From the IMG/VR virus record IMGVR_UViG_3300028895_000122: 64,000 bases of DNA, one strand, 5' to 3'. Positions 1-64,000 of the stretch are shown one piece after another. The translations under genes were made by a program, and so were the position numbers. Position 1 is the first letter of the stretch. Every line of letters starts with the position of its first letter. This DNA comes from a virus. The notes under the pieces were generated by a model. The model had not been told where the DNA came from. It worked only from the letters and a program-made list of their open reading frames with translations, and did no database searches.

Positions 1-173
1 AAGCTAACATCATATTCATCGCCTGTTGCTAGGTTAGGATCAGTTGCTGCTGCCGGAAATTTATGAATACCTTCTCTTTGGAAAGTAACCCATATCATTT
101 TACTGGCACCGTTTCTACGATGTTGTATTATATCAAACTGTGCTTGTGCTCTTGCGTTGTCTATATCACTCAT
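1..173 (-). CDS. hypothetical protein (partial, C-terminus beyond window)
   Basis: ATG at 173-171 overlaps stop of upstream gene (ATGA). Frame stays open to window edge (MSDIDNARAQAQFDIIQHRRNGASKMIWVTFQREGIHKFP...). Not in ORF track because it is incomplete. Confidence 0.35.
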   Translation of the reverse strand, partial: MSDIDNARAQAQFDIIQHRRNGASKMIWVTFQREGIHKFPAAATDPNLATGDEYDVS

Positions 174-685
174 ACTTCTATATCGCCTGTATATTCACTC
201 CAGTGTGTGAAGGTACTACGATCCATTAAATCTCTTACGCTATGAACCCATACACCTGGATTAGTTTGTTTTTCGGGATCGTCATCTATTTTAAGAACAG
301 CATTGTAACCAAGTTGGTCAATGTATTCCATTCTAACAGCGATCATTGGTATAAAGTTATTATACTCTACCAATGACGATTCGAGCAAGTCTGTCATGTG
401 TTGAACGGGAATATCTAATGTACAAACATATCCTTGATCAAGAAAATGCCTAATAGGTTTATCCCATTCCATCCATTGATCATAAAGTTCTAAACTTTCT
501 GTTAATCTAAAACTCTGATTTGCTGCGAAGTATAAGTGTTCTATAGTTGGCATATTAGCATTAGCTAGTACGTCTTCGATTTCTGCTTGGTTAGGAACCC
601 CAACAATAAACAATGTTTCTTTACCATGCATTGGTGTGTTTTCTACTTCGATACCTGTAAAGTATTTTACATTCATTCTATCCAT
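170..685 (-). CDS. hypothetical protein (172 aa)
   Basis: ORF-track ORF 170..739. The ATG at 685 has a GAGGT Shine-Dalgarno 5 nt upstream and abuts the stop of the TGT-like gene. The 739 start would overlap it. Confidence 0.5.
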   Translation of the reverse strand: MDRMNVKYFTGIEVENTPMHGKETLFIVGVPNQAEIEDVLANANMPTIEHLYFAANQSFRLTESLELYDQWMEWDKPIRHFLDQGYVCTLDIPVQHMTDLLESSLVEYNNFIPMIAVRMEYIDQLGYNAVLKIDDDPEKQTNPGVWVHSVRDLMDRSTFTHWSEYTGDIEV

Positions 686-686
686 T

Positions 687-2204
687 TTATACCTCAAATA
701 ATGATTCAAACGTTTGGTCTGAAACAACAGTGTGTTCACGTGGAGCAGGTTTCTCGACTACTAATGTAGGAATATCAAATTGGTCTGCCATAGTCTGAGC
801 ATTAACAGCTTTCTTACCACCCATACCACGTGCTCCAGCAATTCGCATAAACGTGTCGTGATAGAAATCTAGTATTGCTAATCTATCTTCATAATCTGGT
901 GCAGCAAATACAGCGTCAATGATATCGGTTATTGTAGTTCCATCGTTGGCAATAAGCATTGATGGATAGCAACCATTGTCATATGCTCTATTTGCTTGCT
1001 GTACAGCATTAATATGATGCCATACATTGTGACCCATCATTAATGCATAACTAAATGAATCCCAGCTTGTTTTACCTTCCTTGCCAATCTTATTTAGGTC
1101 ACCAGGTGCATATACACAAATATCATTGATTGCTAATTTCTCACTGATAGGACTATCATCAAACCGAGGATGGATACCATCACGTATAACAACGTCACGG
1201 AAGCTATCTGTGACATGAGCATAGGCTTTATTATCAGCAGTTGGATCCATGTTAAACTTCCATTTCTTGTGGAAGTCAGTTTCGGTGTGTGTATATAGTT
1301 GTCCGTTAGCAGTTGCTAGAAATGGACTTGCGCTGTCGAAGGATATAGTAAAATTGGGATTGTGGTGTCGACGTACTGCTCTTTGGACAGAGGTAAGCAA
1401 TGCTCCCCATTCAAGTTTACTTGTTCCTAAAAAGTGCATCCAGTCGTGTTTTCCTGTTTCGAGGAGACCGTCATGTATAATAGTGACAATACGCTTAAGA
1501 GCAAGATGGGGATCAGCCATATTAGCACCCCCCATTGCCCATCCTCGGAAGTAGTTTTTGTGTTTTGTTGGGTCATTATATTCCTTCATTATCTCGTACC
1601 ACTCATCGGCATCTGCATGATTAGATCCTTGTAGTACGTTTAAGAATTTAGCATCATTGAAACTATTTTCCATAAAGTATTCATGATTTGCTTTTGTAAC
1701 GTCGATAGCATCTTGTACAGTGTGAATATTTGTTTTAGCAACACTCTCTGGGTTATGTACAATCCATGTTGGTATATCAAGTGTCATACTATAATCACTT
1801 ACTTGACATAACCATTTAAGCACTGTAGAACGATACTTCTGTGCTTTCTTATCCATGTTCTTCCAATCTGCTTCCCACACACCTTTAGCAATCTGGAATC
1901 CACCTGAGTCTGCTAATAGTGTAGTATGATTGTCACGATTGCGAATCATGTACTCACCAGGTACATCTTTAGTAAGATCTAAGTTGGCATGACCTGCAGA
2001 ATATAATCCCCATTTGTATTGGAATAACCCTTCTTTGTCATTGAAGAAATTAAGCATCTCCATTTCTGGAATACCATTTGGCATTCGTGTATGCGGAACA
2101 TATTCTTCTGCTTGCTGCTTTCCTATATACGTTGCGTAAAAGGAACTAATAGCAGGCAAGTATATTGCATAATCTTTTTGTTCTGTTGTTAAGTCTGTGT
2201 TCAT
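687..2204 (-). CDS. tRNA-guanine transglycosylase (TGT/DpdA) family protein with C-terminal clamp-binding-like tail
   Basis: Ordered TGT-fold motifs: LADSGGFQ (catalytic Asp loop), SMTLDIPT (~AFDECTP), FLNVLQGS (~LFGIVQGG), GWAMGGAN (~GFAIGGLSVGE), HFLGTSK (~YLMGVGKP), ISFDSASPFLATANGQ (~GVDMFDCVLPTRSGRNGQ, nucleophile Asp). No CxCxxC zinc site seen. The protein ends TFESLFEV. Confidence 0.7.
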   Translation of the reverse strand: MNTDLTTEQKDYAIYLPAISSFYATYIGKQQAEEYVPHTRMPNGIPEMEMLNFFNDKEGLFQYKWGLYSAGHANLDLTKDVPGEYMIRNRDNHTTLLADSGGFQIAKGVWEADWKNMDKKAQKYRSTVLKWLCQVSDYSMTLDIPTWIVHNPESVAKTNIHTVQDAIDVTKANHEYFMENSFNDAKFLNVLQGSNHADADEWYEIMKEYNDPTKHKNYFRGWAMGGANMADPHLALKRIVTIIHDGLLETGKHDWMHFLGTSKLEWGALLTSVQRAVRRHHNPNFTISFDSASPFLATANGQLYTHTETDFHKKWKFNMDPTADNKAYAHVTDSFRDVVIRDGIHPRFDDSPISEKLAINDICVYAPGDLNKIGKEGKTSWDSFSYALMMGHNVWHHINAVQQANRAYDNGCYPSMLIANDGTTITDIIDAVFAAPDYEDRLAILDFYHDTFMRIAGARGMGGKKAVNAQTMADQFDIPTLVVEKPAPREHTVVSDQTFESLFEV

Positions 2205-2239
2205 AATATTATTATAACAAATATTGTTTATTAATGCTA

Positions 2240-2473
2240 TTATTTAGATAAATTTCTAATAGTTAAATATTTTTCCCATGCATCTTTTAATGCAGGATTG
2301 TTTTCGTGTGCATCCAAAAACATTTGTTCTAGTGCATTAACACGATCCATTAAACTATAGATAATAGGTCTCATATCATCGCCGGTCTTAGGTGCTTTAT
2401 ATACAGGATCACCATCTTGGTCGTAACCATCGAATCCATATTCAACATAATCACCGTCTACAGTATATGGCAT
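2240..2473 (-). CDS. hypothetical small protein, paralog family A (C-terminal HP.L.D.WE.Y motif)
   Basis: ENNPALKDAWEKYLTIRNL resembles the C-termini of 2793..3080 and 56699..56965. Confidence 0.4.
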   Translation of the reverse strand: MPYTVDGDYVEYGFDGYDQDGDPVYKAPKTGDDMRPIIYSLMDRVNALEQMFLDAHENNPALKDAWEKYLTIRNLSK

Positions 2474-2796
2474 TATTTTACCAACTTTTTGGTTGCTTGT
2501 AACTGCTTAAACATATCTAGTAACGTTGGGTTGGATTCGATTAACTCTGCTTCATCTAATACTACTTCAGTTAGAGCTCGCATACGTTCGTCGAGCATAT
2601 CCAGCCGTTTAACTATATAATCCATACGATTGATTACTTCATAAGTTACTGGATCTACATTATGTCTACTACCGCGGAATGATGTTTCGTGTTGTTTACG
2701 GAACTCGTCACGGGATATGTTTTTACGATACTCATCATAATCTATTGTCAATGACTGCTGCCACCAATCTCCTTCGTAAGGACTTTTAACGCTCAT
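2473..2796 (-). CDS. hypothetical protein
   Basis: ORF in packed minus-strand array with start/stop overlap to neighbours. No motif recognised. Confidence 0.4.
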   Translation of the reverse strand: MSVKSPYEGDWWQQSLTIDYDEYRKNISRDEFRKQHETSFRGSRHNVDPVTYEVINRMDYIVKRLDMLDERMRALTEVVLDEAELIESNPTLLDMFKQLQATKKLVK

Positions 2797-3080
2797 GGTG
2801 CAGGCTCCTCTTCATGCTTTTCTTTCTCTTTTGCTAATGTAAGCATAACTTGGAATTGTTCCCATGCATCCTGTATTGCTGGATGTTTTTTAATTAATGC
2901 TTGATCTCGCATTCTCTCGGCTTCTATTAGAAGAACTTTATTTTCCAAGTCAGTAAATCGTTGCATAAAAGTAGGATTATCGTTAATAGTAACTTCGATA
3001 CCGGGCATTCCGTCACTTGTACTGTAATCTTGTATCCTGTCTACATTAATCATTTGCGAATATGAATTAAGTTTTATCAT
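2793..3080 (-). CDS. hypothetical small protein, paralog family A
   Basis: C-terminus KKHPAIQDAWEQFQVMLTLAKEKEK matches KHPGLQDLWEQYQAMLRLVE of 56699..56965. Confidence 0.4.
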   Translation of the reverse strand: MIKLNSYSQMINVDRIQDYSTSDGMPGIEVTINDNPTFMQRFTDLENKVLLIEAERMRDQALIKKHPAIQDAWEQFQVMLTLAKEKEKHEEEPAP

Positions 3081-3342
3081 CGTAACTCCATTTGAGTTTT
3101 GCTAGTGTAGCATCTTTCTCGCTTTCTAAGTGTATAATTGATGTCCAGGCACCGGGCATAATATAATAACTACCTTCACAATGTTCTGCACACCAGTCTT
3201 CTATTTCTTCTGTTGTATGAGAATGAAAATCAAAACGTACTTTATATGGCCATTGTGATTTAACTCTGGTGGCTAATAGTCGTCTTAGATTTTCACCACC
3301 ATCCTTTTCTTTTAACATTGCAAAGGTGAGTTCTTTTATCAT
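3067..3342 (-). CDS. hypothetical protein
   Basis: Packed-array ORF. Contains a HCEGSYYIMPGAW segment. No motif recognised. Confidence 0.4.
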   Translation of the reverse strand: MIKELTFAMLKEKDGGENLRRLLATRVKSQWPYKVRFDFHSHTTEEIEDWCAEHCEGSYYIMPGAWTSIIHLESEKDATLAKLKWSYDDKT

Positions 3343-4070
3343 TTACTCTGCGCTGGTAAGATATATGTGTAAGTTGCAATACCACTATCAACAGTAATTT
3401 CACATGCACCCTGATCACTAAATCTAACAGTTTTGTCACCTGTTAAATCCATAATCTTAATAAAGTGTGCAACTGGCCATAACCATTCTTGTTTTAAGTT
3501 GCCGGTGATATCAGTCTGGAATACAAACTCACCTGCGTGTGTAGAATGATCACCAAAATAGAATTTTAAGTTACCATCTTCTGTTTTTGATTTAAAAGTG
3601 ACTTCTTCACTATTTGCTGTGGCCTGCATTTTCATACGCTGAATACCTGCAATAGTTGGTTCGAACTCCACATTCCAGCTTGCACCTTTGAATTTAACTG
3701 CTTTAAGTTTTTCGTCGATGATTTCTTTAACCATAAAACGATAATCGTTTTTAAAGTCACCTGCATCGTTTTCGAAGTGCATGCCTACTGGCATTTCTTC
3801 ACCATTGCGGTCTTGACGTTTAATTGTAATGTTTGCATCTTCGCGATATGGCTCTAAGCCAAGTAAGATTTTAAGTTTGCCCAAGTTAGGCATACCAAAT
3901 GTGCCGATAAATTCTGCAATTGGATTAGCAAACTCTGCACTAATTACAACAGAACGATCTTCTGCAAGACCGTCGACTATTGTTTCTTTATCTGAACCTG
4001 TGATTTTGATTAGGTCGATAACTCCTAAATCATAAGTGTGCTCTACTAAGTCTAGTAAGTAATCACGCAT
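3339..4070 (-). CDS. hypothetical acidic protein; possible sliding-clamp (gp45-like) candidate
   Basis: 243 aa, acidic, first gene behind a perfect early promoter and next to the polymerase genes. Only weak resemblance to gp45 (LGKLKILLGL vs LNGFLGILSL; MKMQ). The call rests mainly on size and context. Confidence 0.25.
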   Translation of the reverse strand: MRDYLLDLVEHTYDLGVIDLIKITGSDKETIVDGLAEDRSVVISAEFANPIAEFIGTFGMPNLGKLKILLGLEPYREDANITIKRQDRNGEEMPVGMHFENDAGDFKNDYRFMVKEIIDEKLKAVKFKGASWNVEFEPTIAGIQRMKMQATANSEEVTFKSKTEDGNLKFYFGDHSTHAGEFVFQTDITGNLKQEWLWPVAHFIKIMDLTGDKTVRFSDQGACEITVDSGIATYTYILPAQSK

Positions 4071-4095
4071 TTAAAATTCTCCTATTTAATAATTT

Positions 4096-4124
4096 ATTAT
4101 AGTGTCACGTAACATATATGTCAA
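4096..4124 (-). promoter_or_regulatory. sigma70-type early promoter P1 (TTGACA-N17-TATAAT)
   Basis: Minus strand reads TTGACA tatatgttacgtgacac TATAAT, followed by aaattattaaaTAGGAGaattttaaaATG at 4070. Confidence 0.6.
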
Positions 4125-4129
4125 CGTAT

Positions 4130-5101
4130 TTAGATTACTTTGGATGGATCCGTAATAACCTGTGCTAATTCTTGACCACCACGCACTGATGTTAATTCGC
4201 CTGGTACCTTAACTTCAAACCAAGCAACATTGTCGTCTGGATAATTAACTTGATTAAGTAATTCAAAATCAAGTTTTTCTAATAATACCTTTAATAATCT
4301 ACCAGGTGTATATGTGTTCATCATATTTTCTGCATTGCGTACACCAGCAGTATAATCGCAATCATTATATGTAAACACAATAATTCCACCAGGCTTTAGA
4401 TATCTTTTTAGTTCTATTAGATAATCTTCGATAGCTTCAAGTGGCATATAGTTGAAATAATCATAAAGAACAATTAGACCAAGTTGATTCTCTGGCACAT
4501 TATGTACCTTATGATCACGTGTTTCTTCTATATTAAGATATCTAATTCTTTTCTGAAACTCAGGAGTCCATAGTTGTTTAACTTCATCAAACAATGACAT
4601 ATGAGTATCACCAATATACAACGGAGTACATGTTATCAATGGATCAACAAATTCTCCAGATTCTGGTCTAATAAATAATGCTGATCGTTTCCAATCAGCA
4701 TGAGTCTCGAGCCGGCCTATAAAGTGTTCTTTAACCTTGTCTCGTTTAATACATGGAAAGTTTTGATATCGTTCTTTAACATACTCGTGAGTATCATGCT
4801 CTTTAGCAGTATCGTACCACTCGTAACTTTGTTGAATTAATGGTTTTTCGAGTTCGTAAATAATGTCAGACATATCACTTTTATATTGTTCTAACATTTT
4901 ATCAAACTCATTGAGGTGTTGAGTTATTTTGGCTCCCATACCAACCATATCTGTTTGGTCACAAGCTAACCCAATATCTTGTGCTGATACATCACCTAAA
5001 ATTTTAGATAATTCAGTATTAACATATTGTGTTAACTCATTGACGTGCCATTGCTCAACTGCTGTACGATAACTTACTAAATCACTTAATTTCATTTTCA
5101 A
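4130..5101 (-). CDS. hypothetical protein, possible degenerate class-I methyltransferase-like fold
   Basis: ATGA overlap with the polymerase C-fragment. A C-terminal LKPGGIIVFTYNDCD resembles a post-motif MTase segment. No GxGxG motif I was found. Confidence 0.35.
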   Translation of the reverse strand: MKMKLSDLVSYRTAVEQWHVNELTQYVNTELSKILGDVSAQDIGLACDQTDMVGMGAKITQHLNEFDKMLEQYKSDMSDIIYELEKPLIQQSYEWYDTAKEHDTHEYVKERYQNFPCIKRDKVKEHFIGRLETHADWKRSALFIRPESGEFVDPLITCTPLYIGDTHMSLFDEVKQLWTPEFQKRIRYLNIEETRDHKVHNVPENQLGLIVLYDYFNYMPLEAIEDYLIELKRYLKPGGIIVFTYNDCDYTAGVRNAENMMNTYTPGRLLKVLLEKLDFELLNQVNYPDDNVAWFEVKVPGELTSVRGGQELAQVITDPSKVI

Positions 5102-6084
5102 AACTCGAATAAACTTTCAAATGTATTGCTAGTATCAGTTGCTGCTGCCAAATCCCATTCTAGTACACCTAATAGATTGTCAACCTTCTGATCAATGATT
5201 GTACTTTCCATTAAGTTATCATCAAACGGCAACTCTTTATACCACTCGGGTAAGTGTGCTTCATCTGTTGGATAACCGATGCTAGTCCATCCTAACGGAT
5301 TTTGTTTTAATTTACATACAATGGTTTTCATACCATCTACAATTTGCATGGTATAATTATCATTATTCATTTTGCGTAAAGTATTCCAATTTAATGCTGC
5401 TCGTACATGCCCGGGCATGTTAGCTTTACCTTGCGCTTTCTCCATATTACCGTATTTGGTTAAGTTGTTAACACGTTTTGGTGTTCCTTTTTCCCAACTA
5501 GGCTTTTCGTGGAATTCATTCTTAAATTCTTTAATTTCTTCGATTAATTCTTCTCTAGTTGAACCTGTTAGTAGACTATTTAGAATATTGCTCAAAAAGT
5601 CTTGTACTACCTTTGGCGTGTCGGAGCGTTTAAGGTCTAAGCCCATTGCTTTTACTTTGCCTGGCTTACCATCTACATCTTTGCGTTCGCCTTCGTCATC
5701 AACCACCATAATAGCATATCGCTTTTTCGTAATAAAAAGTCCACTACTGCCAACCACTTCTCGTCCACACGCAATAATTTCACCGTACGATTGTGGACAA
5801 TGAAATGCCCTCTTAGCAAACGCAGGAAAGGAGTCATTGACTTGTTGCCCAAGCTCGTCGTATAACGCGATCGCAACATCAGTGTTCCATTCTTGATCTC
5901 CTCTCTCAACTGCCTCCTTGACAACCGGCCAAGCAGAGAAATAAGCCGAGTCAGTGTTATGTACAAGCGATCCGTTTGCAAAAAAGAACGGATCCTGGTC
6001 AGCCATTGACACATCATAAACATACTCCTCTGTTGTATCTAACTTTTCTACGGATTTAACTCGTTGTCTTTTTAATTCAATCAT
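5098..6084 (-). CDS. 43: DNA polymerase (family B, gp43) C-terminal fragment carrying a C-intein
   Basis: It begins MIELKRQRVKSVEKLDTTEEYVYDVSMADQDPFFFANGSLVHN (intein blocks F/G ending HN), then TDSAYF, which completes YGD|TDS motif C. A 285-aa C-extein follows. The protein ends NTFESLFEF, a clamp-binding-like tail. Confidence 0.85.
   Translation of the reverse strand: MIELKRQRVKSVEKLDTTEEYVYDVSMADQDPFFFANGSLVHNTDSAYFSAWPVVKEAVERGDQEWNTDVAIALYDELGQQVNDSFPAFAKRAFHCPQSYGEIIACGREVVGSSGLFITKKRYAIMVVDDEGERKDVDGKPGKVKAMGLDLKRSDTPKVVQDFLSNILNSLLTGSTREELIEEIKEFKNEFHEKPSWEKGTPKRVNNLTKYGNMEKAQGKANMPGHVRAALNWNTLRKMNNDNYTMQIVDGMKTIVCKLKQNPLGWTSIGYPTDEAHLPEWYKELPFDDNLMESTIIDQKVDNLLGVLEWDLAAATDTSNTFESLFEF
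5956..6084 (-). other. split-intein C-fragment (43 aa) at the N-terminus of the polymerase C-fragment
   Basis: VYDVSM...NGSLVHN immediately precedes the +1 Thr of TDS. Confidence 0.7.
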
Positions 6085-6293
6085 TTTGAAAACCTTAATC
6101 TAAACCATATAGCATCTTCTTCTTTTTCGAACCACCATCTGGTATTGGTATAGTGGTTATAGAATCTGCCATCTGAGTCATGTTCTCTACACCACTTACC
6201 TGCTTCGTTGATCATGTCCCTTGGTGGTGGTGGAGATGTATACCATTCTGATCGTCTGGTATTTTTTAATTCTGCTGTATTATCCCACTTCAT
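6081..6293 (-). CDS. hypothetical small protein (between polymerase halves)
   Basis: Packed ORF. No motif recognised. Confidence 0.3.
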   Translation of the reverse strand: MKWDNTAELKNTRRSEWYTSPPPPRDMINEAGKWCREHDSDGRFYNHYTNTRWWFEKEEDAIWFRLRFSK

Positions 6294-6294
6294 C

Positions 6295-6516
6295 TTAATT
6301 CACACATACAACATTAATTGGTAGTTCTTCGTCTGTTGCATATTCTTCTGGAAAGAACTCATCGTCTTCAGACCAATGTCCTATTGTCGGTGCAAAATAA
6401 ATTGGATTATAACCATTGCCTTCGTCATCGATAGAAGCACATACTTCTAATTCTGCATAATCTGGGTTATTGTCTATAATTTTTTGTAGACCTTCTATAT
6501 ATTCTTTAAGTTTCAT
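6295..6516 (-). CDS. hypothetical small protein (between polymerase halves)
   Basis: Packed ORF, acidic. No motif recognised. Confidence 0.3.
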   Translation of the reverse strand: MKLKEYIEGLQKIIDNNPDYAELEVCASIDDEGNGYNPIYFAPTIGHWSEDDEFFPEEYATDEELPINVVCVN

Positions 6517-6748
6517 TATCGTTTACCTGTAATAGTTTAACGGTATGCTCGCATATCTGTAATTCTTTTATCAGATGATCATGTCTTGCAACCATCTTTT
6601 CGTAATTTTGATACATTTGATGTGACCATGAGATAAATTCATTTATTTTGTCGTCACCTCCGCGAGCTAGTTCGGCTGCAAGTTCTGTTGGAAATAATCT
6701 TAGATCTGCGGCATAATGATATTGTGGTAACCAAGATTTAGTTCCCAT
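6506..6748 (-). CDS. hypothetical small protein (between polymerase halves)
   Basis: Packed ORF. No motif recognised. Confidence 0.3.
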   Translation of the reverse strand: MGTKSWLPQYHYAADLRLFPTELAAELARGGDDKINEFISWSHQMYQNYEKMVARHDHLIKELQICEHTVKLLQVNDNET

Positions 6749-7004
6749 CGTTTACGCTCAAATCTTGAATTGCTCTAGATAATATTTCTGACAAGTCGTG
6801 GAATCTAGGATCATCACCTTTGTCTAAAGTCGTACAGCATTCCGCGATTGCCCACCCTAATGCTTGAATTCTTTCTTGTTCTATATAATTTACTAATTTA
6901 TAGTATGCTGTTGTGGTTGGGTAAATACCATGCTCATCAGGGTGATCAAGCATTTCGCTAACGATATCACATACTACTTGTCTGTCTTTATCCATTCTAT
7001 ACAC
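6738..7004 (-). CDS. hypothetical small protein (between polymerase halves)
   Basis: Packed ORF. No motif recognised. Confidence 0.3.
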   Translation of the reverse strand: MYRMDKDRQVVCDIVSEMLDHPDEHGIYPTTTAYYKLVNYIEQERIQALGWAIAECCTTLDKGDDPRFHDLSEILSRAIQDLSVNDGN

Positions 7005-7951
7005 CTTTCTATAGTTTCTTTTATGTTATTCTTAAATTCTGATTCCCATATCACTAAAGTAGGAATACTTCTTTCTTTGAATAACGCATCAATTTTTTCT
7101 TTATCTTTTTTCCAAATATCTTCGGCAAGTAAATCTGCCTGACTATGATAATAGTTTACACTATATTTCTCTGGATTGCAATGCCAATAATCACCATTAA
7201 ACTCTATTGCTCGTCCTTTATGTACAATATCGTAGAAATTTGGTTTATTGTTAGCATACACACAATATTGTTTGGTATTGGCAGAATATTCTAAAGTTTC
7301 TCCTAAATTTAATTCTATTTGTTTAATAAACTCTAATTCTAAATCACTTACATAACCGCCAGTATTGTATTCACTTCGTATTTGCACGGCTTCTTCTACT
7401 GAACAATTATGTCTATTTTGGATTGAATCTATTGTATGTGATTTACCCTTGCATATTTCTATATATTTTTGGTTACCTTCTTCTACACCATATTTTTCAA
7501 TAAAGTATTCTTTAGTGTTAGTATATGCTTGTCTATCACAATAGGCAATCCATCTTTGCGATCCTTCTTCCTCTCCGTATTTAGATATTAAATTCTCTAA
7601 CGTAACAGCACGAGAACGGTTAAATTCCTTAAATTCTTCTTCGCTCCAACCATATCGTTCTTTTTTATATTCGTACGAGTTCGACTTGCGTTGTTTTTCG
7701 ACATAGTTTTGCCATGCTTTTTCACCTTCTACTTTTCCGTATTTCTCGACGAGATTATCTCGTGTTATCGCTGTTTTCTTTGCTAATTCCGCATCAACTA
7801 ACTGAGCATTTGGATATGCTTGTTTATATTCTGTTCCATTCTTAAACTTTCCTGTACACTTGTAAGCAAAGTGAGTCCATTGTAATCTTGGTGCTGTAAA
7901 ACCACATTCTAAACATTTTGGCATTATGGTGCTTCTCCTATCCGCATACAA
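6974..7951 (-). CDS. putative homing/selfish endonuclease: Zn-finger N-terminus, three EKYG.EEG repeats, C-terminal Vsr/DUF559-like PD-(D/E)XK domain
   Basis: An N-terminal CLECG...KC cysteine cluster. Repeats LVEKYGKVEGEKAW, LISKYGEEEGSQRW and FIEKYGVEEGNQKY. The C-terminal GRAIEFNGDYWH...PTLVIWESEF is similar to the Vsr/DUF559 ...RFWEHE end. It lies inside the split-polymerase locus. Confidence 0.5.
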   Translation of the reverse strand: MYADRRSTIMPKCLECGFTAPRLQWTHFAYKCTGKFKNGTEYKQAYPNAQLVDAELAKKTAITRDNLVEKYGKVEGEKAWQNYVEKQRKSNSYEYKKERYGWSEEEFKEFNRSRAVTLENLISKYGEEEGSQRWIAYCDRQAYTNTKEYFIEKYGVEEGNQKYIEICKGKSHTIDSIQNRHNCSVEEAVQIRSEYNTGGYVSDLELEFIKQIELNLGETLEYSANTKQYCVYANNKPNFYDIVHKGRAIEFNGDYWHCNPEKYSVNYYHSQADLLAEDIWKKDKEKIDALFKERSIPTLVIWESEFKNNIKETIERCIEWIKTDK

Positions 7952-7986
7952 TTATTTATCATTTATCTTTCTAAATAAATAGTTTT

Positions 7987-8135
7987 ATGCGAATTAAAGA
8001 AGTCACAAAAAAGGTTGTTAAAGATGACGCAGACTATAACAATGATGTTATGTCTGGCCATCAAAAGCCTATTCCCGAACTTACACCTGCTCAAGTCAAA
8101 AAAGCAAAAGCCCTCAAAAAGATTAAGAATCTATA
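7987..8135 (+). CDS. possible small Lys-rich ORF (49 aa), opposite strand
   Basis: ATG..TAG open frame MRIKEVTKKVVKDDADYNNDVMSGHQKPIPELTPAQVKKAKALKKIKNL in the gap between the HEG-like gene and the polymerase N-fragment. It overlaps the polymerase stop and has no clear SD. Confidence 0.15.
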
Positions 8136-10315
8136 GAGATAATTAAGTCATCATCCTGCAATTCTGTAGGTTTAACTTCTATTGTAAATCCGTCTCTATC
8201 AACTATTAAACTATGATCCTCTGTAACGGTTATAGAACTACCATCTTCCATTGTGACCTTGTATAGTTGTTTGGATGTTTTATGACGCATCACATAGTTG
8301 ATCGCTCCAAATACAGCCTCATCTTCATGAGCATTATAACCAAGCACCTTTAGATCATGTTGTGCTTCTGTGGGTATGGCATATTCTTTACCGCCATCTT
8401 GCTCTACCTTGTATTGAATCTGATTGTATAAATCTTCTATGGATATGTTGCCTTTGTTGGTGTTTAATGTAGTATCGCCTGTAACTGAGTCGCCGTATAT
8501 GATGCATTCACCAACATGATCATATTCTCCTGTTAAACATTGATTAACATAAGCGTCCATGTGTTTAGCAATTGCTCGCCCTGTTAACGTTGTGCTTTGT
8601 CCTATCCTAGGGTCAAAAAATCTACAATGTGGGTTTAGGATAGCACCATATAAAGAGTTAAGGTTAATCTTTTTAACGAGTTGTCGTTTATCCCAGAAAG
8701 CAATTTCTTCTTTATCGCTTGCTGTTTTTTTCTTTGCTTGTAATTCTTTACGTTCGGCATACCAACGTTCTAGTAACCCTGGAACAACACCTTTCTTTTC
8801 GTATGTAAAGATGGTACCATTTGCACTTATACACCAATTGGTATTCTCGTTAAATATATGGTCATGTAACTCTTTTGCAGTATGTACGCTTTCTTCGCCG
8901 TTAACCCAATCGACAGTAATTTCTGTATCTGTTCTGCGATCCATAACTGCTGTATATTCCAATGTACCAAACAATCCTTCCCAGGCTGCTGCAAACGAAG
9001 CACCTACATATTTCTTACCATTTCTAAACGTCGGCTCTTGTTTCTTTTTAATGTAGTTGTTGGTCATTATAGGACGTAGTTGTCCTACAATAGTTTCATT
9101 AGCCATGTTCAATGCACGAATAACAGATGGATACAGTGAGTTCAAGTCAACCGACCCAATCCATTTATGTACACCTTTTTTAGGGTATGCTACATAAGCA
9201 CCTGCTGCTTGTGTATCTTCTTTGTCGTGGCGTTTACGATCTGGTACTACCATTCCGCGTTCATGTGCTTCGTTGATGATGGCTTGCTCTGTTACCGCCA
9301 CCGCGCCCATTGTTGTAGGAAGCAATACAGTATTAGCATGAGCTAGTTCGTTTGCTAAATCAAGGAACTTGAGTTTCTCATCCAGTTTAGCAAGTAACGC
9401 AACGTCCTGCCTGTTATAGTCAATAAACGTGTAAAAGTCTTGGTTGTATAGTTGGTCAAGTGTGCCTTCATATTCTACCTTACGCTCGCCAAGTTCATAT
9501 TCACCAATTGCATCTAAGCTATAAGAATGCATTTCGTGATATGTATATTTTCTGTACAGTTGCATATAATCCATATGAACCCTACCAACTGTATCATATG
9601 TAATATGTTCTGCACCAAACCGTTCAAATGTACGTTTCTTAGGTAACATACCCCACAAACATAATCTACGAGTGTCGTCTTTACTTAATACTCGTGTAAT
9701 ACGATTTACTGTGTATGGTATATCAAAGCCTTCGCTGTTCCAGCCGCTATACACGTCGGCGTCTTCGATTATATCCAAAAAGGTTAATAACATATCACGT
9801 TCGTGTTCGAAGATAAATGTATTAGGAAACTCTTTACACATTTCTTGTGCTTCTTCGACTGATAATGTTTTTGGCGGCACCGCCAATGTAATAAGACTTT
9901 CCATCCAATCTAAATATACTGTGATAGCAGTAATCTTATTAAACGGATCGTCTGTTGGTGCAAAACCTTTTTCTTGGTGGAAGTCCACCTCGATATCAAA
10001 AAACGCTGTTTGTAGTTTGGGTGAGTCAACATCTTTATAGTTTGTTTCTATACACCTAAAGATAGGATTAATATCAGATTCAAACAATTGTTGACCTGAA
10101 TGCATTTTAATTTCTTTTTGGAACTCTTTGCCAGTTCTACATGAAAACTTCGATACTGGTGTTCCATAAAGACTTATGTATTTCCCTTTTGCTGATGGGT
10201 AATAAAATACATAGTCGGCAGGATATTCTTTGAATAATCTCTGCCCATCTTTTGATCTTTCTACAATTTTAATACGATCATGTTCACGATCGTGTATAGC
10301 GTCAACATAACTCAT
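8123..10315 (-). CDS. 43: DNA polymerase (family B, gp43) N-terminal fragment carrying an N-intein
   Basis: FFDIEV (Exo I), DLNSLYPS (motif A) and KINLNSLYG (motif B) are present. The extein ends ECIIYGD. A 121-aa SVTGDTTL...VTEDHSLIV... tail follows, then stop. Confidence 0.85.
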   Translation of the reverse strand: MSYVDAIHDREHDRIKIVERSKDGQRLFKEYPADYVFYYPSAKGKYISLYGTPVSKFSCRTGKEFQKEIKMHSGQQLFESDINPIFRCIETNYKDVDSPKLQTAFFDIEVDFHQEKGFAPTDDPFNKITAITVYLDWMESLITLAVPPKTLSVEEAQEMCKEFPNTFIFEHERDMLLTFLDIIEDADVYSGWNSEGFDIPYTVNRITRVLSKDDTRRLCLWGMLPKKRTFERFGAEHITYDTVGRVHMDYMQLYRKYTYHEMHSYSLDAIGEYELGERKVEYEGTLDQLYNQDFYTFIDYNRQDVALLAKLDEKLKFLDLANELAHANTVLLPTTMGAVAVTEQAIINEAHERGMVVPDRKRHDKEDTQAAGAYVAYPKKGVHKWIGSVDLNSLYPSVIRALNMANETIVGQLRPIMTNNYIKKKQEPTFRNGKKYVGASFAAAWEGLFGTLEYTAVMDRRTDTEITVDWVNGEESVHTAKELHDHIFNENTNWCISANGTIFTYEKKGVVPGLLERWYAERKELQAKKKTASDKEEIAFWDKRQLVKKINLNSLYGAILNPHCRFFDPRIGQSTTLTGRAIAKHMDAYVNQCLTGEYDHVGECIIYGDSVTGDTTLNTNKGNISIEDLYNQIQYKVEQDGGKEYAIPTEAQHDLKVLGYNAHEDEAVFGAINYVMRHKTSKQLYKVTMEDGSSITVTEDHSLIVDRDGFTIEVKPTELQDDDLIISIDS
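8126..8488 (-). other. split-intein N-fragment (121 aa) at the C-terminus of the polymerase N-fragment
   Basis: Block A SVTGDTTL follows YGD directly. Block B is TxxH (SSITVTEDHSLIV). Confidence 0.7.
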
Positions 10316-10572
10316 TATTGAGTTCTGCCCACCGTTTCAAGAATTGTTTCAAGCAAATCATAATCTTCCTGTGCTTGATGGAAGTTTGATTTATATGCTG
10401 TATTAATTGCTTTCTTTAATACTGCTGGTTTAACATCCATTTCTTCTGCAATTGCTTTAATGGTGTCAGTAAGGCCGCCACGTAATACTTCGATTTCTCC
10501 AAGTACACCGCAACCCTCATTTACAAGGTGTGTAAGTTTTGCTTTTTCTTCTGAATTGAAAGTTTTAGACAT
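10315..10572 (-). CDS. hypothetical protein
   Basis: First gene downstream of promoter P2. SD TAGGAGAAT. Confidence 0.4.
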   Translation of the reverse strand: MSKTFNSEEKAKLTHLVNEGCGVLGEIEVLRGGLTDTIKAIAEEMDVKPAVLKKAINTAYKSNFHQAQEDYDLLETILETVGRTQ

Positions 10573-10598
10573 GCTATTCTCCTATAATCTAAAGTATA

Positions 10599-10627
10599 AT
10601 TATAGTTGAATAGCTTGGGTATGTCAA
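10599..10627 (-). promoter_or_regulatory. sigma70-type early promoter P2 (TTGACA-N17-TATAAT)
   Basis: Minus strand reads TTGACA tacccaagctattcaac TATAAT, then tatactttagattaTAGGAGAATagcATG. Confidence 0.6.
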
Positions 10628-10628
10628 T

Positions 10629-10892
10629 TTATTTTAGAGGTGTTTGCTCGATTTGGTCTAATCGATTTAAGATATTTTGGATAGTTTCGTCTTGACTATC
10701 TAACTGATGTTGCATAGAAGTAATATCTTGTTCGTCGTCTGATTGTTCATCGTGGTGTAAGTTAGCTAATGCTTCTACATCAGTATCAGCGTGAGCATAC
10801 TTAGCACGAGCCTTTTTGATTGTTCTCGCTGCGTCAGGATTTCGGATAGTTAAGTTGCCTTCGTCTTCGTTTAGGAATTCAAACGATTTCAT
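10629..10892 (-). CDS. hypothetical small protein, paralog family B
   Basis: RTIKKARAKYAHADTDVEAL matches RKGRAKYAYAKSDLEAF of the adjacent gene. Confidence 0.4.
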   Translation of the reverse strand: MKSFEFLNEDEGNLTIRNPDAARTIKKARAKYAHADTDVEALANLHHDEQSDDEQDITSMQHQLDSQDETIQNILNRLDQIEQTPLK

Positions 10893-11179
10893 TTTAGTTT
10901 ATCTACCTTGCGTTGTAATGCTTTAACATCAGCAGTTAAATCCTGAATACGTTTCTTATAGTGATCACTTGAACGTTCTAAGTTATTAATGCGTGTTGCT
11001 TGTTTGTATAGTTCTTTTTCTGTGCCTTTGTAGTCGTCATCGACCATTTTAACAAAGGCTTCCAAATCAGATTTGGCATAAGCATACTTAGCACGGCCTT
11101 TGCGTAATGCAGCCGTAGTCTTAGGATCCATTATGTTAATGGTTGTTTCGTATGCTTCACCTAGGTCAAACAGTTTCAT
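10889..11179 (-). CDS. hypothetical small protein, paralog family B
   Basis: Tandem paralog of 10629..10892. Confidence 0.4.
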   Translation of the reverse strand: MKLFDLGEAYETTINIMDPKTTAALRKGRAKYAYAKSDLEAFVKMVDDDYKGTEKELYKQATRINNLERSSDHYKKRIQDLTADVKALQRKVDKLK

Positions 11180-12348
11180 TAAAATCCTTTTAATCCTATT
11201 GCTTGTGGAGCTGGGTCTAATTCAATGCCCTTACGTCCGGCAACACCTGCTACTTTTTTGATTTGCTGTAATGAATCTCTGCGGCGTTTTGCATCTGGAT
11301 ATTCTTTATATTGTTTTAATAACATAACCCACATTTTTTGTATTTTATCAGCAATGTCTCTTTCTGAACGATGACGATCATCTTGTTTAACTGCTGCACC
11401 TGCAAACTCTGGTTGTGGTTCCCAGTCAAAATCTTCGTTGAGTACAGAGAAGTCATTTAATAATGCAATAGCTTCGACCATCCACTCATCCATTTGTTGT
11501 GGTGCGCCAATGCTGTATGTTACTTCTAATAATTCGTTATAGCATTCTGATAATAAATCATAATCGTTAGATGATTTAACAAAGTTACCTAATTCTCTTA
11601 ACTGTGAAAAAATTTCACGTTTCAATGCATGAACACTACCAGTCTCAGCGACAACGTTTTTGCTTGCTTCTGCAGATTCAAATGCATAACTTATTAAGTC
11701 TCCGCCGTGTAAGTTAGAACGTTTAACTTGAAGTTTTGCTACCTTGTCTTTGCCTAATGCTTGTTTTAAATCTCTAATTAAGTCTTGAGTTGAACCTGTT
11801 TTAGATTTAAGTCTATAGTCTATTCCAGCTTCACCAACTAATTCGTTATCTACAGCTTTTTTAGCAAATGGTTTTGGTTTTTTATTTGTTTCTTTTGTGT
11901 GGAACTCTTTAGATAAACGATCTTTAATATCTTCTTCGGTTTCATCCATGCTGCGTAGAATATCAACTAACGATGGCGACTTTTCAGCAGTAACAACATC
12001 TTCAACTACTTCGTCTTCGTTTTCTTCTTCTTCGCCAACGAATTTACCTTTGGTAGGATGATCCTTTTCAGGTGAATCTAATACTGGTGAAATATTTTTA
12101 GATTTGAATGTTGCATCTGCTTGACCTGCTTTCTTTTGATTGCTATCTAAACCTTCTGCTACTAATTGAGCACTAGGATCTTTAGGAGCAACCTTGTCAA
12201 ACGCACTAAGAATGTTCATCATTGCTTTTGAATCATTATTTTTCGGTGCCGCACTTTGTTCACCAGTCGTTGGGTTAACATTTGGGTTTGAAGTTCCTAC
12301 ATTATTTAAGTTCTGTAGAATGTTTAACATTGCTTTATCTTCTGACAT
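11179..12348 (-). CDS. hypothetical acidic/lysine-rich protein (389 aa)
   Basis: Packed ORF with low-complexity acidic runs. No motif recognised. Confidence 0.4.
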   Translation of the reverse strand: MSEDKAMLNILQNLNNVGTSNPNVNPTTGEQSAAPKNNDSKAMMNILSAFDKVAPKDPSAQLVAEGLDSNQKKAGQADATFKSKNISPVLDSPEKDHPTKGKFVGEEEENEDEVVEDVVTAEKSPSLVDILRSMDETEEDIKDRLSKEFHTKETNKKPKPFAKKAVDNELVGEAGIDYRLKSKTGSTQDLIRDLKQALGKDKVAKLQVKRSNLHGGDLISYAFESAEASKNVVAETGSVHALKREIFSQLRELGNFVKSSNDYDLLSECYNELLEVTYSIGAPQQMDEWMVEAIALLNDFSVLNEDFDWEPQPEFAGAAVKQDDRHRSERDIADKIQKMWVMLLKQYKEYPDAKRRRDSLQQIKKVAGVAGRKGIELDPAPQAIGLKGF

Positions 12349-12369
12349 AATTAAATACCTTTTTTATAT

Positions 12370-12561
12370 TTATCGTTTTATTGTCTTACTACCTAAAACA
12401 TTCTTCTTCATATCTAAGGCATTCTTAACAGTACCATCTGCATTTTTCGCTTGTGGTGCTTCCGGTGCACCATATTTGCCCTTTTTAACTTTTGTTTGAG
12501 GATTTGAGACTGTAGCAATACTACCAGCTGATGTTGCGCCTGCACTTGCAGTTTCGTTCAT
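12370..12561 (-). CDS. hypothetical small protein
   Basis: Track ORF 12370..12612 trimmed to the internal ATG (MNETASAG...), which abuts the stop of the upstream gene. Confidence 0.3.
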   Translation of the reverse strand: MNETASAGATSAGSIATVSNPQTKVKKGKYGAPEAPQAKNADGTVKNALDMKKNVLGSKTIKR

Positions 12562-12565
12562 TATT

Positions 12566-12910
12566 TCATAAATTCGCATGATGTTGTTCTCTTTTAGGAT
12601 TAGCAATACCACTAAGTATTTCTATACCAAAACGTGTGTCAGTGTCTCTTATCATTTTAACACTGTGCTCGCAGTATTTAATTCTTTGGTTTTCAAAACG
12701 GAAATTACTTATATTTGGATTAACTGTTTCTAAATGAATAAACTTTGGTTCATCCATTGGAAACTCAACCTGTATAATTTCAGTAACATATACAGGATCA
12801 TTCCAGACATATTCTCGTTCTGCTAATAATTCGTTATCCGCAAAAATACGATAGGTAGGTGGGATTCCATCCCAGTCACAATATAAATCAACAAGTATTT
12901 TAGCGAACAT
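12566..12910 (-). CDS. hypothetical protein
   Basis: Packed ORF. No motif recognised. Confidence 0.4.
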   Translation of the reverse strand: MFAKILVDLYCDWDGIPPTYRIFADNELLAEREYVWNDPVYVTEIIQVEFPMDEPKFIHLETVNPNISNFRFENQRIKYCEHSVKMIRDTDTRFGIEILSGIANPKREQHHANL

Positions 12911-12936
12911 AATGCTATTTATCGCTAAAATAATGT

Positions 12937-13185
12937 TTACTTTTTAGTAGAGCAATAATATTGAATTAAATCTTTTTCTTTTCTTCTGCGTTGCTTCTTG
13001 CAACTAGTTTTTAATTTTTTCTTTTTGCTAAAAATTCTTCTTCTTTCTGACTTTGTTAGTTCCTTGTCAGTGTCACTATGAGTTACATAGTAGTGAGCTG
13101 AGCATTCTAATTCATCGTGATAATATGATGTAAACTTCTCGCAATACTCGCACTCGGTTTCGGTGATACTGTCATAATCAGTCAT
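12937..13185 (-). CDS. hypothetical Cys-rich protein with strongly basic C-terminus
   Basis: CEYCEKF...C...H motif with a KKKKLKTSCKKQRRRKEK tail. Possible nucleic-acid binding. Confidence 0.35.
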   Translation of the reverse strand: MTDYDSITETECEYCEKFTSYYHDELECSAHYYVTHSDTDKELTKSERRRIFSKKKKLKTSCKKQRRRKEKDLIQYYCSTKK

Positions 13186-13272
13186 TTTGAAACCCCTTTA
13201 AAAGATGTTAAAAGTATTTAGTGAATTATGTATAGAAATACTTAATGTCCGTCCTAAAACATAAATAATAGT

Positions 13273-13947
13273 ATGAAACATTATACTTATATGATTACAA
13301 ATACGTTAAATGATATGCAATATATTGGAGTAAGATCTTGTGACTGTGAGCCCAACGAAGATCAGTATTGGAGTTCAAGTAAATATTTAAAAGAGGATAT
13401 TACTAAATTTGGCATTGAAAATTTCACAAAACAAATTTTGAATATTTGGAATACCAGAGAAGATGCTCTCGAACACGAAATATCTTTACATGAGCAATAT
13501 AATGTATCTACAAATAAATTATTTTATAATAAATCAAAACAAACGTCTGTTGGGTTTGATACAACCGGTATGCCTGGTCCTTGTAATATGCTTGGCAAAA
13601 AGCATACAGAAGAATCGAAACAAAAAATGAGTAAGTCAAAAAAAGGTAAACCCAAAACAACGGAACATAACTTAAAAAACTCTTTATCGCATAGAGGAGA
13701 GAAAAATCCTTTTTATGGTAAGAAGCACACACAGGAATCCATTGAGAAAATTAGAAAAGCATCAACTGGCAAAAATAATCCGATGTATGGAAAACAACAT
13801 TCCGACGAAGTTAAACAAAAGATTTCTCAAATAAACAAAGGTAAGAAAAGAGTTAAAGTAACTTGCCCGCATTGCGGTAAAGTAGGTGGTGGACCTGGGA
13901 TGAAAATGTATCACTTTGATAACTGTAAGGTTAGTAAAAGTATTTAA
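13273..13947 (+). CDS. GIY-YIG homing endonuclease with NUMOD3 repeats (Seg/I-TevI-like)
   Basis: YTYMITNTLNDMQYIGV is a GIY-YIG motif. Repeated GKKHTEESKQKMS / GKKHTQESIEKIR / GKQHSDEVKQKIS are NUMOD3-like. It is a lone plus-strand gene in a minus-strand block. Confidence 0.8.
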   Translation: MKHYTYMITNTLNDMQYIGVRSCDCEPNEDQYWSSSKYLKEDITKFGIENFTKQILNIWNTREDALEHEISLHEQYNVSTNKLFYNKSKQTSVGFDTTGMPGPCNMLGKKHTEESKQKMSKSKKGKPKTTEHNLKNSLSHRGEKNPFYGKKHTQESIEKIRKASTGKNNPMYGKQHSDEVKQKISQINKGKKRVKVTCPHCGKVGGGPGMKMYHFDNCKVSKSI

Positions 13948-15823
13948 TTGATTCCCACCAGTGTTTCCCTTTTGATGGTGCATTCATCCAAGCGGTAAAT
14001 TCCTCCTCGTCGACACCATTGATGAAGTATTCGCGACCACCATGTGTAGTCATCATTACACCTTGACTACCATCTTTAAATTTATAATGATCTAAGTCTG
14101 AAATCCATGACGACCAAACAGGTTCTTCGTTTACCTGTTCTTCTTGTAACTCATCATGTATGATTTTATTTACGGTTTTTTTTAGAGATTCGTTAAGACC
14201 TAAGTGTCTTGATTCTTTACGCATGTTGGCTGGAATACCACCTTTGTCAACATCAAAGCCCATTTTTTCTGCTTCGATTCTAATTTGGTCTGGACCAACA
14301 TCTACTGTTTGATTTTGTTTAGTAATAATACCTACAGCTTCATTCATATTTTTTTTTGATAATGCGTTTCGAAGTTGTTGTATTTCTTTTCGATTACTTA
14401 ATCCTGCTACTTGAGCTGCTTTAAGTAATGCAAATTCTTTTGGAATGTCACGAGATGGATCATTCATAATCTTTATGAATATCTCTGTTGCAGTTTCATA
14501 ATTTTTTTGATGTAGTTTTGAACGTAACCAATCTAATATAAATTCTGGAAACAGAGATAATAACATGTCTGTGCCTATACCTTCGTCAAGTTGTTCGCTA
14601 AACAGGTAAACTGGGATTGAGCGTAATTTAGATTTTACTGCTTTATTTGTTCTATGGTGCCCGTCGATGATGTGCATACCATCTTGGTCTTTATATACAA
14701 CAGGGAAGTCTTCGTAGTCTTGAAATACTGATTCACCACCGCCTGTGTTACTTAACCAATCTTGTGTTGCTTGTAAGTTACGTGGATCAACATGTACTAC
14801 CTTTGGTTTTAAATCTTGTGATTCTATTTTCCAAACTATAGATTCGATATGATTTTTGGCATCCCAATCGTTTGACCAACTTGACGACATTGGCATGTCG
14901 TGTGTGTACATTTCGTCTTCTAATAATTGTTTGGCATTAGCATAATCTTTTGCACGTTCTGCTAAGTCTAATGCACGTTCTATATGCTCTACATCATTCT
15001 TAAAAATCATTGCTACCATTGGGTGGAAGTCTTGTGTGATACGTTTTTGTGCTGGCATTGTTTCTAATCCCATTGCACGTCTAAATGATTCTTCTAACGA
15101 TTCTTGTTCAACATGTTCTAAACTTAATTCTTGATCTTCTAATTCTAATCTACGAGCATATAAACGACCGATGTAACCATGATTACGAAGCATCTTAAAT
15201 GCTAAATTCTCTGGACTGAATTCGCCACCTTCTGCTAATCCTGCTTTGCGATATCTGCGTACAACATCAGCAACATTATCTACGGCATCTAAATCATTCG
15301 ATGCGATGGCATGTAATAATAATTCTTTTAGTTTTTCGTACTTTTCGAATGTTAAATCTTCATCTAAGTTAGCACGTTGTTGAGTTGGTATCTTAATCCA
15401 ATCTTTATTGGCAACACTATAGATACCCATACTAATATGTGGTTGGTTACTGTCTTGAACATATAATTCAACATCAAATCCTTTTACTTTGATATCGTGT
15501 GCATCATTATACTGTGACTTCTTGGCGTTAAATAATTCTGAATATACTTCTGATTGAGTTAATTTTTTAAAATCAACGATAAGATGTAAATCAATATCAC
15601 TATAAGGTGTGTAAGTGAATGCAGCATTAGAACCAGATACTTGTAAGTCTTCGATTACTAAATCTTCGAGACCTAAATGTTCACGGAAGTCATCAGCAAT
15701 GCGTAATAATGCAATACGCACATCAGTCTTCATATCGGTTCCATCCCATAACTCTGGATTGAGTTCATCGTGGAAGTTGATGTGATCGTCTAGTTTCTTA
15801 TTATCTAATTCCGTTAATTTCAT
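13931..15823 (-). CDS. hypothetical 630-aa protein with pol-beta-type nucleotidyltransferase motif and ParB/Srx-like DGHHR motif
   Basis: GSNAAFTYTPYSDIDLHLIV is a GS...DxD NTase signature. HIIDGHHRTNKA is a ParB-like DGHHR motif. The stop overlaps the NMNAT gene start. Confidence 0.4.
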   Translation of the reverse strand: MKLTELDNKKLDDHINFHDELNPELWDGTDMKTDVRIALLRIADDFREHLGLEDLVIEDLQVSGSNAAFTYTPYSDIDLHLIVDFKKLTQSEVYSELFNAKKSQYNDAHDIKVKGFDVELYVQDSNQPHISMGIYSVANKDWIKIPTQQRANLDEDLTFEKYEKLKELLLHAIASNDLDAVDNVADVVRRYRKAGLAEGGEFSPENLAFKMLRNHGYIGRLYARRLELEDQELSLEHVEQESLEESFRRAMGLETMPAQKRITQDFHPMVAMIFKNDVEHIERALDLAERAKDYANAKQLLEDEMYTHDMPMSSSWSNDWDAKNHIESIVWKIESQDLKPKVVHVDPRNLQATQDWLSNTGGGESVFQDYEDFPVVYKDQDGMHIIDGHHRTNKAVKSKLRSIPVYLFSEQLDEGIGTDMLLSLFPEFILDWLRSKLHQKNYETATEIFIKIMNDPSRDIPKEFALLKAAQVAGLSNRKEIQQLRNALSKKNMNEAVGIITKQNQTVDVGPDQIRIEAEKMGFDVDKGGIPANMRKESRHLGLNESLKKTVNKIIHDELQEEQVNEEPVWSSWISDLDHYKFKDGSQGVMMTTHGGREYFINGVDEEEFTAWMNAPSKGKHWWESIKYFY

Positions 15824-16523
15824 CTTCTGCTGCTTCTTGTTCTAATATTTTAATTTGTTTCATGATATCTAAATATCTATTAGCAATATCATCTCTTGAT
15901 TCTGTTAACGGCATTCTAAATAGTGATTCTTCTAATCTAGAAATGCTTTCTGCTAACGATAATTCTTTATCAAATATTTCTTTAATGCGTTCGTTTGGAT
16001 TACCGTATAAGTCTGTGATAACTTTCATACGAGTTTCGTCATCACCTTCGATATACATTTTTCTAATTTCACTAGCACTTTTAATTGATTTACCTAGTAT
16101 TGTAAAGTTAATAGTAGGAGCAACAAAAACATATCCGTGTTCTGACATAGGTGCTAGTTTATTTGTTAGTGGTTGTAAGTAACTTGGGCTTCCATCTTTC
16201 TTTGGTTTGAAACTAATGCGATCAACATCCTTTTGACTTAATGCATAAATTACTGCGGTGTTGTTTGCATCAAATTGACTTGTAACTTCTACAGCATTGT
16301 ACGGGCTTTTAACTTGTACAATCTGTTGAGCAGGAACACCAAGTTCTTGCATCATTACAGTCTTTTGTTCAAAACTAAAAGGACTTGTTACAGGTGCCTG
16401 TTTGCCAGAACTAACCACAAAGACATTATTAGCACCATACTGTTTAACTAACGTTTCGTAGGTGCCTGCATGACCTTTATGAAATGGGTGGAATCGACCG
16501 GGATAAATTACTATTTTACGCAT
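15801..16523 (-). CDS. NadM-type nicotinamide-mononucleotide adenylyltransferase-like protein
   Basis: The N-terminal IYPGRFHPFHKGH equals the GRFQPFHKGH (H/T)xGH signature of archaeal-type NMNAT (NadM) and cytidylyltransferases. Confidence 0.65.
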   Translation of the reverse strand: MRKIVIYPGRFHPFHKGHAGTYETLVKQYGANNVFVVSSGKQAPVTSPFSFEQKTVMMQELGVPAQQIVQVKSPYNAVEVTSQFDANNTAVIYALSQKDVDRISFKPKKDGSPSYLQPLTNKLAPMSEHGYVFVAPTINFTILGKSIKSASEIRKMYIEGDDETRMKVITDLYGNPNERIKEIFDKELSLAESISRLEESLFRMPLTESRDDIANRYLDIMKQIKILEQEAAEDEINGIR

Positions 16524-16546
16524 AATGTAGTATTTATGCGAAAGTA

Positions 16547-16717
16547 TTAATCGTCAGCTGGGTAAATTTCTACTAGTACGCCTTCGCCGGCAAGCTCTTT
16601 TAAAACTGCATCTAAGTTTTCTAAGATGTCTGCTGTTAATACTGTTTGTGTTTCATCATCATCACGTACTAATTTACTGAACTTAATTGTTAATGCGTTT
16701 TCAACTACTTTAGCCAT
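16547..16717 (-). CDS. small acidic protein (56 aa), missed by 60-aa cutoff
   Basis: TGAGGAAatataATG SD context. The ATG abuts the stop of 16718..17431. Protein MAKVVENALTIKFSKLVRDDDETQTVL... Confidence 0.35.
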   Translation of the reverse strand: MAKVVENALTIKFSKLVRDDDETQTVLTADILENLDAVLKELAGEGVLVEIYPADD

Positions 16718-17431
16718 TTATATTTCCTCATTAATTATGTTGTATGTTTTCTTTAAAAGTCCGGGCGCACATATATTAAAAATAGTTTCTATGCCAGGAT
16801 CATTATAGTCAAAGAAAAAATGTTCTTGACAGTATTTACTTGGAAAATTTAACCAACGTTTAAAAGTTCGACATGGTACAACTGTATCGTGATAAATCTT
16901 TAAAAATTGTTTTAGTTTTTGTTTGTGATCGTTTGTTACAATACACGTTTTTAAATAAGTTCTATACTTGTAATCAGAATTTTTTCTAACCAATGAACCC
17001 GAATCGGAATTAATCTTTATTTCTGTTATGCCGGGATCTACTATACCAGGCAATGTTAATAATTCTTCTAAAAACGGTATATTATTCGAATAACAATAAA
17101 AACGGTGTGTTGTAAGAACCAACCGATATTTAAGATCCTGTTCATTGAAGAAGTTAATAAATGAATTTAAGTTTTCTTTTGTGATATCGGTAATCGGTTC
17201 TCTATGCATTGAGCCAACCATACCAAGTGAACGCGGTACATAAAACCCCGAACGTTTATATCTTTCTTTAATTCGTAAGCGTTCATCTAATCCGACACTG
17301 GTTAATCCTCGTACAGAATTAACTTCTTGAAGATACCCACATGCAGACCATTGATACTCATTAAAGAATAGTTTATTGCTTTTCTTTATACTATAATTTA
17401 GGTTTGAATTGGTCCAAGACAATGTATCCAT
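16718..17431 (-). CDS. hypothetical protein
   Basis: Packed ORF. No motif recognised. Confidence 0.4.
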   Translation of the reverse strand: MDTLSWTNSNLNYSIKKSNKLFFNEYQWSACGYLQEVNSVRGLTSVGLDERLRIKERYKRSGFYVPRSLGMVGSMHREPITDITKENLNSFINFFNEQDLKYRLVLTTHRFYCYSNNIPFLEELLTLPGIVDPGITEIKINSDSGSLVRKNSDYKYRTYLKTCIVTNDHKQKLKQFLKIYHDTVVPCRTFKRWLNFPSKYCQEHFFFDYNDPGIETIFNICAPGLLKKTYNIINEEI

Positions 17432-19688
17432 CGTCGCTTATTGTGCCCTCGGGCATTTTCTCCGTTGTTAATTTATTATTCTGTTCGAAGATTATTTCTT
17501 CACCATCTAAAAGAACTGTTAATGTTGTGTCTTTAAGATTTTCAAATAATATCTTTTTACTTAGCGGTACTTTAAGTAATTCATTGATTTTTCTTGATAT
17601 AGGTCTAGCACCCATTTTGCTATCATAACCAACATCTGCAAGAAAATCAATTACAGCTTCAGTAACATTAATTTTAATATTTTTATTTTTAAGTTGTTCT
17701 TTAAGATCTATAATAAACTTATTAACAACCTTCTTAATACTTAGCTCATCTAATTTGTTGAACTTAACAATCGCATCTAATCTATTACGCAATTCAGGTT
17801 TGAAGAACTCTTTAACAGCTTTATCTTCTTCTCCAGACTTTTCTAAGTCTTGCCCAAAGCCGATGTTAAAGTTTTCGTTATCTCTTGCACCTAAGTTACT
17901 TGTTAATAAAATAATGCAGTTCTTTATATTTACTGTTTTTCCTGAAGAACTTGTAATATGTCCTTCGTCGAGCATCTGTAACATAATGTTAGACACATCT
18001 GGATGAGCCTTTTCAATTTCATCAAACAATAAGATACTATATGGATCTTTAGTAATGTCTTGAATAAGTTTACCACCACCTAAATTACCATCTTCGTATC
18101 CTACATATCCAGGCGGTGCACCAATTAACTGTGACACACTATGTCGTTCTTGATATTCTGACATGTCATAACGTAACAGTTCCATGTCTAGGTTCTTGCT
18201 TAACAATTTAGCAAACTCAGTTTTACCGCAGCCTGTAGGTCCAAGTAATAAGAAGCTAGCAACTGGTTTATTTTCTGTAGTTAATCCACCGAAGCTAACA
18301 TAGATACGATCAAGCATTTCATCTACTGCGTCATCTTGACCGTAAAGTTTCTCTTTGATGTTGGCTCCTAAGTCGCGCACCTTATTACAATCTTCATTTT
18401 TAAGACGTTCAACAGGAACAGTAGTAATCTTCTCTGCTTCTCTGAAAATAAGGTCTGGTGTAATCTCAACATCCTTATTATCTTTAGCACGTTGTTTAGC
18501 ACATGCCGCATCTAATAGATCGATTGATTTATCTGGATTCTGTCTATCGTGGATATAACGTGTTGCTAAGTCCACCGCAGTAATACAGGCCTCTTTATCG
18601 ATTCGAACGCTGTGGAATTCTTCGAGTCGACTAGAAAGTCCGTTTAGGATTTTGATAGTTGTATCATGATCTGGCTCGTCGATATTGAGTTTATAGAATC
18701 GACGCATTAATGCACGATCCTGTTCAAATGTTTCGTAAAACTCTTCCCAGGTAGTTGAAGCAATTACTTTAAGTTTGCCGCGTGTAATAGCAGGCTTTAA
18801 CATGTTGGCCATATCTAAGTTGCCATTGCTACCAGCACCAGCACCTGACATAGTGTGTGCTTCGTCGATGAACAAGATACCGTTATTAAGTGTTTCCAAT
18901 GCTTTAATAACTTCTTGGAACTTTTCTTCAAACTCACCACGATACTTCGAACCAGCTAATAAAGATCCAACTTCCAATGACCATACTGTATGTCCTTTAA
19001 GAAACTCAGGAACATCACCTTCGGCTATTTCCTGTGCAAGGCCTTCTACGATTGCTGTTTTACCAACGCCAGGGTCACCTACCATTAGTACATTTGATTT
19101 AAACTTCTTAGCAAGAATTTCAACCGCGTCTTGAATTTCGTTTGCACGACCAATCAATGGTTCGAACTTACCTTCTTCTGCTAATTCGGTTAAGTTAGTA
19201 CAGTGCTCATACAGAATGTCTTCCGCTTGGTCGTTGTTTAATGTTACTTTAGCGCCTTCTTTGTAACTCTTGTTCCAGTGCTCAACAAATGAATCTTTAT
19301 CGACACCGTGTTTCAATAAGAAGTAAGATGCATGACTATTTGTTTCTGCAGAAATACTTAGGTAAAGATCAATGGTTGTAATTTGTTTACGTCCAGAGAA
19401 AAGAACTTGTGTTCCTGCTCTATTGAATATGCGTTCTAATGCATTTGTACGTTTTGGTGTGTCTTTGTATTGTGGGTTAACAATATTTTTAAGATTGACT
19501 AAATATCCTTCGAGTTCTGAATCAAATAAATCAGTATCAACTCCGTAGTTCTTTAATACTTCATCAAATGGTTCGAATCGAATAAGTGCTAACAGTAAAT
19601 GTTCTGTTAATACATATTCATGTTTCTTCTGTTTTGCAATGTGAATTGCATATTCTGTAATTTGTTCAATCTCTGGATTTACTTGCAT
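17391..19688 (-). CDS. ClpA/ClpC-like two-AAA+ domain unfoldase (765 aa)
   Basis: A Clp_N-like [10 protein letters not shown] segment. AAA1 Walker [23 protein letters not shown]2 [16 protein letters not shown]. The length matches ClpA (no ClpB middle domain). Confidence 0.8.
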
Positions 19689-20043
19689 TGGCTTTTTTCT
19701 TCCTAGTAGTTTTTTTCTTAGTAGGTTTAAGACTTTTTATAGCCTCTTCTAAAAATGGTGATAATTCTGTACGTTTAATATTACCTAAATAATCTGTAAA
19801 CTTAACAAAATCTTTAATATTATCCTCATCTTTGTATTCTATAACAGGATTAAAATAATAATGTGGTTTTTCTTTTGTTACTAATAAATTAACTTGTTCA
19901 CCAACATCTGGACCAATTATATAGTCTTTGTCTGTAGTGTTTAATGTTATTAACATTTCTAAACCAAGTTTCTGATTTTTAAAAGGTGCTGTAAAATCAA
20001 CATCCTTCATTCCTGTCTTTTTCGCTTTTACTAATTTTAACAT
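19666..20043 (-). CDS. hypothetical protein with basic C-terminal tail
   Basis: Packed ORF. No motif recognised. Confidence 0.4.
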   Translation of the reverse strand: MLKLVKAKKTGMKDVDFTAPFKNQKLGLEMLITLNTTDKDYIIGPDVGEQVNLLVTKEKPHYYFNPVIEYKDEDNIKDFVKFTDYLGNIKRTELSPFLEEAIKSLKPTKKKTTRKKKANASKSRD

Positions 20044-20051
20044 AAAAATAT

Positions 20052-20831
20052 TTATTCTTGCAAGTCTTTTATTGATTTAATTAACTCGGTTGGAATATTT
20101 TTCGGTAATCGAGCAAGTAACTTAACATACATATCTCCCTGTCTGTTATGTTTTCCTTTTAACCCTTTGCCTTTGACCCTCATTAAGGTATTAGGTTGAC
20201 TTTTTGCTGGTACAGTTAGTACAATTTTTTGTCCTAAAATAGTTTCAACTTCTAATTTCTTTCCTAGTATGAAATCCCAAAAGTCTAAGGTATATTCCTT
20301 AGTTAAATCTAATCCATGTCTTAACCATTCCTTATCATCTTGTATATTGAATATTATGTGTACTTCAGAATTAGGAATTAAATTTGGGTAGCTAATAACA
20401 TCTCCGTCGTTTATACCTAACGGAATTTCAATTTCTGCTGATCTTACCTGGCCAGAGGCATCTTGAATTGTAACTATCTTTTTGCCGCCGGTAGCAATAG
20501 TTTCTAATTCGACAATTAGTCTAACCCTGACGATATTCGTTCTACGATGTTGTCTTTGCGAGTGATTAAAGAAGTCGTTGAATACACTATTAAAGTCTTG
20601 ACCTTGTCTAAAGTTAAATTCCCTAAAATGTTCTCCGTTTCCAAATTGGTCATGTTGCTTACGTTTAGATTCATCACCTACTATAGCATACGCATCACCA
20701 ATTTCTTTAAATTTAGTTTCATCACCGCCGCGGTCAGGATGATGCTGCATCGCTAGTTTGCGATATGCTTTTTTAATTTCATCTTGGGTGGCTGTTTTTT
20801 TAACACCTAATACTTCATACGGATCACGCAT
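20052..20831 (-). CDS. DnaJ-like J-domain protein (no Zn-finger)
   Basis: N-terminal [36 protein letters not shown] is a J domain with HPD. Confidence 0.7.
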
Positions 20832-20835
20832 AATA

Positions 20836-21093
20836 TTAATTATTCCATAAGTATATGAGGCCAGGAATTATTATAAAAAATTGAGGAAGAAAGTTAGTTA
20901 TAATAGCTTTTTCATTCCACTTATATCCTACATAAACCCAACCGCTCGCGCCAATTAGTTGTAAGTAACTGTTCCACGGAGTCATGCCTAATACATGGAA
21001 TACCATTGCTATTAGAATTATTATAGCACTAGCCCATTTAACAATGAATACAGGATCAGTGTAGGTTTTTGTTTTTGTTTCTGTCGTTGGCAC
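20836..21093 (-). CDS. small membrane protein
   Basis: Hydrophobic helices, two or three predicted. Confidence 0.3.
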
Positions 21094-21442
21094 TTAGTTC
21101 TTCTTCTAATTCTTCGAATGCTGCGTCGACTTGTTCTTCTATGTTGTCGCCTTCATCTAATGTAAAGATATATTCTTTTTCATCGGTGGTAACATGTACT
21201 TCATATTGTTCGTCTTGGTTCGCTTGTCGATCCCACCAATCTTTGTATAATGTTGTAAATTCATCTGTATCTAAATCAACATCAAACCCTTCATCTTCTA
21301 GTGATGGATCAAAGTGAACAAGTTTCATTAAGTTACCGAAGTTAACGTTATTCAACCCATTTTGATATAGTATTATTAGAAGCTCTAATAACATTTCTCT
21401 CGTAGGTGGTGTGAATTCTTCTAGTCTTTGTGTTAGTGTCAT
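21056..21442 (-). CDS. hypothetical acidic protein
   Basis: Packed ORF. No motif recognised. Confidence 0.4.
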   Translation of the reverse strand: MTLTQRLEEFTPPTREMLLELLIILYQNGLNNVNFGNLMKLVHFDPSLEDEGFDVDLDTDEFTTLYKDWWDRQANQDEQYEVHVTTDEKEYIFTLDEGDNIEEQVDAAFEELEEELSANDRNKNKNLH

Positions 21443-21454
21443 TATAATACTTAT

Positions 21455-21488
21455 TAAAAAAGATAGGTGCCCTGTATTATCAAGGCAC
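21455..21488 (-). terminator. putative rho-independent terminator after the TctC-like gene
   Basis: Minus strand reads GTGCC-12 nt loop-GGCAC followed by CTATCTTTTTT. Confidence 0.35.
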
Positions 21489-21498
21489 TTTATCTAAT

Positions 21499-22566
21499 TT
21501 ATTTTACTAAGTTTTCTTTATATACTGATCTAAGACCTAAGGCTTGTGTGTTGAACTTAACCAGTGTTTTTAGAGCATCTTCAGTAGCAAGACCCATTAA
21601 GATATCAACAGTTTTGTTACCATCTTCACCGATAACCCAATCATACTCTCCAATCTTCTGATGGAATACTGATGCTGATTCAGGATTCTCTGCCATTTGT
21701 TTACAAGCTAAACGATACTTCTCGGTATTAGGATTACCTTTGTTAACCCACAATGCTTTTTGAATACTATCACGCCATGTGTGAATCAACGTGTATGCAT
21801 CATAAAGTTCGCCACTAGGTGCTTTACCCCATTTTGCTTTAAACACATCTTCAAACCGTTTACCTGCATAGTTAGGATCATCGTTGTGTTTACCAGTTGA
21901 AATATCTAGTACACCATGATGGAACCAAGTTTCAGCTTCACCTTTGGCAATAATAGGTTCTACTTTCTTTTTGTATGCTGCTGGGTTCTCACGTGAACCA
22001 AGTAACTCACCGCGTTGGAAAGCTAGTCGACGTTCGCCACCTGACATGCCTGATACCCATGCTACTTTATCTTTAAAGATAGCAATGTATTCATCAGTGG
22101 TTTTATCTGGACCACCAATCATTAATGCAATAGCGATACCTTCTGGAACCATACCAGATCCTGCTGCAAATGAGAAGCCATCGTCTTCGTTAACACCTGT
22201 ACGTTTTGCAACGATGATGTTTAAGTTTTGATGACATACTGAATCGTATTCACGATAATCGTAATCTACTTTTTCCTGCACAAACGATACACCGTTACCA
22301 CCATGTGATACCATAATTACATTATCATTTTCATGACGTACTGTATTGTGAAATTTGTTAGGACCTGCCTTATCACGTGCGCCAGGGTTGTAAGAAATCA
22401 CAACATTCTCGCCTTCTAATGCTGGTGCCTTAGCAAATTCTTTTGCTACAATTTCAGCCCATACACTTGTACCACCACCAGGTTTCTGTGGTGACATAAG
22501 CTCAACATCAGCGTATGCAGAAGTTGAAACTAATGCTGCTGCGATTACTATATTTTTAAATTTCAT
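21499..22566 (-). CDS. TctC/Bug-family periplasmic substrate-binding protein
   Basis: A signal peptide, then KPGGGTSVWAEIVAKEFAKAPALEGENVVISYNPGARDKAG matching the PGGGTDxxAR...V(V)xNxPGAxG core of the tripartite tricarboxylate transporter binding family. Confidence 0.6.
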   Translation of the reverse strand: MKFKNIVIAAALVSTSAYADVELMSPQKPGGGTSVWAEIVAKEFAKAPALEGENVVISYNPGARDKAGPNKFHNTVRHENDNVIMVSHGGNGVSFVQEKVDYDYREYDSVCHQNLNIIVAKRTGVNEDDGFSFAAGSGMVPEGIAIALMIGGPDKTTDEYIAIFKDKVAWVSGMSGGERRLAFQRGELLGSRENPAAYKKKVEPIIAKGEAETWFHHGVLDISTGKHNDDPNYAGKRFEDVFKAKWGKAPSGELYDAYTLIHTWRDSIQKALWVNKGNPNTEKYRLACKQMAENPESASVFHQKIGEYDWVIGEDGNKTVDILMGLATEDALKTLVKFNTQALGLRSVYKENLVK

Positions 22567-22575
22567 TTTTTTCTC

Positions 22576-24162
22576 CTATGAATAGTTAATGTTTCCTTTA
22601 TTCTTCCAACCCCACGCTAGAACAATAAAAATTAATGTAAAAATAATAACAAACAATGGGTGTCCTAGTAAATCTTTTGAATCCATGCTTGCCATCATAA
22701 GTTGTCCTTTGCCTACAGACTCACCTGTAAACCAAGACTTTATTTGTATTAAAGGATAACCACCTATGTTGTATAATTTTAGTTGGTATGTTAGTAGTTC
22801 AATTTTATCACCTAATATAAATCCAATCATCATTGCTGGTCTACTAAACTTAAATTGTCTCATTGCTAAACCTAACAATGTAAATATTAATAATAAGATT
22901 ATGTTTTCTATTCCGTATGTCCCGAAGCCACTTGTGTAAGTTGCCCATAATATGAATATCAGTAAGAATGGGAAATAGTATTTGTAAGGCACATAAGCAA
23001 TCATTGTAAAGTATCGCATGAAGTACAAACATAATAGTCCTGTTATTAATGTTGCACCTAAAAAGCCAATGCTCAAGCTATTAAAGAATAACTTGTCACC
23101 TAATAGACTTTGTCCTTCTAAAGTTAGTTCGAATCCTACAGCACCAAATAATCCAATTACTATTGCAGCAAATGGTGCTCCTGGAATACCAAACAAAATA
23201 GTAGGAATAAATGAACTAGCCTTTTGTGCATTGTTACTACCTTCCGGTCCAATGACACCTTTAATGTTACCGTTACCAAACTTTTCTTTTGGGTTAGTTG
23301 CTACGGCTTGACCATAGCTTAACCAATCAGACATAGCACCACCTAAGCCTGGCAGGAATCCAATAATAGATCCAATTAATCCTCCACGCATTGATAGCTT
23401 CCATTCTTTAAATGATACTTTAATCCCATCCCAAAGTTGTTGTGTATGCTCACCTAAGTCGCGTCTTTCTGCTAATGCTGTTTTCTTTAGTGCGAGTAAA
23501 ATCTCAGGCATTGCAAACAATCCAGCAATAACAGGAATAAGCGGAATGCCTTTACCTACGCCACTACCAGACAAGAATTCAAAACCCATTGTAAATCGTG
23601 GCTCTGCTGTTACTGGATCAGTTCCAATCATTGCTAAGAACACGCCCAATGATAATGCTACTAAAGAACGTATCCAATATTGATTAGATACAAAGCCGAC
23701 AGTAACAAAAGCAAGGACACACATTGCCCATAATTCTGCTTGTCCTACACCACCTTCTGTTGGCGGCAATATAACAAAGTCATAATAATAAGGTAACAAT
23801 AAGAATACAGCCGAACCCCATATTAAGCCATTTACCGTGCTTGTTGTGATGGCTGCGCTTAATGCATACGTTGCCTTACCTTGTTGTGCTAACGGAAACC
23901 CATCAACCATTGTTGCTGCGGAACTATTAGCACCAGGTATACCTAATAACACAGATGCAAAGGTATCCCCTGTTGTACTTGCTGCGACAACTGCTGTAAT
24001 GAATATAACGGCTAGATAAGGATCAACTGACTTTAACGCAACAATAAAAGGAAACAAGGCTACGAGGCCTGTTGTTGCTCCTGCTGCTGGAATAATGCCA
24101 ATTAATAGTCCATAAACTATTCCTGCGAATAATGCTAAAAATGCGAGTAAATAAAATTCCAT
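22576..24162 (-). CDS. TctA-like (DUF112) multi-pass membrane permease
   Basis: 528 aa with more than 12 hydrophobic helices. Two internally repeated halves carry Gly-rich GIPGA/LPGLGG segments. It lies 9 nt upstream of the TctC-like gene. Confidence 0.5.
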   Translation of the reverse strand: MEFYLLAFLALFAGIVYGLLIGIIPAAGATTGLVALFPFIVALKSVDPYLAVIFITAVVAASTTGDTFASVLLGIPGANSSAATMVDGFPLAQQGKATYALSAAITTSTVNGLIWGSAVFLLLPYYYDFVILPPTEGGVGQAELWAMCVLAFVTVGFVSNQYWIRSLVALSLGVFLAMIGTDPVTAEPRFTMGFEFLSGSGVGKGIPLIPVIAGLFAMPEILLALKKTALAERRDLGEHTQQLWDGIKVSFKEWKLSMRGGLIGSIIGFLPGLGGAMSDWLSYGQAVATNPKEKFGNGNIKGVIGPEGSNNAQKASSFIPTILFGIPGAPFAAIVIGLFGAVGFELTLEGQSLLGDKLFFNSLSIGFLGATLITGLLCLYFMRYFTMIAYVPYKYYFPFLLIFILWATYTSGFGTYGIENIILLLIFTLLGLAMRQFKFSRPAMMIGFILGDKIELLTYQLKLYNIGGYPLIQIKSWFTGESVGKGQLMMASMDSKDLLGHPLFVIIFTLIFIVLAWGWKNKGNINYS

Positions 24163-24260
24163 TGGGTGTATTATACTTTAATTAAAATGTTAAAGCAATC
24201 GCTTTTGGAATCTTTACTCTAAAGATTTGAAGTATAACAATCGTTATACTGGTTTATTTA

Positions 24261-24998
24261 TTATTGTTTTTCGAATACAAAATAAAAACGTTCGCCGTTT
24301 TTAAATGTTTGGTTTTTGTCTGCTGGTTCATCAATTCTTAATTGTAAAACCTCGCAGTTAAATGTATGGGCTACATTCATAATAAATGCTTGATCCCATT
24401 CAAAGAAATCAATCCATTCTGCATGTTTATCTTGATGTTGTATTCCTGGATTGGCGCGGAATATAATTAATCCACCTTTCTTTGTTAAGCCAACAACCTT
24501 TTTAATCTCGTTAACAATTTTATCCGCACTACCAAAGTTAATACTACCTAAACAAATAGTAACATCATACTCAATATCTGTTTCATATTCTAATGTATGT
24601 AACATTATGTCAGCACGAGTATTAAAAGGATCAATGCCTGTTAAGTTTTGTATCTTACCTTTAAATTCATTATAACCACAGCCAACATCTAATACAGCTT
24701 TTGGGTTCAATGCGTTAACTTGATCTATAATTGCTAATCCACTGTACTTGTATTTCTTTGTTTCTGGTTGCCAAACTTTAGCAAAGTAATTACTTAATAC
24801 TTCTTCGTTGATTACATGAGCAATATCAACTAAGCTGTCCGGCATATCTTCTATATCAGAATGAAATGTACAGTTTATTACTTCACGCATTGCGTTCTTG
24901 TTTAACAATACATGAGGACTATCTTTTATGATTTCATTTAATTTTTTATATATTTTTCTATTCATTTCTTTACCATTGTTACTAATATGTCTGGCCAT
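24261..24998 (-). CDS. class-I SAM-dependent methyltransferase-like protein
   Basis: VLDVGCGYNEF (motif I), GIDPF (post-I) and LTKKGGLIIFRANPG (motif-IV-like region). Confidence 0.5.
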   Translation of the reverse strand: MARHISNNGKEMNRKIYKKLNEIIKDSPHVLLNKNAMREVINCTFHSDIEDMPDSLVDIAHVINEEVLSNYFAKVWQPETKKYKYSGLAIIDQVNALNPKAVLDVGCGYNEFKGKIQNLTGIDPFNTRADIMLHTLEYETDIEYDVTICLGSINFGSADKIVNEIKKVVGLTKKGGLIIFRANPGIQHQDKHAEWIDFFEWDQAFIMNVAHTFNCEVLQLRIDEPADKNQTFKNGERFYFVFEKQ

Positions 24999-25552
24999 AT
25001 ATCTGGTATTTCTACTTTATGTCCGAATGTTTCTTCTACCCATGTACTTGAAAAGTGACTCCACTTTGCATCTACATCATACGCAAACTCAAGTATCTTT
25101 TTATTTTGCCTTTGTATCTCAGTTAACATGTTTGCACTGTCTTGATACCAATCATACTTAGGGTAAGTTATTTTAAACCCGCCTGCTTCATGCCACCAAG
25201 CATAACTGGCCATATCTGGTCTATAAACAAGCATAATCCAATCACCTTGCTTATATGTTCGATATATGTGAATGCCTTTAAGGTCGTGTGCCCATTCGTG
25301 AGACTTAACTATCATACAGCCTGCGTTAGGATCCTGCCATGCTTCATCTGTAAACGAACAATTAGGTTCAAATTCCATGCCTGTGCCAAAGTATGCACCT
25401 TTATGACCGCTATATGAATGATGTGTATAATCTCGCTCTGGTGTTCGATCTGTTGTATTAAATCCTGGCACTTGTTCTTCGATTATTTGTGCAATACCCG
25501 ACCAACGTGATCCAGGTACACCAGTTAAAAATATTCGTTTAGGTAAAGTCAT
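24962..25552 (-). CDS. hypothetical protein with P-loop-like N-terminus
   Basis: FLTGVPGSRWSG is a nucleotide/sulfotransferase-like loop. The assignment is open. Confidence 0.3.
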   Translation of the reverse strand: MTLPKRIFLTGVPGSRWSGIAQIIEEQVPGFNTTDRTPERDYTHHSYSGHKGAYFGTGMEFEPNCSFTDEAWQDPNAGCMIVKSHEWAHDLKGIHIYRTYKQGDWIMLVYRPDMASYAWWHEAGGFKITYPKYDWYQDSANMLTEIQRQNKKILEFAYDVDAKWSHFSSTWVEETFGHKVEIPDIWPDILVTMVKK

Positions 25553-26309
25553 AATTATCTCTTATGTGTTTAAATGCCGCTTCGTGTGCTTCTTCTAACG
25601 GATGCCATGTTTCGCTGATTGCAAAGTTTTTATCTTTTGCCCAGTGATAAAATCCTTTATCCTCAAACCATACTAATTTATCTTTAATTTCATTCTGTAT
25701 ATTTTGATTATATACAGGATTATTCCACATTGTATCTAATGTAATGTCGTCGACTATTGACATTATAAACGGAATGTTTTTATATTTTAATAAAGTATAA
25801 ATGCCAATGATGTTTTGTAACGTGTCGTACTTTGCTTGTAACTCAGAGAATAGATGTTTATAATATAACTTTGCTTCTTTGCTCGTTGAGTCTGGTCGAA
25901 TTTGTTCCCAACGCTTTGATTCTATTTCTAACGTTTCGTTATACCATTCTAATCTATCTACCCATGTCCAGTTGATAACTAACAAATCATCTTCGTTAAA
26001 ATGATTTAAGTATCTGTATATCAATCTAGTAATTTTATGATTACTTGATCCTGGACGAGCATGACAAACATATTCCTTATCTAAATACTTTGCTAGTAAT
26101 GCTGGCCAAGTTTTTTTGCTTGGGTAGTGGAATCCGGAACGTATTCTAAAATCAAAATCCATTTCGTCGGTAAATGCAAATGGAAGGTCAGAGGAATGAT
26201 ATTTCGAAATCTTTTCTCTTTCTTCTAACTCTTTTGCTGAACCTTCGACACAATCTTTTAGGTCTGTTCCGTAGGTAAAACTGTCTCCGAATGCTATTAA
26301 TCTACTCAT
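25539..26309 (-). CDS. SGNH/GDSL-family hydrolase
   Basis: MSRLIAFGDSFTYGTDL is a GDSxxxG block I. Start moved to the ATG at 26309, because the track's TTG at 26339 lies inside promoter P3. Confidence 0.55.
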   Translation of the reverse strand: MSRLIAFGDSFTYGTDLKDCVEGSAKELEEREKISKYHSSDLPFAFTDEMDFDFRIRSGFHYPSKKTWPALLAKYLDKEYVCHARPGSSNHKITRLIYRYLNHFNEDDLLVINWTWVDRLEWYNETLEIESKRWEQIRPDSTSKEAKLYYKHLFSELQAKYDTLQNIIGIYTLLKYKNIPFIMSIVDDITLDTMWNNPVYNQNIQNEIKDKLVWFEDKGFYHWAKDKNFAISETWHPLEEAHEAAFKHIRDNYDFT

Positions 26310-26329
26310 AATTTGTTTATACTCGAAAA

Positions 26330-26358
26330 AGTATAGCAAAACAAATTGATTTTGTCAA
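26330..26358 (-). promoter_or_regulatory. sigma70-type early promoter P3 (TTGACA-N17-TATACT)
   Basis: Minus strand reads TTGACA aaatcaatttgttttgc TATACT. Confidence 0.55.
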
Positions 26359-26368
26359 GGAGATAAGA

Positions 26369-26959
26369 TTAAAGACCTGCTATAGCTTTAAATGCTTTTA
26401 TGTCTTTGTCATTTTCGTAAATGCGTTTGGTAGGTAATCCGGCTTGTTCACGCATTTCGTTTAATTCTAATTCTTTTGCTTCTCTATAATCTTTTGGTGA
26501 TAATATTAATGTCTTTTTAAGTTGTTCTTTATTGAAGATAAATTCTTTATCTTTGTATGAAATGATCCAATCTTCGGGCTTTTCATACTCACATAATGTA
26601 CCTAAGTCATTCAATAATTCTTCGAGCCACGCCGGAACAAATGATCTACGTTTTACTTCAATGAAAACCAGAAAACGGTTTGGTTTAATTTCACCAGGGC
26701 TACGATCAGCATCTAATATGAAATCATATCCTTTTTCAAACCAATCAATTAAGTCGTTTGCTACTTTGTTATTTCTTACATAAAAACTTATAACACAGAT
26801 TTCATCTTCGCTGCCCATTTTAGATTCGAATTCATCAATATGGACAGTTTGTTTAATTAACCCTTCCATGTCTTTGTGGTTCAAGCCTTCGTTTAACGTT
26901 TTATTATACATTAAATTCGTCCTCGTCGGCTTCCATATCATCTCGGTTCTCGCCGGCAA
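26369..26959 (-). CDS. hypothetical protein
   Basis: Packed ORF. No motif recognised. Confidence 0.4.
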   Translation of the reverse strand: MPARTEMIWKPTRTNLMYNKTLNEGLNHKDMEGLIKQTVHIDEFESKMGSEDEICVISFYVRNNKVANDLIDWFEKGYDFILDADRSPGEIKPNRFLVFIEVKRRSFVPAWLEELLNDLGTLCEYEKPEDWIISYKDKEFIFNKEQLKKTLILSPKDYREAKELELNEMREQAGLPTKRIYENDKDIKAFKAIAGL

Positions 26960-27503
26960 TGGTTGTTTGATCTTGTACTTCTTCTTGTGCGAAATCTTCT
27001 TGGTCTAAGTCTTGCTCGTATGCTGCATCTAAATCTGATAAGTCAATGTCCTGACCTTCAAGTTCGATGCTACCCTCACGTATGTCAGACATTAAATCTT
27101 TTGGCATTGTGATCTCTACAACCCAAACAGGCATGTCACGCATAGAAGGTTTCTTTGTACCAGGTTTAAAGTCATCGTATGATTCTACTTTGGCAGGAAC
27201 TTTGATTGTTGTTTTCATATACTCAACATCACAATCAAACGGTAGTAAACGTTTTGCACCACGTGGGTCTGGCATTAAGTCTGCAGGCCACATAAATGTA
27301 CATGCCACTTTATAACGACTAATCTCTGGACCACGGATTAGTTCACCTTCACTCCAGTGTTTAAATGCATAGATATCAACCTCATCTAATACACGTTCAA
27401 AGTCTAATATTGTTTGCATACTACCATCAGACATATAAACGTCTTTGATAGTTTCGGTTACTTGCCAATAAGCACGATCGTCTTGTAAGAAATCTTTTTC
27501 CAT
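26904..27503 (-). CDS. hypothetical protein with acidic C-terminus
   Basis: Packed ORF. No motif recognised. Confidence 0.4.
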   Translation of the reverse strand: MEKDFLQDDRAYWQVTETIKDVYMSDGSMQTILDFERVLDEVDIYAFKHWSEGELIRGPEISRYKVACTFMWPADLMPDPRGAKRLLPFDCDVEYMKTTIKVPAKVESYDDFKPGTKKPSMRDMPVWVVEITMPKDLMSDIREGSIELEGQDIDLSDLDAAYEQDLDQEDFAQEEVQDQTTIAGENRDDMEADEDEFNV

Positions 27504-27519
27504 GATATAGTATTTATTA

Positions 27520-28515
27520 TTAATCGTATGTATTCAAATCTAGTTGATAAAATTCTTGTCCGAATTTATACAATGGATGCATATGACTACAAAATGTAAG
27601 AGCGTCGCGATAACGTTGACTAAACTCTGATTTTGCATCAGTATAATAAGTAACACCAATTTCTAATATGAATTGAATTACTCTAATTAATGTTTTTTTG
27701 CTGTATGCATATTGTGTGTTACGTCTATTCCAAAATTCATTGGTTGGAATGGTTTCTCCTAATGTATCTAAGTTTTCTTCCCATTGCATTAGCATAGTAG
27801 CAACTTCAGTTTCTAATTTGTTTAATTCAAAGTCTGCTCCGGTATAATTAAACTTCTTAGCATGTTCTTTGATATCTAAAAATAGCTGATGTGTTAATCC
27901 ACAGTGATTAGAAATAAAACAGTAACTAGCAAAGTTACTTTGATTAAAAAACATTTCAGTACCATGTATACCGAGTATATGTTCTGGGTTTAACTCGTGA
28001 TTATCAACAACAAGTGTACCTGCTTTAGCAATTTCCATTCCGATTGGTGTAAAAAAGTTATAGTCTAACTCGTGCGAGTCTTTGTTATGCAAGTCCATCC
28101 AAATAAGTTTCACACCTTCGTCTGAATCAATTTGCATAACAGCATAGTCAGCTTGATCCAAGTTACTAAACCATTGCTTTCTACCATTTAGTGTGAGGCC
28201 ATTTAGTGTAATTGCATCACTGCGTTTAACAATGCTATAACAACCAATAACTTCATTGAAGTCTTTTGATAATACTTTTTCTTTAGCTTCGTTACAATTT
28301 GACATTTGTACAATAATTTTAGGAACTATATTATGTTGTATAGCATGTGATAACCCGAGACTCTGTCTTGCTAGTTTACGCATATTATGGAAGAATGTTT
28401 TCTTCTCATTTAAATCTGCTTCTGGAAAGTTGATATTAAAGTAGGGTTCTAAGTTTACAAGGTTTTCTCTAGTAAACTCAAAGTTGGTTAATGTTTCATT
28501 GAATGGTTTGATCAT
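27520..28515 (-). CDS. hypothetical protein
   Basis: Packed ORF. No motif recognised. Confidence 0.4.
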   Translation of the reverse strand: MIKPFNETLTNFEFTRENLVNLEPYFNINFPEADLNEKKTFFHNMRKLARQSLGLSHAIQHNIVPKIIVQMSNCNEAKEKVLSKDFNEVIGCYSIVKRSDAITLNGLTLNGRKQWFSNLDQADYAVMQIDSDEGVKLIWMDLHNKDSHELDYNFFTPIGMEIAKAGTLVVDNHELNPEHILGIHGTEMFFNQSNFASYCFISNHCGLTHQLFLDIKEHAKKFNYTGADFELNKLETEVATMLMQWEENLDTLGETIPTNEFWNRRNTQYAYSKKTLIRVIQFILEIGVTYYTDAKSEFSQRYRDALTFCSHMHPLYKFGQEFYQLDLNTYD

Positions 28516-28620
28516 TTAGTAATCCGTATATTTAGTAAAAATCTTTCGAAGATCTATGTATTGTAATTATCGTTATAATATAGAAGTAAATAATTTTAAC
28601 TATACAAAAGGAGACATAAC

Positions 28621-29325
28621 TTGTCAAAGAAAAAGGCTTTACGAAAAGAAAACATAATAAATTTTCAACAACAATCACGAGCAAGAGATATTAGACTCGT
28701 CCCAAAGTCACTGAATCAAGAGACATATATAGTAGGCTTACTAAATAAAACGACAGATATTGTTATAGCGTATGGACCGGCTGGAACAGGAAAGACTTAT
28801 CTAGCAATGCAAGCGGCCATTCGTTGTTTAAAACAAGGAACTTGCAACAAAATTATATTAACACGTCCGGCGATCGGCGTGGAAGATGAACAGCACGGTT
28901 TCCTACCAGGCACGTTAGAAGAAAAGATGGCACCATGGACGAGGCCATTATTAGATGTACTCAAGGAATACTACTCACAACAAGAAATCGAGAGGATGCT
29001 AAACGAGCAAATCGTGGAGATCGCGCCATTGGCTTTTATGCGTGGTAGAACATTTAAGGACTCATGGATTATTGCAGATGAAATGCAAAATGCTACACCG
29101 GGTCAAATGAAAATGTTATTAACACGCATCGGAGAAGGATCAAAAATCGTTGTTACTGGAGATGTGGAACAAACAGACCGTAAACGTAAAGAAAATGGAT
29201 TAATTGATATTTGTAAGAAACTTGATGGTAGTCATGAAGGTTTCGAAGTATGTCACTTAACTAAAAAGGACATACAACGTCACCCTATCATTGACACTGT
29301 ATTGGATTTATATAAAGACGATTAA
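28621..29325 (+). CDS. phoH: PhoH-like ATPase
   Basis: Walker A GPAGTGKTYLAM. PhoH signature ILTRPAIGVEDEQHGFLPGTLEEKMAPW...IADEMQNAT...VVTGDVEQTD. TTG start with AAGGAG SD. It is a lone plus-strand gene in a minus-strand block. Confidence 0.85.
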   Translation: MSKKKALRKENIINFQQQSRARDIRLVPKSLNQETYIVGLLNKTTDIVIAYGPAGTGKTYLAMQAAIRCLKQGTCNKIILTRPAIGVEDEQHGFLPGTLEEKMAPWTRPLLDVLKEYYSQQEIERMLNEQIVEIAPLAFMRGRTFKDSWIIADEMQNATPGQMKMLLTRIGEGSKIVVTGDVEQTDRKRKENGLIDICKKLDGSHEGFEVCHLTKKDIQRHPIIDTVLDLYKDD

Positions 29326-29954
29326 TTAACTTGATGATGAATATATGAAGAGTCTGGCTCAGATATTTTACCGTCGATGATAATTTGGTAAATTTCCTTC
29401 CAACTTCTTACCACAGTAATTCCTGGGTTGTTTATTCCTAGGTTGTAACCGTGTTCCATTAGTAATGGTTTTAAACCAACATCTAAACCAGCACGGGCAT
29501 TATCTAAATGATCTTCGATCCAGTAATGACCCCGACCTGTGTAGTTTTTGAGATATTGGTTTTTAGGACTGCCAATAGGTAAACATTCTACTCTGTCAAA
29601 TATTTCTTCACCAAATACTTTTTCTAAGTTCATACGTCTTAGTTCACCTGCAGAAGGATCATCACTCATGCTAGTGATAGCATGAAAAGTATAACCATGC
29701 TCATGATGTAATTTATTAACATAAGTTACAGCATCGCGCAATGGCGGCAGGAATCCTATTGCTGCACTTTCATTAAAAATTTCGACAAGCTCTAACGCTT
29801 TCTCATCTGTGATATCGTATTGTTTGGATAAGTTCCAGAACAGTCCTTTATCTTCTACACGGACCTTCCACCCTTTGGTTTTCATCCAGACATGGAAGGC
29901 ATACTCCCAATTCAACAAGACACCGTCTACATCTGTTAATATTATCTTATCCAT
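29322..29954 (-). CDS. HAD-superfamily hydrolase
   Basis: N-terminal ILTDVDGVLLNW is HAD motif I DxDGxL. Confidence 0.5.
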   Translation of the reverse strand: MDKIILTDVDGVLLNWEYAFHVWMKTKGWKVRVEDKGLFWNLSKQYDITDEKALELVEIFNESAAIGFLPPLRDAVTYVNKLHHEHGYTFHAITSMSDDPSAGELRRMNLEKVFGEEIFDRVECLPIGSPKNQYLKNYTGRGHYWIEDHLDNARAGLDVGLKPLLMEHGYNLGINNPGITVVRSWKEIYQIIIDGKISEPDSSYIHHQVN

Positions 29955-30228
29955 TAATTTCTTTTAACGCTTCTAATGCTTCGTATTTTGTATCAAGTTT
30001 TTCGACGATGTCTTTGTAATGTTCAAAGTAATAAGCATGTATTTTATCCCAATCTTTGTCAACTTGCATACCTGCTTCTAACCGTAATTTAATAACTTTT
30101 TTGTCTTTGAAGTCTAGTATAACATTAGCCATACTTACGACTTTAGATTTTACTTTGTTTTCTACGGACACAATTTCATCATACTGCCCGTCTGCTTTTT
30201 TCTTGTATGTTACTATAAAATATCTCAT
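29947..30228 (-). CDS. hypothetical small protein
   Basis: Packed ORF. Confidence 0.35.
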   Translation of the reverse strand: MRYFIVTYKKKADGQYDEIVSVENKVKSKVVSMANVILDFKDKKVIKLRLEAGMQVDKDWDKIHAYYFEHYKDIVEKLDTKYEALEALKEING

Positions 30229-30455
30229 TTAATTTCCTTTAATTCTGTTATTAAATGCTTGCAGAGTTCTATCTGTTGTTCAACACTGTAACCATTTTGT
30301 AAACCAATTTCGATGTTCCTGTCAAATTCTTCTAGTGTAATTCCCATTTCATCTAGAATACCTACAATAAATTCTTGTTTGTCTTCGTTGGACATCCAGT
30401 CTTCAAAAAATAACTCAAAAAATTGTTTAATAGCTTCGTCGTGTTTTATTCTCAT
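30225..30455 (-). CDS. hypothetical small acidic protein
   Basis: Packed ORF. Confidence 0.35.
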   Translation of the reverse strand: MRIKHDEAIKQFFELFFEDWMSNEDKQEFIVGILDEMGITLEEFDRNIEIGLQNGYSVEQQIELCKHLITELKEIK

Positions 30456-31366
30456 GAAGTTAACTCCACTAAAGTTGCTGCTAAGTTAATTTCTGGGTCA
30501 GCAACGAAACTATGGTCTACTAGTCCTTTTTTAATAACAAGTATTGCATTATCCTTTGCTTCGTCATCTTTACCCCACAAATCTAAGTTATCGTACATCC
30601 AACGATATAAGTCTTCCATTTCTTCTGCTCGTACACTAGATAACAGTAGTTGTCTTGCCTCACGAATTTTACCTGCTTTCATTAAGTTAACAGTATCAAT
30701 CTTATAATCCTGGCTTCCGCCCTCGTCACCGTGTGGTGCTACAAGTGTACCACTCGTTGAATTCATTTGTGTCATGTTTAGACATTTACGCAAGTCTGGA
30801 TAAGTTGCTTTAACATAACTGTCTAAAGTATCAATGTCGAATGTAACTTCTTCATCAATTAATACTTGAGCGATGCGAGCAGTAAACTCAGTTTGGTCAA
30901 TTTTGTCAATATGGAATCCTTGACAACGAGAATGGAGTGCTGGAATAATGCGGTTTGGATAATTACACGTGAGTATAAATCTTGCCGACGCATGGTATGT
31001 TTCCATGACCCCACGGAGAGCGGCTTGTCCATTGGGACTAATGTAATCCGCTTCATCAAGCAAGACAACCTTAAAATCACCGAAGGGCATTGTTTGCACG
31101 AATCCTGTAATCTTTTCTCTAATGGTGTCAACGCTATTCTCCCTTGATGCGTTGATCTCTAACACATCGTAATCTTCAACTCCGATTTGTTTAATAAGGA
31201 TTTTTGCCAATGTAGTTTTACCTACACCTGCTGCACCACTGAATAGTAAATGCGGTATTGCTTTTTCATTAATCCAGGATTGGATTTGATTCTTTTGTTC
31301 AACGTCACGGAATACATATCCGTCTACGTTATCCGGTCTATATTTTTCTGTCCAAAGTTCTCTCAT
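30452..31366 (-). CDS. 44: clamp-loader ATPase subunit (gp44/RFC-like)
   Basis: EKYRP box, Walker A GAAGVGKTT, DEAD(Y) Walker B and SRC sensor motif. Confidence 0.8.
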   Translation of the reverse strand: MRELWTEKYRPDNVDGYVFRDVEQKNQIQSWINEKAIPHLLFSGAAGVGKTTLAKILIKQIGVEDYDVLEINASRENSVDTIREKITGFVQTMPFGDFKVVLLDEADYISPNGQAALRGVMETYHASARFILTCNYPNRIIPALHSRCQGFHIDKIDQTEFTARIAQVLIDEEVTFDIDTLDSYVKATYPDLRKCLNMTQMNSTSGTLVAPHGDEGGSQDYKIDTVNLMKAGKIREARQLLLSSVRAEEMEDLYRWMYDNLDLWGKDDEAKDNAILVIKKGLVDHSFVADPEINLAATLVELTS

Positions 31367-31675
31367 TTATTCCTCTGATAATTTGTGTGCTAATAATTTT
31401 TGTTCCCACTCTTTCTTCCATTCGGGATTAATTTTGTTATACATTGTATCTAATAGATATTTTAACATAAAAACTTCTTTCTGGTATGTATTATGGACAT
31501 ATCCATCCGTGTCTGTTGAAAAGGCATTAATAGTTATGTAGTGTAGCTTTTTCATAACCTCGTGGTATGCTTCGGTACGTTCCTCGTCTGGGAACAATGG
31601 TACTGCTCGTTTAATCATGTTTTGTCCATTCTGGTTGATTACGTTTTGTCCACTTGAACAAATGTTTCTTTTCAC
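31367..31675 (-). CDS. hypothetical protein
   Basis: Packed ORF. Confidence 0.35.
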   Translation of the reverse strand: MKRNICSSGQNVINQNGQNMIKRAVPLFPDEERTEAYHEVMKKLHYITINAFSTDTDGYVHNTYQKEVFMLKYLLDTMYNKINPEWKKEWEQKLLAHKLSEE

Positions 31676-32078
31676 CTAAGTAATACTTTCGGTATGCAAT
31701 GATAGCATCGTCATCTCTGTATTCGTCTGGCATTGCTTGTGCAAATGGTGTTAACCCGTTATCTTCTAATTTAGGGTCCGGGAGGGTTTCTATCATATCC
31801 CAGGATTTATGATTGCGAGTATGATTGAATCGGAATTGCCATTCTTTATGTAATGCTTCTGTTAAGTCTCGAAGGTAATTGTAATTAGATTGAGATTCTC
31901 TAGTCCAAATTGTGCATGGATGATTTTTATGTGTTAGCCTATAACCAGCATCGTAACCAGCAAGCCTGACAGTAGCAGAGAGCATCTGGGCATGTTCTAC
32001 AATCATTTTAACAACATGTTTGTCGCCGTATGATTGCACGTTTTTATTAATATCAGAATCTAATAGAAATATATTCAT
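31611..32078 (-). CDS. hypothetical protein
   Basis: Trimmed to the ATG at 32078 (MNIFLLDSD...), which has AGGAGG SD 6 nt upstream. Confidence 0.4.
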   Translation of the reverse strand: MNIFLLDSDINKNVQSYGDKHVVKMIVEHAQMLSATVRLAGYDAGYRLTHKNHPCTIWTRESQSNYNYLRDLTEALHKEWQFRFNHTRNHKSWDMIETLPDPKLEDNGLTPFAQAMPDEYRDDDAIIAYRKYYLGEKKHLFKWTKRNQPEWTKHD

Positions 32079-32145
32079 AAAAAACCTCCTAACTGATTGT
32101 ATTATAGCAAATACCAGAAAGGAGGTCAATGAAATTTCTTTGAAA

Positions 32146-32439
32146 TTATTCTAAAGTTTCGCCCGGGTTTAATTGTTGTAATTGGTCAGCGCCTTGTGTT
32201 TTAACTAATACTGGTTGAGGACCAGTATATGAACGTATCCATCCGTCAACCTCGCCCGAAGAATCATGTGTATAACGTTTAGTCATCCATCCTAGTTCTT
32301 CTAAATCACCCATTGTGTAAATTGATTGATCGGCAACATATGATGCATTATAAATTACTGGCATATCACCATTTTTAATTTGTTTTGCTAGTTGGTCTAA
32401 GCGAGGATCAGTATCCTCATTGAATTCGAATAATCTCAT
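32146..32439 (-). CDS. hypothetical protein
   Basis: Packed ORF. Confidence 0.4.
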   Translation of the reverse strand: MRLFEFNEDTDPRLDQLAKQIKNGDMPVIYNASYVADQSIYTMGDLEELGWMTKRYTHDSSGEVDGWIRSYTGPQPVLVKTQGADQLQQLNPGETLE

Positions 32440-32450
32440 AAAACTATTTA

Positions 32451-32876
32451 TTAAAAAATAATTTCGTTTTGTGTACCGACATTGTGTAAAGAACCATCTA
32501 GAATCTTTTGTTTATGGTCGGCGTGTGTAGCTTCAGAGAATGTATCATCGCTTTGTGGTTCATCACTTATTAGTAGTATGTCGTTATTGTCGACTCTGCG
32601 TAGTACCATTTCTTCACCATTGATATCAACGGTAATACCACGTGTCCATCTACCATGTTTAACAAGAATATATTCACCAACCTGTACATCAGTTTGGTCA
32701 TCACCTACTGCATATACTTCTGCCCAACGTGGACGAATACCTTGTGTTTTGGCATCGTCTTTAGGAAGTAAAATCCCACCAGATGTTTTACGTTCACCAA
32801 ACTCCATATCCTTTACTAGAATATGATCATGTAATGGTTTAAGACCTTTGATATTGTATTTTGTGATGGTTGACAT
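32451..32876 (-). CDS. GroES-like co-chaperonin (gp31 analogue)
   Basis: LKPLHDHILVKDMEFGERKTSGGILLP...AEVYAVGDD follows the GroES pattern (RPLHDRVIVK...SAGGIVL...VLAVG). The mobile-loop region is extended. Confidence 0.6.
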   Translation of the reverse strand: MSTITKYNIKGLKPLHDHILVKDMEFGERKTSGGILLPKDDAKTQGIRPRWAEVYAVGDDQTDVQVGEYILVKHGRWTRGITVDINGEEMVLRRVDNNDILLISDEPQSDDTFSEATHADHKQKILDGSLHNVGTQNEIIF

Positions 32877-33173
32877 TTATTCTCCTTTTATGATAAACAA
32901 TTTTTGGAATTTTGCAATTTTAAAAATTTCCATAATATCAGATGATGCATTTATAATTTTTACTTTATCTTTTGATATTTCTCTAATTCGTAATAACATA
33001 CCCAATGCAGAGCTATCAATATATTTTGTACCTCTTAGATCAACAATATAACTCTTTACATTCGAATCGATATCTTAATATGATTTCATTATCGGCTCGT
33101 GACACGAAAAATCAAACGTCTCTGGTGGATATATTGTAACTGTAGTTTCGGTTTCATCTATTCTAGCAGTCAT
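32877..33173 (-). pseudogene. STAS-domain (anti-sigma-factor antagonist, SpoIIAA-like) gene interrupted by one in-frame TAA
   Basis: MTARIDETETTVTIYPPETFDFSCHEPIMKSY, then TAA at 33075..33077, then DIDSNVKSYIVDLRGTKYIDSSALGMLLRIREISKDKVKIINASSDIMEIFKIAKFQKLF in the same frame. The DLxGxxYIDSSGLGxLL core is STAS-typical. Absent from the ORF track because each half is under 60 aa. Confidence 0.45.
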
Positions 33174-33330
33174 TTATCTCTTTCCTAATGTTTCTTTTAG
33201 CTTCTCTACGATCAGCACGTTTACGGTCGTGGTGGTTAATTTCTACTTCCCACCAGTTGCTATATCCTTTGGGAGGATGACAATCTGTCTTAGATGGAAA
33301 CTTAACAGGTTTACGACCCAATGGTTGCAT
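33163..33330 (-). CDS. small basic protein (55 aa), missed by cutoff
   Basis: ATG overlaps the stop of 33330..33836 (TAATG). Protein MQPLGRKPVKFPSKTDCHPPKGYSNWWEVEINHHDRKRADREAKRNIRKEINDC. Confidence 0.3.
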   Translation of the reverse strand: MQPLGRKPVKFPSKTDCHPPKGYSNWWEVEINHHDRKRADRREAKRNIRKEINDC

Positions 33331-33836
33331 TAGATTTTGCTAACTCCAGGTTTCTCGCGTTCGATTTGTTGAGGTGTTTTTAACGGCTCTTGTTTTGCTT
33401 CGCGAGCTTTTGCTAATGCACTAGCTAACCCACCGGTTGATTTTGCTTCTTCTGTTACAGGTTCATTGTGAACTGTTGGATCAACGTCTGGCGAAACAGT
33501 TTTTGTTTCCACTGGCAGCGGAGTGTCTAACCCGTCAATTGTTTTTGTAACAGGCTGCTCTGTTGATGATGCATATTCAGATGCGATGCTTTGCGCTCGT
33601 TTTGCTGCACGTTGGCTAGAGTAAATTGGCTCATCTGCTACAGTTGTACCAATCTGTTTACGGTACTGTGCGCTTACTCGTTGGTTCTTGCTTTGTATTT
33701 TCTTATCTGTACTATCGAGCAAATCACCACGAGCATTAACGTCCATATTACCTACAGCTCGAACATTTTCATGTTTTGATGTAAAGGCGTCAATATCAAT
33801 TTGAGCACCTTTTGATGTTTTGTACATTTTTGGCAT
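33330..33836 (-). CDS. hypothetical protein (possible late/structural)
   Basis: Preceded 38 nt upstream by GATAAATACTCATT, a late-promoter-like motif. Confidence 0.4.
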   Translation of the reverse strand: MPKMYKTSKGAQIDIDAFTSKHENVRAVGNMDVNARGDLLDSTDKKIQSKNQRVSAQYRKQIGTTVADEPIYSSQRAAKRAQSIASEYASSTEQPVTKTIDGLDTPLPVETKTVSPDVDPTVHNEPVTEEAKSTGGLASALAKAREAKQEPLKTPQQIEREKPGVSKI

Positions 33837-33876
33837 ATTATTACCTCTGTTAATTATGTATGTATATAATGAGTAT

Positions 33877-34383
33877 TTATCTTAAAAATTCTCGGACATC
33901 TAAATCATAGAAGATGCTATCCACTCTATGAATACCTAAAAGATATAATACATATGAGCTAACAGAGCTACCACGTCCTACGCCCCAAATAATATTATTT
34001 TCCTTCATGGTATCAACAAGATAAACAAGATACTTTAATAGATCAAACAAATCACGTTCTTGATATAGAAGTAATTCCTCACCTACTCTTTGTAGTTCGT
34101 AATCCTCCTTACAAAGTTTAAGTATATGTTCAGCAATGTCCATTTCTTTGTATTGGTCTGGCATGTACCAATTTTCTTGGTTATTTCTATCAAACTCATC
34201 TATAGTTATATCTAACTCTTGATATGGTTTAACTAATTCTTTGTTGGCAAATTTGTTTACAGTTTTAACATTGCTATCATTGATTAAGAAATCGTTATAA
34301 CTTGAAATGTCAGGATTCTGCATTAAGATATCAATAACATCATCTTCATTATAAACAAACTGTCCAAATTTATCTTTTGTCAT
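33877..34383 (-). CDS. hypothetical protein
   Basis: Packed ORF. Confidence 0.4.
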   Translation of the reverse strand: MTKDKFGQFVYNEDDVIDILMQNPDISSYNDFLINDSNVKTVNKFANKELVKPYQELDITIDEFDRNNQENWYMPDQYKEMDIAEHILKLCKEDYELQRVGEELLLYQERDLFDLLKYLVYLVDTMKENNIIWGVGRGSSVSSYVLYLLGIHRVDSIFYDLDVREFLR

Positions 34384-34655
34384 GATATATCAATTTTATC
34401 TTGGTGATCATTGCCGTCTTCTTTCTTGGTCATATCGGCAAATTTCTTTTGTAATGCTGCATTATAACTTTCTAAGGCCATTTGTAATTGATGAACAACA
34501 AGTTGATTATTCATACTATACGCAAAGCCAAGTTTCTTTGTTATCTCAGAAATTTTTTCTTGTATATCATCTATAGATAATTCACTAAGTTCTGTTGTGC
34601 TTAAGAATGGGTGTTCCATGTTTAAATAAATTGGTCTAATTGTGGTGGCTGCCAA
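34380..34655 (-). CDS. hypothetical small protein
   Basis: Packed ORF. Confidence 0.4.
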   Translation of the reverse strand: MAATTIRPIYLNMEHPFLSTTELSELSIDDIQEKISEITKKLGFAYSMNNQLVVHQLQMALESYNAALQKKFADMTKKEDGNDHQDKIDIS

Positions 34656-34978
34656 CCTTCTGGTTTTAATACTTTGCCATCTTTACGTTTATGTACTTTG
34701 CCTGTTTCCGGATCAATTTTAGCAAAGTTGGTACGCATAACTTCTTCCCAAGCTCCGGCGCCATTGAAACCGCCAGTACGGATTGCACCAATCGTAACGA
34801 CCAAAATATCAATTAGGGCATCTAATTGTTCTACTTTGTTTTCGTCTTCGATTGCTTCTTGAAGTTCTTTGTATTCTTCTGCGATTAAGTCTAGATACAT
34901 TGCATAGTTTGGACAGCTAGGTTCTTGGTCACATGCAATGTGGAATTTTTCGATATCGTTAAATGGATTCAGGTTCAA
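34622..34978 (-). CDS. MazG-like all-alpha NTP pyrophosphohydrolase candidate
   Basis: IAEEYKELQEAIED...EQLDALIDILVV is an EExxE...D.L.D pattern. Start moved to the TTG at 34978, which has AGGAG 7 nt upstream. Confidence 0.35.
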   Translation of the reverse strand: MNLNPFNDIEKFHIACDQEPSCPNYAMYLDLIAEEYKELQEAIEDENKVEQLDALIDILVVTIGAIRTGGFNGAGAWEEVMRTNFAKIDPETGKVHKRKDGKVLKPEGWQPPQLDQFI

Positions 34979-35001
34979 TATTATACTCCTATTAAAATAA
35001 A

Positions 35002-35030
35002 AGTATAACTGAACCTGAATCAAAAGTCAA
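35002..35030 (-). promoter_or_regulatory. sigma70-type promoter P8 (TTGACT-N17-TATACT)
   Basis: Minus strand reads TTGACT tttgattcaggttcagt TATACT, then ttttattttaaTAGGAGtataataTTG. Confidence 0.5.
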
Positions 35031-35042
35031 TATATTTTGATA

Positions 35043-35621
35043 TTATTGAATTAATGGAACAATAATAACTGATGAGCCGCCATCGTATGTTGAAAATTCA
35101 TACATACGTTTGCCTACAGTACCGTAATCGATTGTGTTAGGACTTGTACCTTCCCAGCCTGTGATGTTATCAACACCAACTGAAACTGATACCGGTAATG
35201 TTACCTGGTGAGCAATATTAGCAACATCAATTAACATTCTCCATTTAACGTAATCACCAGATGCAGCAATACCTGTAAAGTCAAGTGATACATCGCCTGA
35301 TGTTTGTAATGTTTGGAAGCCGCCTGCTGATACGTCTACTTCAACGTTACCACTTTGTAGGCCTAAGTTAACCCACGTTTCACGAGTGTCTTGTAATTTT
35401 GCTGCGCTAATTAATGCGCCGCCCATGTCGTTGTTTAATGTAGTTCCTGTTAAGCCTGCTTTCAAGATTACTTTGTTTTGTAAATCTTCAATTTCTTCTT
35501 GTGAATATTCGAAGTTTGTTTTAATGTTTGTAAAGTTATCACGGAAACCTTGTGAGTCATTGTCTTGACCTGCAACTGGATATGCCGTGTCTATGTTATT
35601 TGGGTTTATGCTACTAGCCAT
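35043..35621 (-). CDS. hypothetical structural-like protein
   Basis: Gly/Ser/Thr-rich and beta-rich, co-transcribed with the large Ig-repeat protein. Confidence 0.35.
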   Translation of the reverse strand: MASSINPNNIDTAYPVAGQDNDSQGFRDNFTNIKTNFEYSQEEIEDLQNKVILKAGLTGTTLNNDMGGALISAAKLQDTRETWVNLGLQSGNVEVDVSAGGFQTLQTSGDVSLDFTGIAASGDYVKWRMLIDVANIAHQVTLPVSVSVGVDNITGWEGTSPNTIDYGTVGKRMYEFSTYDGGSSVIIVPLIQ

Positions 35622-38133
35622 TGTCTATGATCCTTTCTTGTGGAAATATAATATATTTATCATATTTATCGGTATACTCACGGTCAATTGAATTAATAAC
35701 AAACTTAGTTGAACCACCATCAAACGTAGTTTCATTCTCGACGCCAAATTGTCTATCAAATGTTGTCATTCTTGAATTACGAATAAACTCAGTTTCATCT
35801 GTATCGAAGGTTGTAGTATCTTCGTCAAATGTTTCTGGATCTGGTTTATCCCATTCACCATTTATAGTATCCCATCCTTGTATGCTAAAGTTATCAAGTA
35901 CATAACGATCAGCTTGGAAATCCACTATATTAAGTTGGTTACCAAAATCAGTTTCTAAACGATACTTCATTTGTTCTGATTGCCCTGGGATTGTATAAGC
36001 AATAACCCAAGCTCTTGTGAACCCTAATACCGTACCATCTTCTTGTTTGCTTAACATCCAACGAGGTAATATAGGAGCAATTTGACCTACAGTATCTACA
36101 ACTTCATTACGCATGTTATCAAAACTATTTGGATATACAGTTAATGTATCGCCTACTGTTCCTGTTAAACTCGAAAACTCTTGTGTAATACTTGGGCTTG
36201 TACTTTCGCCTTTGCTGTTTTCTTGGTCGTCATTGATGTGTGCATATACAACTTCGTATAAAACTGTTTCACCATCATCAGATAATGCACGAGCAGTTCT
36301 AATATCACCTATTGTAATTTGTTTACGGTAATGATTAGTAGTTACACTATCAATATAATCGCCCATGATTGATGGATTTAATCCGTATGCATGTTCGTAG
36401 AATACTTTAGTGTTAGAACCAAACCAAGGATCATCTGGTCTATAAACCCATTCTGGTTTAATAATGTCTTGGTTTCTTACTAACGATTCAACAATGTCTC
36501 TATCTTCTTGTGGTGGATATGCTTCGATGCGTAGTGTTTGTGCTGGTGTATTATATTCTCTGTTAACTAATATCGAGAACTGTCTACTAACACGGACTAA
36601 TTCATCTAAGTTATATGCTTCGATGGTGAATTCAAATAACATATCAAATGTGGTTTCTTCACCTACTGTTAAACGTGTTTCTGCTTCTGCGTCAAATGTT
36701 GTAGTGCCACCATCTAATGCAAATGTTTGGAAACTTACCTGCCCTGAAATATTACCTGATGGCAATAATTCTAGCCCTTGTGGTAAACTTGAATTTGAAC
36801 CAGGAACTAAACGGTATTGTAAACTAACTCCATTTTTGTGTTCTGCTTCTACAAAGAATGTTGAAATCTCACCGTTATTAATTACTCCTAAGAAATCTGA
36901 AGTAATCCACGATGCATCATATGTTGTTTCTGTGTTTATTTGTACACCATCGTTTAACCAAGTAACACCGGTGTCAATATCACCGTAAAGTGTCATTGTA
37001 TATTCATATGCTGTTCCGACTGCTGGAGTTGCATAATCATATGGGAATTCATCAAACCCTGCTGTACTAACGTCCCAGCCAGATATTAAATTAATACCAC
37101 CTGAAACTTCTTCGTTTACTTTATAAACTATTACGCTGAAATTATATGTTACTTCTTGTAAACCGATATCGTCGAGATAACCATAAAGGTATCCAGTCTC
37201 CATATCTAGGTTTAACCCTGGCGGTAATTCACCTGATGCTAATAGATATGATATTGGTTCACCGTCGGGATCAATGCCTTCGAAATTATGAACAAAGAAG
37301 TTATCATGTCTATAACGCCCGATATCTGACACATAGTTATCTATGTACGGTGTACGTTTATTAACAGTGTCAGCAGTAATCCAGGTATCATCTGCTGTCT
37401 GTTCTTCGTTGTCTGCTGTCATACTATCACGACTATAAACGAAAATAGAAAATGATCTTAGTCTATATTCTTTACCGTCTGTGATTTTAATTGAAAATTC
37501 GTAGTTTTTAGATATTGATCTGGTACCGAAGTCCCAGGGATAGATGTCCCAATTAATTGATTCGTCATCAAACCCTGCTGTACCATCTATATCCAATGAT
37601 GATATTGGATCAACGTGCCCTGTAATGCGACCATTCTCATCCATTGATAAACCAACTGGTAATTCACCAGAGGCTATGTATGCTTGTACTTCGTCGCCTG
37701 GGTCGTCGTCTGAGAATTCAATTTGCAGGTCGACGTATTCGCCATCGTAATAACGACCTATTTCGCCTGGTGGCGTATCAAATTCTGGAATATCTTGACC
37801 AGTTACAGTGATATTAAATGTTCTATCACGTACTGTATCAATCTGTCCCAAAAGATTTTTGGTATAAACTCTAACAGAAAATTCAGATGTAACATTTGCT
37901 CCTACCTCTTCTGGCACACCTTGTGAACTAGCAACAGCTCTAGGAATGCCTGCAATTAAACCGGTCTCGCCAACTTGTACACCATCTGGAAGTTCTCCAG
38001 ATAATAATCTAAAGAATAAATCATCTGAATCACCTGTGTCTGGATCATAGGCAAGTAACGAGAGTTGGAAAAACTCTCCTTCGGATACTGTGCCTAAACT
38101 ACCTTCTTCGGTTACCCATTCTGGTTGCGCCAT
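35614..38133 (-). CDS. large (839 aa) protein with repeated putative Ig-like (He_PIG-type) domains; probable virion/adhesin component
   Basis: Recurrent SGELP.G(L/V)...G.I.G segments (LLSGELPDGVQV, YIASGELPVGLSMDENGRITG, LLASGELPPGLNLDMETGYLYG, SLPQGLELLPSGNISG). Confidence 0.45.
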   Translation of the reverse strand: MAQPEWVTEEGSLGTVSEGEFFQLSLLAYDPDTGDSDDLFFRLLSGELPDGVQVGETGLIAGIPRAVASSQGVPEEVGANVTSEFSVRVYTKNLLGQIDTVRDRTFNITVTGQDIPEFDTPPGEIGRYYDGEYVDLQIEFSDDDPGDEVQAYIASGELPVGLSMDENGRITGHVDPISSLDIDGTAGFDDESINWDIYPWDFGTRSISKNYEFSIKITDGKEYRLRSFSIFVYSRDSMTADNEEQTADDTWITADTVNKRTPYIDNYVSDIGRYRHDNFFVHNFEGIDPDGEPISYLLASGELPPGLNLDMETGYLYGYLDDIGLQEVTYNFSVIVYKVNEEVSGGINLISGWDVSTAGFDEFPYDYATPAVGTAYEYTMTLYGDIDTGVTWLNDGVQINTETTYDASWITSDFLGVINNGEISTFFVEAEHKNGVSLQYRLVPGSNSSLPQGLELLPSGNISGQVSFQTFALDGGTTTFDAEAETRLTVGEETTFDMLFEFTIEAYNLDELVRVSRQFSILVNREYNTPAQTLRIEAYPPQEDRDIVESLVRNQDIIKPEWVYRPDDPWFGSNTKVFYEHAYGLNPSIMGDYIDSVTTNHYRKQITIGDIRTARALSDDGETVLYEVVYAHINDDQENSKGESTSPSITQEFSSLTGTVGDTLTVYPNSFDNMRNEVVDTVGQIAPILPRWMLSKQEDGTVLGFTRAWVIAYTIPGQSEQMKYRLETDFGNQLNIVDFQADRYVLDNFSIQGWDTINGEWDKPDPETFDEDTTTFDTDETEFIRNSRMTTFDRQFGVENETTFDGGSTKFVINSIDREYTDKYDKYIIFPQERIIDNG

Positions 38134-38139
38134 GAATTA

Positions 38140-38438
<299 letters not shown>

Positions 38439-38444
38439 TCAAAA

Positions 38445-38627
38445 TCATTCTTCTACTTTAGTTAATCTCCATGTACCATTTGGTTCTTCAATCCAATGAA
38501 TAGTATCATCTGGGCTCCAACCTAGTTCTTGTAGAAGTTCTTTTGGGAGGGGAATATATAGGTCTCCAGTAACTGGATCTTCATCTACCGTTGCAGTATA
38601 AGTTCGCTGTAGACCTATATATGTCAT
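38445..38627 (-). CDS. hypothetical small protein
   Basis: Packed ORF. Confidence 0.35.
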   Translation of the reverse strand: MTYIGLQRTYTATVDEDPVTGDLYIPLPKELLQELGWSPDDTIHWIEEPNGTWRLTKVEE

Positions 38628-38628
38628 A

Positions 38629-38805
38629 TTACATCTCGTTTTTCTTATCTATAATTTCTTTACGGCGTTCTTTAGCAAGTTTGCCAATTTCACCCAATGC
38701 TTTACGAGCACGAGTTGCCGCAGCTTTAACACCTTTCTCTTCGAATTTTTCATGTTCTGCAAGATAGGCTTCGTATTGTTCAACAATTTGTTCATGTGTA
38801 GACAT
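38629..38805 (-). CDS. small basic histone-like/DNA-binding-like protein (58 aa), missed by cutoff
   Basis: AAGGAaaaaaataATG context. Protein MSTHEQIVEQYEAYLAEHEKFEEKGVKAAATRARKALGEIGKLAKERRKEIIDKKNEM. Confidence 0.35.
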   Translation of the reverse strand: MSTHEQIVEQYEAYLAEHEKFEEKGVKAAATRARKALGEIGKLAKERRKEIIDKKNEM

Positions 38806-38826
38806 ATTATTTTTTTCCTTATATTA

Positions 38827-39108
38827 TTACCACCAAGCCATAGCTCGGCCTAATCCTACGATATTTATTATTGTAAATATCTTATTCAAAGTAAGTGGCA
38901 TAATTAATTGTCTACGATAAAACGCAATGGTTCCGGAAATACTACCTACTAAAAATAAAGGATAAGCATAACGTAAATCTGGATCACCTGCTACTATTGC
39001 AACATAAACACTTGCAACGACAGTAAACACCAAGCTAACAGTTTCTAAAACAAAAGCAAGTTTATCACTATGATAACTTGATGTAATAAAATGTTTTACA
39101 GATTCCAT
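38827..39108 (-). CDS. small membrane protein
   Basis: Three hydrophobic helices. Confidence 0.35.
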   Translation of the reverse strand: MESVKHFITSSYHSDKLAFVLETVSLVFTVVASVYVAIVAGDPDLRYAYPLFLVGSISGTIAFYRRQLIMPLTLNKIFTIINIVGLGRAMAWW

Positions 39109-39344
39109 TAGTGCATAGTCGCAGTAGGTCGTAAATCAACACCTGTTAGCTCAGCATAATCATCGAAGAATTCGTCATCAAATGCGATAGCACATCCTTC
39201 ATATGCAGCAACAGTTTCGTCTGGGAGTTGCATGAGTCTTAGTAGAGCCGCCATATCAACATCCTCTACTAAGTGTGACTCATACAATATTCCCATGATC
39301 TCTAACAATGTATTACGAACATTATCCGTTAGAGTATCTGTCAT
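39108..39344 (-). CDS. hypothetical small acidic protein
   Basis: Packed ORF. Confidence 0.35.
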   Translation of the reverse strand: MTDTLTDNVRNTLLEIMGILYESHLVEDVDMAALLRLMQLPDETVAAYEGCAIAFDDEFFDDYAELTGVDLRPTATMH

Positions 39345-39733
39345 GCTTTAGACAGTTCTTTCTCAATAAAAGCCGCTACTTTCGGATCTGTCTCTTTTCC
39401 AGTTTTAACCGCTGTATCAATGTTACCACTGATAGTTACTTTAGTTTCTGCACGTTTAGCCATCTTAGACTTTTCTGCAATTTTATGTGCGAGAATTTCT
39501 TTCTGGTCATCTGTAAGACCTTCTTTATTATTATAGAAATACTCTGCAGCATCGAGTTTGGTCATACCTTCGTCGAGCTCAATCAAATCAATGTCGGTGC
39601 AACCTGCTTTGTCAAGAATTTTAATCCTTGCTACGAGATCGTTCGCCCAACGAACTTTAATAGTTCCGTCAGCGTTAATAGCAGTACCAACAACAGTGAA
39701 TGTTTTTTCAGTCATATTATTTCTCCGGGACAA
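39341..39733 (-). CDS. hypothetical protein
   Basis: Packed ORF. Confidence 0.4.
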   Translation of the reverse strand: MSRRNNMTEKTFTVVGTAINADGTIKVRWANDLVARIKILDKAGCTDIDLIELDEGMTKLDAAEYFYNNKEGLTDDQKEILAHKIAEKSKMAKRAETKVTISGNIDTAVKTGKETDPKVAAFIEKELSKA

Positions 39734-40502
39734 AGTCCCATCTGTTTACATTATAAAATTTAAAGTTTGGGAATCCATTTAAGGATGCCATTGAAAAATA
39801 ACCAGTGATAGTTATTTCATTATTCCTTTGTTCTAGGTAATGGTTGAACAAAGGTAATAATTCGTTTTTAAGATCAAACATCATACGATAGGTCTCTTTA
39901 GTCTGATCGTCACGGAACCAATATTCCCATTGTTTGATTCTTTTAGTATTTCTGTATGCTTTATCAACAAAGGCGAGTTTTTGTTCACCTTCGAACCAAC
40001 CTAAACCTAATTTAGGTGGATTAATTTCTTCTGCGCCAGCTGCTATAGATTCAAGTTTCATATCGTATGCATAAAACTCTTGTATCTTACAAAGAATTTT
40101 AATATGATCTTGATCTACTTCGTTAACTTGATCGTTGAGTAATGTGTATAAGTGTTTGCGAAACTTTGATACTCTGCCTTCTTTTATTTTACGCATCATA
40201 AGTTTATTTGTATAGTATCTGCGAATCTCAGTTGCTTTTTTGAAATGCTCTTTTTGTGGAGCATTCATATTTGAAACTTCGGGTTGCTTACTCGAAAAAT
40301 GTGATTGATCAAAATCTGTTAGGAACGCTACCGCAGTATTTGTATCCTTTGAATTAGCTAACATAACAGCTAACACATCTACTTCAGAACAAAGTTTCGG
40401 CCATACTGTATGAGCATCTGCATCGTCGATACTCTTAAAAAATTGATCAGCAGTCTTTAGATCAAACGTTCCCTTATTTGGGTTTTCTTTATAAAATAAC
40501 AT
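39717..40502 (-). CDS. hypothetical protein
   Basis: Packed ORF. Confidence 0.4.
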   Translation of the reverse strand: MLFYKENPNKGTFDLKTADQFFKSIDDADAHTVWPKLCSEVDVLAVMLANSKDTNTAVAFLTDFDQSHFSSKQPEVSNMNAPQKEHFKKATEIRRYYTNKLMMRKIKEGRVSKFRKHLYTLLNDQVNEVDQDHIKILCKIQEFYAYDMKLESIAAGAEEINPPKLGLGWFEGEQKLAFVDKAYRNTKRIKQWEYWFRDDQTKETYRMMFDLKNELLPLFNHYLEQRNNEITITGYFSMASLNGFPNFKFYNVNRWDFVPEK

Positions 40503-40510
40503 TATAATTA

Positions 40511-40897
40511 TTATACTGGATCAGTTTGGTTGTTGTCAACTGGTTGTTTAAGTTTCTTCATAATTATTTGTTCTTCGACATACTTCTTAAACGTAGCCCT
40601 GTGACCATCCGGATCTTCACACCAATATTCGATGTGTTCGTAACTACCCCATGCCTGTGGTGGCATAACATTCATCACCCAATCCATAATGCCCCACATT
40701 CTTTGAGCATTGGCTGTGTCTGCTGTTTTAACAGCCCGAAACATATCACCTGCTAGGCATGCTTCTAGGAAGCCACCAGGTTTAATACCATCAACAACAT
40801 AAAGCTCTAATGCCTTCTGTGAATGGTCAGGAATTGATTGACCAATTTGCATGGCCTTTTCGCCCATGTCAAAACAAATATATTTGTTAGCTGCCAT
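40511..40897 (-). CDS. hypothetical protein
   Basis: Trimmed to the ATG at 40897 (MAANKYICF...). The track start at 40924 is a TTG. Confidence 0.35.
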   Translation of the reverse strand: MAANKYICFDMGEKAMQIGQSIPDHSQKALELYVVDGIKPGGFLEACLAGDMFRAVKTADTANAQRMWGIMDWVMNVMPPQAWGSYEHIEYWCEDPDGHRATFKKYVEEQIIMKKLKQPVDNNQTDPV

Positions 40898-41022
40898 TAT
40901 CTTGTAATCGAAATTAATGCACAAACAAAAAACCCAAGAATAACACCAAGTGATAATCCTTGGTAATATCTATCTAGGTTTACAAACCATCTAAAAAATC
41001 TATCCATTAAATTACGTTTCAT
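40897..41022 (-). CDS. small membrane peptide (41 aa), missed by cutoff
   Basis: MKRNLMDRFFRWFVNLDRYYQGLSLGVILGFFVCALISITR. Its stop overlaps the next ATG. Confidence 0.25.
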   Translation of the reverse strand: MKRNLMDRFFRWFVNLDRYYQGLSLGVILGFFVCALISITR

Positions 41023-41024
41023 AT

Positions 41025-41237
41025 CTAGTCCTGAAATCTCAGCCAATGTGTGAATACTACAATAAACGTTCTTGTATCTTGAAAATGCTCATACCCGTCG
41101 TGCGATGGTTTATCAAATAACCAATAACCAAAAATAGTAATTAATTCAGTTATTGCAATAAACAGTATTATAAACAATGAAATTGGTAAGAGCAAGAGTG
41201 CAATTAAAAACCTTATCAATCTTCTTAGGTTATTCAT
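41025..41237 (-). CDS. small membrane protein
   Basis: Two hydrophobic helices. Confidence 0.35.
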   Translation of the reverse strand: MNNLRRLIRFLIALLLLPISLFIILFIAITELITIFGYWLFDKPSHDGYEHFQDTRTFIVVFTHWLRFQD

Positions 41238-41238
41238 A

Positions 41239-41436
41239 TTAACCTACTGCCATAGTTTTATTATACACTTCTTTAAGAATGGTTGTTAACTCTTTAATCT
41301 GTGCATGTTGTTCAGTTACAATATCTTCGACCCTGTTGAGACGGATTTGTAAATTACGATTTTGATTTTGAAGTTTGATCGCTAGATCAAATGCTGGGTT
41401 ACCAGTTTCGAGTTCTTTTGTCATTTTCCGTCCCAT
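41239..41436 (-). CDS. hypothetical small coiled-coil protein
   Basis: Packed ORF. Confidence 0.35.
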   Translation of the reverse strand: MGRKMTKELETGNPAFDLAIKLQNQNRNLQIRLNRVEDIVTEQHAQIKELTTILKEVYNKTMAVG

Positions 41437-42128
41437 CCTTTTAATACAGCCATTGTCAATAATGCAGTATGATCACTATTTGGCATTGTGAAAGTTTCTT
41501 GTATTGTGTCAAACTTAAATTCTCTAGACTTGTCATCTAAGTTATCACCAGGTACAGCCCAAACATTATGGTTTGTCCAACGTGTAATTCGACCAATACC
41601 TAAACGCTTGCGGGGTAATACGCCTACAACCCAATCACCCCTTTGCAGTTCCTGTTGATATTTGTTAACAGGATTTTTAACTTCTTTCTTTTTGTCTGCA
41701 TGTGATTTTACATTACGGACGTACTTTAAGTTACCGTATTCAGGATCCAACGGGTCCATAAAATCAACATACGATTTTTGAATGCGACCTTTCTTTTTCT
41801 TGCCTTTGTTGTCAATTGATTCGTAAATTAAAGTGGCACTATATTCGGAAATTTGTCCTTCGACTTTAGCCCACCGTTCATCTTGTACGTCGAGTTCCAT
41901 ATCTACAATCTTAGCAACAGTACCTTTGGTTGCAGTTGATTTAATTCTAATAAACTGGTCTGGAGGTACAATAAATTCCTCACCAGTTAGATAAAGATAT
42001 GTTTTATCTTCGGGTTGTCCCTTCCAGTTTTTTTCTTGAATAGTTGTTTTGTCAATACCATTACAATCTAGAAGTAGTTGTTTAAAACGACTAGACTGAA
42101 TTGCATAGTTAGTCATATTAGCAGCCAT
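41421..42128 (-). CDS. hypothetical protein
   Basis: Packed ORF immediately downstream of the GGDEF gene. Confidence 0.4.
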   Translation of the reverse strand: MAANMTNYAIQSSRFKQLLLDCNGIDKTTIQEKNWKGQPEDKTYLYLTGEEFIVPPDQFIRIKSTATKGTVAKIVDMELDVQDERWAKVEGQISEYSATLIYESIDNKGKKKKGRIQKSYVDFMDPLDPEYGNLKYVRNVKSHADKKKEVKNPVNKYQQELQRGDWVVGVLPRKRLGIGRITRWTNHNVWAVPGDNLDDKSREFKFDTIQETFTMPNSDHTALLTMAVLKGWDGK

Positions 42129-42132
42129 GATG

Positions 42133-42969
42133 TCACCTTAGGTGTTGGGTTTCTTTAACTATAAAATTTTTGTCTTTATACATGCGCTGGTCAGCTAAGT
42201 GGATTATATCATCAATATCACTAGCTTCTAAACTTGTTGCATAGCCCATACTACAAGAAATTTGTTGCGGTCCTGCATCTGTAAAAATAGGTTTATTAAT
42301 TGCATCATAAATCTTATCCATGATCATGTTAATAACTTTGGTACTAATTGTTTTATTAATTAAAATAACAAATTCATCACCACCGTAACGACATACAATA
42401 TCGCTATCGCGAAGTAAGTGCTGCAATCGTTTTGCTACGACAGCCAGGACTTGATCACCTGCAGAATGACCACCAGGACCATCATTGACTGCTTTAAACT
42501 TGTTTAAGTCAATAAAGATTAATGAAAAATGATCAACTATAAACGATGCTTCGTTAAAAAATGCACGTCTAGTTAATGTGCCTGTTAGCGAATCAAAATT
42601 AATTTCATCATGGTAATCATCAAATCGAGCCACAGCATGTTCATCATCTAGTTTAAAAACATCAATGGCCAAACGAATCGTTTCCATGTTGCGATTTTTT
42701 GCTAGTATTACCCGTCTATCACTTAGCGTGTATCTATCCTCAGCTGTTGATCTGTCCATAAATTTATGCATCATATCAGCATGTTTTAATGCTGGGTTCT
42801 CGATTAAAATGTCTAAATCTTTGCCAATGAGCTCGTTTGGTTTATACCCAAATACATGAGCACCATACTCATTTATTGTAACAATTTTATGCTCTTTATT
42901 AAGCATAAGCATTCCAGAGCCGCACATATCAAGCATCTTTAAGAGAACTTCCGTTGTTGGTGTATTCAT
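42133..42969 (-). CDS. PAS-GGDEF diguanylate cyclase with intact A-site and RxxD I-site
   Basis: DSLTGTLTRRAF...FIDLNKFKAVNDGPGGHSAGDQVL...LRDSDIVCRYGGDEFVIL...LADQRMYKDK. RDSD lies five residues before GGDEF (the I-site). The N-terminal ~110 aa are PAS-like. Confidence 0.8.
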   Translation of the reverse strand: MNTPTTEVLLKMLDMCGSGMLMLNKEHKIVTINEYGAHVFGYKPNELIGKDLDILIENPALKHADMMHKFMDRSTAEDRYTLSDRRVILAKNRNMETIRLAIDVFKLDDEHAVARFDDYHDEINFDSLTGTLTRRAFFNEASFIVDHFSLIFIDLNKFKAVNDGPGGHSAGDQVLAVVAKRLQHLLRDSDIVCRYGGDEFVILINKTISTKVINMIMDKIYDAINKPIFTDAGPQQISCSMGYATSLEASDIDDIIHLADQRMYKDKNFIVKETQHLR

Positions 42970-43295
42970 TGATCTTCCTTTGGTGGGTTAATATGAATTA
43001 TATCTATTTCTTCATCGTCGTCGAGGTCAATGTGTTCATACGCTTCGAGCATAATAAGTTGCTCAGACAACTCGTTAATTAAATCATCGGAAACATCGGA
43101 TTCATAATATTCAACGATATCTGGATCTTTAATTTCGTCAATTTTAAATTCTGGTTTTTTCTTTTTGCCAGTTAAATCTTTGATTTTGTCTTGAATGCTT
43201 TCTCGCAGAGTATCATCGTTATCATATAAACTTGCATAACGATTACTATTTTTCTTTTCTGCTTTTTTAAACATTCCAAACAACCAATTAAACAT
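42966..43295 (-). CDS. hypothetical acidic protein
   Basis: Packed ORF. Confidence 0.35.
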   Translation of the reverse strand: MFNWLFGMFKKAEKKNSNRYASLYDNDDTLRESIQDKIKDLTGKKKKPEFKIDEIKDPDIVEYYESDVSDDLINELSEQLIMLEAYEHIDLDDDEEIDIIHINPPKEDQ

Positions 43296-43470
43296 TACTC
43301 TTCCTGTATTACATCAATGATACTTAGTGTAAAACTTGCACCGTCGACTCTGTCACGTGCTGCCTCAGAGAGATTTTCCTCTCCGTGTGCTGCTGCTTCT
43401 TCTGCTGAATCCGCTTCAACATGAACATACAAAGGAAATTCAACAAGTGCTTCTACTAGGTACTTTGCCA
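43295..43470 (-). CDS. hypothetical small protein
   Basis: ATG (MAKYLVEA...) with GAGGAA SD. Confidence 0.3.
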
Positions 43471-43510
43471 TATTTATATTCCTCAATTAAGTGTAGCAAC
43501 AATTCTGCTA

Positions 43511-43702
43511 TTAGTCAACATGTTTCTTATTCATTTCGTCAATGGCTTTTTTGTAACCATCTTCAAAACCTTTTCGGTATGACATTCTTGACGCTAACCA
43601 ATCTCTTAAATCTTCTTGGCATTTCTTTACACCGGCAAGAAAACCTTTTTCATACTCAGTCGTCATGTACTTCCAAAAAGAAAGTAGACATGTAAAATAC
43701 AA
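43511..43702 (-). CDS. hypothetical small protein
   Basis: Packed ORF. Confidence 0.3.
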   Translation of the reverse strand: MYFTCLLSFWKYMTTEYEKGFLAGVKKCQEDLRDWLASRMSYRKGFEDGYKKAIDEMNKKHVD

Positions 43703-43705
43703 ATT

Positions 43706-43927
43706 TCATTTTATCCACTCCCAAGAGTCGTCGAGTTCGCGTTCATAAATTTGGTCAATTGTTTTATGTTCCCAATCTAGTTGGGCACGAATTAAGTCAC
43801 CCAATGAAGGTGGACCTAACGGTTCTTCAGTTAATGCAGCTTCTAATCTTTCACGCTCGCCCATCCAGGCTTCGTAATCAAGATAGTCCTGCATTGGGCT
43901 CTCCTGGTTCATGTCTATTGTAAACAT
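43706..43927 (-). CDS. hypothetical small protein (start uncertain)
   Basis: Overlaps the 3' end of 43878..44111. An internal start is likely. Confidence 0.3.
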   Translation of the reverse strand: MFTIDMNQESPMQDYLDYEAWMGERERLEAALTEEPLGPPSLGDLIRAQLDWEHKTIDQIYERELDDSWEWIK

Positions 43928-44111
43928 AATTTGTCCACCTTACCAACCATTTACGATCCTCAAGTAAGTCTAACACCACTATCTCAGTGTTAACAAACCT
44001 TTTCTGCCATTCTGTAAAAAACTCAAGTCTATTACCATTAAACTCTACCACTGTGGTGTATATATAAGTTTTCTCTATGGCGTAAGGATCAAGTTTAATA
44101 TCTCGTTTCAT
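43878..44111 (-). CDS. hypothetical small protein
   Basis: Packed ORF. Confidence 0.3.
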   Translation of the reverse strand: MKRDIKLDPYAIEKTYIYTTVVEFNGNRLEFFTEWQKRFVNTEIVVLDLLEDRKWLVRWTNYVYNRHEPGEPNAGLS

Positions 44112-44302
44112 TAGTCCAAATATAAAACGTGTGTCGCTTCAGGAAAGCCAATTGATTCAGCTTCTTCCTCTTCTTCAATTTGACGAACCAGCTCGTCAAG
44201 TTGGACCGGCTCACCAGCCATATTTGAGTATGCAACAATAACAGCATCATCCGGAATTGCGTTAACAAGTTCCAAAAGATCTTGTTTAGTAATTGTATTC
44301 AT
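44111..44302 (-). CDS. hypothetical small acidic protein
   Basis: Packed ORF. Confidence 0.3.
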   Translation of the reverse strand: MNTITKQDLLELVNAIPDDAVIVAYSNMAGEPVQLDELVRQIEEEEEAESIGFPEATHVLYLD

Positions 44303-44532
44303 TACGATGTTCCTTTCCAGAAATTTAATACATCTTCCTCGGAAGTATTCTCGAGTACGGTTAGAACACTTTGTCGTAGAACACTTTGTCGGACTTGTTC
44401 GTATTGCTCGTTTGAAATAGTTAAATTACCACCTTGCATAACTTTAATCGAACTCAACAATACAATATCGATAATATTTTTTTCGCGATCACTCAAAATC
44501 ATCATCATCCTCGTACATGTTACCAAACACAA
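44302..44532 (-). CDS. hypothetical small protein
   Basis: Packed ORF. Confidence 0.3.
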   Translation of the reverse strand: MCLVTCTRMMMILSDREKNIIDIVLLSSIKVMQGGNLTISNEQYEQVRQSVLRQSVLTVLENTSEEDVLNFWKGTS

Positions 44533-44677
44533 ATGCGATATCGTTTTGTTTAGCCATTTCAGTTACATCAGCTTCGCTCAGCCAACCAAGACACATATCA
44601 GCAATCTGACGTGAATCAAGCATACCTTCATCCATAAGTTCCATAATGCGATTGGTTGTTTTTCTTGCGTTAGACAT
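44489..44677 (-). CDS. hypothetical small acidic protein
   Basis: Packed ORF. Confidence 0.3.
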   Translation of the reverse strand: MSNARKTTNRIMELMDEGMLDSRQIADMCLGWLSEADVTEMAKQNDIAFVFGNMYEDDDDFE

Positions 44678-44859
44678 TATGCATCTCCTAAATCGATATT
44701 CAGTTTATCTTTCAGCAGGTATTTGAGTTCATCGGCAGCATCTTCACGACCATAGTCAGCTCCACTGTCCCATTCAGGGTCGGATGAATATGGCATTGCT
44801 TGCGGAATTCGCATGTTGGCAATAAATTCTTTTAACAGTTTAATTTCTTTTTTAGTCAT
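44677..44859 (-). CDS. hypothetical small protein
   Basis: Packed ORF. Confidence 0.3.
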   Translation of the reverse strand: MTKKEIKLLKEFIANMRIPQAMPYSSDPEWDSGADYGREDAADELKYLLKDKLNIDLGDA

Positions 44860-45383
44860 TACGCTGCCTCCTGAAAGTAATCATCCGGAAGGTCCAATAC
44901 ATAACGAAGTTCATCATAACCGCGTTCAACATCTTCGGCTTCCATGATCCATTTAATAGCAGTTTCACGATTACCTGCACCCATAGCAATGGTTTCCTGA
45001 ACACGTTGTTCAAACTTCTCAACATTGCGGGCTTGCTGTTTGGCTTCTGCTTCACGCTCAAGCTCTGCTGAACGAGTAAGTGACTCAAGCTCTGCTTCGA
45101 GCTCATCATCGGACATTGCATTCAACGCACCCCAGTTTGGTTTGTAACCATAGACTTCACGGGTAATTTCAAACACCTCTGAAACAAGAGTGTGATGCTC
45201 ATAATCAGCAACACTACGAACACCGTAGGATTCCCAGTGATCCAAATCTGTGGTAGCATAACCACCCCAACGATGATTAGGATCTTCGGCAACCCACGCT
45301 TCCATTTCGGCCTTCTTAGATTCAAGAAGTTCTTTAAGGGCTAACTGTTCGGCAGAGTAATTCATTATGATCTCCTTAAACAA
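44859..45383 (-). CDS. hypothetical acidic protein
   Basis: Packed ORF. The 44852..45121 and 45122..45325 ORFs in other frames are taken as shadows. Confidence 0.4.
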   Translation of the reverse strand: MFKEIIMNYSAEQLALKELLESKKAEMEAWVAEDPNHRWGGYATTDLDHWESYGVRSVADYEHHTLVSEVFEITREVYGYKPNWGALNAMSDDELEAELESLTRSAELEREAEAKQQARNVEKFEQRVQETIAMGAGNRETAIKWIMEAEDVERGYDELRYVLDLPDDYFQEAA

Positions 45384-45579
45384 AAGAAGGTGCTTTTTTG
45401 TACATTGTTGGAGCGCCAGGATGGCTGCGGCTCATATCAATCTTGTGTACAACACCAGCGGCAATCAGTTCATTCAACGCATTCATTCCAGTGCTGATAT
45501 CATCGACACCGCGGATTGCTGCAAAAGCATTAATTGGATACACCCGACCGGACAGATTTTTGAGAATTTGCTCTTTCAC
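45376..45579 (-). CDS. hypothetical small protein (GTG start)
   Basis: First gene after promoter P4. AAGGA SD 8 nt before the GTG. Confidence 0.35.
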   Translation of the reverse strand: MKEQILKNLSGRVYPINAFAAIRGVDDISTGMNALNELIAAGVVHKIDMSRSHPGAPTMYKKAPSFV

Positions 45580-45610
45580 TTTGTAGATCCTTTTTCCTAA
45601 CTATGTGCAT

Positions 45611-45639
45611 ATTATAGGATATTTGAGTCAAAAGGTCAA
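45611..45639 (-). promoter_or_regulatory. sigma70-type early promoter P4 (TTGACC-N17-TATAAT) within conserved cassette
   Basis: Minus strand reads AAAAAGGTTGACC ttttgactcaaatatcc TATAAT ATGCACATAGTTAGGA. Confidence 0.6.
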
Positions 45640-45750
45640 CCTTTTTCTGCTATTTTTTGCATTTATTTTTGCAATAAAATCAATAACTTAGCAGATTTTA
45701 CAAAAAAAATATGGATTTGGGGTGAATTTTTCTGGGATTTCCCCATGAAA

Positions 45751-46122
45751 TTAGTAGTCTAGTTGGTAAAATTCTAGCTCTAGTCCTTTCTTTATCCACT
45801 GTTCAATGAACTCAGTGCCAACGTCACAGCTTACATAATCGTTACCTTGCATACCCTGTTCGCTGTATGTAACATCATCACCAATTAGACCCAAAAAGTT
45901 CAATTCGGCTCGCAACTCGTTCATGAATGTTTTATCAGTGTAAATAAGTCCATCTTCGTTGATATTCCAAGAACTAGTATCAAATTCGATCTGTAACTCA
46001 CCCCACATCTTACCATCTGCATCTTTGGTTGCATCCAGTTCGAGCTCGGTTGTCTTAACTGATTTAACAGAACTTGACCAGAGTCCATCGCCACCTGTTT
46101 TAATTGAACGATCAAATCTCAT
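45751..46122 (-). CDS. hypothetical protein
   Basis: Packed ORF. Confidence 0.4.
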   Translation of the reverse strand: MRFDRSIKTGGDGLWSSSVKSVKTTELELDATKDADGKMWGELQIEFDTSSWNINEDGLIYTDKTFMNELRAELNFLGLIGDDVTYSEQGMQGNDYVSCDVGTEFIEQWIKKGLELEFYQLDY

Positions 46123-46125
46123 AAT

Positions 46126-46551
46126 TTACTCCACTTCACACAGGTAAGCATAAGCCCTGTGATATTTCTCAAGGCGTTTAAAGTCTTTCTCGCGCAAACC
46201 TTTCATGCGAGTAATATCGCTGTTATGTCTTAGGTCTGCTTTCTTAATAGCACGAGCAATGTGATTTAACGAAACTCGTTCAATATAATCATCGTATGGT
46301 TCGTGATCAGCATGAGTGAGTAATTTAATGATCGTAACAGTATGCTCTTTAAATCCTTCTGATATTAACTGTTCTGCCGTCCATTCCGTGTCTTCAATGA
46401 GATCATGTAACACCGCCGCGATCATTGCTTCTATGCCAAACGATTTAACTTCGTGCATAACGTGTAAACAATGCAGGATATAAGGCTGACCGCCTTTATC
46501 TTTCTTATCTGCAAAAGCTTCTGATGCAATTGCAATAGCTTTACCTAACAT
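46126..46551 (-). CDS. HD-domain small alarmone hydrolase (SpoT/Mesh1-like (p)ppGpp hydrolase) candidate
   Basis: GGQPYILHCLHVMHEV...AMIAAVLHDLIEDTEWTAEQLISEGFKEHTVTIIKLLT matches the RelA/SpoT HD-domain pattern GEPYI.HPL.VA...AALLHDV(I)EDT...FG..VA.LV.GVTK. Confidence 0.65.
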   Translation of the reverse strand: MLGKAIAIASEAFADKKDKGGQPYILHCLHVMHEVKSFGIEAMIAAVLHDLIEDTEWTAEQLISEGFKEHTVTIIKLLTHADHEPYDDYIERVSLNHIARAIKKADLRHNSDITRMKGLREKDFKRLEKYHRAYAYLCEVE

Positions 46552-46580
46552 TTCAACTCCTTTTAGTTACTATATTTCAT

Positions 46581-46609
46581 AGTATAGGTGATTTTGGAGA
46601 AATTGTCAA
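46581..46609 (-). promoter_or_regulatory. sigma70-type promoter P5 (TTGACA-N17-TATACT)
   Basis: Minus strand reads TTGACA atttctccaaaatcacc TATACT, then ...AAAAGGAGttgaaATG for the HD gene. The -35 overlaps the upstream stop codon. Confidence 0.5.
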
Positions 46610-47007
46610 CTGGTTTTTAGAAAGATTTTGGAAAAAATTCCTGGTTTTGGTGGCTGCAAAAGATCGTGATTTTTTTCAATTAAACGATCGTTTTGTTTAG
46701 CTAACGAGTCGTTCATTTTTTCGAGCTCTTTTATGTGCTTTTTCAATGATTTAACATCGTCGCCTTTAAGAGTTTCGATTTCTTGTTGAAGTTCCTTCAT
46801 ACGCAATCCAGCACGATTGAGCTTACTAGTCAATGATGTCCAAACTGCACCATCGCTTTTCCAATTAACCGAGTGTCCGTGATAGTCGAAGTCAACACCT
46901 TTAACCTCTTCGGTTAACTTAACCATTTTCTCGTGTTCTTTAAGTTCTTGATATTCCATATACTCTGCTAAAGTAATATGGACTTGCTGTTCTGTTGTTT
47001 CATTCAT
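46606..47007 (-). CDS. hypothetical coiled-coil protein
   Basis: Packed ORF. Confidence 0.4.
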   Translation of the reverse strand: MNETTEQQVHITLAEYMEYQELKEHEKMVKLTEEVKGVDFDYHGHSVNWKSDGAVWTSLTSKLNRAGLRMKELQQEIETLKGDDVKSLKKHIKELEKMNDSLAKQNDRLIEKNHDLLQPPKPGIFSKIFLKTS

Positions 47008-47239
47008 TTTCTTCCTCCCGCCGAGTATTTGTTAATTCGTAAAATGTTCTTGCAGCTAACATCTTATCAAATGCTGCTTTAATATGTGGAAAGTTTTCTA
47101 AGATACTAGGCATATAATAATCACAGTATCGTCTATTAGTACCTGGTATTTTTTCATGTATTAACCGATCGTATTCCTTACTAGCGTCTAATTCATACTC
47201 CGATAACGGTCTATTATTTCTTTCTATCCTATAATCCAT
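47000..47239 (-). CDS. hypothetical small protein
   Basis: Packed ORF. Confidence 0.35.
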   Translation of the reverse strand: MDYRIERNNRPLSEYELDASKEYDRLIHEKIPGTNRRYCDYYMPSILENFPHIKAAFDKMLAARTFYELTNTRREEENE

Positions 47240-47435
47240 ACTTTTGATTTAATACATTTTCTCTACGTTGTCTAATAGATTGTTTTGCAGTAGTTGATGT
47301 AGACTTTAACTTACGCATCAATTCTTCTTGTTCATGATTTTTAATTAATGTACGTTTAAAAACATATTCAAGAGTTTGAATAACTGCGATCCAAAAAATA
47401 CCTATTGCTATACAGGCCAATAATAAATCAGTCAT
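47229..47435 (-). CDS. small membrane protein
   Basis: N-terminal hydrophobic helix. Confidence 0.35.
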   Translation of the reverse strand: MTDLLLACIAIGIFWIAVIQTLEYVFKRTLIKNHEQEELMRKLKSTSTTAKQSIRQRRENVLNQKYGL

Positions 47436-47568
47436 TTTTTAATGCTTCCCATATTCTTTTTTGTTCTTGTTCTTTTCTTGCTTTTCGCTTGTAAAGATAA
47501 TTATCGACAGCAACATAGATATTAATGCTAACTAGGATCAACATTGCTACTATCGAAAATTCAGTCAT
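47428..47568 (-). CDS. small membrane peptide (46 aa), missed by cutoff
   Basis: ATGA overlaps at both ends. MTEFSIVAMLILVSINIYVAVDNYLYKRKARKEQEQKRIWEALKND. Confidence 0.25.
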   Translation of the reverse strand: MTEFSIVAMLILVSINIYVAVDNYLYKRKARKEQEQKRIWEALKND

Positions 47569-47987
47569 ATCTCTTTCAATACCTCAAAGGTTCTATAATG
47601 TTCTTCTGCACGTTTAATTTCTTCATGTATCTTAATAAGAAATTCTTTAATATCATATCTTGAATTGATAATAAAATTCATATACGGTTTCCATCCTTCG
47701 CACTCACAACCATATACAAATCCTCGCCCGGCAAGTTCCAATATAGTAAAAGTATCAAAGTCGCCGTAATCCAAAATCATATTAGGATTATTTTTTGCCA
47801 TCTCTTCAAAGTATGCCACGGCAGTTGCATGATCATCATTTTCGTCGGGGCTACTATACCAACCCAAATCAATTGAGTTCATTGCTACGTGGGTTTTACC
47901 ACAGTTGCAATCAGCAACCACACTTCCAGTACCAGACCAACAGTCCCAAAATGCTTCAGAAAAATCTATGTCATTTATGTTCAGCAT
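47565..47987 (-). CDS. hypothetical Cys-containing protein
   Basis: Packed ORF. Confidence 0.4.
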   Translation of the reverse strand: MLNINDIDFSEAFWDCWSGTGSVVADCNCGKTHVAMNSIDLGWYSSPDENDDHATAVAYFEEMAKNNPNMILDYGDFDTFTILELAGRGFVYGCECEGWKPYMNFIINSRYDIKEFLIKIHEEIKRAEEHYRTFEVLKEI

Positions 47988-48183
47988 CTTTATAATCCGG
48001 GTTTACATGCACACATCTATATCTTGCCCATCCGCTAACATCCTTGTAAATAGTTTGCTTTACTGGACAACCATGATGAGCTGTTAATGCATCACGAATG
48101 TAATACTTGACGTTTCCATAGTCCTCTTTCCATTCTGGGTCAATGAGTGTTACGAGTTGTGTTTGTAAAACATCTGTTGGCAT
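47971..48183 (-). CDS. hypothetical small protein
   Basis: Packed ORF. Confidence 0.35.
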   Translation of the reverse strand: MPTDVLQTQLVTLIDPEWKEDYGNVKYYIRDALTAHHGCPVKQTIYKDVSGWARYRCVHVNPDYKDAEHK

Positions 48184-48395
48184 TAAAACGGACCATCCTG
48201 TGTTAAACTAAAGTCATTAAGAAACTCGTAATCATCGTAATCCTCTGCGTCGGCAGTAATAGGATTATAAACTTGGTCTTCGGAAAATAATGGTGTACCC
48301 CAAGCATCACGCTGAGTAGATTTTTCTCCGCGCTGTACTTGATAACCCATTTCTTGCCATTCATCGTATGTTTTCCATTCACATTCGAAAGACAT
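48183..48395 (-). CDS. hypothetical small acidic protein
   Basis: Packed ORF. Confidence 0.35.
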   Translation of the reverse strand: MSFECEWKTYDEWQEMGYQVQRGEKSTQRDAWGTPLFSEDQVYNPITADAEDYDDYEFLNDFSLTQDGPF

Positions 48396-48508
48396 TATAA
48401 TCCTCCAAAGAATTCAGCAATGCCAACGATAGCGTTTCTGATCTGTTTCCAGAATAGAACTATTGCTGCAATAATAACAATAGTTAAAACTATTAAAAAT
48501 TTAATCAT
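48395..48508 (-). CDS. small membrane peptide (37 aa), missed by cutoff
   Basis: MIKFLIVLTIVIIAAIVLFWKQIRNAIVGIAEFFGGL. Stop/start overlaps on both sides. Confidence 0.25.
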   Translation of the reverse strand: MIKFLIVLTIVIIAAIVLFWKQIRNAIVGIAEFFGGL

Positions 48509-48761
48509 TTTGTGTGGCCCTTATCATAAAACATTTGGTGCATACTTCACCACCAGTGACAACTTCGTTATCAGCAGAAACCCAATTATGGTCACATACA
48601 GGTTCATCATTTAATACATCCTCAAATACAAAGTAGTCAGTTATATTGTTCATAACTGATTCGAATATTAAATCGGCTATTTGTTGTTTTGATGGTGTTT
48701 CGTGTTTAGTGTATGCTAATTGTAAACCAGCATCAATCCCACTACTAACTTGATCTTCCAT
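48501..48761 (-). CDS. hypothetical protein (start uncertain)
   Basis: Track ORF 48501..48845 trimmed to the internal ATG (MEDQVSS...) to avoid a 74-nt overlap with 48772..48978. Confidence 0.3.
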   Translation of the reverse strand: MEDQVSSGIDAGLQLAYTKHETPSKQQIADLIFESVMNNITDYFVFEDVLNDEPVCDHNWVSADNEVVTGGEVCTKCFMIRATQND

Positions 48762-48771
48762 TACTGCATAT

Positions 48772-48978
48772 TCATTTGTTTTCAATTTTTTCTCTCCAGG
48801 ATATAGATAATTTACTATAGCAACAATCTTCAACAACATTGCCATTCATAAATTCAAAACGAATATTATTAGGATTGAATTCTTCGGAAAATTTAATTCC
48901 TTGTGTTAAGAGATAATTCAAAACAGCCACACGCATTTCTTTTTCTGAAATCTCAACTTCATGTTTTATTTCTTTCAT
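48772..48978 (-). CDS. hypothetical small protein
   Basis: Packed ORF. Confidence 0.3.
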   Translation of the reverse strand: MKEIKHEVEISEKEMRVAVLNYLLTQGIKFSEEFNPNNIRFEFMNGNVVEDCCYSKLSISWREKIENK

Positions 48979-49163
48979 ACTGGTTTTAACTCCCCCATTG
49001 CATTTTCTTCAAAACGTGCTACAGCAAAGCCGCCATCAACTTGAGTTGCTGATTGTGGTGGCATGTAACCTATTTGAACATGATATCCCATACGTCCTTC
49101 TTCGTTGGCTATCTCTATAGCACGTTGAAAATCTCGTTGCGATATGGTAAAGTATTCATTCAT
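48975..49163 (-). CDS. hypothetical small protein
   Basis: Packed ORF. Confidence 0.3.
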   Translation of the reverse strand: MNEYFTISQRDFQRAIEIANEEGRMGYHVQIGYMPPQSATQVDGGFAVARFEENAMGELKPV

Positions 49164-49354
49164 TTTTTTATTTCCTTACAGTAAATTTCTTTGGCTGCAT
49201 GTTGACAATGCATCATGTTACTTTCTTCATTGCATTTTAAAACAAACTCAGCACGGTCGGCTTGTGTGCTTTCGGAACATCTATATTCAGGTCCGCAATC
49301 ACACCCTACCAGAAATATAGGAATTAATAATACTAAGTATTTCATTGATCCCAC
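49160..49354 (-). CDS. small Cys-rich lipoprotein candidate
   Basis: [15 protein letters not shown] is a lipobox-like signal. Six further Cys residues. Confidence 0.4.
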
Positions 49355-49701
49355 CTTTTATGTTTGCGAAAAACGAAGTTGTCTGGATCGGTTCCTTCTG
49401 GTTCTGGCTGTCCAGTAAATCCTTCTGCTTTTTGCTGCTTAATTAATTCTTTCAACTCGGCAATTTCATTGCGTAGTTCTTGAATTTCGTTGTTGTTATC
49501 AACCTCGTTGCGTAGTTCTTGAACAACACTCTTTGTTTCTTTTTTTGTAACTCGTTTATATGCTTCAGGGGACTTTTGCTTACATACAAGGAGATCTTGC
49601 TTACAAGTATAATCTTGATATGCCGGAATAGCGATTGCTGCTAGGATTGCGACTATTGCTACAACAATCATCATTTCAATTAACGTAAAACCTTTATTCA
49701 C
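49342..49701 (-). CDS. type IV pilin / pseudopilin-like protein
   Basis: MNKG|[27 protein letters not shown] is a canonical short-leader class III signal with the GFTLIE N-methylation box and a hydrophobic alpha-1 helix. The short body has a Cys pair and two QELRNE repeats. Confidence 0.7.
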
Positions 49702-49775
49702 TGTTATCTCCTAACCTAATTGTTTTCACCCGAAAGCCCCCAATTAAGGAGGCTACGGTTACTTCTTAGTTAAGG

Positions 49776-51410
49776 TTACTTGGTAGTGCTACGATCGTAT
49801 GTTAGCTGTTTTGCAGCCTGCATAGTCATCATGTTCATGAAGTTTGCTACTTCACTATCACCACCTACTACAGGTCCTGTGCCATCACCACTACCACCAA
49901 AGCTAGTAACGTTCTGTGGTACTGCACGATTAGCATAAGCCTGTGCCCATACGTTGTGGATCTTAACCTCTGCATCAAGTTTCTGCTGCAAGGCACCATC
50001 CGCTTCAAGTACCAAACGTTTGTACTCAGAGTCACCACGACCTTCTGCTTTCTTCATTTCCTCGTACTCAAGAGCCGCAAGTTTCAACTGTTCTTTTTCA
50101 AGCTTCTGTTGTGCTGCAACCTCTACAAGTTTTTCCGCACCAAGGATTGCCACTGCTTTTGCTTTTTCGGCATCTACAACAGCTCGGATCTTTTCCTGCT
50201 CTTTCTCATACTTTGCAATGGTTACGTCACGTTTACCATTTTCTTCCGCAGTAATCGCTTCCTGCTTAGCCTGTTCAGCTTTTGCTTTTGCAGTAATAAT
50301 CGCCATTGTTGCTTTACGTTTCTCAGCAATCTGATCCAACGTTTTCTGTTCAAAGCCCCAGTCAGTAATCTGATATCCAGATACAGTAATACCGTACGCT
50401 TTCAAGTCAGTTTCGAAACGTTTAGCAAGACCATCTTCACCATATGCAATAACTGGAATGTTCTTAACAACTGATTTGCCAGTTACTTCATCCTTAACAA
50501 CATCCTGTTTCAACTCAGTGCGATACTTACCGTTAGTAACCTGATCACGTGACCACTCAATATAAGTACCACGCTGTTCTGCGTATGCACCCTCAGAAGT
50601 CATAAGACCAGCAGTCAAGTTCTGTGCTTCGTCTGTTACTGTTTTAATAAGTTTATATGCCACACCACCGTTTGAACGAAATGCTTTATGTAGTTTAAGC
50701 ATATTTGCATCATCTTTTGGCAAGTCAAAACGTGCTTTACCGAAAATAGTACCCGTACCACCATCTTGGTAACGAACCGGGATACCATCTACATCAATTG
50801 ACGTTTCACCATCTGCTGCGGTACGATCAAAGTCGTAAGTTACAACGTCACGATAAACTGTGACATTACCAAACCATTGTGTATAAAATCCTGGTTCAAA
50901 CTTAACAAAAAGTTTACCGTTTGGATACTGTACAACCGTTCGGTTACCAGCATCGTTAATACCAAATAGCAATGGGCTCACTGCCACAGTAAGGATCAAA
51001 ACCACAATCCCCAAAATCGCCTTCCAATTAATTACCATGTTAAAATTTCCTCTAAAGTTAGTATTTGGTGGCTCATCATTACCCTCATCTCCGCCGCCAC
51101 CGTTAGCAGAGTTGCCTACAAAAGTTTCCTTTAGTTTGGGTTTAATATTACGTTCCCAAGCCTTTCGCAAGAAACCTTTAGAATTTTCGATTTTTTCTCT
51201 ATGTTCGGTTATAGTTCTATCTTTATAACGCTCAATGATTTCAACTGTTTCGTCAAACGTTAAATTGTCACGTTCATTGATATGATCAATTAATGCTTTA
51301 ACTCTGCCCGGAACATGTCTAAGGTTTTCATTTTCGAATGCCGTTGCAAGACTATCAACATACATCTTGAGTTTTTCTAACTCGGCATCAGTATATTTTT
51401 CTTTACTCAT
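49776..51410 (-). CDS. SPFH/band-7 (HflK/C-, flotillin-like) membrane protein
   Basis: One TM helix (ILGIVVLILTVAVSPLLFGI). SPFH core ...GITVSGYQITDWGFEQKTLDQIAEKRKATMAIITAKAKAEQAKQEAITAEENGKR... followed by a long Ala/Glu/Lys coiled coil. Confidence 0.6.
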   Translation of the reverse strand: MSKEKYTDAELEKLKMYVDSLATAFENENLRHVPGRVKALIDHINERDNLTFDETVEIIERYKDRTITEHREKIENSKGFLRKAWERNIKPKLKETFVGNSANGGGGDEGNDEPPNTNFRGNFNMVINWKAILGIVVLILTVAVSPLLFGINDAGNRTVVQYPNGKLFVKFEPGFYTQWFGNVTVYRDVVTYDFDRTAADGETSIDVDGIPVRYQDGGTGTIFGKARFDLPKDDANMLKLHKAFRSNGGVAYKLIKTVTDEAQNLTAGLMTSEGAYAEQRGTYIEWSRDQVTNGKYRTELKQDVVKDEVTGKSVVKNIPVIAYGEDGLAKRFETDLKAYGITVSGYQITDWGFEQKTLDQIAEKRKATMAIITAKAKAEQAKQEAITAEENGKRDVTIAKYEKEQEKIRAVVDAEKAKAVAILGAEKLVEVAAQQKLEKEQLKLAALEYEEMKKAEGRGDSEYKRLVLEADGALQQKLDAEVKIHNVWAQAYANRAVPQNVTSFGGSGDGTGPVVGGDSEVANFMNMMTMQAAKQLTYDRSTTK

Positions 51411-51583
51411 TTTATTGATATCTCTTCGGTTGGTTCTTCTTGTTTTACATCAACGTTAACATTAACGTCTGGTGCAAGCCATATTAATGCTGCGGTTATT
51501 AAAAATGCAGCAATCCCATCTTCGGTCATGGCTAATGCTGTAAAAAATATCACAGCAACAACAAGTAAATAAAAAACTTCCAT
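51407..51583 (-). CDS. small two-helix membrane protein (58 aa), missed by cutoff
   Basis: MEVFYLLVVAVIFFTALAMTEDGIAAFLITAALIWLAPDVNVNVDVKQEEPTEEISIK. ATGA overlap with the SPFH start. Confidence 0.35.
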   Translation of the reverse strand: MEVFYLLVVAVIFFTALAMTEDGIAAFLITAALIWLAPDVNVNVDVKQEEPTEEISIK

Positions 51584-51837
51584 TACTGGTCCAGTTTGGA
51601 TTCTTTTTCTGAGATTGCCTTTTCGCGTGTTTGAACTTTCTTTTTCTGCTTAACAACCTTTTCTTTAATGTTAAGTACATCTTCACGCATTGCAAGATCT
51701 TGAAGTTCTTCTTTTGCGGCTGTTAGGTTGGCGCGATCAGTTTCCTGACGCTTTTCGATTTTTGTTTGTTTCCAAATCTGTCGGCTAATAAAAACAATTA
51801 AGCCAACAATAATCATACCAATGATAAATTTAAGCAT
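51583..51837 (-). CDS. small membrane-anchored coiled-coil protein
   Basis: N-terminal TM helix, then a charged helix. Confidence 0.4.
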   Translation of the reverse strand: MLKFIIGMIIVGLIVFISRQIWKQTKIEKRQETDRANLTAAKEELQDLAMREDVLNIKEKVVKQKKKVQTREKAISEKESKLDQ

Positions 51838-51872
51838 CTCTAATCCTCTATTTTCTTAGTTTCTAAATTATA

Positions 51873-52100
51873 TTAAAAATCGGGCTGTTTGTCAAGTTCT
51901 TCAAAGTAAATGTCTAAGAGGTACATCATGTGTTCGCCATTATCACCATCGCCGCCCATTTTAATATCTAAATAATCATTACCAAAATGAAAGTCCATGT
52001 CAGCCAGTGCGCGAACAAGCTCTACGCTTTTAGGATGATGTGGCGTACCTTCTTCCCACCGTTTATTAATATCCGTTTCGACCATGTTATACCTCTTCAA
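51873..52100 (-). CDS. hypothetical small protein
   Basis: Packed ORF. Confidence 0.35.
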   Translation of the reverse strand: MKRYNMVETDINKRWEEGTPHHPKSVELVRALADMDFHFGNDYLDIKMGGDGDNGEHMMYLLDIYFEELDKQPDF

Positions 52101-52782
52101 TTAAATATCGACGTTCTTCTTTACGTATTAGCAATGAAAGGAATTCTTCATCCTTTGTGACTTGTTCAGGATCCTGCCAAGTTTTGGTATGAGTAAGCAC
52201 ATATTCTTTTCGTTTGTAATACTGCTTATTCAATTTAGCCCAAACAGCATGACGATCTTCTTCCTCTTCGTGTGCAATAATTTCTGCACCTACACCGTCG
52301 GCGAATGCAGGGAAGTCTTCTAAGAAGAATTTATAATCCCAACTATAAATCTGTGGTTCTGGTGCCAACTGTTTGAAACGCTTTGGCGCGCGATAACGCT
52401 TAGATGCAAACTCTTCCCAGGGCCCACCGTAACCACCGAAGCCGCCTGTACCAGTATATGTCAATGAGTTGCGAAATGGGTCACTGCCAAAACCACTCTT
52501 GTCACTGTCGTTTGTAAAACGTACCCATACTCGTCCTTGAAATCCTGGGTAGCCAGTTGGAAGATTAGGATCACGAGATGACCAATTCTGTGCTTTTCCG
52601 ATAGGAGCGCAATGTGTATTGCCAACATTATTTCTGTAGGATACTTTCCAAGATAAACCAGCAACAGCACGACTTTCGTTTACTGTGGCTTTCACAGCAT
52701 CAAAGATTTCGTTGAGGTTTTCTGGATGCTTGCCGTAAATGTTGGCAATGTGTTGAATTCGATTATGTACTTTTTTTGTCAT
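52087..52782 (-). CDS. hypothetical Gly-rich protein
   Basis: GTGGFGGYGGPW segment. No motif recognised. Confidence 0.4.
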   Translation of the reverse strand: MTKKVHNRIQHIANIYGKHPENLNEIFDAVKATVNESRAVAGLSWKVSYRNNVGNTHCAPIGKAQNWSSRDPNLPTGYPGFQGRVWVRFTNDSDKSGFGSDPFRNSLTYTGTGGFGGYGGPWEEFASKRYRAPKRFKQLAPEPQIYSWDYKFFLEDFPAFADGVGAEIIAHEEEEDRHAVWAKLNKQYYKRKEYVLTHTKTWQDPEQVTKDEEFLSLLIRKEERRYLIEEV

Positions 52783-52787
52783 TTATT

Positions 52788-52988
52788 TCACTTTAGGTTT
52801 AATAAAGTTTCACGTAGATAAGTTTCGCCTTCTTCTGTTAGTAATGCAGTACCAAAATGCCATTCAATTAAATCATCATATAACAATTCTAAGTATTCAG
52901 AATATAATGACTTGTGATCTACTTTTTTGGTTAATACATTCTCCAACAGATAAAGTTTACGTTTCTCAGAAATTTCACTCACCTTCAT
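52788..52988 (-). CDS. hypothetical small protein (start uncertain)
   Basis: Trimmed to an internal ATG to reduce overlap with the EndoVII-like gene. Confidence 0.3.
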   Translation of the reverse strand: MKVSEISEKRKLYLLENVLTKKVDHKSLYSEYLELLYDDLIEWHFGTALLTEEGETYLRETLLNLK

Positions 52989-53253
52989 ATTCCCATAATA
53001 CTGCATTGCAATGATTATGAACTGCACCTATTGTCATGCCTGTAACATGATCGTGGTGTAAGTGTACTGGCCATTTGAAAAACCCATCTGGATAATATTC
53101 AGGGTGAACTTTCTTTTTTGCTATCTTTAAAGCAGGCATTCCATCTAGAGGTGCGCCACAATAATAGCAAAGACCTTTTTGGTGACGTACATACTCTTCC
53201 CTGAGTGTACGTCTCTCCTTTGGTTTAAGTTTATCATAGTTTTGTGGTTCCAT
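52975..53253 (-). CDS. Endonuclease VII-family (His-Me finger/HNH) protein
   Basis: CYYCGAPL...VHLHHDHVTGMTIGAVHNHCNAV parallels T4 endo VII CLICQREL...NHLDHDHELNG...RGLLCNLCNAAEG. Start taken at the ATG overlapping the PseT stop. Confidence 0.55.
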   Translation of the reverse strand: MEPQNYDKLKPKERRTLREEYVRHQKGLCYYCGAPLDGMPALKIAKKKVHPEYYPDGFFKWPVHLHHDHVTGMTIGAVHNHCNAVLWEYEGE

Positions 53254-54119
53254 TAGAACGCTCCGTAATTTACCTGGAACACCGTAAATCCCAAATGTCG
53301 CCACATATGAACCACTTGGTCACGATCGTCAAATACTCCAATCACATTATAACGACCTTTGATGTGATTGTTATAAATTTCTTCTTTAATAAGAGTATCT
53401 TTACGATTGTCACCTGCAGGACGAATATAAAACTCATCAAACGGAACACCATGCTTTGTTAGCCAATCTGCAGTCTCATCTTTACATGATCCATCACGTC
53501 CTGACACTACAACCAATTTGGTTGATGGTCCTGCTACTTTTGATACCGCGTAGATAACATCTGGGTTAGGAAGATCTGTTCCGACTTTGTCCCATTCGAA
53601 TGGTCCACGTCCGTTCATTTGTGCAACAGTACCATCAACATCAACAATAATACAATCTTCCAAATTGCTATCATACTCTGGTGTTGGCCACCAATGTTCA
53701 CGATGACGATCAAACATACCCATAATAACTTTAGCACCTACAGGATGTTCGCGTTTAGCATCGCGGTCCAGACATACACCAAGATGTACATCAGTAAACA
53801 GTTCTTCACGATAACCAATACCACGATCGTCAGCAATGCCTTTCCAGTTTTTGTTGCGATCTGGATTCAGGTTAGTGTCAGATACGATAACAGATTTACC
53901 GTGCGACAGAGCTTCTTGAGCCATAGCCATTGCTGTAACAGTTACAGTAGACTCGCGCCATTTGCTGAACTTGTTATAACGATCACGGCCCTGCATTGCT
54001 AGACGAATGTCATCACGATTTACATTAATATAATCTGGGTTTTGTTTAATGAACTCGTTAGTCCAAGTAGTTTTACCTGAAGCTGGCAGTCCAACTGTTA
54101 GTACGATTTCTTGTGTCAT
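53253..54119 (-). CDS. pseT: polynucleotide 5'-kinase/3'-phosphatase (T4 PseT orthologue)
   Basis: Collinear with T4 Pnk: VLTVGLPASGKTTWTNEFIKQNPDYINVNRDD, VIVSDTNLNPDRN, IIVDVDGTVAQMNGRGPF (HAD DxDGT), RKDTLIKEEIY, DDRDQVVHMWRHLGF. Confidence 0.85.
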   Translation of the reverse strand: MTQEIVLTVGLPASGKTTWTNEFIKQNPDYINVNRDDIRLAMQGRDRYNKFSKWRESTVTVTAMAMAQEALSHGKSVIVSDTNLNPDRNKNWKGIADDRGIGYREELFTDVHLGVCLDRDAKREHPVGAKVIMGMFDRHREHWWPTPEYDSNLEDCIIVDVDGTVAQMNGRGPFEWDKVGTDLPNPDVIYAVSKVAGPSTKLVVVSGRDGSCKDETADWLTKHGVPFDEFYIRPAGDNRKDTLIKEEIYNNHIKGRYNVIGVFDDRDQVVHMWRHLGFTVFQVNYGAF

Positions 54120-54151
54120 GTTTAACCTTCTTTATTCCTAACTATGTGCAT

Positions 54152-54180
54152 ATTATAGGTGATCTGAGCTAAATGGTCAA
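54152..54180 (-). promoter_or_regulatory. sigma70-type early promoter P6 (TTGACC-N17-TATAAT) within conserved cassette
   Basis: Minus strand reads AAAAAAAGGTTGACC atttagctcagatcacc TATAAT ATGCACATAGTTAGGAA. Confidence 0.6.
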
Positions 54181-54196
54181 CCTTTTTTTCGGCAGG

Positions 54197-54808
54197 TTAA
54201 GTCCTTGATTTCGAAGGATCTTTGACCCATCCGTTGTGTGTAGGAAGCATTAATTCCTCCCATTCTACTAAAATGGAGCCATTCCTAGCGATATTTGCCT
54301 CTACACAGACGTTAATATAGTCTGGGTCGTCCATTTCATATTCGGAATCCGTATCAGGATCTAATACCAATTTCTGTACAGTATTGTGATGAACGTGTCC
54401 GTGTATGTTATATCTTCCACGTAATTCAGCAGGATGAATAGGACTGTGGGTTAACCAGTGTCCTCTATAACGATCCATGCCGCGTACCACCTGGAAGTAT
54501 TTCATATATGCTTCAATAGGCATATCATCATGGTTGCCGAGAATAACTTTCTTATTGCCGTTGAGTTTTCCTACCTTTGCTAGATTATCCCAGCCTGACC
54601 CGGGCTCATCTTTAGTGCCAGGTCTTCCCATTGCAACATCACCTAAAACCCAAACCATGTCACGCTTCTTAACAATCGAATTCCAAGAGTCGTGTATCCA
54701 CTCGTCATGTTCTTTAGAGTTACTACCTTGGCGGCCATGTTCGCCGCTGAACTTAATAATGTTCTTGTGTCCTAAATGGAGATCACTTGTGAAATATACT
54801 TTACTCAA
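54197..54808 (-). CDS. calcineurin-like metallophosphoesterase
   Basis: SDLHLGH, WVLGDVAMG, ILGNHD and GHVHH motifs. Confidence 0.65.
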   Translation of the reverse strand: MSKVYFTSDLHLGHKNIIKFSGEHGRQGSNSKEHDEWIHDSWNSIVKKRDMVWVLGDVAMGRPGTKDEPGSGWDNLAKVGKLNGNKKVILGNHDDMPIEAYMKYFQVVRGMDRYRGHWLTHSPIHPAELRGRYNIHGHVHHNTVQKLVLDPDTDSEYEMDDPDYINVCVEANIARNGSILVEWEELMLPTHNGWVKDPSKSRT

Positions 54809-55041
54809 AATACCATCCTATATGCCACTGCATCTTTTTCATGCGCGAAATGCCAAACCATTAAATGATCAAAATGCCATGGCCCTGTTGAATTTTCTAT
54901 TAACCAATCTTTGCGTTCTATAATTGCGTCATAACTCTTAAATGGGCCATCAACTATATTGTATGGATACTTCCTATTGAATTCGCGTTTTTCTTTCCTG
55001 CGTTGTTTGCTATTCATAAAATCCTTTCCGAGATCAATCAT
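54805..55041 (-). CDS. hypothetical small protein
   Basis: Packed ORF. Confidence 0.35.
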   Translation of the reverse strand: MIDLGKDFMNSKQRRKEKREFNRKYPYNIVDGPFKSYDAIIERKDWLIENSTGPWHFDHLMVWHFAHEKDAVAYRMVF

Positions 55042-55243
55042 CTACCCACCTTAAGGGTTTCCAATAATACGGAAACCCCTCGTGAAGTTCCACAACGGCA
55101 TCAACTTCGGTATATTCTTCCTCCCATGATGCACGTTGTAACCATTTACGTTTGCCGTCGAGGGTCATTGGCAGAAATAGAAACTTATTACGTTGTATCC
55201 GCTTATCCCCGATCATTGGTTTTCTAAAAATAATCATACCCAT
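55034..55243 (-). CDS. hypothetical small protein
   Basis: Packed ORF. Confidence 0.35.
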   Translation of the reverse strand: MGMIIFRKPMIGDKRIQRNKFLFLPMTLDGKRKWLQRASWEEEYTEVDAVVELHEGFPYYWKPLRWVDD

Positions 55244-56295
55244 TCCAAACGTTTGATCTGTTTCAACAAAAATGCTTTCCAGTCTGGTTCTTCATTCTTG
55301 CTGTAATACATCATAGCAAGTGAGAACTCATAACCTTCTAATTCATTCTGACCTTTAATAGCAAACTCTTTACGGTCTAAATGCTTGTTAGCATTATAAT
55401 ACTCTGTAACAGAATTTACAATTAAGTTGGCTTTATGAATTACCTTATGCTGTAACTCTTGCATTTCTTTCAACACTTCAGGCTGATCAGCAATTAACGC
55501 AAAAACATCATCAGCTTCATCTTTCAACACTAATTCAATAAATGCATTAGGCTGGTTAACAAAGTCTTTAGCACGGTGACGTTCCAAATACCATGCACAC
55601 TTTTCTTTCCACCAGTTACCTTGACGATCAATTACAACATAACCTTCGACGTTAGTTAAAGTATCAAGTTCATCCAATTTTATAAGGCTTTCAAAACCAG
55701 TAAAGTATTCTTTTGGAATTGAACCTGGGTACATATACATACCAGTATCACGCTGACGAGCATTTAGCACAATCAAACGTGGTTCTGGATAGTGAAGCAC
55801 AATACGGAACTTTGGATCTGGATGAACCAATTCCATGTTTACAGTATAACCATCACGTTCGCACCACTTAACAAAATCAAACAAATCGTTGTCATTGTAC
55901 AAGATATCCATTGCCATGTTTGCATAATCAGAATGAATAGAAGTTTTAGACTTTAAACGCAAATCACCTTCGGAATCAACATAAGAGCTGATTAAAGAAC
56001 CATCTGCTTTGTTCATTACATACTGTGGATCTTCATATTCGATAAAGTCTACTTCACCTTTGTTAAAAAACTTATGCATCGGACGAGAAGCAATACGCAA
56101 TGGATTACCTTCGCAGTCAATCTGAAACATGATACCACGTGACTCTAATGCATCTGGCAGTAACCATGAGTCTTTATCAGTGAAGTGATAAGAGAATATG
56201 CGATAGCAGTCCTTACCAATTTCCTGATCAGAGTGGTAAAATGGAGTGTCGTCGTTTAACGACAAGTTCATTAAGTTGTTATATAATTCTTTCAT
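55234..56295 (-). CDS. rnlA: RNA ligase 1 (T4 RnlA orthologue)
   Basis: N-terminus MKELYNNLMNLS...YRIFSYHF...SWLLPDALESRGIMF...LRIASRPMHKFFN is near-collinear with T4 Rnl1 MQELFNNLMEL...YRIFSYNY...DWLLPDALECRGIMF...VRIASRPMEKFFN. VMNKADGSL is the KxDG nucleotidyl-lysine motif. Confidence 0.85.
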   Translation of the reverse strand: MKELYNNLMNLSLNDDTPFYHSDQEIGKDCYRIFSYHFTDKDSWLLPDALESRGIMFQIDCEGNPLRIASRPMHKFFNKGEVDFIEYEDPQYVMNKADGSLISSYVDSEGDLRLKSKTSIHSDYANMAMDILYNDNDLFDFVKWCERDGYTVNMELVHPDPKFRIVLHYPEPRLIVLNARQRDTGMYMYPGSIPKEYFTGFESLIKLDELDTLTNVEGYVVIDRQGNWWKEKCAWYLERHRAKDFVNQPNAFIELVLKDEADDVFALIADQPEVLKEMQELQHKVIHKANLIVNSVTEYYNANKHLDRKEFAIKGQNELEGYEFSLAMMYYSKNEEPDWKAFLLKQIKRLEWV

Positions 56296-56464
56296 TGTCT
56301 TCTAAATCCTTTAATAAGATAAACTTCATTACATCACCCTTCACAACATAGTGAGGATGGTACCTTTCCATTTGTTCAGTTAATGTTCCAGCTTGCTCAT
56401 GTTCACCTAATAATTTAAAGGCTTCCTGTTTTGACATTGTAAATATGTTTTCTAAGTTCTTCAT
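56279..56464 (-). CDS. hypothetical small protein
   Basis: Packed ORF. Confidence 0.3.
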   Translation of the reverse strand: MKNLENIFTMSKQEAFKLLGEHEQAGTLTEQMERYHPHYVVKGDVMKFILLKDLEDNERII

Positions 56465-56698
56465 TTATCTTACCATATTTTGTAGAGCACGTTTAACTCT
56501 TGGTAATGCTCTATTATAAATTCTTTTATAGTCGTTCCAATACAAATCTGCATCCCAGGCACTTCTTGGTAACGTGTCGAGGTATCTAGGTTTTGCATAA
56601 CGTTCAGCTATACCTTCAGAAACAACCTTCGCACCTTTGTTGACAGTTTTATAAACCTGGCCGTCAACTATTATAACCTTCTGTATTCGAACTTCCAT
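56465..56698 (-). CDS. hypothetical small protein
   Basis: Packed ORF. Confidence 0.35.
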   Translation of the reverse strand: MEVRIQKVIIVDGQVYKTVNKGAKVVSEGIAERYAKPRYLDTLPRSAWDADLYWNDYKRIYNRALPRVKRALQNMVR

Positions 56699-56965
56699 TT
56701 ATTCCACCAATCTAAGCATTGCTTGATATTGTTCCCACAAGTCTTGCAGCCCTGGGTGTTTTTCGCGCAATGATTCTTCCTTTGCTTTATGTAAGCGAAT
56801 AGCTCGCAGTTCCTTTTTGAGTGCTGCAAACTCGTCATCTAACTCTTCAGTAACTAGCCAGTCATGATCATACGTTTCGGTATCATACGTCCAAGACGTT
56901 ACTTCGTCTTCTTTTTCGTTTCTTAACTTATGAAGTTTTATTTTCATGTATTTCTCAGGTAACAT
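56699..56965 (-). CDS. hypothetical small protein, paralog family A
   Basis: C-terminus KHPGLQDLWEQYQAMLRLVE. Confidence 0.4.
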   Translation of the reverse strand: MLPEKYMKIKLHKLRNEKEDEVTSWTYDTETYDHDWLVTEELDDEFAALKKELRAIRLHKAKEESLREKHPGLQDLWEQYQAMLRLVE

Positions 56966-57143
56966 TTTAATACATCAAAGCCATTCAAATTCTTTGGTCT
57001 TGGGATTGTACTGAGCCTTGCCTTTTTTAATAGCATCCTTCTCTATCTTTTGTCTTCCGACACCTAGGCCAATTACAAAAAACGTGAATGCTGTAAATAA
57101 AAATATAAAAAGCAATATTCCTGCCATTTCGCCACTATTCATT

Positions 57144-57356
57144 TTAAAACTCCACCTTGTTTATAGTTGCATCACGACAGGCTTGACAAGCAACCCATCC
57201 AACTACGCCACCATATTCCAATTCAGGATTAAGGCCATTATTAAACAATAAGCATTCACCGGTGCGAATCAAAGGTGAAGTATCTGTTTTCTTAAACATA
57301 CAAGTTTCACCGCAAGTACCATCTTTCTCAATTTGTATCTCTACAGGAAATATCAT
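57144..57356 (-). CDS. hypothetical small Cys-rich protein
   Basis: CGETC...C...C..C pattern. Confidence 0.35.
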   Translation of the reverse strand: MIFPVEIQIEKDGTCGETCMFKKTDTSPLIRTGECLLFNNGLNPELEYGGVVGWVACQACRDATINKVEF

Positions 57357-57604
57357 TTGAAATCCTTTAATATGTCTAACATTTCTTCAGCAACATATTC
57401 TTTACCGTCGTTATAATCTGATTCGGTACGTGACATAGCCATATAATCTTCAGCGGAACATATATTTAAACGGGCTTCTTCATTAACTGCTTTAACTAAT
57501 TTGTTAAAACGTTCTTCCCAATAGTCCCAAGCGGCTTCAGCAGCATCCATTGAACCTTCACCACCAAATATTTCCTGTTCGCCCCACCACTGCTTAAAGT
57601 CCAT
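57353..57604 (-). CDS. hypothetical small acidic protein
   Basis: Packed ORF. Confidence 0.35.
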   Translation of the reverse strand: MDFKQWWGEQEIFGGEGSMDAAEAAWDYWEERFNKLVKAVNEEARLNICSAEDYMAMSRTESDYNDGKEYVAEEMLDILKDFK

Positions 57605-57906
57605 TATGCTGTCCTATGAATTAGTTGATTTTTCAAACCATTTACGATACTGTCAATATCACTTTTAGGTCCACAAGTTGTTGTAGCCGCTATTCCGGAA
57701 TCTAAATCCCGTACTTGAATTGTCGTTAATATTGAACTTACTTCGTTTACAGTAACTTTGAATTCTGGTACTGAATCGTCTGCTTCGAATGCCTCGGCTA
57801 TTTTTTTGGCTCGTTTTATAGCTCTATTCATCTTGGTTCTGTTGAGTCTAGCCATGCAATACTCCTTATATTTTAAAAAGTCTTGAGCCTTTAGATTTGT
57901 AACCAA
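57604..57906 (-). CDS. hypothetical protein
   Basis: Packed ORF. Confidence 0.35.
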   Translation of the reverse strand: MVTNLKAQDFLKYKEYCMARLNRTKMNRAIKRAKKIAEAFEADDSVPEFKVTVNEVSSILTTIQVRDLDSGIAATTTCGPKSDIDSIVNGLKNQLIHRTA

Positions 57907-58192
57907 AGCCGTCCTTTGTTTGTACTACTTTAAATCCACGAAGCGAACCAAATTCAACTTCCTCGTTGAGATCAACTTTAAAGTCATTGTGAACGCGAAG
58001 TGCGATCATGCTGTACTTGTTAGAGTTCAGCAACCTGTTTAAGGTTGTGGTTTCGAGTTCGATGTCCTTTACGTTAATCTTTTCAGCACACTTAATCAAG
58101 TTGCCTAAACCAGAGGTACTAACATTCTCACGAGCAAACACTGAAAAACGTGAACCATTGGCATTAGTACGAGCATTAACTTCAAAACCCAT
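57866..58192 (-). CDS. hypothetical protein
   Basis: Packed ORF. Confidence 0.35.
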   Translation of the reverse strand: MGFEVNARTNANGSRFSVFARENVSTSGLGNLIKCAEKINVKDIELETTTLNRLLNSNKYSMIALRVHNDFKVDLNEEVEFGSLRGFKVVQTKDGFGYKSKGSRLFKI

Positions 58193-58506
58193 TATTTGTC
58201 TCCTACGATTGTAACAAAGTAATCTTCACGAGTTGCACTATAACCCCAGCTATCTGCTTTAGGATTGAAAACGCCAGTTTGGCGATTAAACTCTGTGCGG
58301 AGTTTAATCAAACCTTTCTTGGCCCACGACTCAAGCATTTTAATATCTTTTAGAGGTTTGCGATTGATATCCCAGAAACCGTTTTTGTCCCAACTGTTTT
58401 TACAATACCCACCAATATGAATTTCTTCACGGTTTTTATTGTAACCTTCTTGTGACAGTGCAACAAGCTCATTCCACACTTTCTGTTGTCTGGCTGATAA
58501 TTTCAC
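58192..58506 (-). CDS. hypothetical protein (GTG start)
   Basis: First gene after promoter P7. AGGAGAG SD 6 nt before the GTG. Confidence 0.4.
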   Translation of the reverse strand: MKLSARQQKVWNELVALSQEGYNKNREEIHIGGYCKNSWDKNGFWDINRKPLKDIKMLESWAKKGLIKLRTEFNRQTGVFNPKADSWGYSATREDYFVTIVGDK

Positions 58507-58537
58507 TGAACTCTCCTAATTTCCTAACTATGTGCAT

Positions 58538-58566
58538 ATTATAAGGGATTTTGGTCAAAAGGTCAA
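58538..58566 (-). promoter_or_regulatory. sigma70-type early promoter P7 (TTGACC-N17-TATAAT) within conserved cassette
   Basis: Minus strand reads AAAAATAGGTTGACC ttttgaccaaaatccct TATAAT ATGCACATAGTTAGGAAA. Confidence 0.6.
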
Positions 58567-58597
58567 CCTATTTTTGAAGAAATTTATCCTAATAAAA

Positions 58598-58807
58598 TCA
58601 ATAACTTACGTCGAGTATTTTCACGTCACTGTCGTCGGAATCTGGGTACCATGCACAAACTACTTCTGCCCCGGACGTCCAGGTATTATCGTAGACTGAA
58701 ACAACAATTTCGTCGCTAGTTTCGCATAATGTTGAAAAATCCTTCATTTCATCAGAAATGTCTGTACAGCCAATTAGTAATAAAGGCAGGAATAATAGTT
58801 TCTTCAT
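58598..58807 (-). CDS. small lipoprotein candidate
   Basis: MKKLLFLPLLLIGC is a lipobox. Confidence 0.4.
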   Translation of the reverse strand: MKKLLFLPLLLIGCTDISDEMKDFSTLCETSDEIVVSVYDNTWTSGAEVVCAWYPDSDDSDVKILDVSY

Positions 58808-59091
58808 CTTCTTTTCCTTGGGTTACGTTTATTACTCATTATACTAGGATCTATATAATTTGCGGGTTTTTTAGCCACCCATTTTGCGAATTTGCTTATT
58901 TCTTCATGTTCTAATAGTTTCTCAATTGTGTTGTACTGCTTAGCCAATTCCTTTTCAGTGAACGTTGCATGGATTTTATCGTGACATACACGATGTAGAG
59001 TCACAGTTTCTTTACCCTTTTTAGATTTAGGGATTAAGTGATGTTCGTCCATTGTATCATCATAAGGTCTTTTGCAAATTGGGCAATTCAT
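58804..59091 (-). CDS. HNH endonuclease
   Basis: MNCPICKRPY...EHHLIPKSKKGKETVTLHRVCHDKIH follows CxxC...HH...N...CxxCH. Start trimmed to the internal ATG at 59091. Confidence 0.55.
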   Translation of the reverse strand: MNCPICKRPYDDTMDEHHLIPKSKKGKETVTLHRVCHDKIHATFTEKELAKQYNTIEKLLEHEEISKFAKWVAKKPANYIDPSIMSNKRNPRKRR

Positions 59092-59126
59092 AAGTATAAG
59101 TATTACATAACTAGAATAAAAAGTCA

Positions 59127-59333
59127 ATGTCGAAATACGAATATATTTGTAAAGATTGTGAGGTAGTATATATTATCGAAAAAACTGCCGACAGGAAAAG
59201 TGATAGTTCAGTTTGTCCACATTGTCATGGAGTTTTAGAATACACCGGCGCCATTATTTCTGAAGATAAAAAAGAAAAACCTAAAAACGTTGTTTCATTG
59301 GCTGAAATGAGATTGCGTAAGAAAGGAATCTAA
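59127..59333 (+). CDS. FmdB-type zinc-ribbon protein
   Basis: MSKYEYICKDCEVVY...SVCPHCHG. First plus-strand gene at the strand switch. Confidence 0.45.
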   Translation: MSKYEYICKDCEVVYIIEKTADRKSDSSVCPHCHGVLEYTGAIISEDKKEKPKNVVSLAEMRLRKKGI

Positions 59334-59347
59334 TATCAAAAAAATAG

Positions 59348-59355
59348 TATAAATA
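59348..59355 (+). promoter_or_regulatory. T4-type late promoter core TATAAATA
   Basis: agTATAAATAcactaacaatAAGGATtcaaaaATG sits 22 nt before the ATG at 59378. Confidence 0.4.
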
Positions 59356-59377
59356 CACTAACAATAAGGATTCAAAA

Positions 59378-60652
59378 ATGAAAGTTAGTGATATCTTACG
59401 AAAAATTGCAGATGCAGTTGATGCAGATGCAGAACAACAAGCAAAAAATCAAGACGCACAAGCCGCTCTTCATGCTCAAGACATTGAACAAGCAAAAGCT
59501 GATGCTGCTGAATTACAAGCAGGACAGGTTGCTCAAGTAGTTCAAGCTGCTAATAATATCAAACGTGCTGCTGAAAAAGACGCAGATGCAGTTGCTATGA
59601 GTGCTAGTCAACAAGCGCCAACACCAAATACCTATGAACCAACTCCTGCAGATGATCAACAAGAACCAAACACGCACGAGTTAACACCTGCGGATAATAC
59701 CGATGATACAGAAATTGAAGTAATGGTAACACCATTACAACAAAAGCATGAGTTATTAAAGAAAGCAACAGATACTGCCAATGATGTAGATAAGTTTGAC
59801 GATGATATGAGTGATCATAGAGATAATGAGCTTGACTTATTAAAGAAAATGGCTGGTATTAAAGATTCGCAACCTGCACCAGATGATTTATCGGACACGG
59901 CATTAATTCAATTATCGTCAGACGAATTTGATGTTAAACTAGATTCTTCAGAATATGTAGGTGAAGATTCTTATATATTCTACGACATCGAAACCGGCTG
60001 TTTAAGACGTACAGATGGCACACCTGGCGGTACTCCAATATGTATCGAAGGTATGTCAAAGATTTTGGAGTTCCCTACATTTGGTGACTTTCCACAACCT
60101 GGCGAAAGCAATACCATTTATATTGCTGCCGACACTAACTTAATATATCGCTGGGATGGATCACAATACGTTTCACTTGTTAGTTTAGGTGATGACGACA
60201 ATGTCCAAGAACTTCCAACAGTTGGAGACTTCCCTGCTACTGGCACCACTGATGTTATATACATCGCAGCCGATACAAATTTATTATATCGTTGGGATGG
60301 TAGTAATTATGTTTTAATTAGTAACGATCACGAAAGTGCAACAGTAGTAAATATTTTACCAACCGAAACTAAAACTGTTATTGTAACAGTACCAGGTGGT
60401 AATTTGAGTGCCAAATACATTGTATCAATTTTAGATCAAGCAGATGGCCGCTTTGCTTCTTCGGAAGTAATGGCATCATATAAAACATTAGATAATTCTG
60501 TAAGCCATAATCATTACAGTTTACTTGGTGATAAAATCAAGTATCGCCCTGATGTATTGTTTAATACATCTTATATTGAACTCACAATCACAAACAACGA
60601 CACAAACCCAATAACCGCTAGTGTAAGCCGTATTCCTTCTATATCTGTATAA
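59378..60652 (+). CDS. tail-fibre/adhesin-like protein with N-terminal coiled coil and two tandem ~40-aa repeats
   Basis: Repeats ...FPTFGDFPQPGESNTIYIAADTNLIYRWDGSQYVSL / ...LPTVGDFPATGTTDVIYIAADTNLLYRWDGSNYVLI. Confidence 0.45.
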   Translation: MKVSDILRKIADAVDADAEQQAKNQDAQAALHAQDIEQAKADAAELQAGQVAQVVQAANNIKRAAEKDADAVAMSASQQAPTPNTYEPTPADDQQEPNTHELTPADNTDDTEIEVMVTPLQQKHELLKKATDTANDVDKFDDDMSDHRDNELDLLKKMAGIKDSQPAPDDLSDTALIQLSSDEFDVKLDSSEYVGEDSYIFYDIETGCLRRTDGTPGGTPICIEGMSKILEFPTFGDFPQPGESNTIYIAADTNLIYRWDGSQYVSLVSLGDDDNVQELPTVGDFPATGTTDVIYIAADTNLLYRWDGSNYVLISNDHESATVVNILPTETKTVIVTVPGGNLSAKYIVSILDQADGRFASSEVMASYKTLDNSVSHNHYSLLGDKIKYRPDVLFNTSYIELTITNNDTNPITASVSRIPSISV

Positions 60653-60694
60653 ATACAACATAGTAATTACTTAAAATAGGAGTTTAACTTAACA

Positions 60695-61900
60695 ATGGCT
60701 ATTGATTTATTTAGAATTATGCATGGCTTGGACATCGAAAATGATGTATCGGGCAAAAATGCACATATCTTAGTAGGTGATGGAATTCCAGGCGGTGACG
60801 CAGGCCCACAAGATGCTGCACCGATTGGTTCATTCTTCCTAAGAACAAACACAGAAACTGACGGATTACAGGTTTACTGGAAACACACTAACGTAAACAA
60901 CTCATCTGCTGACTGGAAACAATCAGCTGATAAAGACTACGTTGATGCAGTTGCTTCGGGCTTATCATGGCGCGAACCAGTTGTCGTAATGGACGACACT
61001 TTATATGCTAACTCAGCAGCAATCCCAACAACAGGCACAATCGACGGTGTTGCATTATCAGCAGGTGATCGTGTTTTATTCACAAACATCACAGATGGCA
61101 CTGAAGAAAACATTTGGATTTGGGACGGTGCAGCATGGACAGAAGATACTAACGCAGAATCAGACGGTGATGCGGTATTAGTACAAGGCGGTACTCACGC
61201 TGAACAGCAATGGGTATATGATGGTACTGACTGGGTTCAATTTGGTTCAGCAGCTGGCTTTACTGAATTAGAACATTTACGCAACTACACTGGTAAAACA
61301 GGTCCTGGTGCTGAAAATCCTACTTACTCATCAGTTGATGTTGTAACACAAGGTTCTAGCCTAGAAACTGCAATCGGTGACTTAGATGACAGTGTTGGTA
61401 CTCGTACATATACAAACGATAATGTTGTAACAGACGGCGAAGACATTACATCATCTATTGACGCATTAGATACAGCAGTAGGTAACCAAACTTATACAGA
61501 AGATAATGTTGTAACTGATGGTCAAACATTATCAGAATCTGTTGATGCTTTAGATATTGCAATTGGTGATTTACAAGCGGCTGATTTAACAATCACAGGT
61601 ACTAACGTAACTGGTCCGGTTGTTGCTGACACAATTCCAGTTGCAGAAGCTACAGAATCAAAATGGATTATCCAAGTGCGCGAAAATGCTACTCCAGCTA
61701 ACCGTCGTGCTGTCGAAGTTCACGCGTTAACTGATGGCACTAACGTTGACCACACACGTTATGCTGTATTAAAACTTGGCGCAAACATTGCTGGTTTCTC
61801 AGTTGACGTTGATATTTCAGGTACAGATATGCGTTTATTAATCGATGCTACAAATGCATTTGATTATGTTGTTAAACGTATTGCTTACTCAGCATTCTAA
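60695..61900 (+). CDS. tail-fibre-like protein with ~19-aa tandem repeats
   Basis: Repeats TRTYTNDNVVTDGEDITSSIDALDTAVG / NQTYTEDNVVTDGQTLSESVDALDIAIG. Confidence 0.45.
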   Translation: MAIDLFRIMHGLDIENDVSGKNAHILVGDGIPGGDAGPQDAAPIGSFFLRTNTETDGLQVYWKHTNVNNSSADWKQSADKDYVDAVASGLSWREPVVVMDDTLYANSAAIPTTGTIDGVALSAGDRVLFTNITDGTEENIWIWDGAAWTEDTNAESDGDAVLVQGGTHAEQQWVYDGTDWVQFGSAAGFTELEHLRNYTGKTGPGAENPTYSSVDVVTQGSSLETAIGDLDDSVGTRTYTNDNVVTDGEDITSSIDALDTAVGNQTYTEDNVVTDGQTLSESVDALDIAIGDLQAADLTITGTNVTGPVVADTIPVAEATESKWIIQVRENATPANRRAVEVHALTDGTNVDHTRYAVLKLGANIAGFSVDVDISGTDMRLLIDATNAFDYVVKRIAYSAF

Positions 61901-61927
61901 TTCATTTTAGAATTTTAATAAAAATAG

Positions 61928-61954
61928 AACCTCGCTTACGCGGGGTTTTATTTT
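61928..61954 (+). terminator. rho-independent terminator
   Basis: AACCTCGC-TTAC-GCGGGGTT stem (8 bp including a G-U) followed by TTATTTTG. Confidence 0.55.
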
Positions 61955-61968
61955 GTCTGTAATTTCTG

Positions 61969-61976
61969 CATAAATA
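61969..61976 (+). promoter_or_regulatory. late-promoter-like motif CATAAATACA
   Basis: Sits 27 nt upstream of the ATG at 62004 and matches ATAAATACA of the 59348 element. Confidence 0.35.
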
Positions 61977-62003
61977 CATTAAATTAAAATTTATAGGTAA
62001 CAC

Positions 62004-64000
62004 ATGGCTAATATCGATAATGGCTTTAGAGTCGAACTTTTATCTTTAGATGATCAAACATTAGTGGTTTCTGGAAGTGCTGACCCATCAGTTAATCCGG
62101 GTTATGAAGCTCCTGTTGGGTCTATCTATACCAGAACAACTGGTCAAGTTTATACAAAGATTGGCCCTGCTGATACAGAATGGGGATCACTTGCCAATGG
62201 CAATACCATAGACGCTATATATGATGCAATGGGCGAACCTACTGGTCATGTTGATAGGGATCAATCAACAATATCATTTGATAATTTAACTAGAACATTT
62301 TCAATAGAACCGCGCAACCCAACACATACCTTATTTGAATATTATATAAATGGTGTAAAGTACGCAAGAACCGTTACAGACACAGTGCAAATTCCAAACG
62401 TAGACGGGACTCATTATATCTATTATGATACTGATCAAATCTTACACATTGAATCAGGGTCATTCAAACCTTTCTTAGTAACCGATGTTGCATTAACTGG
62501 CGTAGTATATTGGAATGTAGCAACACAAAAAGCAGTTTACTTTGGTGATGAGCGCCACGGCATTACTATGGATGGCGACACTCATTCTCACTTCCATATC
62601 TCGTTAGGGACTCTTTATATTAGTGGTTTGGGGTTAGCAAACATTATTTCAACTGGAACAGGCGACCTTGATACAGAAGCTCAGTTATCAGTAGGAAGTG
62701 GTACAATACGAGATGAAGACTTATCACACTTCATTGCAGATACAGGTGCAGGAGTAAATTCTTTTGATTTAACACAAGAGTTAGATCCTATTGCACAATT
62801 ACCTATTATATACAGAACAGGTGCAACAGGTATTTGGGCATCTAAATCAACAGCAGATAACTTTCCGTTAATATATAGCGGAGACTCAAGTGGTTACGTT
62901 GGTGCTAACGGTCGTCCAGCGTTCAATGAATGGACCGGTGCTACATGGCAATTATCGGAAGTTGATAATAATAAATATTTCTTTGTACATATTTTAGCAA
63001 CAAATGATCCACGTCATCCTATCATTGGTGTACAAGGTACAGAACAATATCAAAATAAACCACAAGGCCAAGAAGAAGCACGATCTGAATTTGCAGCATT
63101 TACTGGTTTACCGTTTGCTGAATTCTTCCCTATTGCTACTGTTATCTTCAAGACGGAAGACGTATTTACCAATACACCTAAAGCAAGAATTGCACAAACA
63201 GATGATGGTACTGATTATATTGATTGGCGTAACACTGAAGAGTTTGGTTTAAAGATTGTCGATTCGTTATCAGACCACGGTAACTTGAGCGGATTAACAG
63301 ATGACGATCATACACAATATGCATTAGCAGGCAGTGGATCAACAAGAACATTTGACTTAAATGATTTAATTGACGTTAATACAACAGGCGTTGCCAATGA
63401 TTATGTATTAACATACTCTGGCGGTACTTGGGTTGCATCGTTGCCTCCGGGCAGCGGTGGAGGCGAAGCCAATACAGCAAGTAACCAAGGTACGGCAGGC
63501 GTTGGTGTATTCATTGCAAAAGCAGGAACAGATTTGCAATTTAAAAACATTAATGCAGGAAGCAATTTAGTTTCTATAACAGACGATGTTGCTAACAACG
63601 AAATTGACATTGATGTTAACCAAGCTAATTTGGCAATCACAGAATCACAAATTACAGATTTACAAGCATACCTAACAACAGAAACAGATCCAGTATTCAC
63701 AGCAAGTCCAGCAGGTGGTATTCTTGCAGGTGATATAACAAACTGGAATACAGCATTTAGTTGGGGTGACCATAGTGTTGCGGGTTACTTAACAAATGTT
63801 GCAGGACAAGATCACACTACTCTAGCTAACATTGGTACTAATACTCACGCACAAATTGATACACATATTGCATCAACTAGTAATCCGCATAGTACATCGT
63901 TAGTTAATTTAACAGATACAATTATTACAACTCCTGCTAATGGCGAAGTGTTAACATATAATGGAGTACAGTGGGTCAATGCCGCACCAGTAACTGGAGC
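62004..64000 (+). CDS. large tail-fibre protein (partial, continues beyond window)
   Basis: Uninterrupted frame from the ATG at 62004 to the window end (over 665 aa). Recurring fibre-type units ANDYVLTYSGGTWVA / ANGEVLTYNGVQWVNA. Ser/Thr/Gly/Asn-rich. Absent from the ORF track because there is no stop in the window. Confidence 0.6.
   Translation, partial: MANIDNGFRVELLSLDDQTLVVSGSADPSVNPGYEAPVGSIYTRTTGQVYTKIGPADTEWGSLANGNTIDAIYDAMGEPTGHVDRDQSTISFDNLTRTFSIEPRNPTHTLFEYYINGVKYARTVTDTVQIPNVDGTHYIYYDTDQILHIESGSFKPFLVTDVALTGVVYWNVATQKAVYFGDERHGITMDGDTHSHFHISLGTLYISGLGLANIISTGTGDLDTEAQLSVGSGTIRDEDLSHFIADTGAGVNSFDLTQELDPIAQLPIIYRTGATGIWASKSTADNFPLIYSGDSSGYVGANGRPAFNEWTGATWQLSEVDNNKYFFVHILATNDPRHPIIGVQGTEQYQNKPQGQEEARSEFAAFTGLPFAEFFPIATVIFKTEDVFTNTPKARIAQTDDGTDYIDWRNTEEFGLKIVDSLSDHGNLSGLTDDDHTQYALAGSGSTRTFDLNDLIDVNTTGVANDYVLTYSGGTWVASLPPGSGGGEANTASNQGTAGVGVFIAKAGTDLQFKNINAGSNLVSITDDVANNEIDIDVNQANLAITESQITDLQAYLTTETDPVFTASPAGGILAGDITNWNTAFSWGDHSVAGYLTNVAGQDHTTLANIGTNTHAQIDTHIASTSNPHSTSLVNLTDTIITTPANGEVLTYNGVQWVNAAPVTG

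Follow-up and report, generated by a model that had tools for sequence, protein, structure and literature searches.

A DpdA-like transglycosylase of uncultured giant phages that probably exchanges guanine in DNA

The gene and its homologues

The window, by which we mean the whole 64-kb stretch of viral DNA analysed here, encodes near its left end a single minus-strand open reading frame (ORF) that begins with an ATG codon and is confirmed to be a real gene (Table 1). The other genes of the window include an intein-split family-B polymerase, a clamp-loader subunit, PhoH, ClpB, DnaJ, PNKP and RNA ligase 1, a set which points to a large T4-like or jumbo phage.

Table 1. Positions of the transglycosylase gene, of its sequence motifs and of neighbouring features in the window
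Feature	Position	Strand	Remarks
TGT/DpdA-like transglycosylase CDS	687..2204	-	505 aa
n171, 171-aa ORF directly downstream of the transglycosylase gene	170..685	-	
n146, first 57 codons (146-aa T-fold protein, QueD/PTPS-like)	1..173	-	remainder outside the window
DSGGFQ loop, residues 99-104	1893..1910	-	aligns to E. coli Tgt LTDSGGFQ
D143	1776..1778	-	MTLD aligns to Tgt MIFD; invariant in 47 homologues
Q192-G193 substrate-pocket motif	1626..1631	-	VLQGSN aligns to Tgt IIQGSV; both invariant
G225-G226, start of Gly-rich beta6-alpha6 loop	1527..1532	-	WAMGGAN aligns to Tgt YAVGGLA
ISFDSASPF, residues 287-295	1320..1346	-	aligns to Tgt MFDCVMP and DpdA2 ISYDSS
Disordered linker, residues 459-497	714..830	-	pLDDT below 50; length and sequence vary across the family
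C-terminal tail TFESLFEV, candidate sliding-clamp-binding peptide	690..713	-	
Intein-split family-B DNA polymerase, C-terminal fragment	5098..6084	-	ends TFESLFEF (5101..5124)

In single-sequence and profile searches alike, the 505-aa protein had no match in Pfam (threshold E <= 0.1), PHROGs, PADLOC or the PDB sequences. The curated thresholds of PF01702 and TIGR00449 were not reached, the NCBIfam model tgt_general (TIGR00449) aligning to residues 94-321 with 18 bits (E 0.001) against a cut-off of 47.6. When 47 family members were scanned one by one, 13 matched this model with E <= 0.01, and the sole other NCBIfam family that was matched, Q_tRNA_tgt, was found by two of the 47.

A word-based search retrieved at least 7,991 homologous proteins, some encoded on contigs as long as 697 kb, and no homologue among the matches listed carries a Pfam domain. 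An exhaustive search (E <= 0.001) gave 878 clusters at 50% identity. Only 13 of 50,697 GenBank phage records contain a homologue, in every case annotated as “hypothetical”. Eleven of these are PA5oct-like Pseudomonas jumbo phages (38% identity), joined by Sinorhizobium phage Phosso (27%) and Vibrio phage 2.275.O (29%). At the nucleotide level, 20 kb of the window had no megablast match in the same 50,697 records, and no open-access paper that names this protein was found in searches on PA5oct, MIJ3, phage 2.275.O, DpdA5 and DpdA6. Pfam, PHROGs and PADLOC do not detect the family, and yet it is very large.

Fold, catalytic residues and relation to known enzymes

An AlphaFold2 model computed with 47 homologues in the alignment (pLDDT 89.3, pTM 0.87) retrieved TGTs as the first nine Foldseek matches in the PDB. 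In a structure comparison the best match was the DNA enzyme DpdA (DNA preQ0 insertase), followed by QTRT2 (18.5), bacterial TGT (17.4), Cap10 (14.6, which is 5 Z units lower than DpdA) and archaeosine TGT (13.9), with generic TIM barrels scoring at most 12.0. The predicted fold is a TGT-type TIM barrel that is closest to DpdA, preceded by about 90 extra N-terminal residues that contain two short strands.

Profile comparison agrees with this assignment. A profile of 98 family sequences, compared by hhalign to single reference proteins, had its closest match in VH7D DpdA2 (96%, E 1.5e-9), with the motifs all in register, and aligned to E. coli Tgt over 187 columns (91% probability, E 1e-6); the family and E. 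coli Tgt have the motif order DSGGFQ, M..D, QG, GG, LG, FD...P..NG in common. The match to phiST gp042, a candidate DpdA3, was weaker (74%, E 2.7e-5, 89 columns), and there was no detectable profile similarity to Seurat DpdA1 (5%, E 0.008). As judged from the sequences, the likeness to TGTs exceeds chance. A preliminary description of the locus had read the gene as a member of the TGT/DpdA family and had proposed structure and profile comparisons as a check; the reading is supported by the ordered motifs, the hhalign matches to E. coli Tgt and DpdA2, the TGT-led Foldseek list and the neighbouring que genes described below. The protein is almost certainly an enzyme of the TGT/DpdA superfamily.

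The DSGGFQ, ISFDSASPF and ANGQ motifs (the latter at residues 299-302) are present as first quoted. Three aspartates, D99, D143 and D290, align to D89, D143 and D264 of E. coli Tgt and are invariant in 47 sequences, so that the loss of catalytic aspartates, which had been named as grounds for rejecting the assignment, is not seen. Within the DSGGFQ loop, S100, G101, G102 and Q104 are likewise invariant, and by analogy with Asp95 and Phe99 of DpdA (PMC10164549) we predict that D99 is the general acid/base and F103 the base-stacking residue. D143, the equivalent of DpdA Asp130 (PMC10164549), is predicted to recognise guanine or 7-deazaguanine by its Watson-Crick edge. G225 and G226, invariant in the 47 homologues and followed by an invariant N228 and a near-invariant D231, open a loop which in TGTs reads the 7-substituent (PMC10164549). 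D290 is the predicted covalent nucleophile, as already proposed, since it falls on the nucleophile D264 of Tgt. By alignment, the catalytic set (D99, D143, the QG and GG pocket loops, D290) thus appears to be kept in full.

The zinc motif CxCxxC is absent from the protein, which contains three cysteines, in accordance with the preliminary description. A zinc site CxCxxC...H has been reported as conserved in bacterial DpdA and TGTs (PMC10164549). Among the sequences checked, CxCxxC occurs neither in the PA5oct, Vibrio and Phosso homologues nor in Seurat DpdA1 and VH7D DpdA2, and its absence is not disqualifying because DpdA1 and DpdA2 also lack it.

Cui et al. 2023 defined bDpdA and DpdA1-4 and described DpdA as the signature of 7-deazaguanine modifications (PMC10516641). 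At the sequence level the 505-aa protein appears to stand outside every described subfamily (bDpdA being compared by structure only), and it has no Pfam match to PF20314, which corresponds to DpdA4. The DpdA reading is supported, in the form of a DpdA-like subfamily without earlier classification.

The phage protein and the bacterial DpdA of Salmonella Montevideo (PDB 7UI4) both have a TIM barrel with three active-site aspartates, and the bacterial enzyme is also tied to 7-deazaguanine synthesis. However, the two are only 16% identical, and the phage protein is without the CxCxxC...H zinc site, has about 90 additional N-terminal residues, differs in its C-terminal helical domain, ends in a disordered tail like that of the polymerase and shows no evident DpdB/DpdC partners. 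Its substrate, unlike that of bacterial DpdA, is probably not preQ0, because QueC is not nearby.

DpdA2 (Vibrio phage VH7D / nt-1 type) likewise comes from large T4-like phages and likewise has no CxCxxC, but there is no BLAST-level similarity between the two proteins, the family HMM scores DpdA2 at 22.7 bits, and DpdA2 is without the F-x-x-L-F tail. Both QueC and QueF are encoded by VH7D, whose DpdA2 inserts preQ1 and preQ0 (PMC10516641), whereas close relatives of the phage protein carry neither gene.

The phages with DpdA3 (Campylobacter CP220, Cellulophaga phiST) have a pathway logic similar to that of the phage protein. For DpdA3, a highly diverged TGT homologue that replaces guanine completely, insertion of 7-carboxy-7-deazaguanine (CDG) or a derivative has been proposed; phiST is without the full preQ0 pathway, and synthesis in the Campylobacter phages is reported to stop at CDG (PMC10516641). 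From its gene position we infer that phiST gp042 (259 aa) is DpdA3; it is half as long as the phage protein and does not share its tail.

Gene neighbourhood and the polymerase-like tail

FolE, QueD, QueE, QueC and QueF were undetectable inside the 64-kb window, as the preliminary description had remarked of the preQ0 synthesis genes. An identical protein is, however, encoded on a 109-kb ENA contig which reveals the genes past the left edge of the window. These run in the order n171, n146, a 300-aa ORF (n300), a GT1 glycosyltransferase, an NAD-dependent epimerase/dehydratase, a DegT aminotransferase and FolE, and past FolE a UDP-glucose/GDP-mannose dehydrogenase and then a PTPS/QueD gene. FolE (5.6e-61; about 60% identical to VH7D FolE) and PTPS/QueD (5e-26) are located 5-9 kb past the edge. 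The same contig encodes n230, which matches phrog_4657. QueE and QueC were not seen on this genome within the window and a further 10 kb. The search for que genes beyond the window, which the preliminary description had suggested, has thus succeeded for FolE and QueD but not for QueE and QueC. Its statement that the substrate supply is unknown no longer holds, as the T-fold gene n146, FolE and PTPS/QueD are on one contig and QueE follows QueD in all six of the closest relatives.

Conservation of this arrangement was counted in 80 related IMG/VR loci. A homologue of the C-terminal PolB fragment is encoded upstream of the transglycosylase in 77 of them, n171 lies directly downstream in 76, and n146 is present in 72. 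Transglycosylase, n171 and n146 form a conserved module, with the transglycosylase gene in first place, a short way downstream of the gene for DNA polymerase. FolE occurs in 35 of the 38 loci that have a downstream flank of at least 9 kb; QueE was found in 19 and QueD in 11 of the 80. In each of six loci that were anchored on the closest QueD relatives, QueE is present at a distance of 0.4-4.1 kb, and it is preceded by a phosphoribosyltransferase-like ORF in the two whose ORFs were inspected individually. QueC and QueF were found in none of the 86 loci (80 IMG/VR and six QueD-anchored). The DpdA-like gene is genomically linked to genes of 7-deazaguanine synthesis.

The T-fold of n146 is revealed solely by its predicted structure, the hhalign comparison with QueD (0.4%) not being significant. 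For n171, which has about 1,440 homologues, there was no match in Pfam, PHROG or PDB (PDB profiles included); its lone NCBIfam match, to ogg, is weak (E 0.02) and was taken as noise.

Two distant lineages show the linkage to que genes independently. In PA5oct the TGT-like gene is followed by a weak GT1-like gene, an n146 homologue, an epimerase-like gene, a phosphoribosyltransferase (PF00156, 2e-11) and QueE, and the T-fold gene, the phosphoribosyltransferase and QueE are all at most 4 kb away. Vibrio phage 2.275.O encodes, downstream of its homologue and in this order, an amidoligase-like gene, QueF, a YhhQ-like transporter, QueC, an amidotransferase, FolE and a QueE-like gene, the annotated genes from QueF to FolE lying at most 6 kb and the QueE-like ORF about 7 kb downstream. 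No que genes were found near the distant bacterial homologues, which have a conserved 580-aa neighbour without a PDB or plasmid match.

The C-terminus of the transglycosylase resembles that of the DNA polymerase encoded beside it. Residues 459-501 (pLDDT < 50) and 503-505 are predicted to be disordered, and the last eight residues are identical to the end of the polymerase fragment in seven positions, an ending that only these two proteins have among the 371 ORFs of the window. The motif F-x-x-L-F-[DE] is present in 80 of 85 family tails, and F-x-x-L-F in 79 of 81 PolB tails of related loci. As a background for the window, the loose motif occurs in the last 60 residues of 21 of 267 ORFs and the strict motif in the last 14 residues of three. 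Neither the bacterial homologues nor the DpdA1-3 reference sequences carry the motif. When transglycosylase and PolB tails were compared locus by locus, no co-variation was detected (3.76 identities vs 3.85 when permuted), and the argument from the tail therefore rests on the shared consensus only. A tblastn search of the window with the CPt10 and Seurat clamps revealed no clamp gene.

The T4 proteins gp43, gp55 and gp33 bind the sliding clamp via interchangeable hydrophobic-acidic C-termini on flexible linkers (PMC2988020). The 505-aa protein has the pattern of these clients, a polymerase-like hydrophobic-acidic C-terminal peptide on a flexible linker of variable length and sequence, and given the T4 precedent it is reasonable to infer clamp tethering. 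By this analogy, we put the chance that the tail tethers the enzyme to the clamp at slightly less than even. Unlike the T4 clients, many family members bear a further acidic extension after the tail motif. We know of no base-exchange enzyme reported to have a clamp-client-like tail.

Proposed function and alternative explanations

We favour as the probable function an exchange of guanine in DNA for a 7-deazaguanine made by the phage itself, and the substrate is most likely the phage's own DNA. D290 would attack C1' of a deoxyguanosine flipped out of the duplex, releasing guanine and leaving a covalent enzyme-DNA intermediate, which would then be resolved by a 7-deazaguanine derived from GTP via the phage FolE, QueD and QueE. 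The inserted base would probably be CDG or a derivative rather than preQ0: QueC and QueF are absent from close relatives, which makes a CDG-derived base likelier unless preQ0 is supplied by the host. It might be elaborated further by the neighbouring sugar-nucleotide genes, the co-located glycosyltransferase, dehydratase, aminotransferase and dehydrogenase genes being possible decorators. If the polymerase-like tail docks the enzyme on the sliding clamp, new DNA could be modified right behind the fork. The modified guanine would shield the genome from host restriction.

Such a role is consistent with observations on PA5oct, the DNA of which resists restriction enzymes whose sites contain G. 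The authors deduced that G is modified where it stands in the context GA and/or GG; they noted genes for QueE and PTPS, but named no transglycosylase (PMC12191111). The homologue described here is a candidate enzyme for this suspected modification of a phage that is itself a therapeutic candidate. A more specific proposal, which we advance only tentatively, is that the family represents a fifth DpdA-like subfamily in phages and supplies the transglycosylase so far missing for PA5oct-type phages and for many uncultured aquatic jumbo phages, an enzyme which would act co-replicatively on the clamp and install an undescribed, possibly decorated, CDG-derived base.

7-Deazaguanine modifications of DNA are a major counter-defence of phages, with DpdA treated as the signature gene. 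Recognition of this family would widen predictions of guanine modification to a large group of aquatic jumbo phages, and it is probable that uncultured giant phages of a large group use a modified guanine to disguise their DNA. The polymerase-like tail offers a testable answer to the question of how a base-exchange enzyme could modify a whole genome efficiently, and bears on the timing of modification before, during or after replication.

The main rival to base exchange in DNA is a route at the nucleotide level, which we consider unlikely. Here, a phage phosphoribosyltransferase would convert the modified base to a nucleotide that is reduced, phosphorylated and used by the polymerase, so that the modified guanine enters DNA pre-replicatively; the TGT-like enzyme would be auxiliary and might replace residual G, work on the nucleotide pool or serve in salvage. 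The phosphoribosyltransferase that adjoins QueE in PA5oct and the homologous-looking ORF before QueE in the closest relatives fit this route, as does the biosynthesis of tubercidin and toyocamycin, in which a phosphoribosyltransferase puts ribose phosphate on CDG or preQ0. An ADG nucleoside has also been reported in CP220-infected cells, as quoted in PMC10516641. However, the phosphoribosyltransferase could equally salvage the guanine freed by base exchange, characterised TGT/DpdA enzymes all act on polymerised nucleic acid and the TGT-like protein has wholly kept its catalytic set, and the polymerase-like tail suits an enzyme that acts on DNA at the fork. Cui et al. argue, moreover, that all known 7-deazaguanine phages have DpdA and modify their DNA after replication (PMC10516641).

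We regard it as less likely still that the protein is a tRNA-guanine transglycosylase which inserts a precursor of queuosine or archaeosine into tRNAs of the host or the phage and so tunes translation. The hhalign match to E. coli Tgt, the weak NCBIfam matches, which are to tRNA-TGT models, and one JGI record in which a homologue is called “queuine/archaeosine tRNA-ribosyltransferase” would agree with a tRNA substrate. Yet the best structural match is DpdA and the closest profile match the phage enzyme DpdA2, and the features that would mark a Tgt or ArcTGT (an HMM score above the cut-off, the zinc subdomain and tRNA-binding elements) are not found in the 505-aa protein, in which neither a PUA nor any other Pfam domain was detected. 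In comparison to bacterial Tgt, the gene has a context of DNA replication rather than of tRNA: there are no tRNA genes within the window, the synteny with DNA polymerase extends to 77 of 80 loci and is accompanied by the common C-terminal tail, and in PA5oct it is the DNA itself that resists restriction. Least likely, and in our view very improbable, is either an enzyme like Cap10, attaching 7-deazaguanine to protein, or a TIM barrel that is catalytically silent and serves in structure or regulation. Cap10 scores well below DpdA in the structure comparison, a QueC-like partner of the Cap9 type was found in none of the 80 loci, and no nucleotidyltransferase is among the Pfam matches of the neighbouring genes. 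Against a silent barrel, both catalytic aspartates and the pocket loops are invariant.

Gene neighbourhood of the transglycosylase and its phage homologues

The gene n171 encodes a protein of 171 aa and lies directly 3' of the transglycosylase gene in 76 of 80 related loci. About 1,440 homologues of n171 exist, and neither a family nor a structurally solved relative was detectable.

A phosphoribosyltransferase gene adjoining QueE is kept in the Pseudomonas phage PA5oct and in the closest relatives of the window phage (two loci inspected, L126 and L127). Its product could be a 7-deazaguanine nucleotide, but the enzyme could equally serve in the salvage of released guanine. Sugar-nucleotide genes are interspersed with FolE and QueD on the window's own contig, coding for a GT1 glycosyltransferase, a NAD epimerase/dehydratase, a DegT aminotransferase and a UDP-glucose/GDP-mannose dehydrogenase, and GT1-like and epimerase-like genes also adjoin the PA5oct homologue (L001:9617-11934). 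These genes might function in decoration of the modified base, or they might have no relation to it.

Immediately 3' of the transglycosylase homologue in Vibrio phage 2.275.O lies a gene with a weak match to Amidoligase_2 (E 1.8e-4, narrowly below the cut-off). Since it adjoins QueF, QueC and an amidotransferase, there is a hint that this lineage carries a different 7-deazaguanine derivative.

Positions of the features discussed, in the window or in compared loci (L001, PA5oct; L004, longer stretch of the window's contig; L009, phage 2.275.O; L126 and L127, closest relatives)
Feature	Position	Strand	Remark
n171	window 170..685	-	directly after transglycosylase gene
Family-B DNA polymerase, two parts	window 8123..10315 and 5098..6084	-	6974..7951 between them
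Sugar-nucleotide genes	L004:13607-18914		2-7 kb past window's left edge
Phosphoribosyltransferase EST35_0321	L001:11946-12380		adjoins QueE
Phosphoribosyltransferase	L126:13335-13922		adjoins QueE
Phosphoribosyltransferase	L127:12716-13237		adjoins QueE
Amidoligase_2-like gene	L009:11726-12838		after transglycosylase homologue

Distant homologues on bacterial contigs

Bacterial genome contigs (L106-L125), among them Azospirillum and Polynucleobacter isolates as well as MAG contigs of Mb size, encode distant homologues that are about 445 aa long and 27-33% identical. All catalytic motifs are retained, while on these contigs neither que genes within 10 kb nor the F-x-x-L-F tail were found. The neighbours of these homologues are tyrosine integrases and, upstream, a conserved ORF of about 580 aa, for which neither the PDB nor plasmids gave a match. 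They may represent a distinct module that is borne by mobile elements.

Split DNA polymerase and other window genes

The family-B DNA polymerase is encoded in two parts, separated by about 2 kb of other ORFs. An intein-splicing domain is found at the end of the N-terminal part (PF14890, score under the gathering threshold), and the C-terminal part has an intein-C-like start ('...SLVHNT'). The arrangement looks like a split intein. In PA5oct, a homing endonuclease is found at the equivalent position.

Adjoining the clamp-loader gene are two overlapping ORFs in different frames (172 aa and 102 aa; 31367..32129, minus strand). The former matches the first half of phrog_624, annotated as 'DNA binding protein', and the pair could be a single frameshifted gene or two distinct genes. 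Unusual auxiliary genes of the phage, at 42133..42969, 22576..24162, 17391..19688, 20052..20831 and 49776..51410, comprise a PAS-GGDEF diguanylate cyclase, a TctA tricarboxylate transporter subunit, a ClpB-type disaggregase, DnaJ and an SPFH/Band-7 protein.

What the first reader, a model, noticed from the sequence alone, without database searches (positions are those of the whole stretch)
687..728. The TGT-like enzyme and the DNA polymerase end with the same clamp-binding-like peptide (TFESLFEV / TFESLFEF)
- The last residues of the TGT-like protein are ...SDQTFESLFEV. The polymerase C-fragment (5098..5139) ends ...TSNTFESLFEF.
- T-even polymerases bind the gp45 sliding clamp through a C-terminal SLDFL/SLFDMFDF-type peptide.
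- Eight of nine residues are shared by these two otherwise unrelated proteins, and no other protein in the window has this tail.
- This suggests the guanine-transglycosylase homologue is tethered to the replication clamp and modifies DNA co-replicationally.
- No such coupling has been described for DpdA-type enzymes, to my knowledge.
Basis: inference. Interest (0 to 1): 0.85.

Follow-up and report, generated by a model that had tools for sequence, protein, structure and literature searches.

The report
Clamp-binding tail on a phage DNA transglycosylase
A jumbo-phage enzyme of the guanine-transglycosylase fold, which probably swaps guanine in DNA for a modified base, ends in the same short peptide as the phage's DNA polymerase, most likely a handle for the phage's own sliding clamp, so DNA modification would be physically coupled to replication.

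Summary
ORF 687..2204(-) ends ...QTFESLFEV and the polymerase C-fragment 5098..6084(-) ends ...NTFESLFEF. That is 7 of 8 residues identical, not 8 of 9. The two tails differ at five synonymous sites, including Ser TCA versus AGT, so this is not a copied piece of DNA.

- No other ORF in the window has the tail, and chance expectation is about 6e-4.
- The 505-aa protein models as a TGT-fold enzyme with a disordered tail (residues 462-505).
- ORF 3339..4070(-), lying between the two genes, models as a PCNA-like sliding clamp.
- The gene order pol, clamp, TGT-like recurs in at least 80 viral contigs and in Pseudomonas phage PA5oct and Vibrio phage 2.275.O; Sinorhizobium phage Phosso keeps clamp–TGT-like adjacency.
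- Polymerases there end in TFxxLF[DE][FW]. The TGT-like proteins carry [QM]FNxLF[DE] at or near the C-terminus.
- Across 80 loci and the whole PA5oct genome, essentially only these two families have such a tail.
- Relatives sit beside FolE, QueE, QueF and QueC genes, which supports a DpdA-type role.

Clamp tethering is therefore well supported but inferred, because no binding test was possible. I found no publication describing it. The nearest precedents are T4 ligase and T4 alpha-glucosyltransferase binding gp45.

The parts
687..2204 (-). TGT-superfamily (DpdA-like) transglycosylase, 505 aa. The folded core is residues 1-461.
   Evidence: AF2 pLDDT 87.9. The top 8 Foldseek PDB hits are all tRNA-guanine transglycosylases, prob 1.0, E 7e-6. 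TIGR00449 hits at E 1e-3, below cutoff. The DSGGFQ motif has invariant D99. More than 7991 homologues exist.
690..713 (-). C-terminal peptide TFESLFEV, the putative sliding-clamp-interaction motif of the transglycosylase.
   Evidence: It is identical in 7 of 8 residues to the polymerase tail and lies in the disordered region. The motif class is conserved across the family.
714..821 (-). Disordered linker, residues 462-497. It contains the degenerate remnant (774..791, MADQFD) of the family's usual proximal [QM]FNxLF[DE] motif.
   Evidence: pLDDT is below 50 for residues 462-505. In the alignment, the window has lost the first F and the L of the proximal motif that most homologues keep.
3339..4070 (-). 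PCNA/gp45-like sliding clamp, 243 aa, the proposed binding partner.
   Evidence: AF2 pLDDT 89.3. Foldseek PDB gives 460 hits at E<=1e-3, the top ones all PCNA, prob 1.0, TM about 0.66. A homologue is present in 80 of 80 related loci, usually immediately upstream of the TGT-like gene.
5098..6084 (-). DNA polymerase B C-terminal fragment: intein-C (5956..6084) followed by the palm/thumb extein.
   Evidence: Pfam DNA_pol_B and Intein_splicing. phrog_262/1918 DNA polymerase. The closest solved structures are RB69 and T4 gp43, with the thumb region aligned.
5101..5124 (-). Polymerase C-terminal peptide TFESLFEF, the putative clamp-binding tail.
   Evidence: It sits at the extreme C-terminus, as the gp45-binding tail does in T4 gp43 (EKASLDFLFG) (PMC6212786). 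All related polymerases end in TFxxLF[DE][FW].
8123..10315 (-). DNA polymerase B N-terminal fragment: exonuclease and palm domains, followed by intein-N (8126..8488).
   Evidence: Pfam DNA_pol_B_exo1, DNA_pol_B and Intein_splicing. The junction is IIYGD|S...HN|TDS, which restores motif C.
30452..31366 (-). RFC/gp44-like AAA+ clamp-loader subunit.
   Evidence: Pfam AAA, DNA_pol3_delta2, Rad17 and AAA_lid_RFC1.
170..685 (-). Conserved 171-aa protein of unknown function. It starts 1 nt after the transglycosylase stop codon and is probably in the same operon.
   Evidence: A homologue is present in 74 of 80 loci. No Pfam, PHROG or PDB match was found, even with a profile.

Best explanation
The last eight residues of the TGT-like protein (TFESLFEV) are a short linear motif that docks into the peptide-binding pocket of the phage's own PCNA-like sliding clamp (ORF 3339..4070). 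This is the same pocket used by the polymerase tail (TFESLFEF).

The enzyme is a distant TGT-superfamily, DpdA-type base-exchange enzyme. Its folded core (residues 1-461) is joined to the motif by a flexible linker of about 36 residues. A trimeric clamp has three pockets, so the transglycosylase can ride on the same ring as the polymerase. It could also use rings left behind on the lagging strand. Either way it would slide along freshly made duplex and replace guanines, probably with a 7-deazaguanine derivative, immediately behind the fork, before host nucleases see unmodified DNA.

Shown:
- motif identity at the peptide level but not the DNA level
- a disordered tail on a TGT fold
- a clamp gene and a clamp-loader gene in the window
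- family-wide retention and positional turnover of the motif
- exclusivity of the motif to these two protein families
- linkage of relatives to 7-deazaguanine genes

Inferred:
- that the polymerase tail binds the clamp, by positional homology with T4/RB69 gp43
- that the transglycosylase tail binds the same site
- that the substrate is DNA
- the identity of the inserted base
For: 1. The peptide is identical in 7 of 8 residues, with 5 synonymous DNA differences including a TCA/AGT serine switch. Chance expectation is about 6e-4.
2. The tail (residues 462-505) is disordered on a confident TGT-fold core.
3. ORF 3339..4070 is PCNA-like, and an RFC-like loader lies at 30452..31366.
4. In 80 IMG/VR loci the order pol, clamp, TGT-like is conserved. 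Polymerases end in TFxxLF[DE][FW], and TGT-like proteins carry [QM]FNxLF[DE].
5. The motif moves. It can be proximal, proximal plus distal, or distal only after a non-conserved linker, but it is retained. This is typical behaviour for a short linear motif.
6. Deep lineages keep the pairing:
   - PA5oct: pol ...HFDSLFGW, TGT-like ...SFNSLFDV...
   - Vibrio phage 2.275.O: pol ...NNTDLFDW, TGT-like ...NNNDLFGW
   - L095: pol ...AMKLFNY, TGT-like ...AKSLFEF
   - L097: pol ...STFFEF, TGT-like ...LSLFEF
7. Exclusivity. [FY]..LF[DE] in the last 12 aa occurs only in pol (57) and TGT-like (14) among 3693 ORFs. In the whole PA5oct genome only these two large proteins have it in a C-terminal tail.
8. The one motif-less distant homologue with usable genomic context, in a 46-kb contig, has neither a clamp nor a pol gene within the 21 kb fetched.
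9. DpdA-type role. QueE lies 3 kb downstream in PA5oct, and FolE and QueD are elsewhere in that genome. QueF, QueC-like, Gat, FolE and a YhhQ-like transporter are adjacent in Vibrio phage 2.275.O. FolE is present in 39 and QueE in 18 of the 80 loci. PA5oct DNA resists G-site restriction enzymes (PMC12191111).
10. Precedent for the logic. Similarity of a T4 ligase loop to the gp43 tail correctly predicted gp45 binding, with Kd 10.7 uM and a crystal structure (PMC6212786).
Against: - No physical or structural test of binding was possible. Structure-prediction jobs were exhausted and no multimer tool exists here.
- The within-genome covariation test was negative. Identity at the six variable positions was 1.55 against 1.52 for permuted pairings, p=0.38. 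Each family keeps its own flavour, TFx[ST]LF[DE]F versus [QM]FNxLF[DE]V. That is compatible with a shared pocket but also with different partners.
- The window itself shows no 7-deazaguanine biosynthesis genes. However, the gene lies 686 nt from the window edge, so a downstream cluster would be out of view.
- All sequence models for TGT score below their curated cutoffs, and no PADLOC DpdA model hits. Activity and substrate are therefore unproven.
- In T4, the alpha-glucosyltransferase-gp45 interaction turned out not to be the main determinant of modification levels (PMC13216743). Tethering may therefore have a modest effect.
Confidence: 0.7

Rival explanations
1. The shared tail binds a common partner other than the phage clamp. 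Candidates are the host beta clamp, the phage single-stranded-DNA-binding protein, a helicase or primase hub, or a chaperone. Polymerase and transglycosylase would then be co-recruited, but not through the PCNA-like ring.
For: The motif is a generic hydrophobic LF core, and bacterial beta-clamp motifs (QL[SD]LF, from established knowledge) are loosely similar to QFNxLF. Many homologues carry a second, acidic C-terminal motif (LDxxKLDxLE...) that must bind something else. In Phosso the gene sits next to primase and DnaB. The window encodes ClpB, DnaJ and Cpn10.
Against: The polymerase tail is at the position, and of the type, that binds gp45 in T4 and RB69. The phage encodes its own clamp and loader. 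The clamp gene is the most constant neighbour of the TGT-like gene, present in 80 of 80 loci and usually directly upstream. The spacing differs from the beta-clamp pentapeptide.
Confidence: 0.12
2. The transglycosylase tail has a function of its own that is unrelated to the polymerase tail. It could be an autoinhibitory or oligomerisation element, a degron for the phage- or host-encoded Clp machinery, or a membrane or protein anchor. The resemblance to the polymerase tail would then be convergence on a hydrophobic ending.
For: The family's own consensus ([QM]FNxLF[DE]V) differs systematically from the polymerase consensus, and no covariation was detected. C-terminal hydrophobic peptides are common degrons (established knowledge). 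A ClpB-like gene is in the window.
Against: Five of the six shared consensus positions (F, L, F, acidic, hydrophobic) coincide. In several independent lineages the two tails are nearly identical while differing between lineages: window TFESLFE, Vibrio phage 2.275.O N.DLF.W, L097 FEF. The motif occurs on no other protein. The one motif-less homologue with usable context lies outside any replication module.
Confidence: 0.08
3. The match is a coincidence, or a recent illegitimate recombination that copied the end of the polymerase gene onto the transglycosylase gene without functional meaning.
For: The exact 7-residue identity is special to this window. Close relatives at 76-81% identity have different tail architectures.
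Against: Chance expectation is about 6e-4, and 0 of 2000 resamplings reached 7. The five DNA differences are all synonymous and include a TCA/AGT serine. The motif class is conserved in thousands of homologues down to about 33% identity.
Confidence: 0.02

Closest known systems
C-terminal gp45-binding tail of T4/RB69 DNA polymerase gp43, and the same motif in T4 DNA ligase, gp33 and gp55
   Same: A short hydrophobic/aromatic peptide (T4 EKASLDFLFG; ligase EPEGLDFLFD) on a flexible segment docks on the trimeric clamp. One motif is shared by several otherwise unrelated client proteins of one phage. The window polymerase is a gp43-type enzyme with its tail at the same position.
   Different: The motif variant is FxxLF[DE][FVW], not LDFLF. 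The clamp is closer in fold to PCNA and has no detectable sequence similarity to gp45. The second client here is a base-exchange enzyme, which is not a known clamp client.
T4 alpha-glucosyltransferase binding to the gp45 clamp (Sommer et al. 2004; re-tested in PMC13216743)
   Same: A phage DNA-hypermodification enzyme physically associated with the replication clamp, proposed to modify DNA concomitantly with replication.
   Different: The chemistry differs: glucosylation of hmC already in DNA, versus excision and replacement of guanine. No shared polymerase-like tail has been defined for alpha-GT. In T4 the interaction was found not to be the main determinant of modification levels.
DpdA-type DNA guanine transglycosylases (bDpdA, phage DpdA1-DpdA4; PMC6884629, PMC10516641)
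   Same: [quoted passage not shown] Phage DNA is resistant at G-containing restriction sites in PA5oct. BFVD fold neighbours include proteins annotated as phage TGT or queuine tRNA-ribosyltransferase, and an uncharacterized Vibrio phage nt-1 protein.
   Different: There is no BLAST-level similarity to Campylobacter or Cellulophaga (DpdA3) phages and no PADLOC DpdA hit. The core is larger, about 460 aa. The gene is embedded in the replication module next to the clamp. It carries a polymerase-like tail, which the DpdA literature searched does not mention.
Eukaryotic PIP-box clients that act on newly replicated DNA (DNMT1, UNG2, on PCNA)
   Same: The concept is the same: a DNA-modifying or base-excising enzyme is recruited to the fork by a short clamp-binding peptide on a disordered region (established knowledge, not tested here).
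   Different: Unrelated enzymes and a different motif consensus (Qxx[LIM]xx[FY][FY]), in a eukaryotic context.

Membership tests
Sliding-clamp client carrying a polymerase-type clamp-interaction peptide | A short hydrophobic/aromatic motif matching that of the cognate polymerase | tested here: met
   TFESLFEV versus TFESLFEF. The family consensus FxxLF[DE]phi is shared with the polymerases of the same genomes.
Sliding-clamp client carrying a polymerase-type clamp-interaction peptide | The motif lies in a flexible, disordered terminus or loop | tested here: met
   AF2 pLDDT is below 50 for residues 462-505, while the core is mostly above 90.
Sliding-clamp client carrying a polymerase-type clamp-interaction peptide | A cognate clamp and clamp loader are encoded by the same genome | tested here: met
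   ORF 3339..4070 has a PCNA fold. ORF 30452..31366 is RFC-like.
Sliding-clamp client carrying a polymerase-type clamp-interaction peptide | The motif is conserved while flanking sequence and position vary | tested here: met
   The motif is found at proximal, distal or both positions, down to about 33% core identity.
Sliding-clamp client carrying a polymerase-type clamp-interaction peptide | Co-variation of the client motif with the polymerase motif or clamp pocket | tested here: inconclusive
   The permutation test gave 1.55 versus 1.52 identities, p=0.38. Single lineages do show matched variants.
Sliding-clamp client carrying a polymerase-type clamp-interaction peptide | Physical binding of the peptide to the clamp pocket | not testable with these tools
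   No multimer prediction and no experiment was available.
TGT superfamily (PF01702 / TIGR00449) | TGT-type (beta/alpha)8 barrel fold | tested here: met
   The top 8 Foldseek PDB hits are bacterial, archaeal and eukaryotic TGTs, prob 1.0, E 7e-6 to 1e-3.
TGT superfamily (PF01702 / TIGR00449) | Sequence score above the curated family threshold | tested here: not met
   There is no Pfam hit for the window protein. PF01702 hits 6 of 35 homologues, best E 8.5e-5. TIGR00449 scores 18 bits against a cutoff of 47.6.
TGT superfamily (PF01702 / TIGR00449) | Catalytic aspartate in the DSGG(F/Y)Q motif | tested here: met
   LLADSGGFQIAKG is present, and D99, S100, G101, G102 and Q104 are invariant in 35 homologues. 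Equivalence to the Z. mobilis TGT catalytic Asp is by motif only.
TGT superfamily (PF01702 / TIGR00449) | Zinc site (CxCxxC...H) and second catalytic Asp | not tested
   No residue-level structural alignment was available. Invariant D143 and D290 exist, but their equivalence was not established.
DpdA-type DNA 7-deazaguanine transglycosylase | Co-location with 7-deazaguanine biosynthesis genes | tested here: inconclusive
   None are found in the 64-kb window, and the gene is 686 nt from the window edge. Relatives do show it: PA5oct QueE 3 kb away, a full cluster in Vibrio phage 2.275.O, and FolE in 39 and QueE in 18 of 80 loci.
DpdA-type DNA 7-deazaguanine transglycosylase | Assignable to a described subfamily (bDpdA, DpdA1-4) | tested here: not met
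   No PADLOC DpdA hit. tblastn at E<=10 finds no DpdA3-bearing phages. There are only fold-level neighbours among phage TGT-like proteins.
DpdA-type DNA 7-deazaguanine transglycosylase | Phage DNA contains a 7-deazaguanine, and the enzyme exchanges G in DNA | not testable with these tools
   Indirect evidence only. [quoted passage not shown]
T4 gp43-type family B DNA polymerase | Exo, palm and thumb domains homologous to RB69/T4 gp43, with a C-terminal tail beyond the thumb | tested here: met
   Pfam and PHROG hits. phmmer to RB69 gp43 gives E 1.7e-14, aligning residues 112-274 to 697-851 of 903, which leaves a tail of similar length.

The most novel reading that the evidence does not exclude
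A very large, so far unclassified clade of jumbo-phage DpdA-like transglycosylases (more than 7991 clusters at 90% identity; 878 clusters at 50%) are bona fide clients of the phage PCNA-like clamp.

The clamp would act as a tool-belt that couples DNA synthesis to processive base exchange. That would explain how a post-replicative base-swapping enzyme can reach genome-wide modification quickly enough to escape restriction.

The second, acidic C-terminal motif (LDxxKLDxLE...) found in most members would recruit a further replisome component. Other jumbo-phage TGT-domain enzymes reach DNA differently, through a Lys-rich basic tail.
Probability: 0.5. Interest if true: 0.8.

Novelty: new variant of a known kind. 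Interest (0 to 1): 0.68.

Why it matters
7-Deazaguanine DNA modification is currently described as a post-replicative base exchange by DpdA enzymes. It is not known how some phages reach very high replacement levels (PMC10516641).

A clamp-binding handle on the transglycosylase would give a concrete, testable mechanism: recruitment to nascent DNA and processivity by sliding. It would add a base-exchange enzyme to the list of sliding-clamp clients.

It would also assign a function to an abundant 'hypothetical protein' family of environmental jumbo phages, and of the therapeutic candidate PA5oct. In PA5oct, a modified guanine has been inferred and no transglycosylase is annotated in the genome record.

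Practically, the motif is a simple marker for finding replication-coupled modification enzymes in metagenomes. The clamp-tail pair could also be used to tether enzymes to DNA.

Tried and rejected
1. Near-identical DNA search of the window against phage records gave no match.
2. Direct Pfam, PHROG and PDB sequence searches of the TGT-like protein and the clamp gave nothing. Fold prediction was needed.
3. I looked for a third motif-bearing family. N-terminal MSFQALFDFE... on a 195-aa DegT-like protein in three loci was rejected: it is the conserved structured helix FExxLAxYTG, and the LF is not conserved among homologues. Internal hits in a roughly 300-aa family and in structural proteins were rejected as buried or structured.
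4. A covariation test between the transglycosylase and polymerase motifs was negative. A few motif picks in that script were mis-assigned to a core segment (DRLFFR), which adds noise but does not change the outcome.
5. The acidic second motif was searched for on other proteins to guess its partner. It was found only in the TGT-like family.
6. Identification of the co-transcribed 171-aa protein by profile searches against PDB and Pfam gave no hit.
7. I tried to connect the family to DpdA3 or DpdA2 by tblastn at E<=10. No Campylobacter, Cellulophaga or nt-1 hit appeared. Following the weak hit to Vibrio phage GR7B led to a different TGT-domain family with a basic tail.
8. Small window ORFs with LF[DE][FL]-like N-termini have no homologues in the fetched loci, so their conservation could not be judged.
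9. Context of motif-less distant homologues: three of four contigs were too short to be informative.
Full report
**1. The observation**

ORF 687..2204 on the minus strand (505 aa) ends ...PREHTVVSDQTFESLFEV. ORF 5098..6084 on the minus strand (328 aa) ends ...AAATDTSNTFESLFEF. The shared block is TFESLFE.

- A six-frame scan finds FESLF only in these two ORFs, plus one non-coding frame.
- None of the 119 likely genes of the window ends similarly.
- The longest k-mer shared by the last 12 residues of any two ORFs is this 7-mer. 0 of 2000 resamplings reached 7, and the analytic expectation is 6e-4.
- The 21 nucleotides encoding TFESLFE differ at five positions, all synonymous: ACG/ACA, TCA/AGT, TTT/TTC. 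Serine uses the two unconnected codon families. The identity is therefore a property of the peptide, not a recently copied stretch of DNA.

**2. What the two proteins and their neighbour are**

*The polymerase.* The 328-aa ORF is the C-terminal part of a family B polymerase of the T4/RB69 gp43 type.
- Pfam and PHROG hits support this.
- phmmer to RB69 gp43 gives E 1.7e-14, with the thumb aligned to residues 697-851 of 903.
- The polymerase is split by a split intein exactly within motif C: IIYGD|S...HN|TDS. The N-terminal part is 8123..10315.

*The TGT-like protein.* The 505-aa ORF has no Pfam, PHROG or PDB sequence hit.
- An AlphaFold2 model built on 35 homologues is confident (pLDDT 87.9) for residues 1-461 and disordered for 462-505.
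- Its eight best matches among solved structures are all tRNA-guanine transglycosylases, prob 1.0.
- Weak sub-threshold hits to PF01702 and TIGR00449 agree with this.
- The DSGGFQ motif is invariant.

*The clamp.* The 243-aa ORF 3339..4070 lies between the two genes. It models with pLDDT 89.3 and matches PCNA throughout (460 hits at E<=1e-3). An RFC-like clamp-loader subunit lies at 30452..31366. The phage therefore has its own clamp system, and the clamp gene sits 1.1 kb upstream of the transglycosylase gene.

**3. Related sequences**

The TGT-like family is very large. More than 7991 clusters at 90% identity were found, on contigs of up to 697 kb. At 50% identity there are 878 clusters.

In 80 IMG/VR loci the gene order pol, clamp, TGT-like, 171-aa ORF is conserved. 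The clamp is present in 80 of 80 loci and is usually directly upstream.

Tails in these loci:
- All polymerases end in NTFxxLF[DE][FW], plus 0-6 residues.
- The TGT-like proteins carry [QMY]F[NDG]xLF[DE] immediately after the core.
- That motif is either terminal, or followed by an acidic extension of about 25 residues ending LDxxKLDxLE..., or duplicated.
- In a minority, including the window, the proximal copy has decayed and a new copy sits at the extreme C-terminus behind a non-conserved linker.

Retention combined with positional turnover is what is expected of a short linear interaction motif.

The pairing persists in deep branches:

| Lineage | Polymerase tail | TGT-like tail |
|---|---|---|
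| PA5oct (38% identity) | ...HFDSLFGW | ...SFNSLFDV + acidic tail |
| Vibrio phage 2.275.O | ...NNTDLFDW | ...NNNDLFGW |
| Contig L095 | ...AMKLFNY | ...AKSLFEF |
| Contig L097 | ...STFFEF | ...LSLFEF |
| Phosso | not examined | ...VEGLF |

In Phosso the clamp gene is directly upstream of the TGT-like gene and primase plus DnaB follow it.

Among 113 full-length 50%-cluster representatives, an LF-type ending is common down to about 32% identity and absent from the most divergent ones. The one motif-less member with usable context lies among Topo I, DprA, TIR and OGG genes, without a clamp or polymerase.

**4. Specificity**

- In 3693 ORFs of the 80 loci, [FY]..LF[DE] within the last 12 residues occurs only in polymerase (57) and TGT-like proteins (14). 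Anywhere in a protein, 119 of 134 occurrences are in these two families.
- In the complete 286.8-kb PA5oct genome there are seven occurrences among 837 ORFs. Only the polymerase and the TGT-like protein have the motif in the C-terminal tail of a large protein. The single other C-terminal case is a 49-aa ORF.

**5. Is it a DNA (DpdA-type) enzyme?**

- In PA5oct, QueE lies 3 kb downstream, and FolE and QueD are present elsewhere.
- In Vibrio phage 2.275.O the gene is followed by QueF, a YhhQ-like transporter, a QueC-like gene, Gat and FolE.
- FolE homologues occur in 39 and QueE homologues in 18 of the 80 loci.
- PA5oct DNA resists several G-containing restriction sites, and its authors inferred a modified G without naming a transglycosylase (PMC12191111).
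- BFVD fold neighbours include proteins annotated as phage TGT or queuine tRNA-ribosyltransferase, and an uncharacterized Vibrio phage nt-1 protein.
- The family is not assignable to bDpdA or DpdA1-4 by the tests available.
- The window itself shows no Que genes. The gene lies 686 nt from the window edge, so a downstream cluster could not be seen.

**6. Mechanism**

The polymerase tail occupies the position of the gp45-binding tail of T4/RB69 gp43, and T4 gp43 ends EKASLDFLFG. In T4, similarity of a ligase loop to that tail correctly predicted clamp binding, which was confirmed by ITC and crystallography (PMC6212786).

By the same logic, the transglycosylase tail most likely docks into the clamp pocket. 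A trimeric ring could then carry polymerase and transglycosylase together, or rings left on the lagging strand could recruit the enzyme. Either way the enzyme would gain proximity to nascent DNA and processivity.

Points against:
- The covariation test was negative.
- The two families have distinct consensus flavours.
- In T4, the alpha-glucosyltransferase-gp45 interaction is real but not the main determinant of modification level (PMC13216743).

**7. Comparison with what is known, and novelty**

Clamp-binding peptides shared by several clients are well known: T4 gp43, ligase, gp33 and gp55, and the PIP boxes of eukaryotes. Clamp association of a phage DNA-modifying enzyme has one precedent, T4 alpha-glucosyltransferase.

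I found no report of a clamp-interaction motif on a DpdA or TGT enzyme. This protein family is annotated as hypothetical in the cultured phages examined.

I rate it a new variant of a known kind. The comparative evidence is strong and a culturable model (PA5oct) is available for testing.

**8. Verdict**

| Item | Assessment |
|---|---|
| Observation | Confirmed, with a corrected residue count |
| Confidence in clamp tethering | About 0.7 |
| Interest | 0.68 |

Noticed in passing
window 5956..6084 and 8126..8488 (intervening ORFs 6081..7924): The family B polymerase is encoded in two pieces by a split intein inserted exactly in motif C: IIYGD|SVTGDT ... GSLVHN|TDSAYF. Five ORFs lie between the halves, including a 316-aa phrog_22677 protein. 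PA5oct has a Hef-like homing endonuclease between its two halves, and contig L095 shows the same split.
   Followed up: partly
L001-L080 and P0002-P0120 (for example P0047, P0096); absent from window ORF 687..2204: Most homologues of the transglycosylase carry a second, acidic C-terminal motif (LDxxKLDxLE[DE]SV or EQ) after the LF motif. Among 3693 locus ORFs it occurs only in this family (41 cases). Its partner is unknown.
   Followed up: partly
window 170..685 (-): A 171-aa ORF starts 1 nt after the transglycosylase stop codon and is conserved in 74 of 80 related loci, and in PA5oct at 252640..253137. It has no Pfam, PHROG or PDB match, even with a 27-sequence profile. It may be an unknown partner of the modification system.
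   Followed up: partly
window 10889..11179, 10629..10892, 32146..32439, 42966..43295 (all -): Four small ORFs begin with LF-type peptides that resemble the clamp-motif core: MKLFDLGE, MKSFEFLNE (these two are paralogues), MRLFEFNED and MFNWLFGMF. No homologues were present in the fetched loci, so their conservation is unknown.
   Followed up: partly
PA5oct MK797984 26644..26793 (EST35_0082); L089 13726..14838 (Vibrio phage 2.275.O NVP2275O_469): A 49-aa PA5oct early-region ORF ends ...RRTFYWTLFG. The 370-aa protein encoded directly after the Vibrio phage transglycosylase starts MFNELFDFND. Both may be further clamp-motif carriers, or chance matches.
   Followed up: no
L099 2117..3733 (Vibrio phage vB_VcorM_GR7B GR7B_00174): A different jumbo-phage 'TGT domain' family is found in GR7B, Pseudomonas putida jumbo phages, Xanthomonas jumbo phages and Achromobacter phage Motura. 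It ends in a Lys-rich basic tail of about 45 residues instead of an LF motif, which suggests a different way of holding on to DNA.
   Followed up: partly
window 4130..5095 (-): A 321-aa ORF with a weak SAM-methyltransferase signature (Methyltransf_11, E 0.002) lies between the clamp gene and the polymerase C-fragment. Its start follows the polymerase stop codon by a few bases. It is present in 42 of 80 related loci.
   Followed up: no
window 17391..24162, 28621..29325, 32451..32876, 33877..34383: The phage carries ClpB-like, DnaJ, Cpn10 and PhoH genes, a TctA tricarboxylate-transporter membrane subunit with an adjacent periplasmic-type protein, and a 168-aa fragment-like DnaE (DNA_pol3_alpha) ORF. 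PA5oct and Phosso have counterparts of several of these.
   Followed up: partly
L092 10001..11389 (homologue P0350): A distant, motif-less homologue of the transglycosylase sits in a 46-kb contig next to OGG-like, TIR, DprA-WHD and topoisomerase I genes. This is not a phage replication module and may be a cellular or mobile-element version of the enzyme.
   Followed up: partly
L011 18637..19224, L028 16988..17572, L071 15699..16286: Truncated DegT/aminotransferase-like proteins of about 195 aa occur a few kb downstream of the transglycosylase in many related loci, but not in the window.
   Followed up: partly

Follow-up and report, generated by a model that had tools for sequence, protein, structure and literature searches.

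The window analysed here is a 64,000-nucleotide stretch of IMGVR_UViG_3300028895_000122, a large uncultured phage whose PolB gene consists of two minus-strand ORFs, parts of one family-B DNA polymerase (Table 1). The first (8123..10315, 730 aa) joins the N-terminal part of PolB, with FFDIEV at aa 105, DLNSLYPS at aa 390 and KINLNSLYG at aa 549, to a 121-aa N-intein (aa 610-730), the extein ending in ...ECIIYGD at aa 609. The second (5098..6084, 328 aa) opens with a 43-aa C-intein (aa 1-43) that ends in ...FFFANGSLVHN, followed by TDSAYF and the rest of PolB. The break lies inside motif C (YGD/TDS), the exteins total 609+285 = 894 aa, and 2038 nt separate the N-fragment stop from the C-fragment start. 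PolB is matched by Pfam DNA_pol_B (E=4e-28) and an exonuclease domain (E=1e-19), and the C-extein by phrog_1918 and phrog_262 (E about 1e-50). An earlier note, made from the letters alone, had described the two ORFs, their motifs, both tails and the extein lengths, and the ORF translations agree with it in every detail. It had also assumed a T4-like setting, which does not hold: judged by its polymerase, the phage is not T4-like, PolB being nearest to those of jumbo phages (about 50% identity to PA5oct, with a related 364-kb contig also among the closest) and only 28-32% identical, over the alignable parts, to gp43 of Aes123.

Together the two tails make up a single HINT domain whose break is at the canonical endonuclease site. 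The N-intein matches NCBIfam intein_Nterm TIGR01445 (51.8 bits; cutoff 24.5) and positions 3-93 of the Pfam Intein_splicing profile; the C-intein matches positions 121-155 of that profile and scores just below the NCBIfam cutoff with TIGR01443 (14.7 against 15.6 bits). Each half alone stays under the Pfam gathering score (34.3 and 20.8 against 35.8), and the fused halves match the PolB intein of PDB 9hth_A (E=6.7e-15, residues 2-164 of 167), which bears out the earlier identification of the tails as intein halves. The set of splicing residues is complete (Ser1, block B Thr and His, block F Asp, terminal His-Asn and Thr+1). Same-site intein homologues retain them, and in an alignment of 10 homologues S1, T89/H92, D145 and N164 are invariant and H163 nearly so. 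Cys nucleophiles are used by the cyanobacterial DnaE inteins, but the intein at this locus contains no Cys. With net charges of -13 and -3, the two halves are both acidic, so any charge complementarity between them is only local. The fused intein, modelled by AlphaFold from its sequence alone, gave a pLDDT of 36, too low to be informative.

Table 1. Features of the split PolB locus, in 5' to 3' order along the minus strand (positions in the window).
Feature	Position	Strand	Remarks
PolB N-extein, aa 1-609	8489..10315	-	Exonuclease domain, motifs A and B, first half of motif C (..IIYGD); Pfam and PHROG polymerase matches
N-intein, 121 aa	8126..8488	-	Ser1; block A SVTGDTTL; block B TVTEDH (within TVTEDHSLIV); then stop codon 8123-8125
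Candidate antisense ORF, 49 aa	7987..8136	+	In spacer between N-fragment and endonuclease gene; overlaps N-fragment 3' end by 14 nt
RNA hairpin, endonuclease 5' UTR (predicted fold)	7929..8006	-	Pairs Shine-Dalgarno UAGGAGAAG
Putative Vsr-like (EDxHD-type) homing endonuclease, free-standing, 316 aa	6974..7924	-	Largest gap ORF; profile and tblastn matches
Small gene o88, 85 aa from ATG	6738..6995	-	Coding score +0.38
Small gene o80, 80 aa, ORFan	6506..6748	-	Coding score +0.31
Small gene o73, 73 aa	6295..6516	-	Coding score +0.65
Small gene o70, 70 aa	6081..6293	-	Stop overlaps C-fragment start (ATGA); coding score +0.22
C-intein, 43 aa	5956..6084	-	Block F YVYDVS; block G SLVHN
PolB C-extein, 285 aa	5098..5955 (incl. 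stop codon)	-	Starts Thr+1; TDSAYF = second half of motif C; palm and thumb

Genes between the intein halves

The gap holds five same-strand ORFs (the endonuclease and four small genes), the count and roughly 2-kb extent given in the earlier note, but the largest had not been recognised there as a Vsr-like homing endonuclease; a sixth, coding-like ORF lies on the plus strand. The endonuclease starts at the ATG at 7924, a TTG start at 7951 having been rejected. Its architecture comprises a CxxC..H..C stretch at the N-terminus, three KYGxxEG repeats and, at the C-terminus, a nuclease core (D232, E241, W247-H248, D273). It matches phrog_22677 (E=3e-63), and its family profile matches the Vsr structures 1odg, 1vsr and 1cw0 (E about 9e-4), with equivalents of Vsr Asp51, Trp68-His69 and Asp97 retained together with the extra Glu of the family; I-Bth0305I, the solved member of the family, gave no match by sequence search even at E<=10. 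By tblastn the protein matches the 'putative VSR endonuclease' of Aes123, PTm1, CP21, Lak phages and KP13-7, genes that always adjoin a PolB N-intein. According to annotated records, the homologues of Aes123, PTm1, CP21 and KP13-7 occupy this same position, and in Lak phages the endonuclease match adjoins that of the N-intein.

The hairpin predicted upstream of the endonuclease gene has a dG of -25.4 kcal/mol (z = -5.86; 0/200 shuffles fold as well) and holds GATAAATA, a 7/8 match to a T4-type late promoter box; the conserved motif of the endonuclease 5' UTR is also kept. Such hairpins are reported to precede 15/16 fractured-gene endonucleases, often with a TATAAATA-like box (PMC2677866).

Homologues of the small genes lie elsewhere. 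Twelve homologues of o88 (48-60% identity) occur in other phage-like contigs, in small-gene arrays and not in a PolB gap, and of two o73 homologues one (48% identity) belongs to an array of small genes on a 311-kb contig. The o70 family comprises widespread small proteins, mostly of 60-90 aa (78 cluster representatives at E<=1e-3), and o80 matched only itself among 5.8 billion proteins. The antisense ORF is predicted by gene callers in all assemblies and scores +0.40 per codon in codon usage, like real genes, the other five frames being negative; searches returned no homologue, and none of the relatives' loci contains it. Neither the four same-strand genes nor this possible gene occurs at any related locus examined, and the four, perhaps with the antisense gene, appear to be later insertions between the intein halves that are peculiar to this lineage.

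Alleles in relatives and known systems

PolB is uninterrupted in 70 related metagenomic phage loci (IMG/VR), where the C-extein match starts at the base right after the last one of the N-extein match. Five of these 70 junctions were read, and all give ...IIYGDTDS(C/V)YF..., the predicted spliced sequence, as expected from the earlier proposal that YGD and TDS rebuild motif C exactly at the junction; the corresponding intein-free site would read ..ATCATATACGGCGAC/ACTGACTCGGCTTATTTC.. (slash, insertion point). The N-extein is 65-73% identical to 80 IMG/VR relatives, the match stopping exactly at aa 609, and the C-extein 61-70% identical, the match beginning at extein residue 1. A homologous split intein occupies the same site in 10 further relatives, of which eight show the endonuclease; five carry it complete, in two the contig stops inside it, and in a ninth locus it lies past the end of the contig. 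Where present in these relatives, the endonuclease gene directly overlaps the C-fragment. Synteny around the split PolB is conserved, and intein-bearing alleles are scattered over at least four places in the extein tree.

The arrangement is already known from the PolB genes of Aes123, PA5oct/MIJ3, PTm1 and CP21. The Aeromonas T4-like gene 43, to which the earlier note had pointed for comparison, includes the Aes123 PolB1 locus, whose homologous split intein trans-splices in vitro (PMC11923092). This locus (JN377899; T4-like phages of Aeromonas salmonicida, among them Aes123, Aes508 and AS-gz) likewise has a split intein in motif C without catalytic Cys, in fragments of near-equal size (120 + 39 aa against 121 + 43 aa here), and a homologous Vsr-like endonuclease gene between the halves (36% identity). 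However, its insertion site is DTD/S with Ser+1, whereas the site here, YGD/TDS with Thr+1, lies two codons upstream; the inteins align at only 34% identity; its endonuclease overlaps the C-fragment directly, without the extra genes seen here; and gene 43 carries a further intein-less split, 43A/43B1.

Among isolated phages, the closest polymerases (about 50% identity) are those of the Pseudomonas jumbo phages PA5oct and MIJ3, which share the layout of N-fragment/N-intein, endonuclease and C-intein/C-fragment (PMC6892783). Their inteins are 40% identical to this one but occupy the DTD/S site with Ser+1, their 560-aa 'Hef-like' endonuclease has only an IE(F/Y)NGxYWH core in common with the one here (E=0.003), and their C-fragment has a leader of roughly 45 aa before the C-intein, with no extra genes. 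The YGD/TDS site with Thr+1 recurs, with a homologous intein, in Salicola phage SCTP-2 and Klebsiella phage KP13-7. The SCTP-2 mini-intein is contiguous, lacks an endonuclease and ends in Lys-Asn, whereas KP13-7 PolB is split, with a Vsr-like endonuclease, a C-fragment leader of roughly 80 aa and no extra genes.

In the available text of Dassa et al. 2009 (PMC2677866), fractured genes, mainly of phage origin, show a split intein accompanied by a free-standing GIY-YIG or Vsr-like endonuclease, at gp41-1, NrdJ-1, IMPDH-1, DnaE and other ocean-metagenome loci. In the loci described there the endonuclease stands alone between the intein halves, its 3' end often overlapping the downstream half, in contrast to the four or five additional genes here. 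The Nanoarchaeum equitans split PolB and the cyanobacterial DnaE split inteins likewise yield a trans-spliced replicative polymerase, but in cellular hosts, with halves at unlinked loci and without an endonuclease, a late stage of the same scheme (PMC2677866).

Proposed splicing and homing

Given the Vsr-like homing endonuclease in its gap, the locus is very probably a textbook 'fractured gene' of the known kind (PMC2677866), with a split intein and a free-standing endonuclease in a jumbo-phage PolB. An ancestral mini-intein in motif C would have been broken by the endonuclease gene at the usual endonuclease-insertion loop. No terminator-like site was found between the genes on the minus strand, pointing to one shared transcript of that strand; the phage would make an N-precursor of 84 kDa and a C-precursor of 37 kDa. 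The C-terminal part of the N-intein, which is acidic, and the start of the C-intein (ELKRQRVKSVEK), which is basic, would associate and fold into one HINT domain, and class-1 trans-splicing would proceed by an N-O acyl shift at Ser1, attack by Thr+1, cyclisation of Asn164 and an O-N shift, yielding a 103-kDa polymerase with YGDTDS intact and intein pieces of 13.5 and 5 kDa. All the computational evidence agrees with the earlier proposal that the polymerase naturally splices in trans and is more than a gene in fragments. As the motif C aspartates lie on separate precursors, no enzyme activity would be expected before the halves have been joined, or at least brought into contact, and because 2 kb with five or six genes, perhaps including a convergent ORF, lie between them, expression of the two could be unbalanced. 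The endonuclease would cut intein-free alleles of co-infecting relatives, and repair of the cut gene would then copy in the entire insert; translation of the endonuclease would be damped by the hairpin masking its ribosome-binding site.

A somewhat unlikely alternative is an immobile relic, in which the intein still splices, the endonuclease is inactive or without targets, inheritance is vertical and the small genes arrived by illegitimate recombination. Two relatives fit such a course, L011 having lost the endonuclease and L015 having about 200 nt of spacer without an endonuclease match, both with the split intein kept, as in the endonuclease-loss stage (step III) of the life-cycle model of Dassa et al. 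(PMC2677866). The tight endonuclease/C-fragment overlap of relatives is also lost here, and even the nearest homologues of the endonuclease share only 45-48% identity with it. However, its ORF is intact with coding-like codon usage, the predicted catalytic residues, hairpin and 5' UTR motif are all kept, intein-free target alleles are plentiful among relatives, and the patchy intein distribution points to past mobility.

It is improbable that the fragments instead form a non-covalent two-subunit polymerase, held together by the intein halves or by the polymerase parts with no peptide bond made, a state that would resemble that of gp43A/gp43B, which lack an intein, in Aeromonas phage 44RR or of split NrdA in phage Aeh1. 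Phage PolB and NrdA enzymes that are split yet active without splicing are reported in literature cited in PMC2677866 (see also PMC3045599), Atu_ph07 has two adjacent PolB ORFs with no intein match, and wild-type Aes123 PolB1 splices only about 30% in vitro (PMC11923092). Nevertheless, the full set of splicing residues is kept in homologues down to 33% identity, which argues against pure docking modules, as these would not need them, and the break between the two aspartates of motif C is buried in the active site, where catalysis would probably be obstructed by 164 added residues.

At least two sequencing runs gave separate assemblies that span the whole split locus at 100% identity, and contigs of several samples from three pipelines match it at 100% or with 1-2 SNPs, always in the split gene order, so that mis-assembly, a concern of the earlier note, is excluded. 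An assembly or chimera artefact, or a decaying pseudogene in a phage replicated by another polymerase, is essentially refuted: assemblies of one sample break within 6 nt of the N-extein/N-intein junction, and a gene for a Pol I-like protein also lies nearby in the related jumbo phages SCTP-2 and Atu_ph07, but an SRR6963491 contig and the locus's own contig span that junction, the exteins are full-length, without frameshifts and 61-73% identical to intact relatives, and the same split recurs in ten independent relatives.

Polymerase halves and their intein

The family-B DNA polymerase (PolB) is encoded as two fragments on the same strand, separated by 2038 nt, confirming the split described in the earlier note. 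The N-extein comprises the exonuclease domain together with the greater part of the family-B polymerase domain (Pfam DNA_pol_B_exo1, E=1e-19; DNA_pol_B, E=4e-28) and matches the PHROG 'DNA polymerase' at E=2e-145; the C-extein has a PHROG match at E about 1e-50. The polymerase is of the gp43 type. The motifs quoted for the N-fragment are present as described (FFDIEV at 105, DLNSLYPS at 390 and KINLNSLYG at 549), the N-extein ends in ...ECIIYGD, and the tail that follows opens with SVTGDTTL and includes TVTEDHSLIV. The first 43 residues of the C-fragment end in FFFANGSLVHN, directly before the remaining polymerase, and the two exteins sum to 894 aa.

Coordinates of the split polymerase locus and of other features considered here
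Feature	Coordinates	Strand	Details
PolB C-fragment ORF	5098..6084	-	328 aa
C-extein	5101-5955	-	opens TDSAYF
C-intein	5956-6084	-	residues 1-43 of C-fragment
Four small genes between endonuclease and C-intein (o88, o80, o73, o70)			85, 80, 73 and 70 aa; same strand, tightly packed
Hairpin upstream of endonuclease	7929-8006		
Lys-rich antisense ORF	7987..8136	+	49 aa
PolB N-fragment ORF	8123..10315	-	730 aa
N-intein	8126-8488	-	last 121 residues of N-fragment
N-extein	8489-10315	-	aa 1-609
Perfect sigma-70 consensus	10627-10599		upstream of gene preceding PolB
Small paralogue	10629..10892	-	87 aa
Small paralogue	10889..11179	-	96 aa
GIY-YIG endonuclease (SegE-like)	13273..13947	+	224 aa; three NUMOD3 repeats
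'ATP-dependent protease' ORF	17391..19688	-	765 aa
Exact TATAAATA box	59348-59355	+	30 nt upstream of ORF 59378..
Exact TATAAATA box	60648-60655	+	47 nt upstream of ORF 60695..
Empty-site sequence at insertion point			...GGTGAATGCATCATATACGGCGAC / ACTGACTCGGCTTATTTCTCT...

Intein-domain matches were obtained for both tails, as the earlier assignment of the tails to an intein had anticipated. The N-intein scores 51.8 bits against NCBIfam intein_Nterm (TIGR01445; cutoff 24.5) and the C-intein 14.7 bits against intein_Cterm (TIGR01443), slightly under the cutoff of 15.6. Pfam Intein_splicing (PF14890) aligns with the N-tail over profile positions 3-93 (34.3 bits) and with the C-tail over 121-155 (20.8 bits); the gathering score of 35.8 exceeds that of either half alone, and the halves jointly span both ends of the model. 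Fused head to tail, the two halves match a solved PolB intein from end to end (PDB 9hth_A; E=6.7e-15), and many other intein structures align too. An AlphaFold2 model of the fused intein, made without an alignment, reached a pLDDT of 36 and was discarded.

The residues that carry splicing chemistry are conserved. Ser1 (ORF residue 610) and the block B residues T89-E-D-H92 (TVTEDH) are present, and in an alignment of the window intein with nine homologues S1, T89, H92, the block F aspartate D145 (YVYD145) and the terminal N164 are invariant, with H163 kept in nine of the ten sequences. Together with a +1 Thr (TDS), the window intein thus carries the residue set of class 1 HINT inteins (Ser1, block B Thr and His, block F Asp, His-Asn, Thr+1); neither half contains Cys. 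The halves lie on separate ORFs, each joined to its part of the extein, with a stop codon closing the N-intein and an ATG opening the C-intein. Judged from sequence, the tails represent the two halves of one HINT intein, split at the canonical endonuclease loop. The published halves of split Cys-less PolB inteins, the group of Aes123 PolB1, CP21 PolB1 and LCGC14 PolB2, are 115-120 and 39-46 aa long (PMC11923092; PMC12707363), and the three PolB candidates of the latter study have Ser+1 and one non-conserved Cys each (PMC12707363), whereas the window intein is Cys-free with Thr+1. It is an undescribed, wholly Cys-free Ser1/Thr+1 natural split intein, in a small group that is actively mined by protein engineers.

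In RB69 and T4 gp43, both aspartates of YGDTDS lie in the catalytic centre. As the motif C aspartates are here encoded on different precursors, joining would be a precondition for activity. With the anatomy of the locus, its homology, the exact junction and the conserved chemistry-bearing residues established, a route to the active enzyme can be proposed: the seven same-strand genes would be transcribed together, the acidic end of the N-intein would pair with the basic start of the C-intein, and class-1 splicing would then yield a 102.7-kDa polymerase. The endonuclease encoded in the gap would presumably cut empty alleles and so drive homing. The reading of the locus as a trans-splicing polymerase is supported, the splicing step itself being predicted. 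Co-conversion and dN/dS analyses are unsuited to this element, since identities of about 50% in the intein and the endonuclease imply that synonymous sites are saturated.

A near-identity DNA search of window positions 4900-10500 against 50,697 phage records returned no match, indicating that there is no sequenced close relative among isolates. A T4-like (Straboviridae) host phage was rejected: the best isolate PolB matches are the jumbo phages PA5oct, Phosso, SCTP-2, Atu_ph07 and 121Q, and identity to Aes123 gp43 is only 28-32%, in partial alignments. One PolB relative is a 364-kb contig, and this contig and the isolate matches point to a jumbo phage rather than a T4-like one. The window also encodes a protein with a PHROG 'ATP-dependent protease' match (E=1e-234), an unusual gene for a phage; an FtsH-like protein is highlighted in the PA5oct group by the MIJ3 paper (PMC6892783).

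The insertion site in related loci

A scan of IMG/VR provided 80 loci whose polymerase is related (63-73% identity), roughly 510 further IMG/VR matches lying outside this set. In 70 of these loci the N-extein match stops one base before the C-extein match starts, and the junctions read in five of them are ...IIYGDTDS(C/V)YF..., the spliced sequence predicted here, which bears out the earlier proposal that YGD and TDS rebuild motif C. A homologous split intein interrupts the other ten (L008-L017) at the same YGD/TDS point, with a stop codon after the N-half in all except L014, whose contig ends there. Flanking genes are syntenic in the intein-free and intein-bearing groups. In a neighbour-joining extein tree without bootstrap, the alleles with the intein are dispersed among those lacking it, at no fewer than four separate positions, a patchy distribution that is expected of an invasive element. 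Besides the 70 empty sites, eight loci have a split intein with an endonuclease match (five complete), one has lost the endonuclease and one has a 200-nt spacer without an endonuclease match. The locus without the endonuclease (L011) has kept its split intein around a spacer of about 50 nt (4252-4305), and the other (L015) has kept it around a spacer of about 200 nt (3206-3409) in which the frame read contains stops; both resemble more advanced stages in the life cycle of fractured genes. The 80 loci therefore form a natural series for this life cycle at one site of one gene, to which the window adds a gene-filled gap.

The locus fits the 'fractured gene' of Dassa et al. (2009), in which a split intein is accompanied by a free-standing endonuclease (PMC2677866), and for phage biology it is the expected kind of element in the expected gene. 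A hairpin upstream of the endonuclease start is common to the fractured genes and the window locus. However, the same paper describes 15 loci in which the 3' end of the endonuclease abuts or overlaps the downstream half of the host gene (PMC2677866), an arrangement absent from the window. The endonuclease likewise abuts or overlaps the C-fragment in L008, L009, L013, L016, L017, Aes123, PTm1, KP13-7, CP21 and PA5oct, in contrast to the window.

Split PolB genes are known from Aeromonas phages (PMC11923092), from MIJ3 and PA5oct (PMC6892783), and from CP21 and two sediment metagenomes (PMC12707363); a GenBank Aeromonas phage annotation reads 'intein-containing split DNA polymerase precursor', and the PTm1 record also contains a split PolB. 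The insertion lies at YGD/TDS with Thr+1 in the window, L008-L017, SCTP-2 and KP13-7, whereas it lies two codons (6 nt) downstream, at DTD/S with Ser+1, in Aes123, PA5oct/MIJ3 and PTm1. Inteins at the two sites are homologous (33-40% identity); the window intein and Aes123 PolB1 are homologous, though not the same allele. Aes123 PolB1 trans-splices in vitro (PMC11923092). The C-fragment has a leader before the C-intein of about 80 aa in KP13-7 (L006:5204-5452) and about 45 aa in PA5oct (L001:9085-9220), while the window and its close relatives have none. The expanded gap and the Thr+1 Cys-free intein make the window locus modestly distinctive. The PolB of Agrobacterium phage Atu_ph07 is annotated as two ORFs 18 nt apart (L003:5001-6698 and 6717-7970). 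The break precedes motif C by roughly 40-120 residues, and there is no intein match; the alternatives are a split polymerase without an intein and a frameshift.

The gap endonuclease and its upstream hairpin

The gap holds five same-strand ORFs, as the earlier note had counted, though the TTG start at 7951 listed for the largest gives way to ATG 7924 as the most likely start; this choice, also that of the gene callers, gives a protein of 316 aa and is preceded by a Shine-Dalgarno sequence, UAGGAGAAG. Homologues were detected by tblastn in the Aeromonas phages Aes123, Aes508 and AS-gz ('putative VSR endonuclease'), Tenacibaculum phage PTm1 ('VSR endonuclease'), Campylobacter phage CP21, Prevotella Lak megaphages, Klebsiella phage KP13-7 and others. 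The N-intein match falls in the same records as the endonuclease match, and the endonuclease directly follows the N-intein-bearing PolB fragment in all four annotated records opened. In its C-terminal nuclease domain, a nine-member family profile matches the Vsr mismatch endonuclease structures 1odg, 1vsr and 1cw0 (E about 9e-4; profile 234-311). By HMM alignment and the family alignment, D232 corresponds to Asp51 of Vsr, W247-H248 to Trp68-His69 and D273 to Asp97; E241 is an extra acidic residue at the Phe62 position, where such a residue has been described by Dassa et al. (PMC2677866) and by Taylor et al. The equivalent of the upstream Glu25 is probably E196 in SDLELEF, placed by position only. 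The protein is a Vsr-like (EDxHD) homing endonuclease with putative site-specific cleavage activity on the element-free allele. Its N-terminal two thirds contain a CxxC...H...C stretch and three KYGxxEG repeats, and presumably form the DNA-binding part. I-Bth0305I (PDB 3R3P) is absent from the PDB matches of the profile search at E<=10; the family is very divergent, and Hef-type and intein-associated members are placed in the I-Bth0305I family by its paper (Taylor et al.). The PA5oct endonuclease has only the core motif in common with that of the window (E=0.003). A second free-standing homing endonuclease, assigned to the GIY-YIG type from precomputed Pfam matches, lies on the opposite strand to its neighbours and overlaps ORF 13931..15823 at the latter's end.

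The hairpin forms in the 98 nt that precede the endonuclease start (dG -25.4 kcal/mol; z = -5.86; 0 of 200 shuffles as good), and the Shine-Dalgarno of the endonuclease is paired within its 3' arm. Of 16 fractured-gene endonucleases considered by Dassa et al., 15 have such a hairpin, in many cases together with a TATAAATA late-promoter box; the authors liken these hairpins to the translation-damping hairpin of Aeh1 mobE (PMC2677866). The window hairpin holds GATAAATA, a 7/8 match to TATAAATA, and relatives have (C/T)ATAAATA at equal distance from the endonuclease ATG. As TATAAATA is not enriched in the window (three matches against nine expected), a late-promoter role for GATAAATA is only weakly suggested. 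Two of the three exact TATAAATA boxes stand before ORFs with head-decoration-like PHROG matches (structural genes), which hints at use of a T4-type late promoter by the phage. A scan for promoters and terminators gave results at chance level, save for the perfect sigma-70 consensus. This consensus, and the lack of any same-strand terminator-like site between the seven same-strand genes, suggest that these genes are co-transcribed.

Assemblies and the genes in the gap

Mis-assembly, raised earlier as an explanation for the split, is dismissed because independent assemblies give the same locus. Contigs from Logan SRR6963491, SRR6963492 and SRR14699967, JGI 3300017990, and ENA ERZ27256776 and ERZ27256773 match the window at 100% in the same gene order; some of these may share their underlying reads. 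Three more contigs (3300018065, ERZ27256780 and ERZ27256791), which extend from o70 through the C-fragment, show 1-2 SNPs relative to the window. The N-extein/N-intein junction is intact within the window's own contig and within one of 31 kb from SRR6963491.

Other contigs, all from one sample set, break within 6 nt of the first intein codon, on either side of this junction (boundary 8489/8488; loci L089, L090, L091 and L105), which is spanned in other samples. One JGI 3300017990 contig stops 6 nt into the intein (8483) and the next starts at 8487, with a 5-nt overlap, CAGTT, while ERZ27256776 starts at 8492 and SRR14699967 at 8488. The C-junction shows no corresponding break. This pattern is predicted neither by simple presence or absence of the element nor by a simple shared-segment branch in the de Bruijn graph. 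The breaks may reflect strain heterogeneity or recombination at the element's edge, and the element could at present be polymorphic, or undergoing recombination, in the natural population; the title of one study places nuclease genes at boundaries of genetic exchange between phages (PMC10448857). Exact-pattern scans of metagenome and viral contigs with the first 30 nt of the intein found no match, the source contig included, and are thus uninformative on alternative junctions.

The spacings from the endonuclease through the four small genes to the C-fragment are -22, -11, -11, +1 and -4 nt: the endonuclease overlaps o88, and a stretch of 890 nt with four genes separates it from the C-fragment. 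On the side of the N-fragment, the endonuclease is set off by a spacer of 198 nt, compared with about 30 nt in relatives, and this spacer contains the 49-aa ORF. The small genes and the 49-aa antisense ORF have the codon usage of real genes, while overlapping spurious ORFs score negative. The four small ORFs have no match in Pfam or PHROG. Homologues number 12 for o88 and two for o73, o70 is one of a widespread family of small proteins with 78 cluster representatives, and no homologues were found for o80 and the 49-aa ORF, which are orphans. Since the o88 and o73 homologues are found singly in small hypothetical-gene arrays of other phage-like contigs, and none of the five extra genes occurs in any of 87 PolB loci (L001-L087), these are ordinary phage accessory genes that landed in an already tolerated gap. 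It is unlikely, by comparison, that the gap serves as a cargo bay through which the homing element would spread passenger genes between jumbo phages; were this so, endonuclease-triggered repair would copy the four accessory genes and the antisense ORF into a recipient PolB along with the intein. The inserted genes are not flanked by direct or inverted repeats, short matches being at chance level only. A conserved four-gene cassette elsewhere is ruled out by the single occurrence of the o88 and o73 homologues.

The 49-aa ORF is antisense to the gene block and convergent with the N-fragment, whose last 14 nt it overlaps, and the regional AT skew is locally lost where this ORF lies. Just upstream of the polymerase block, the two adjacent small paralogues share 32% identity across the first 57 residues (E about 2e-7) and are a tandem duplication.
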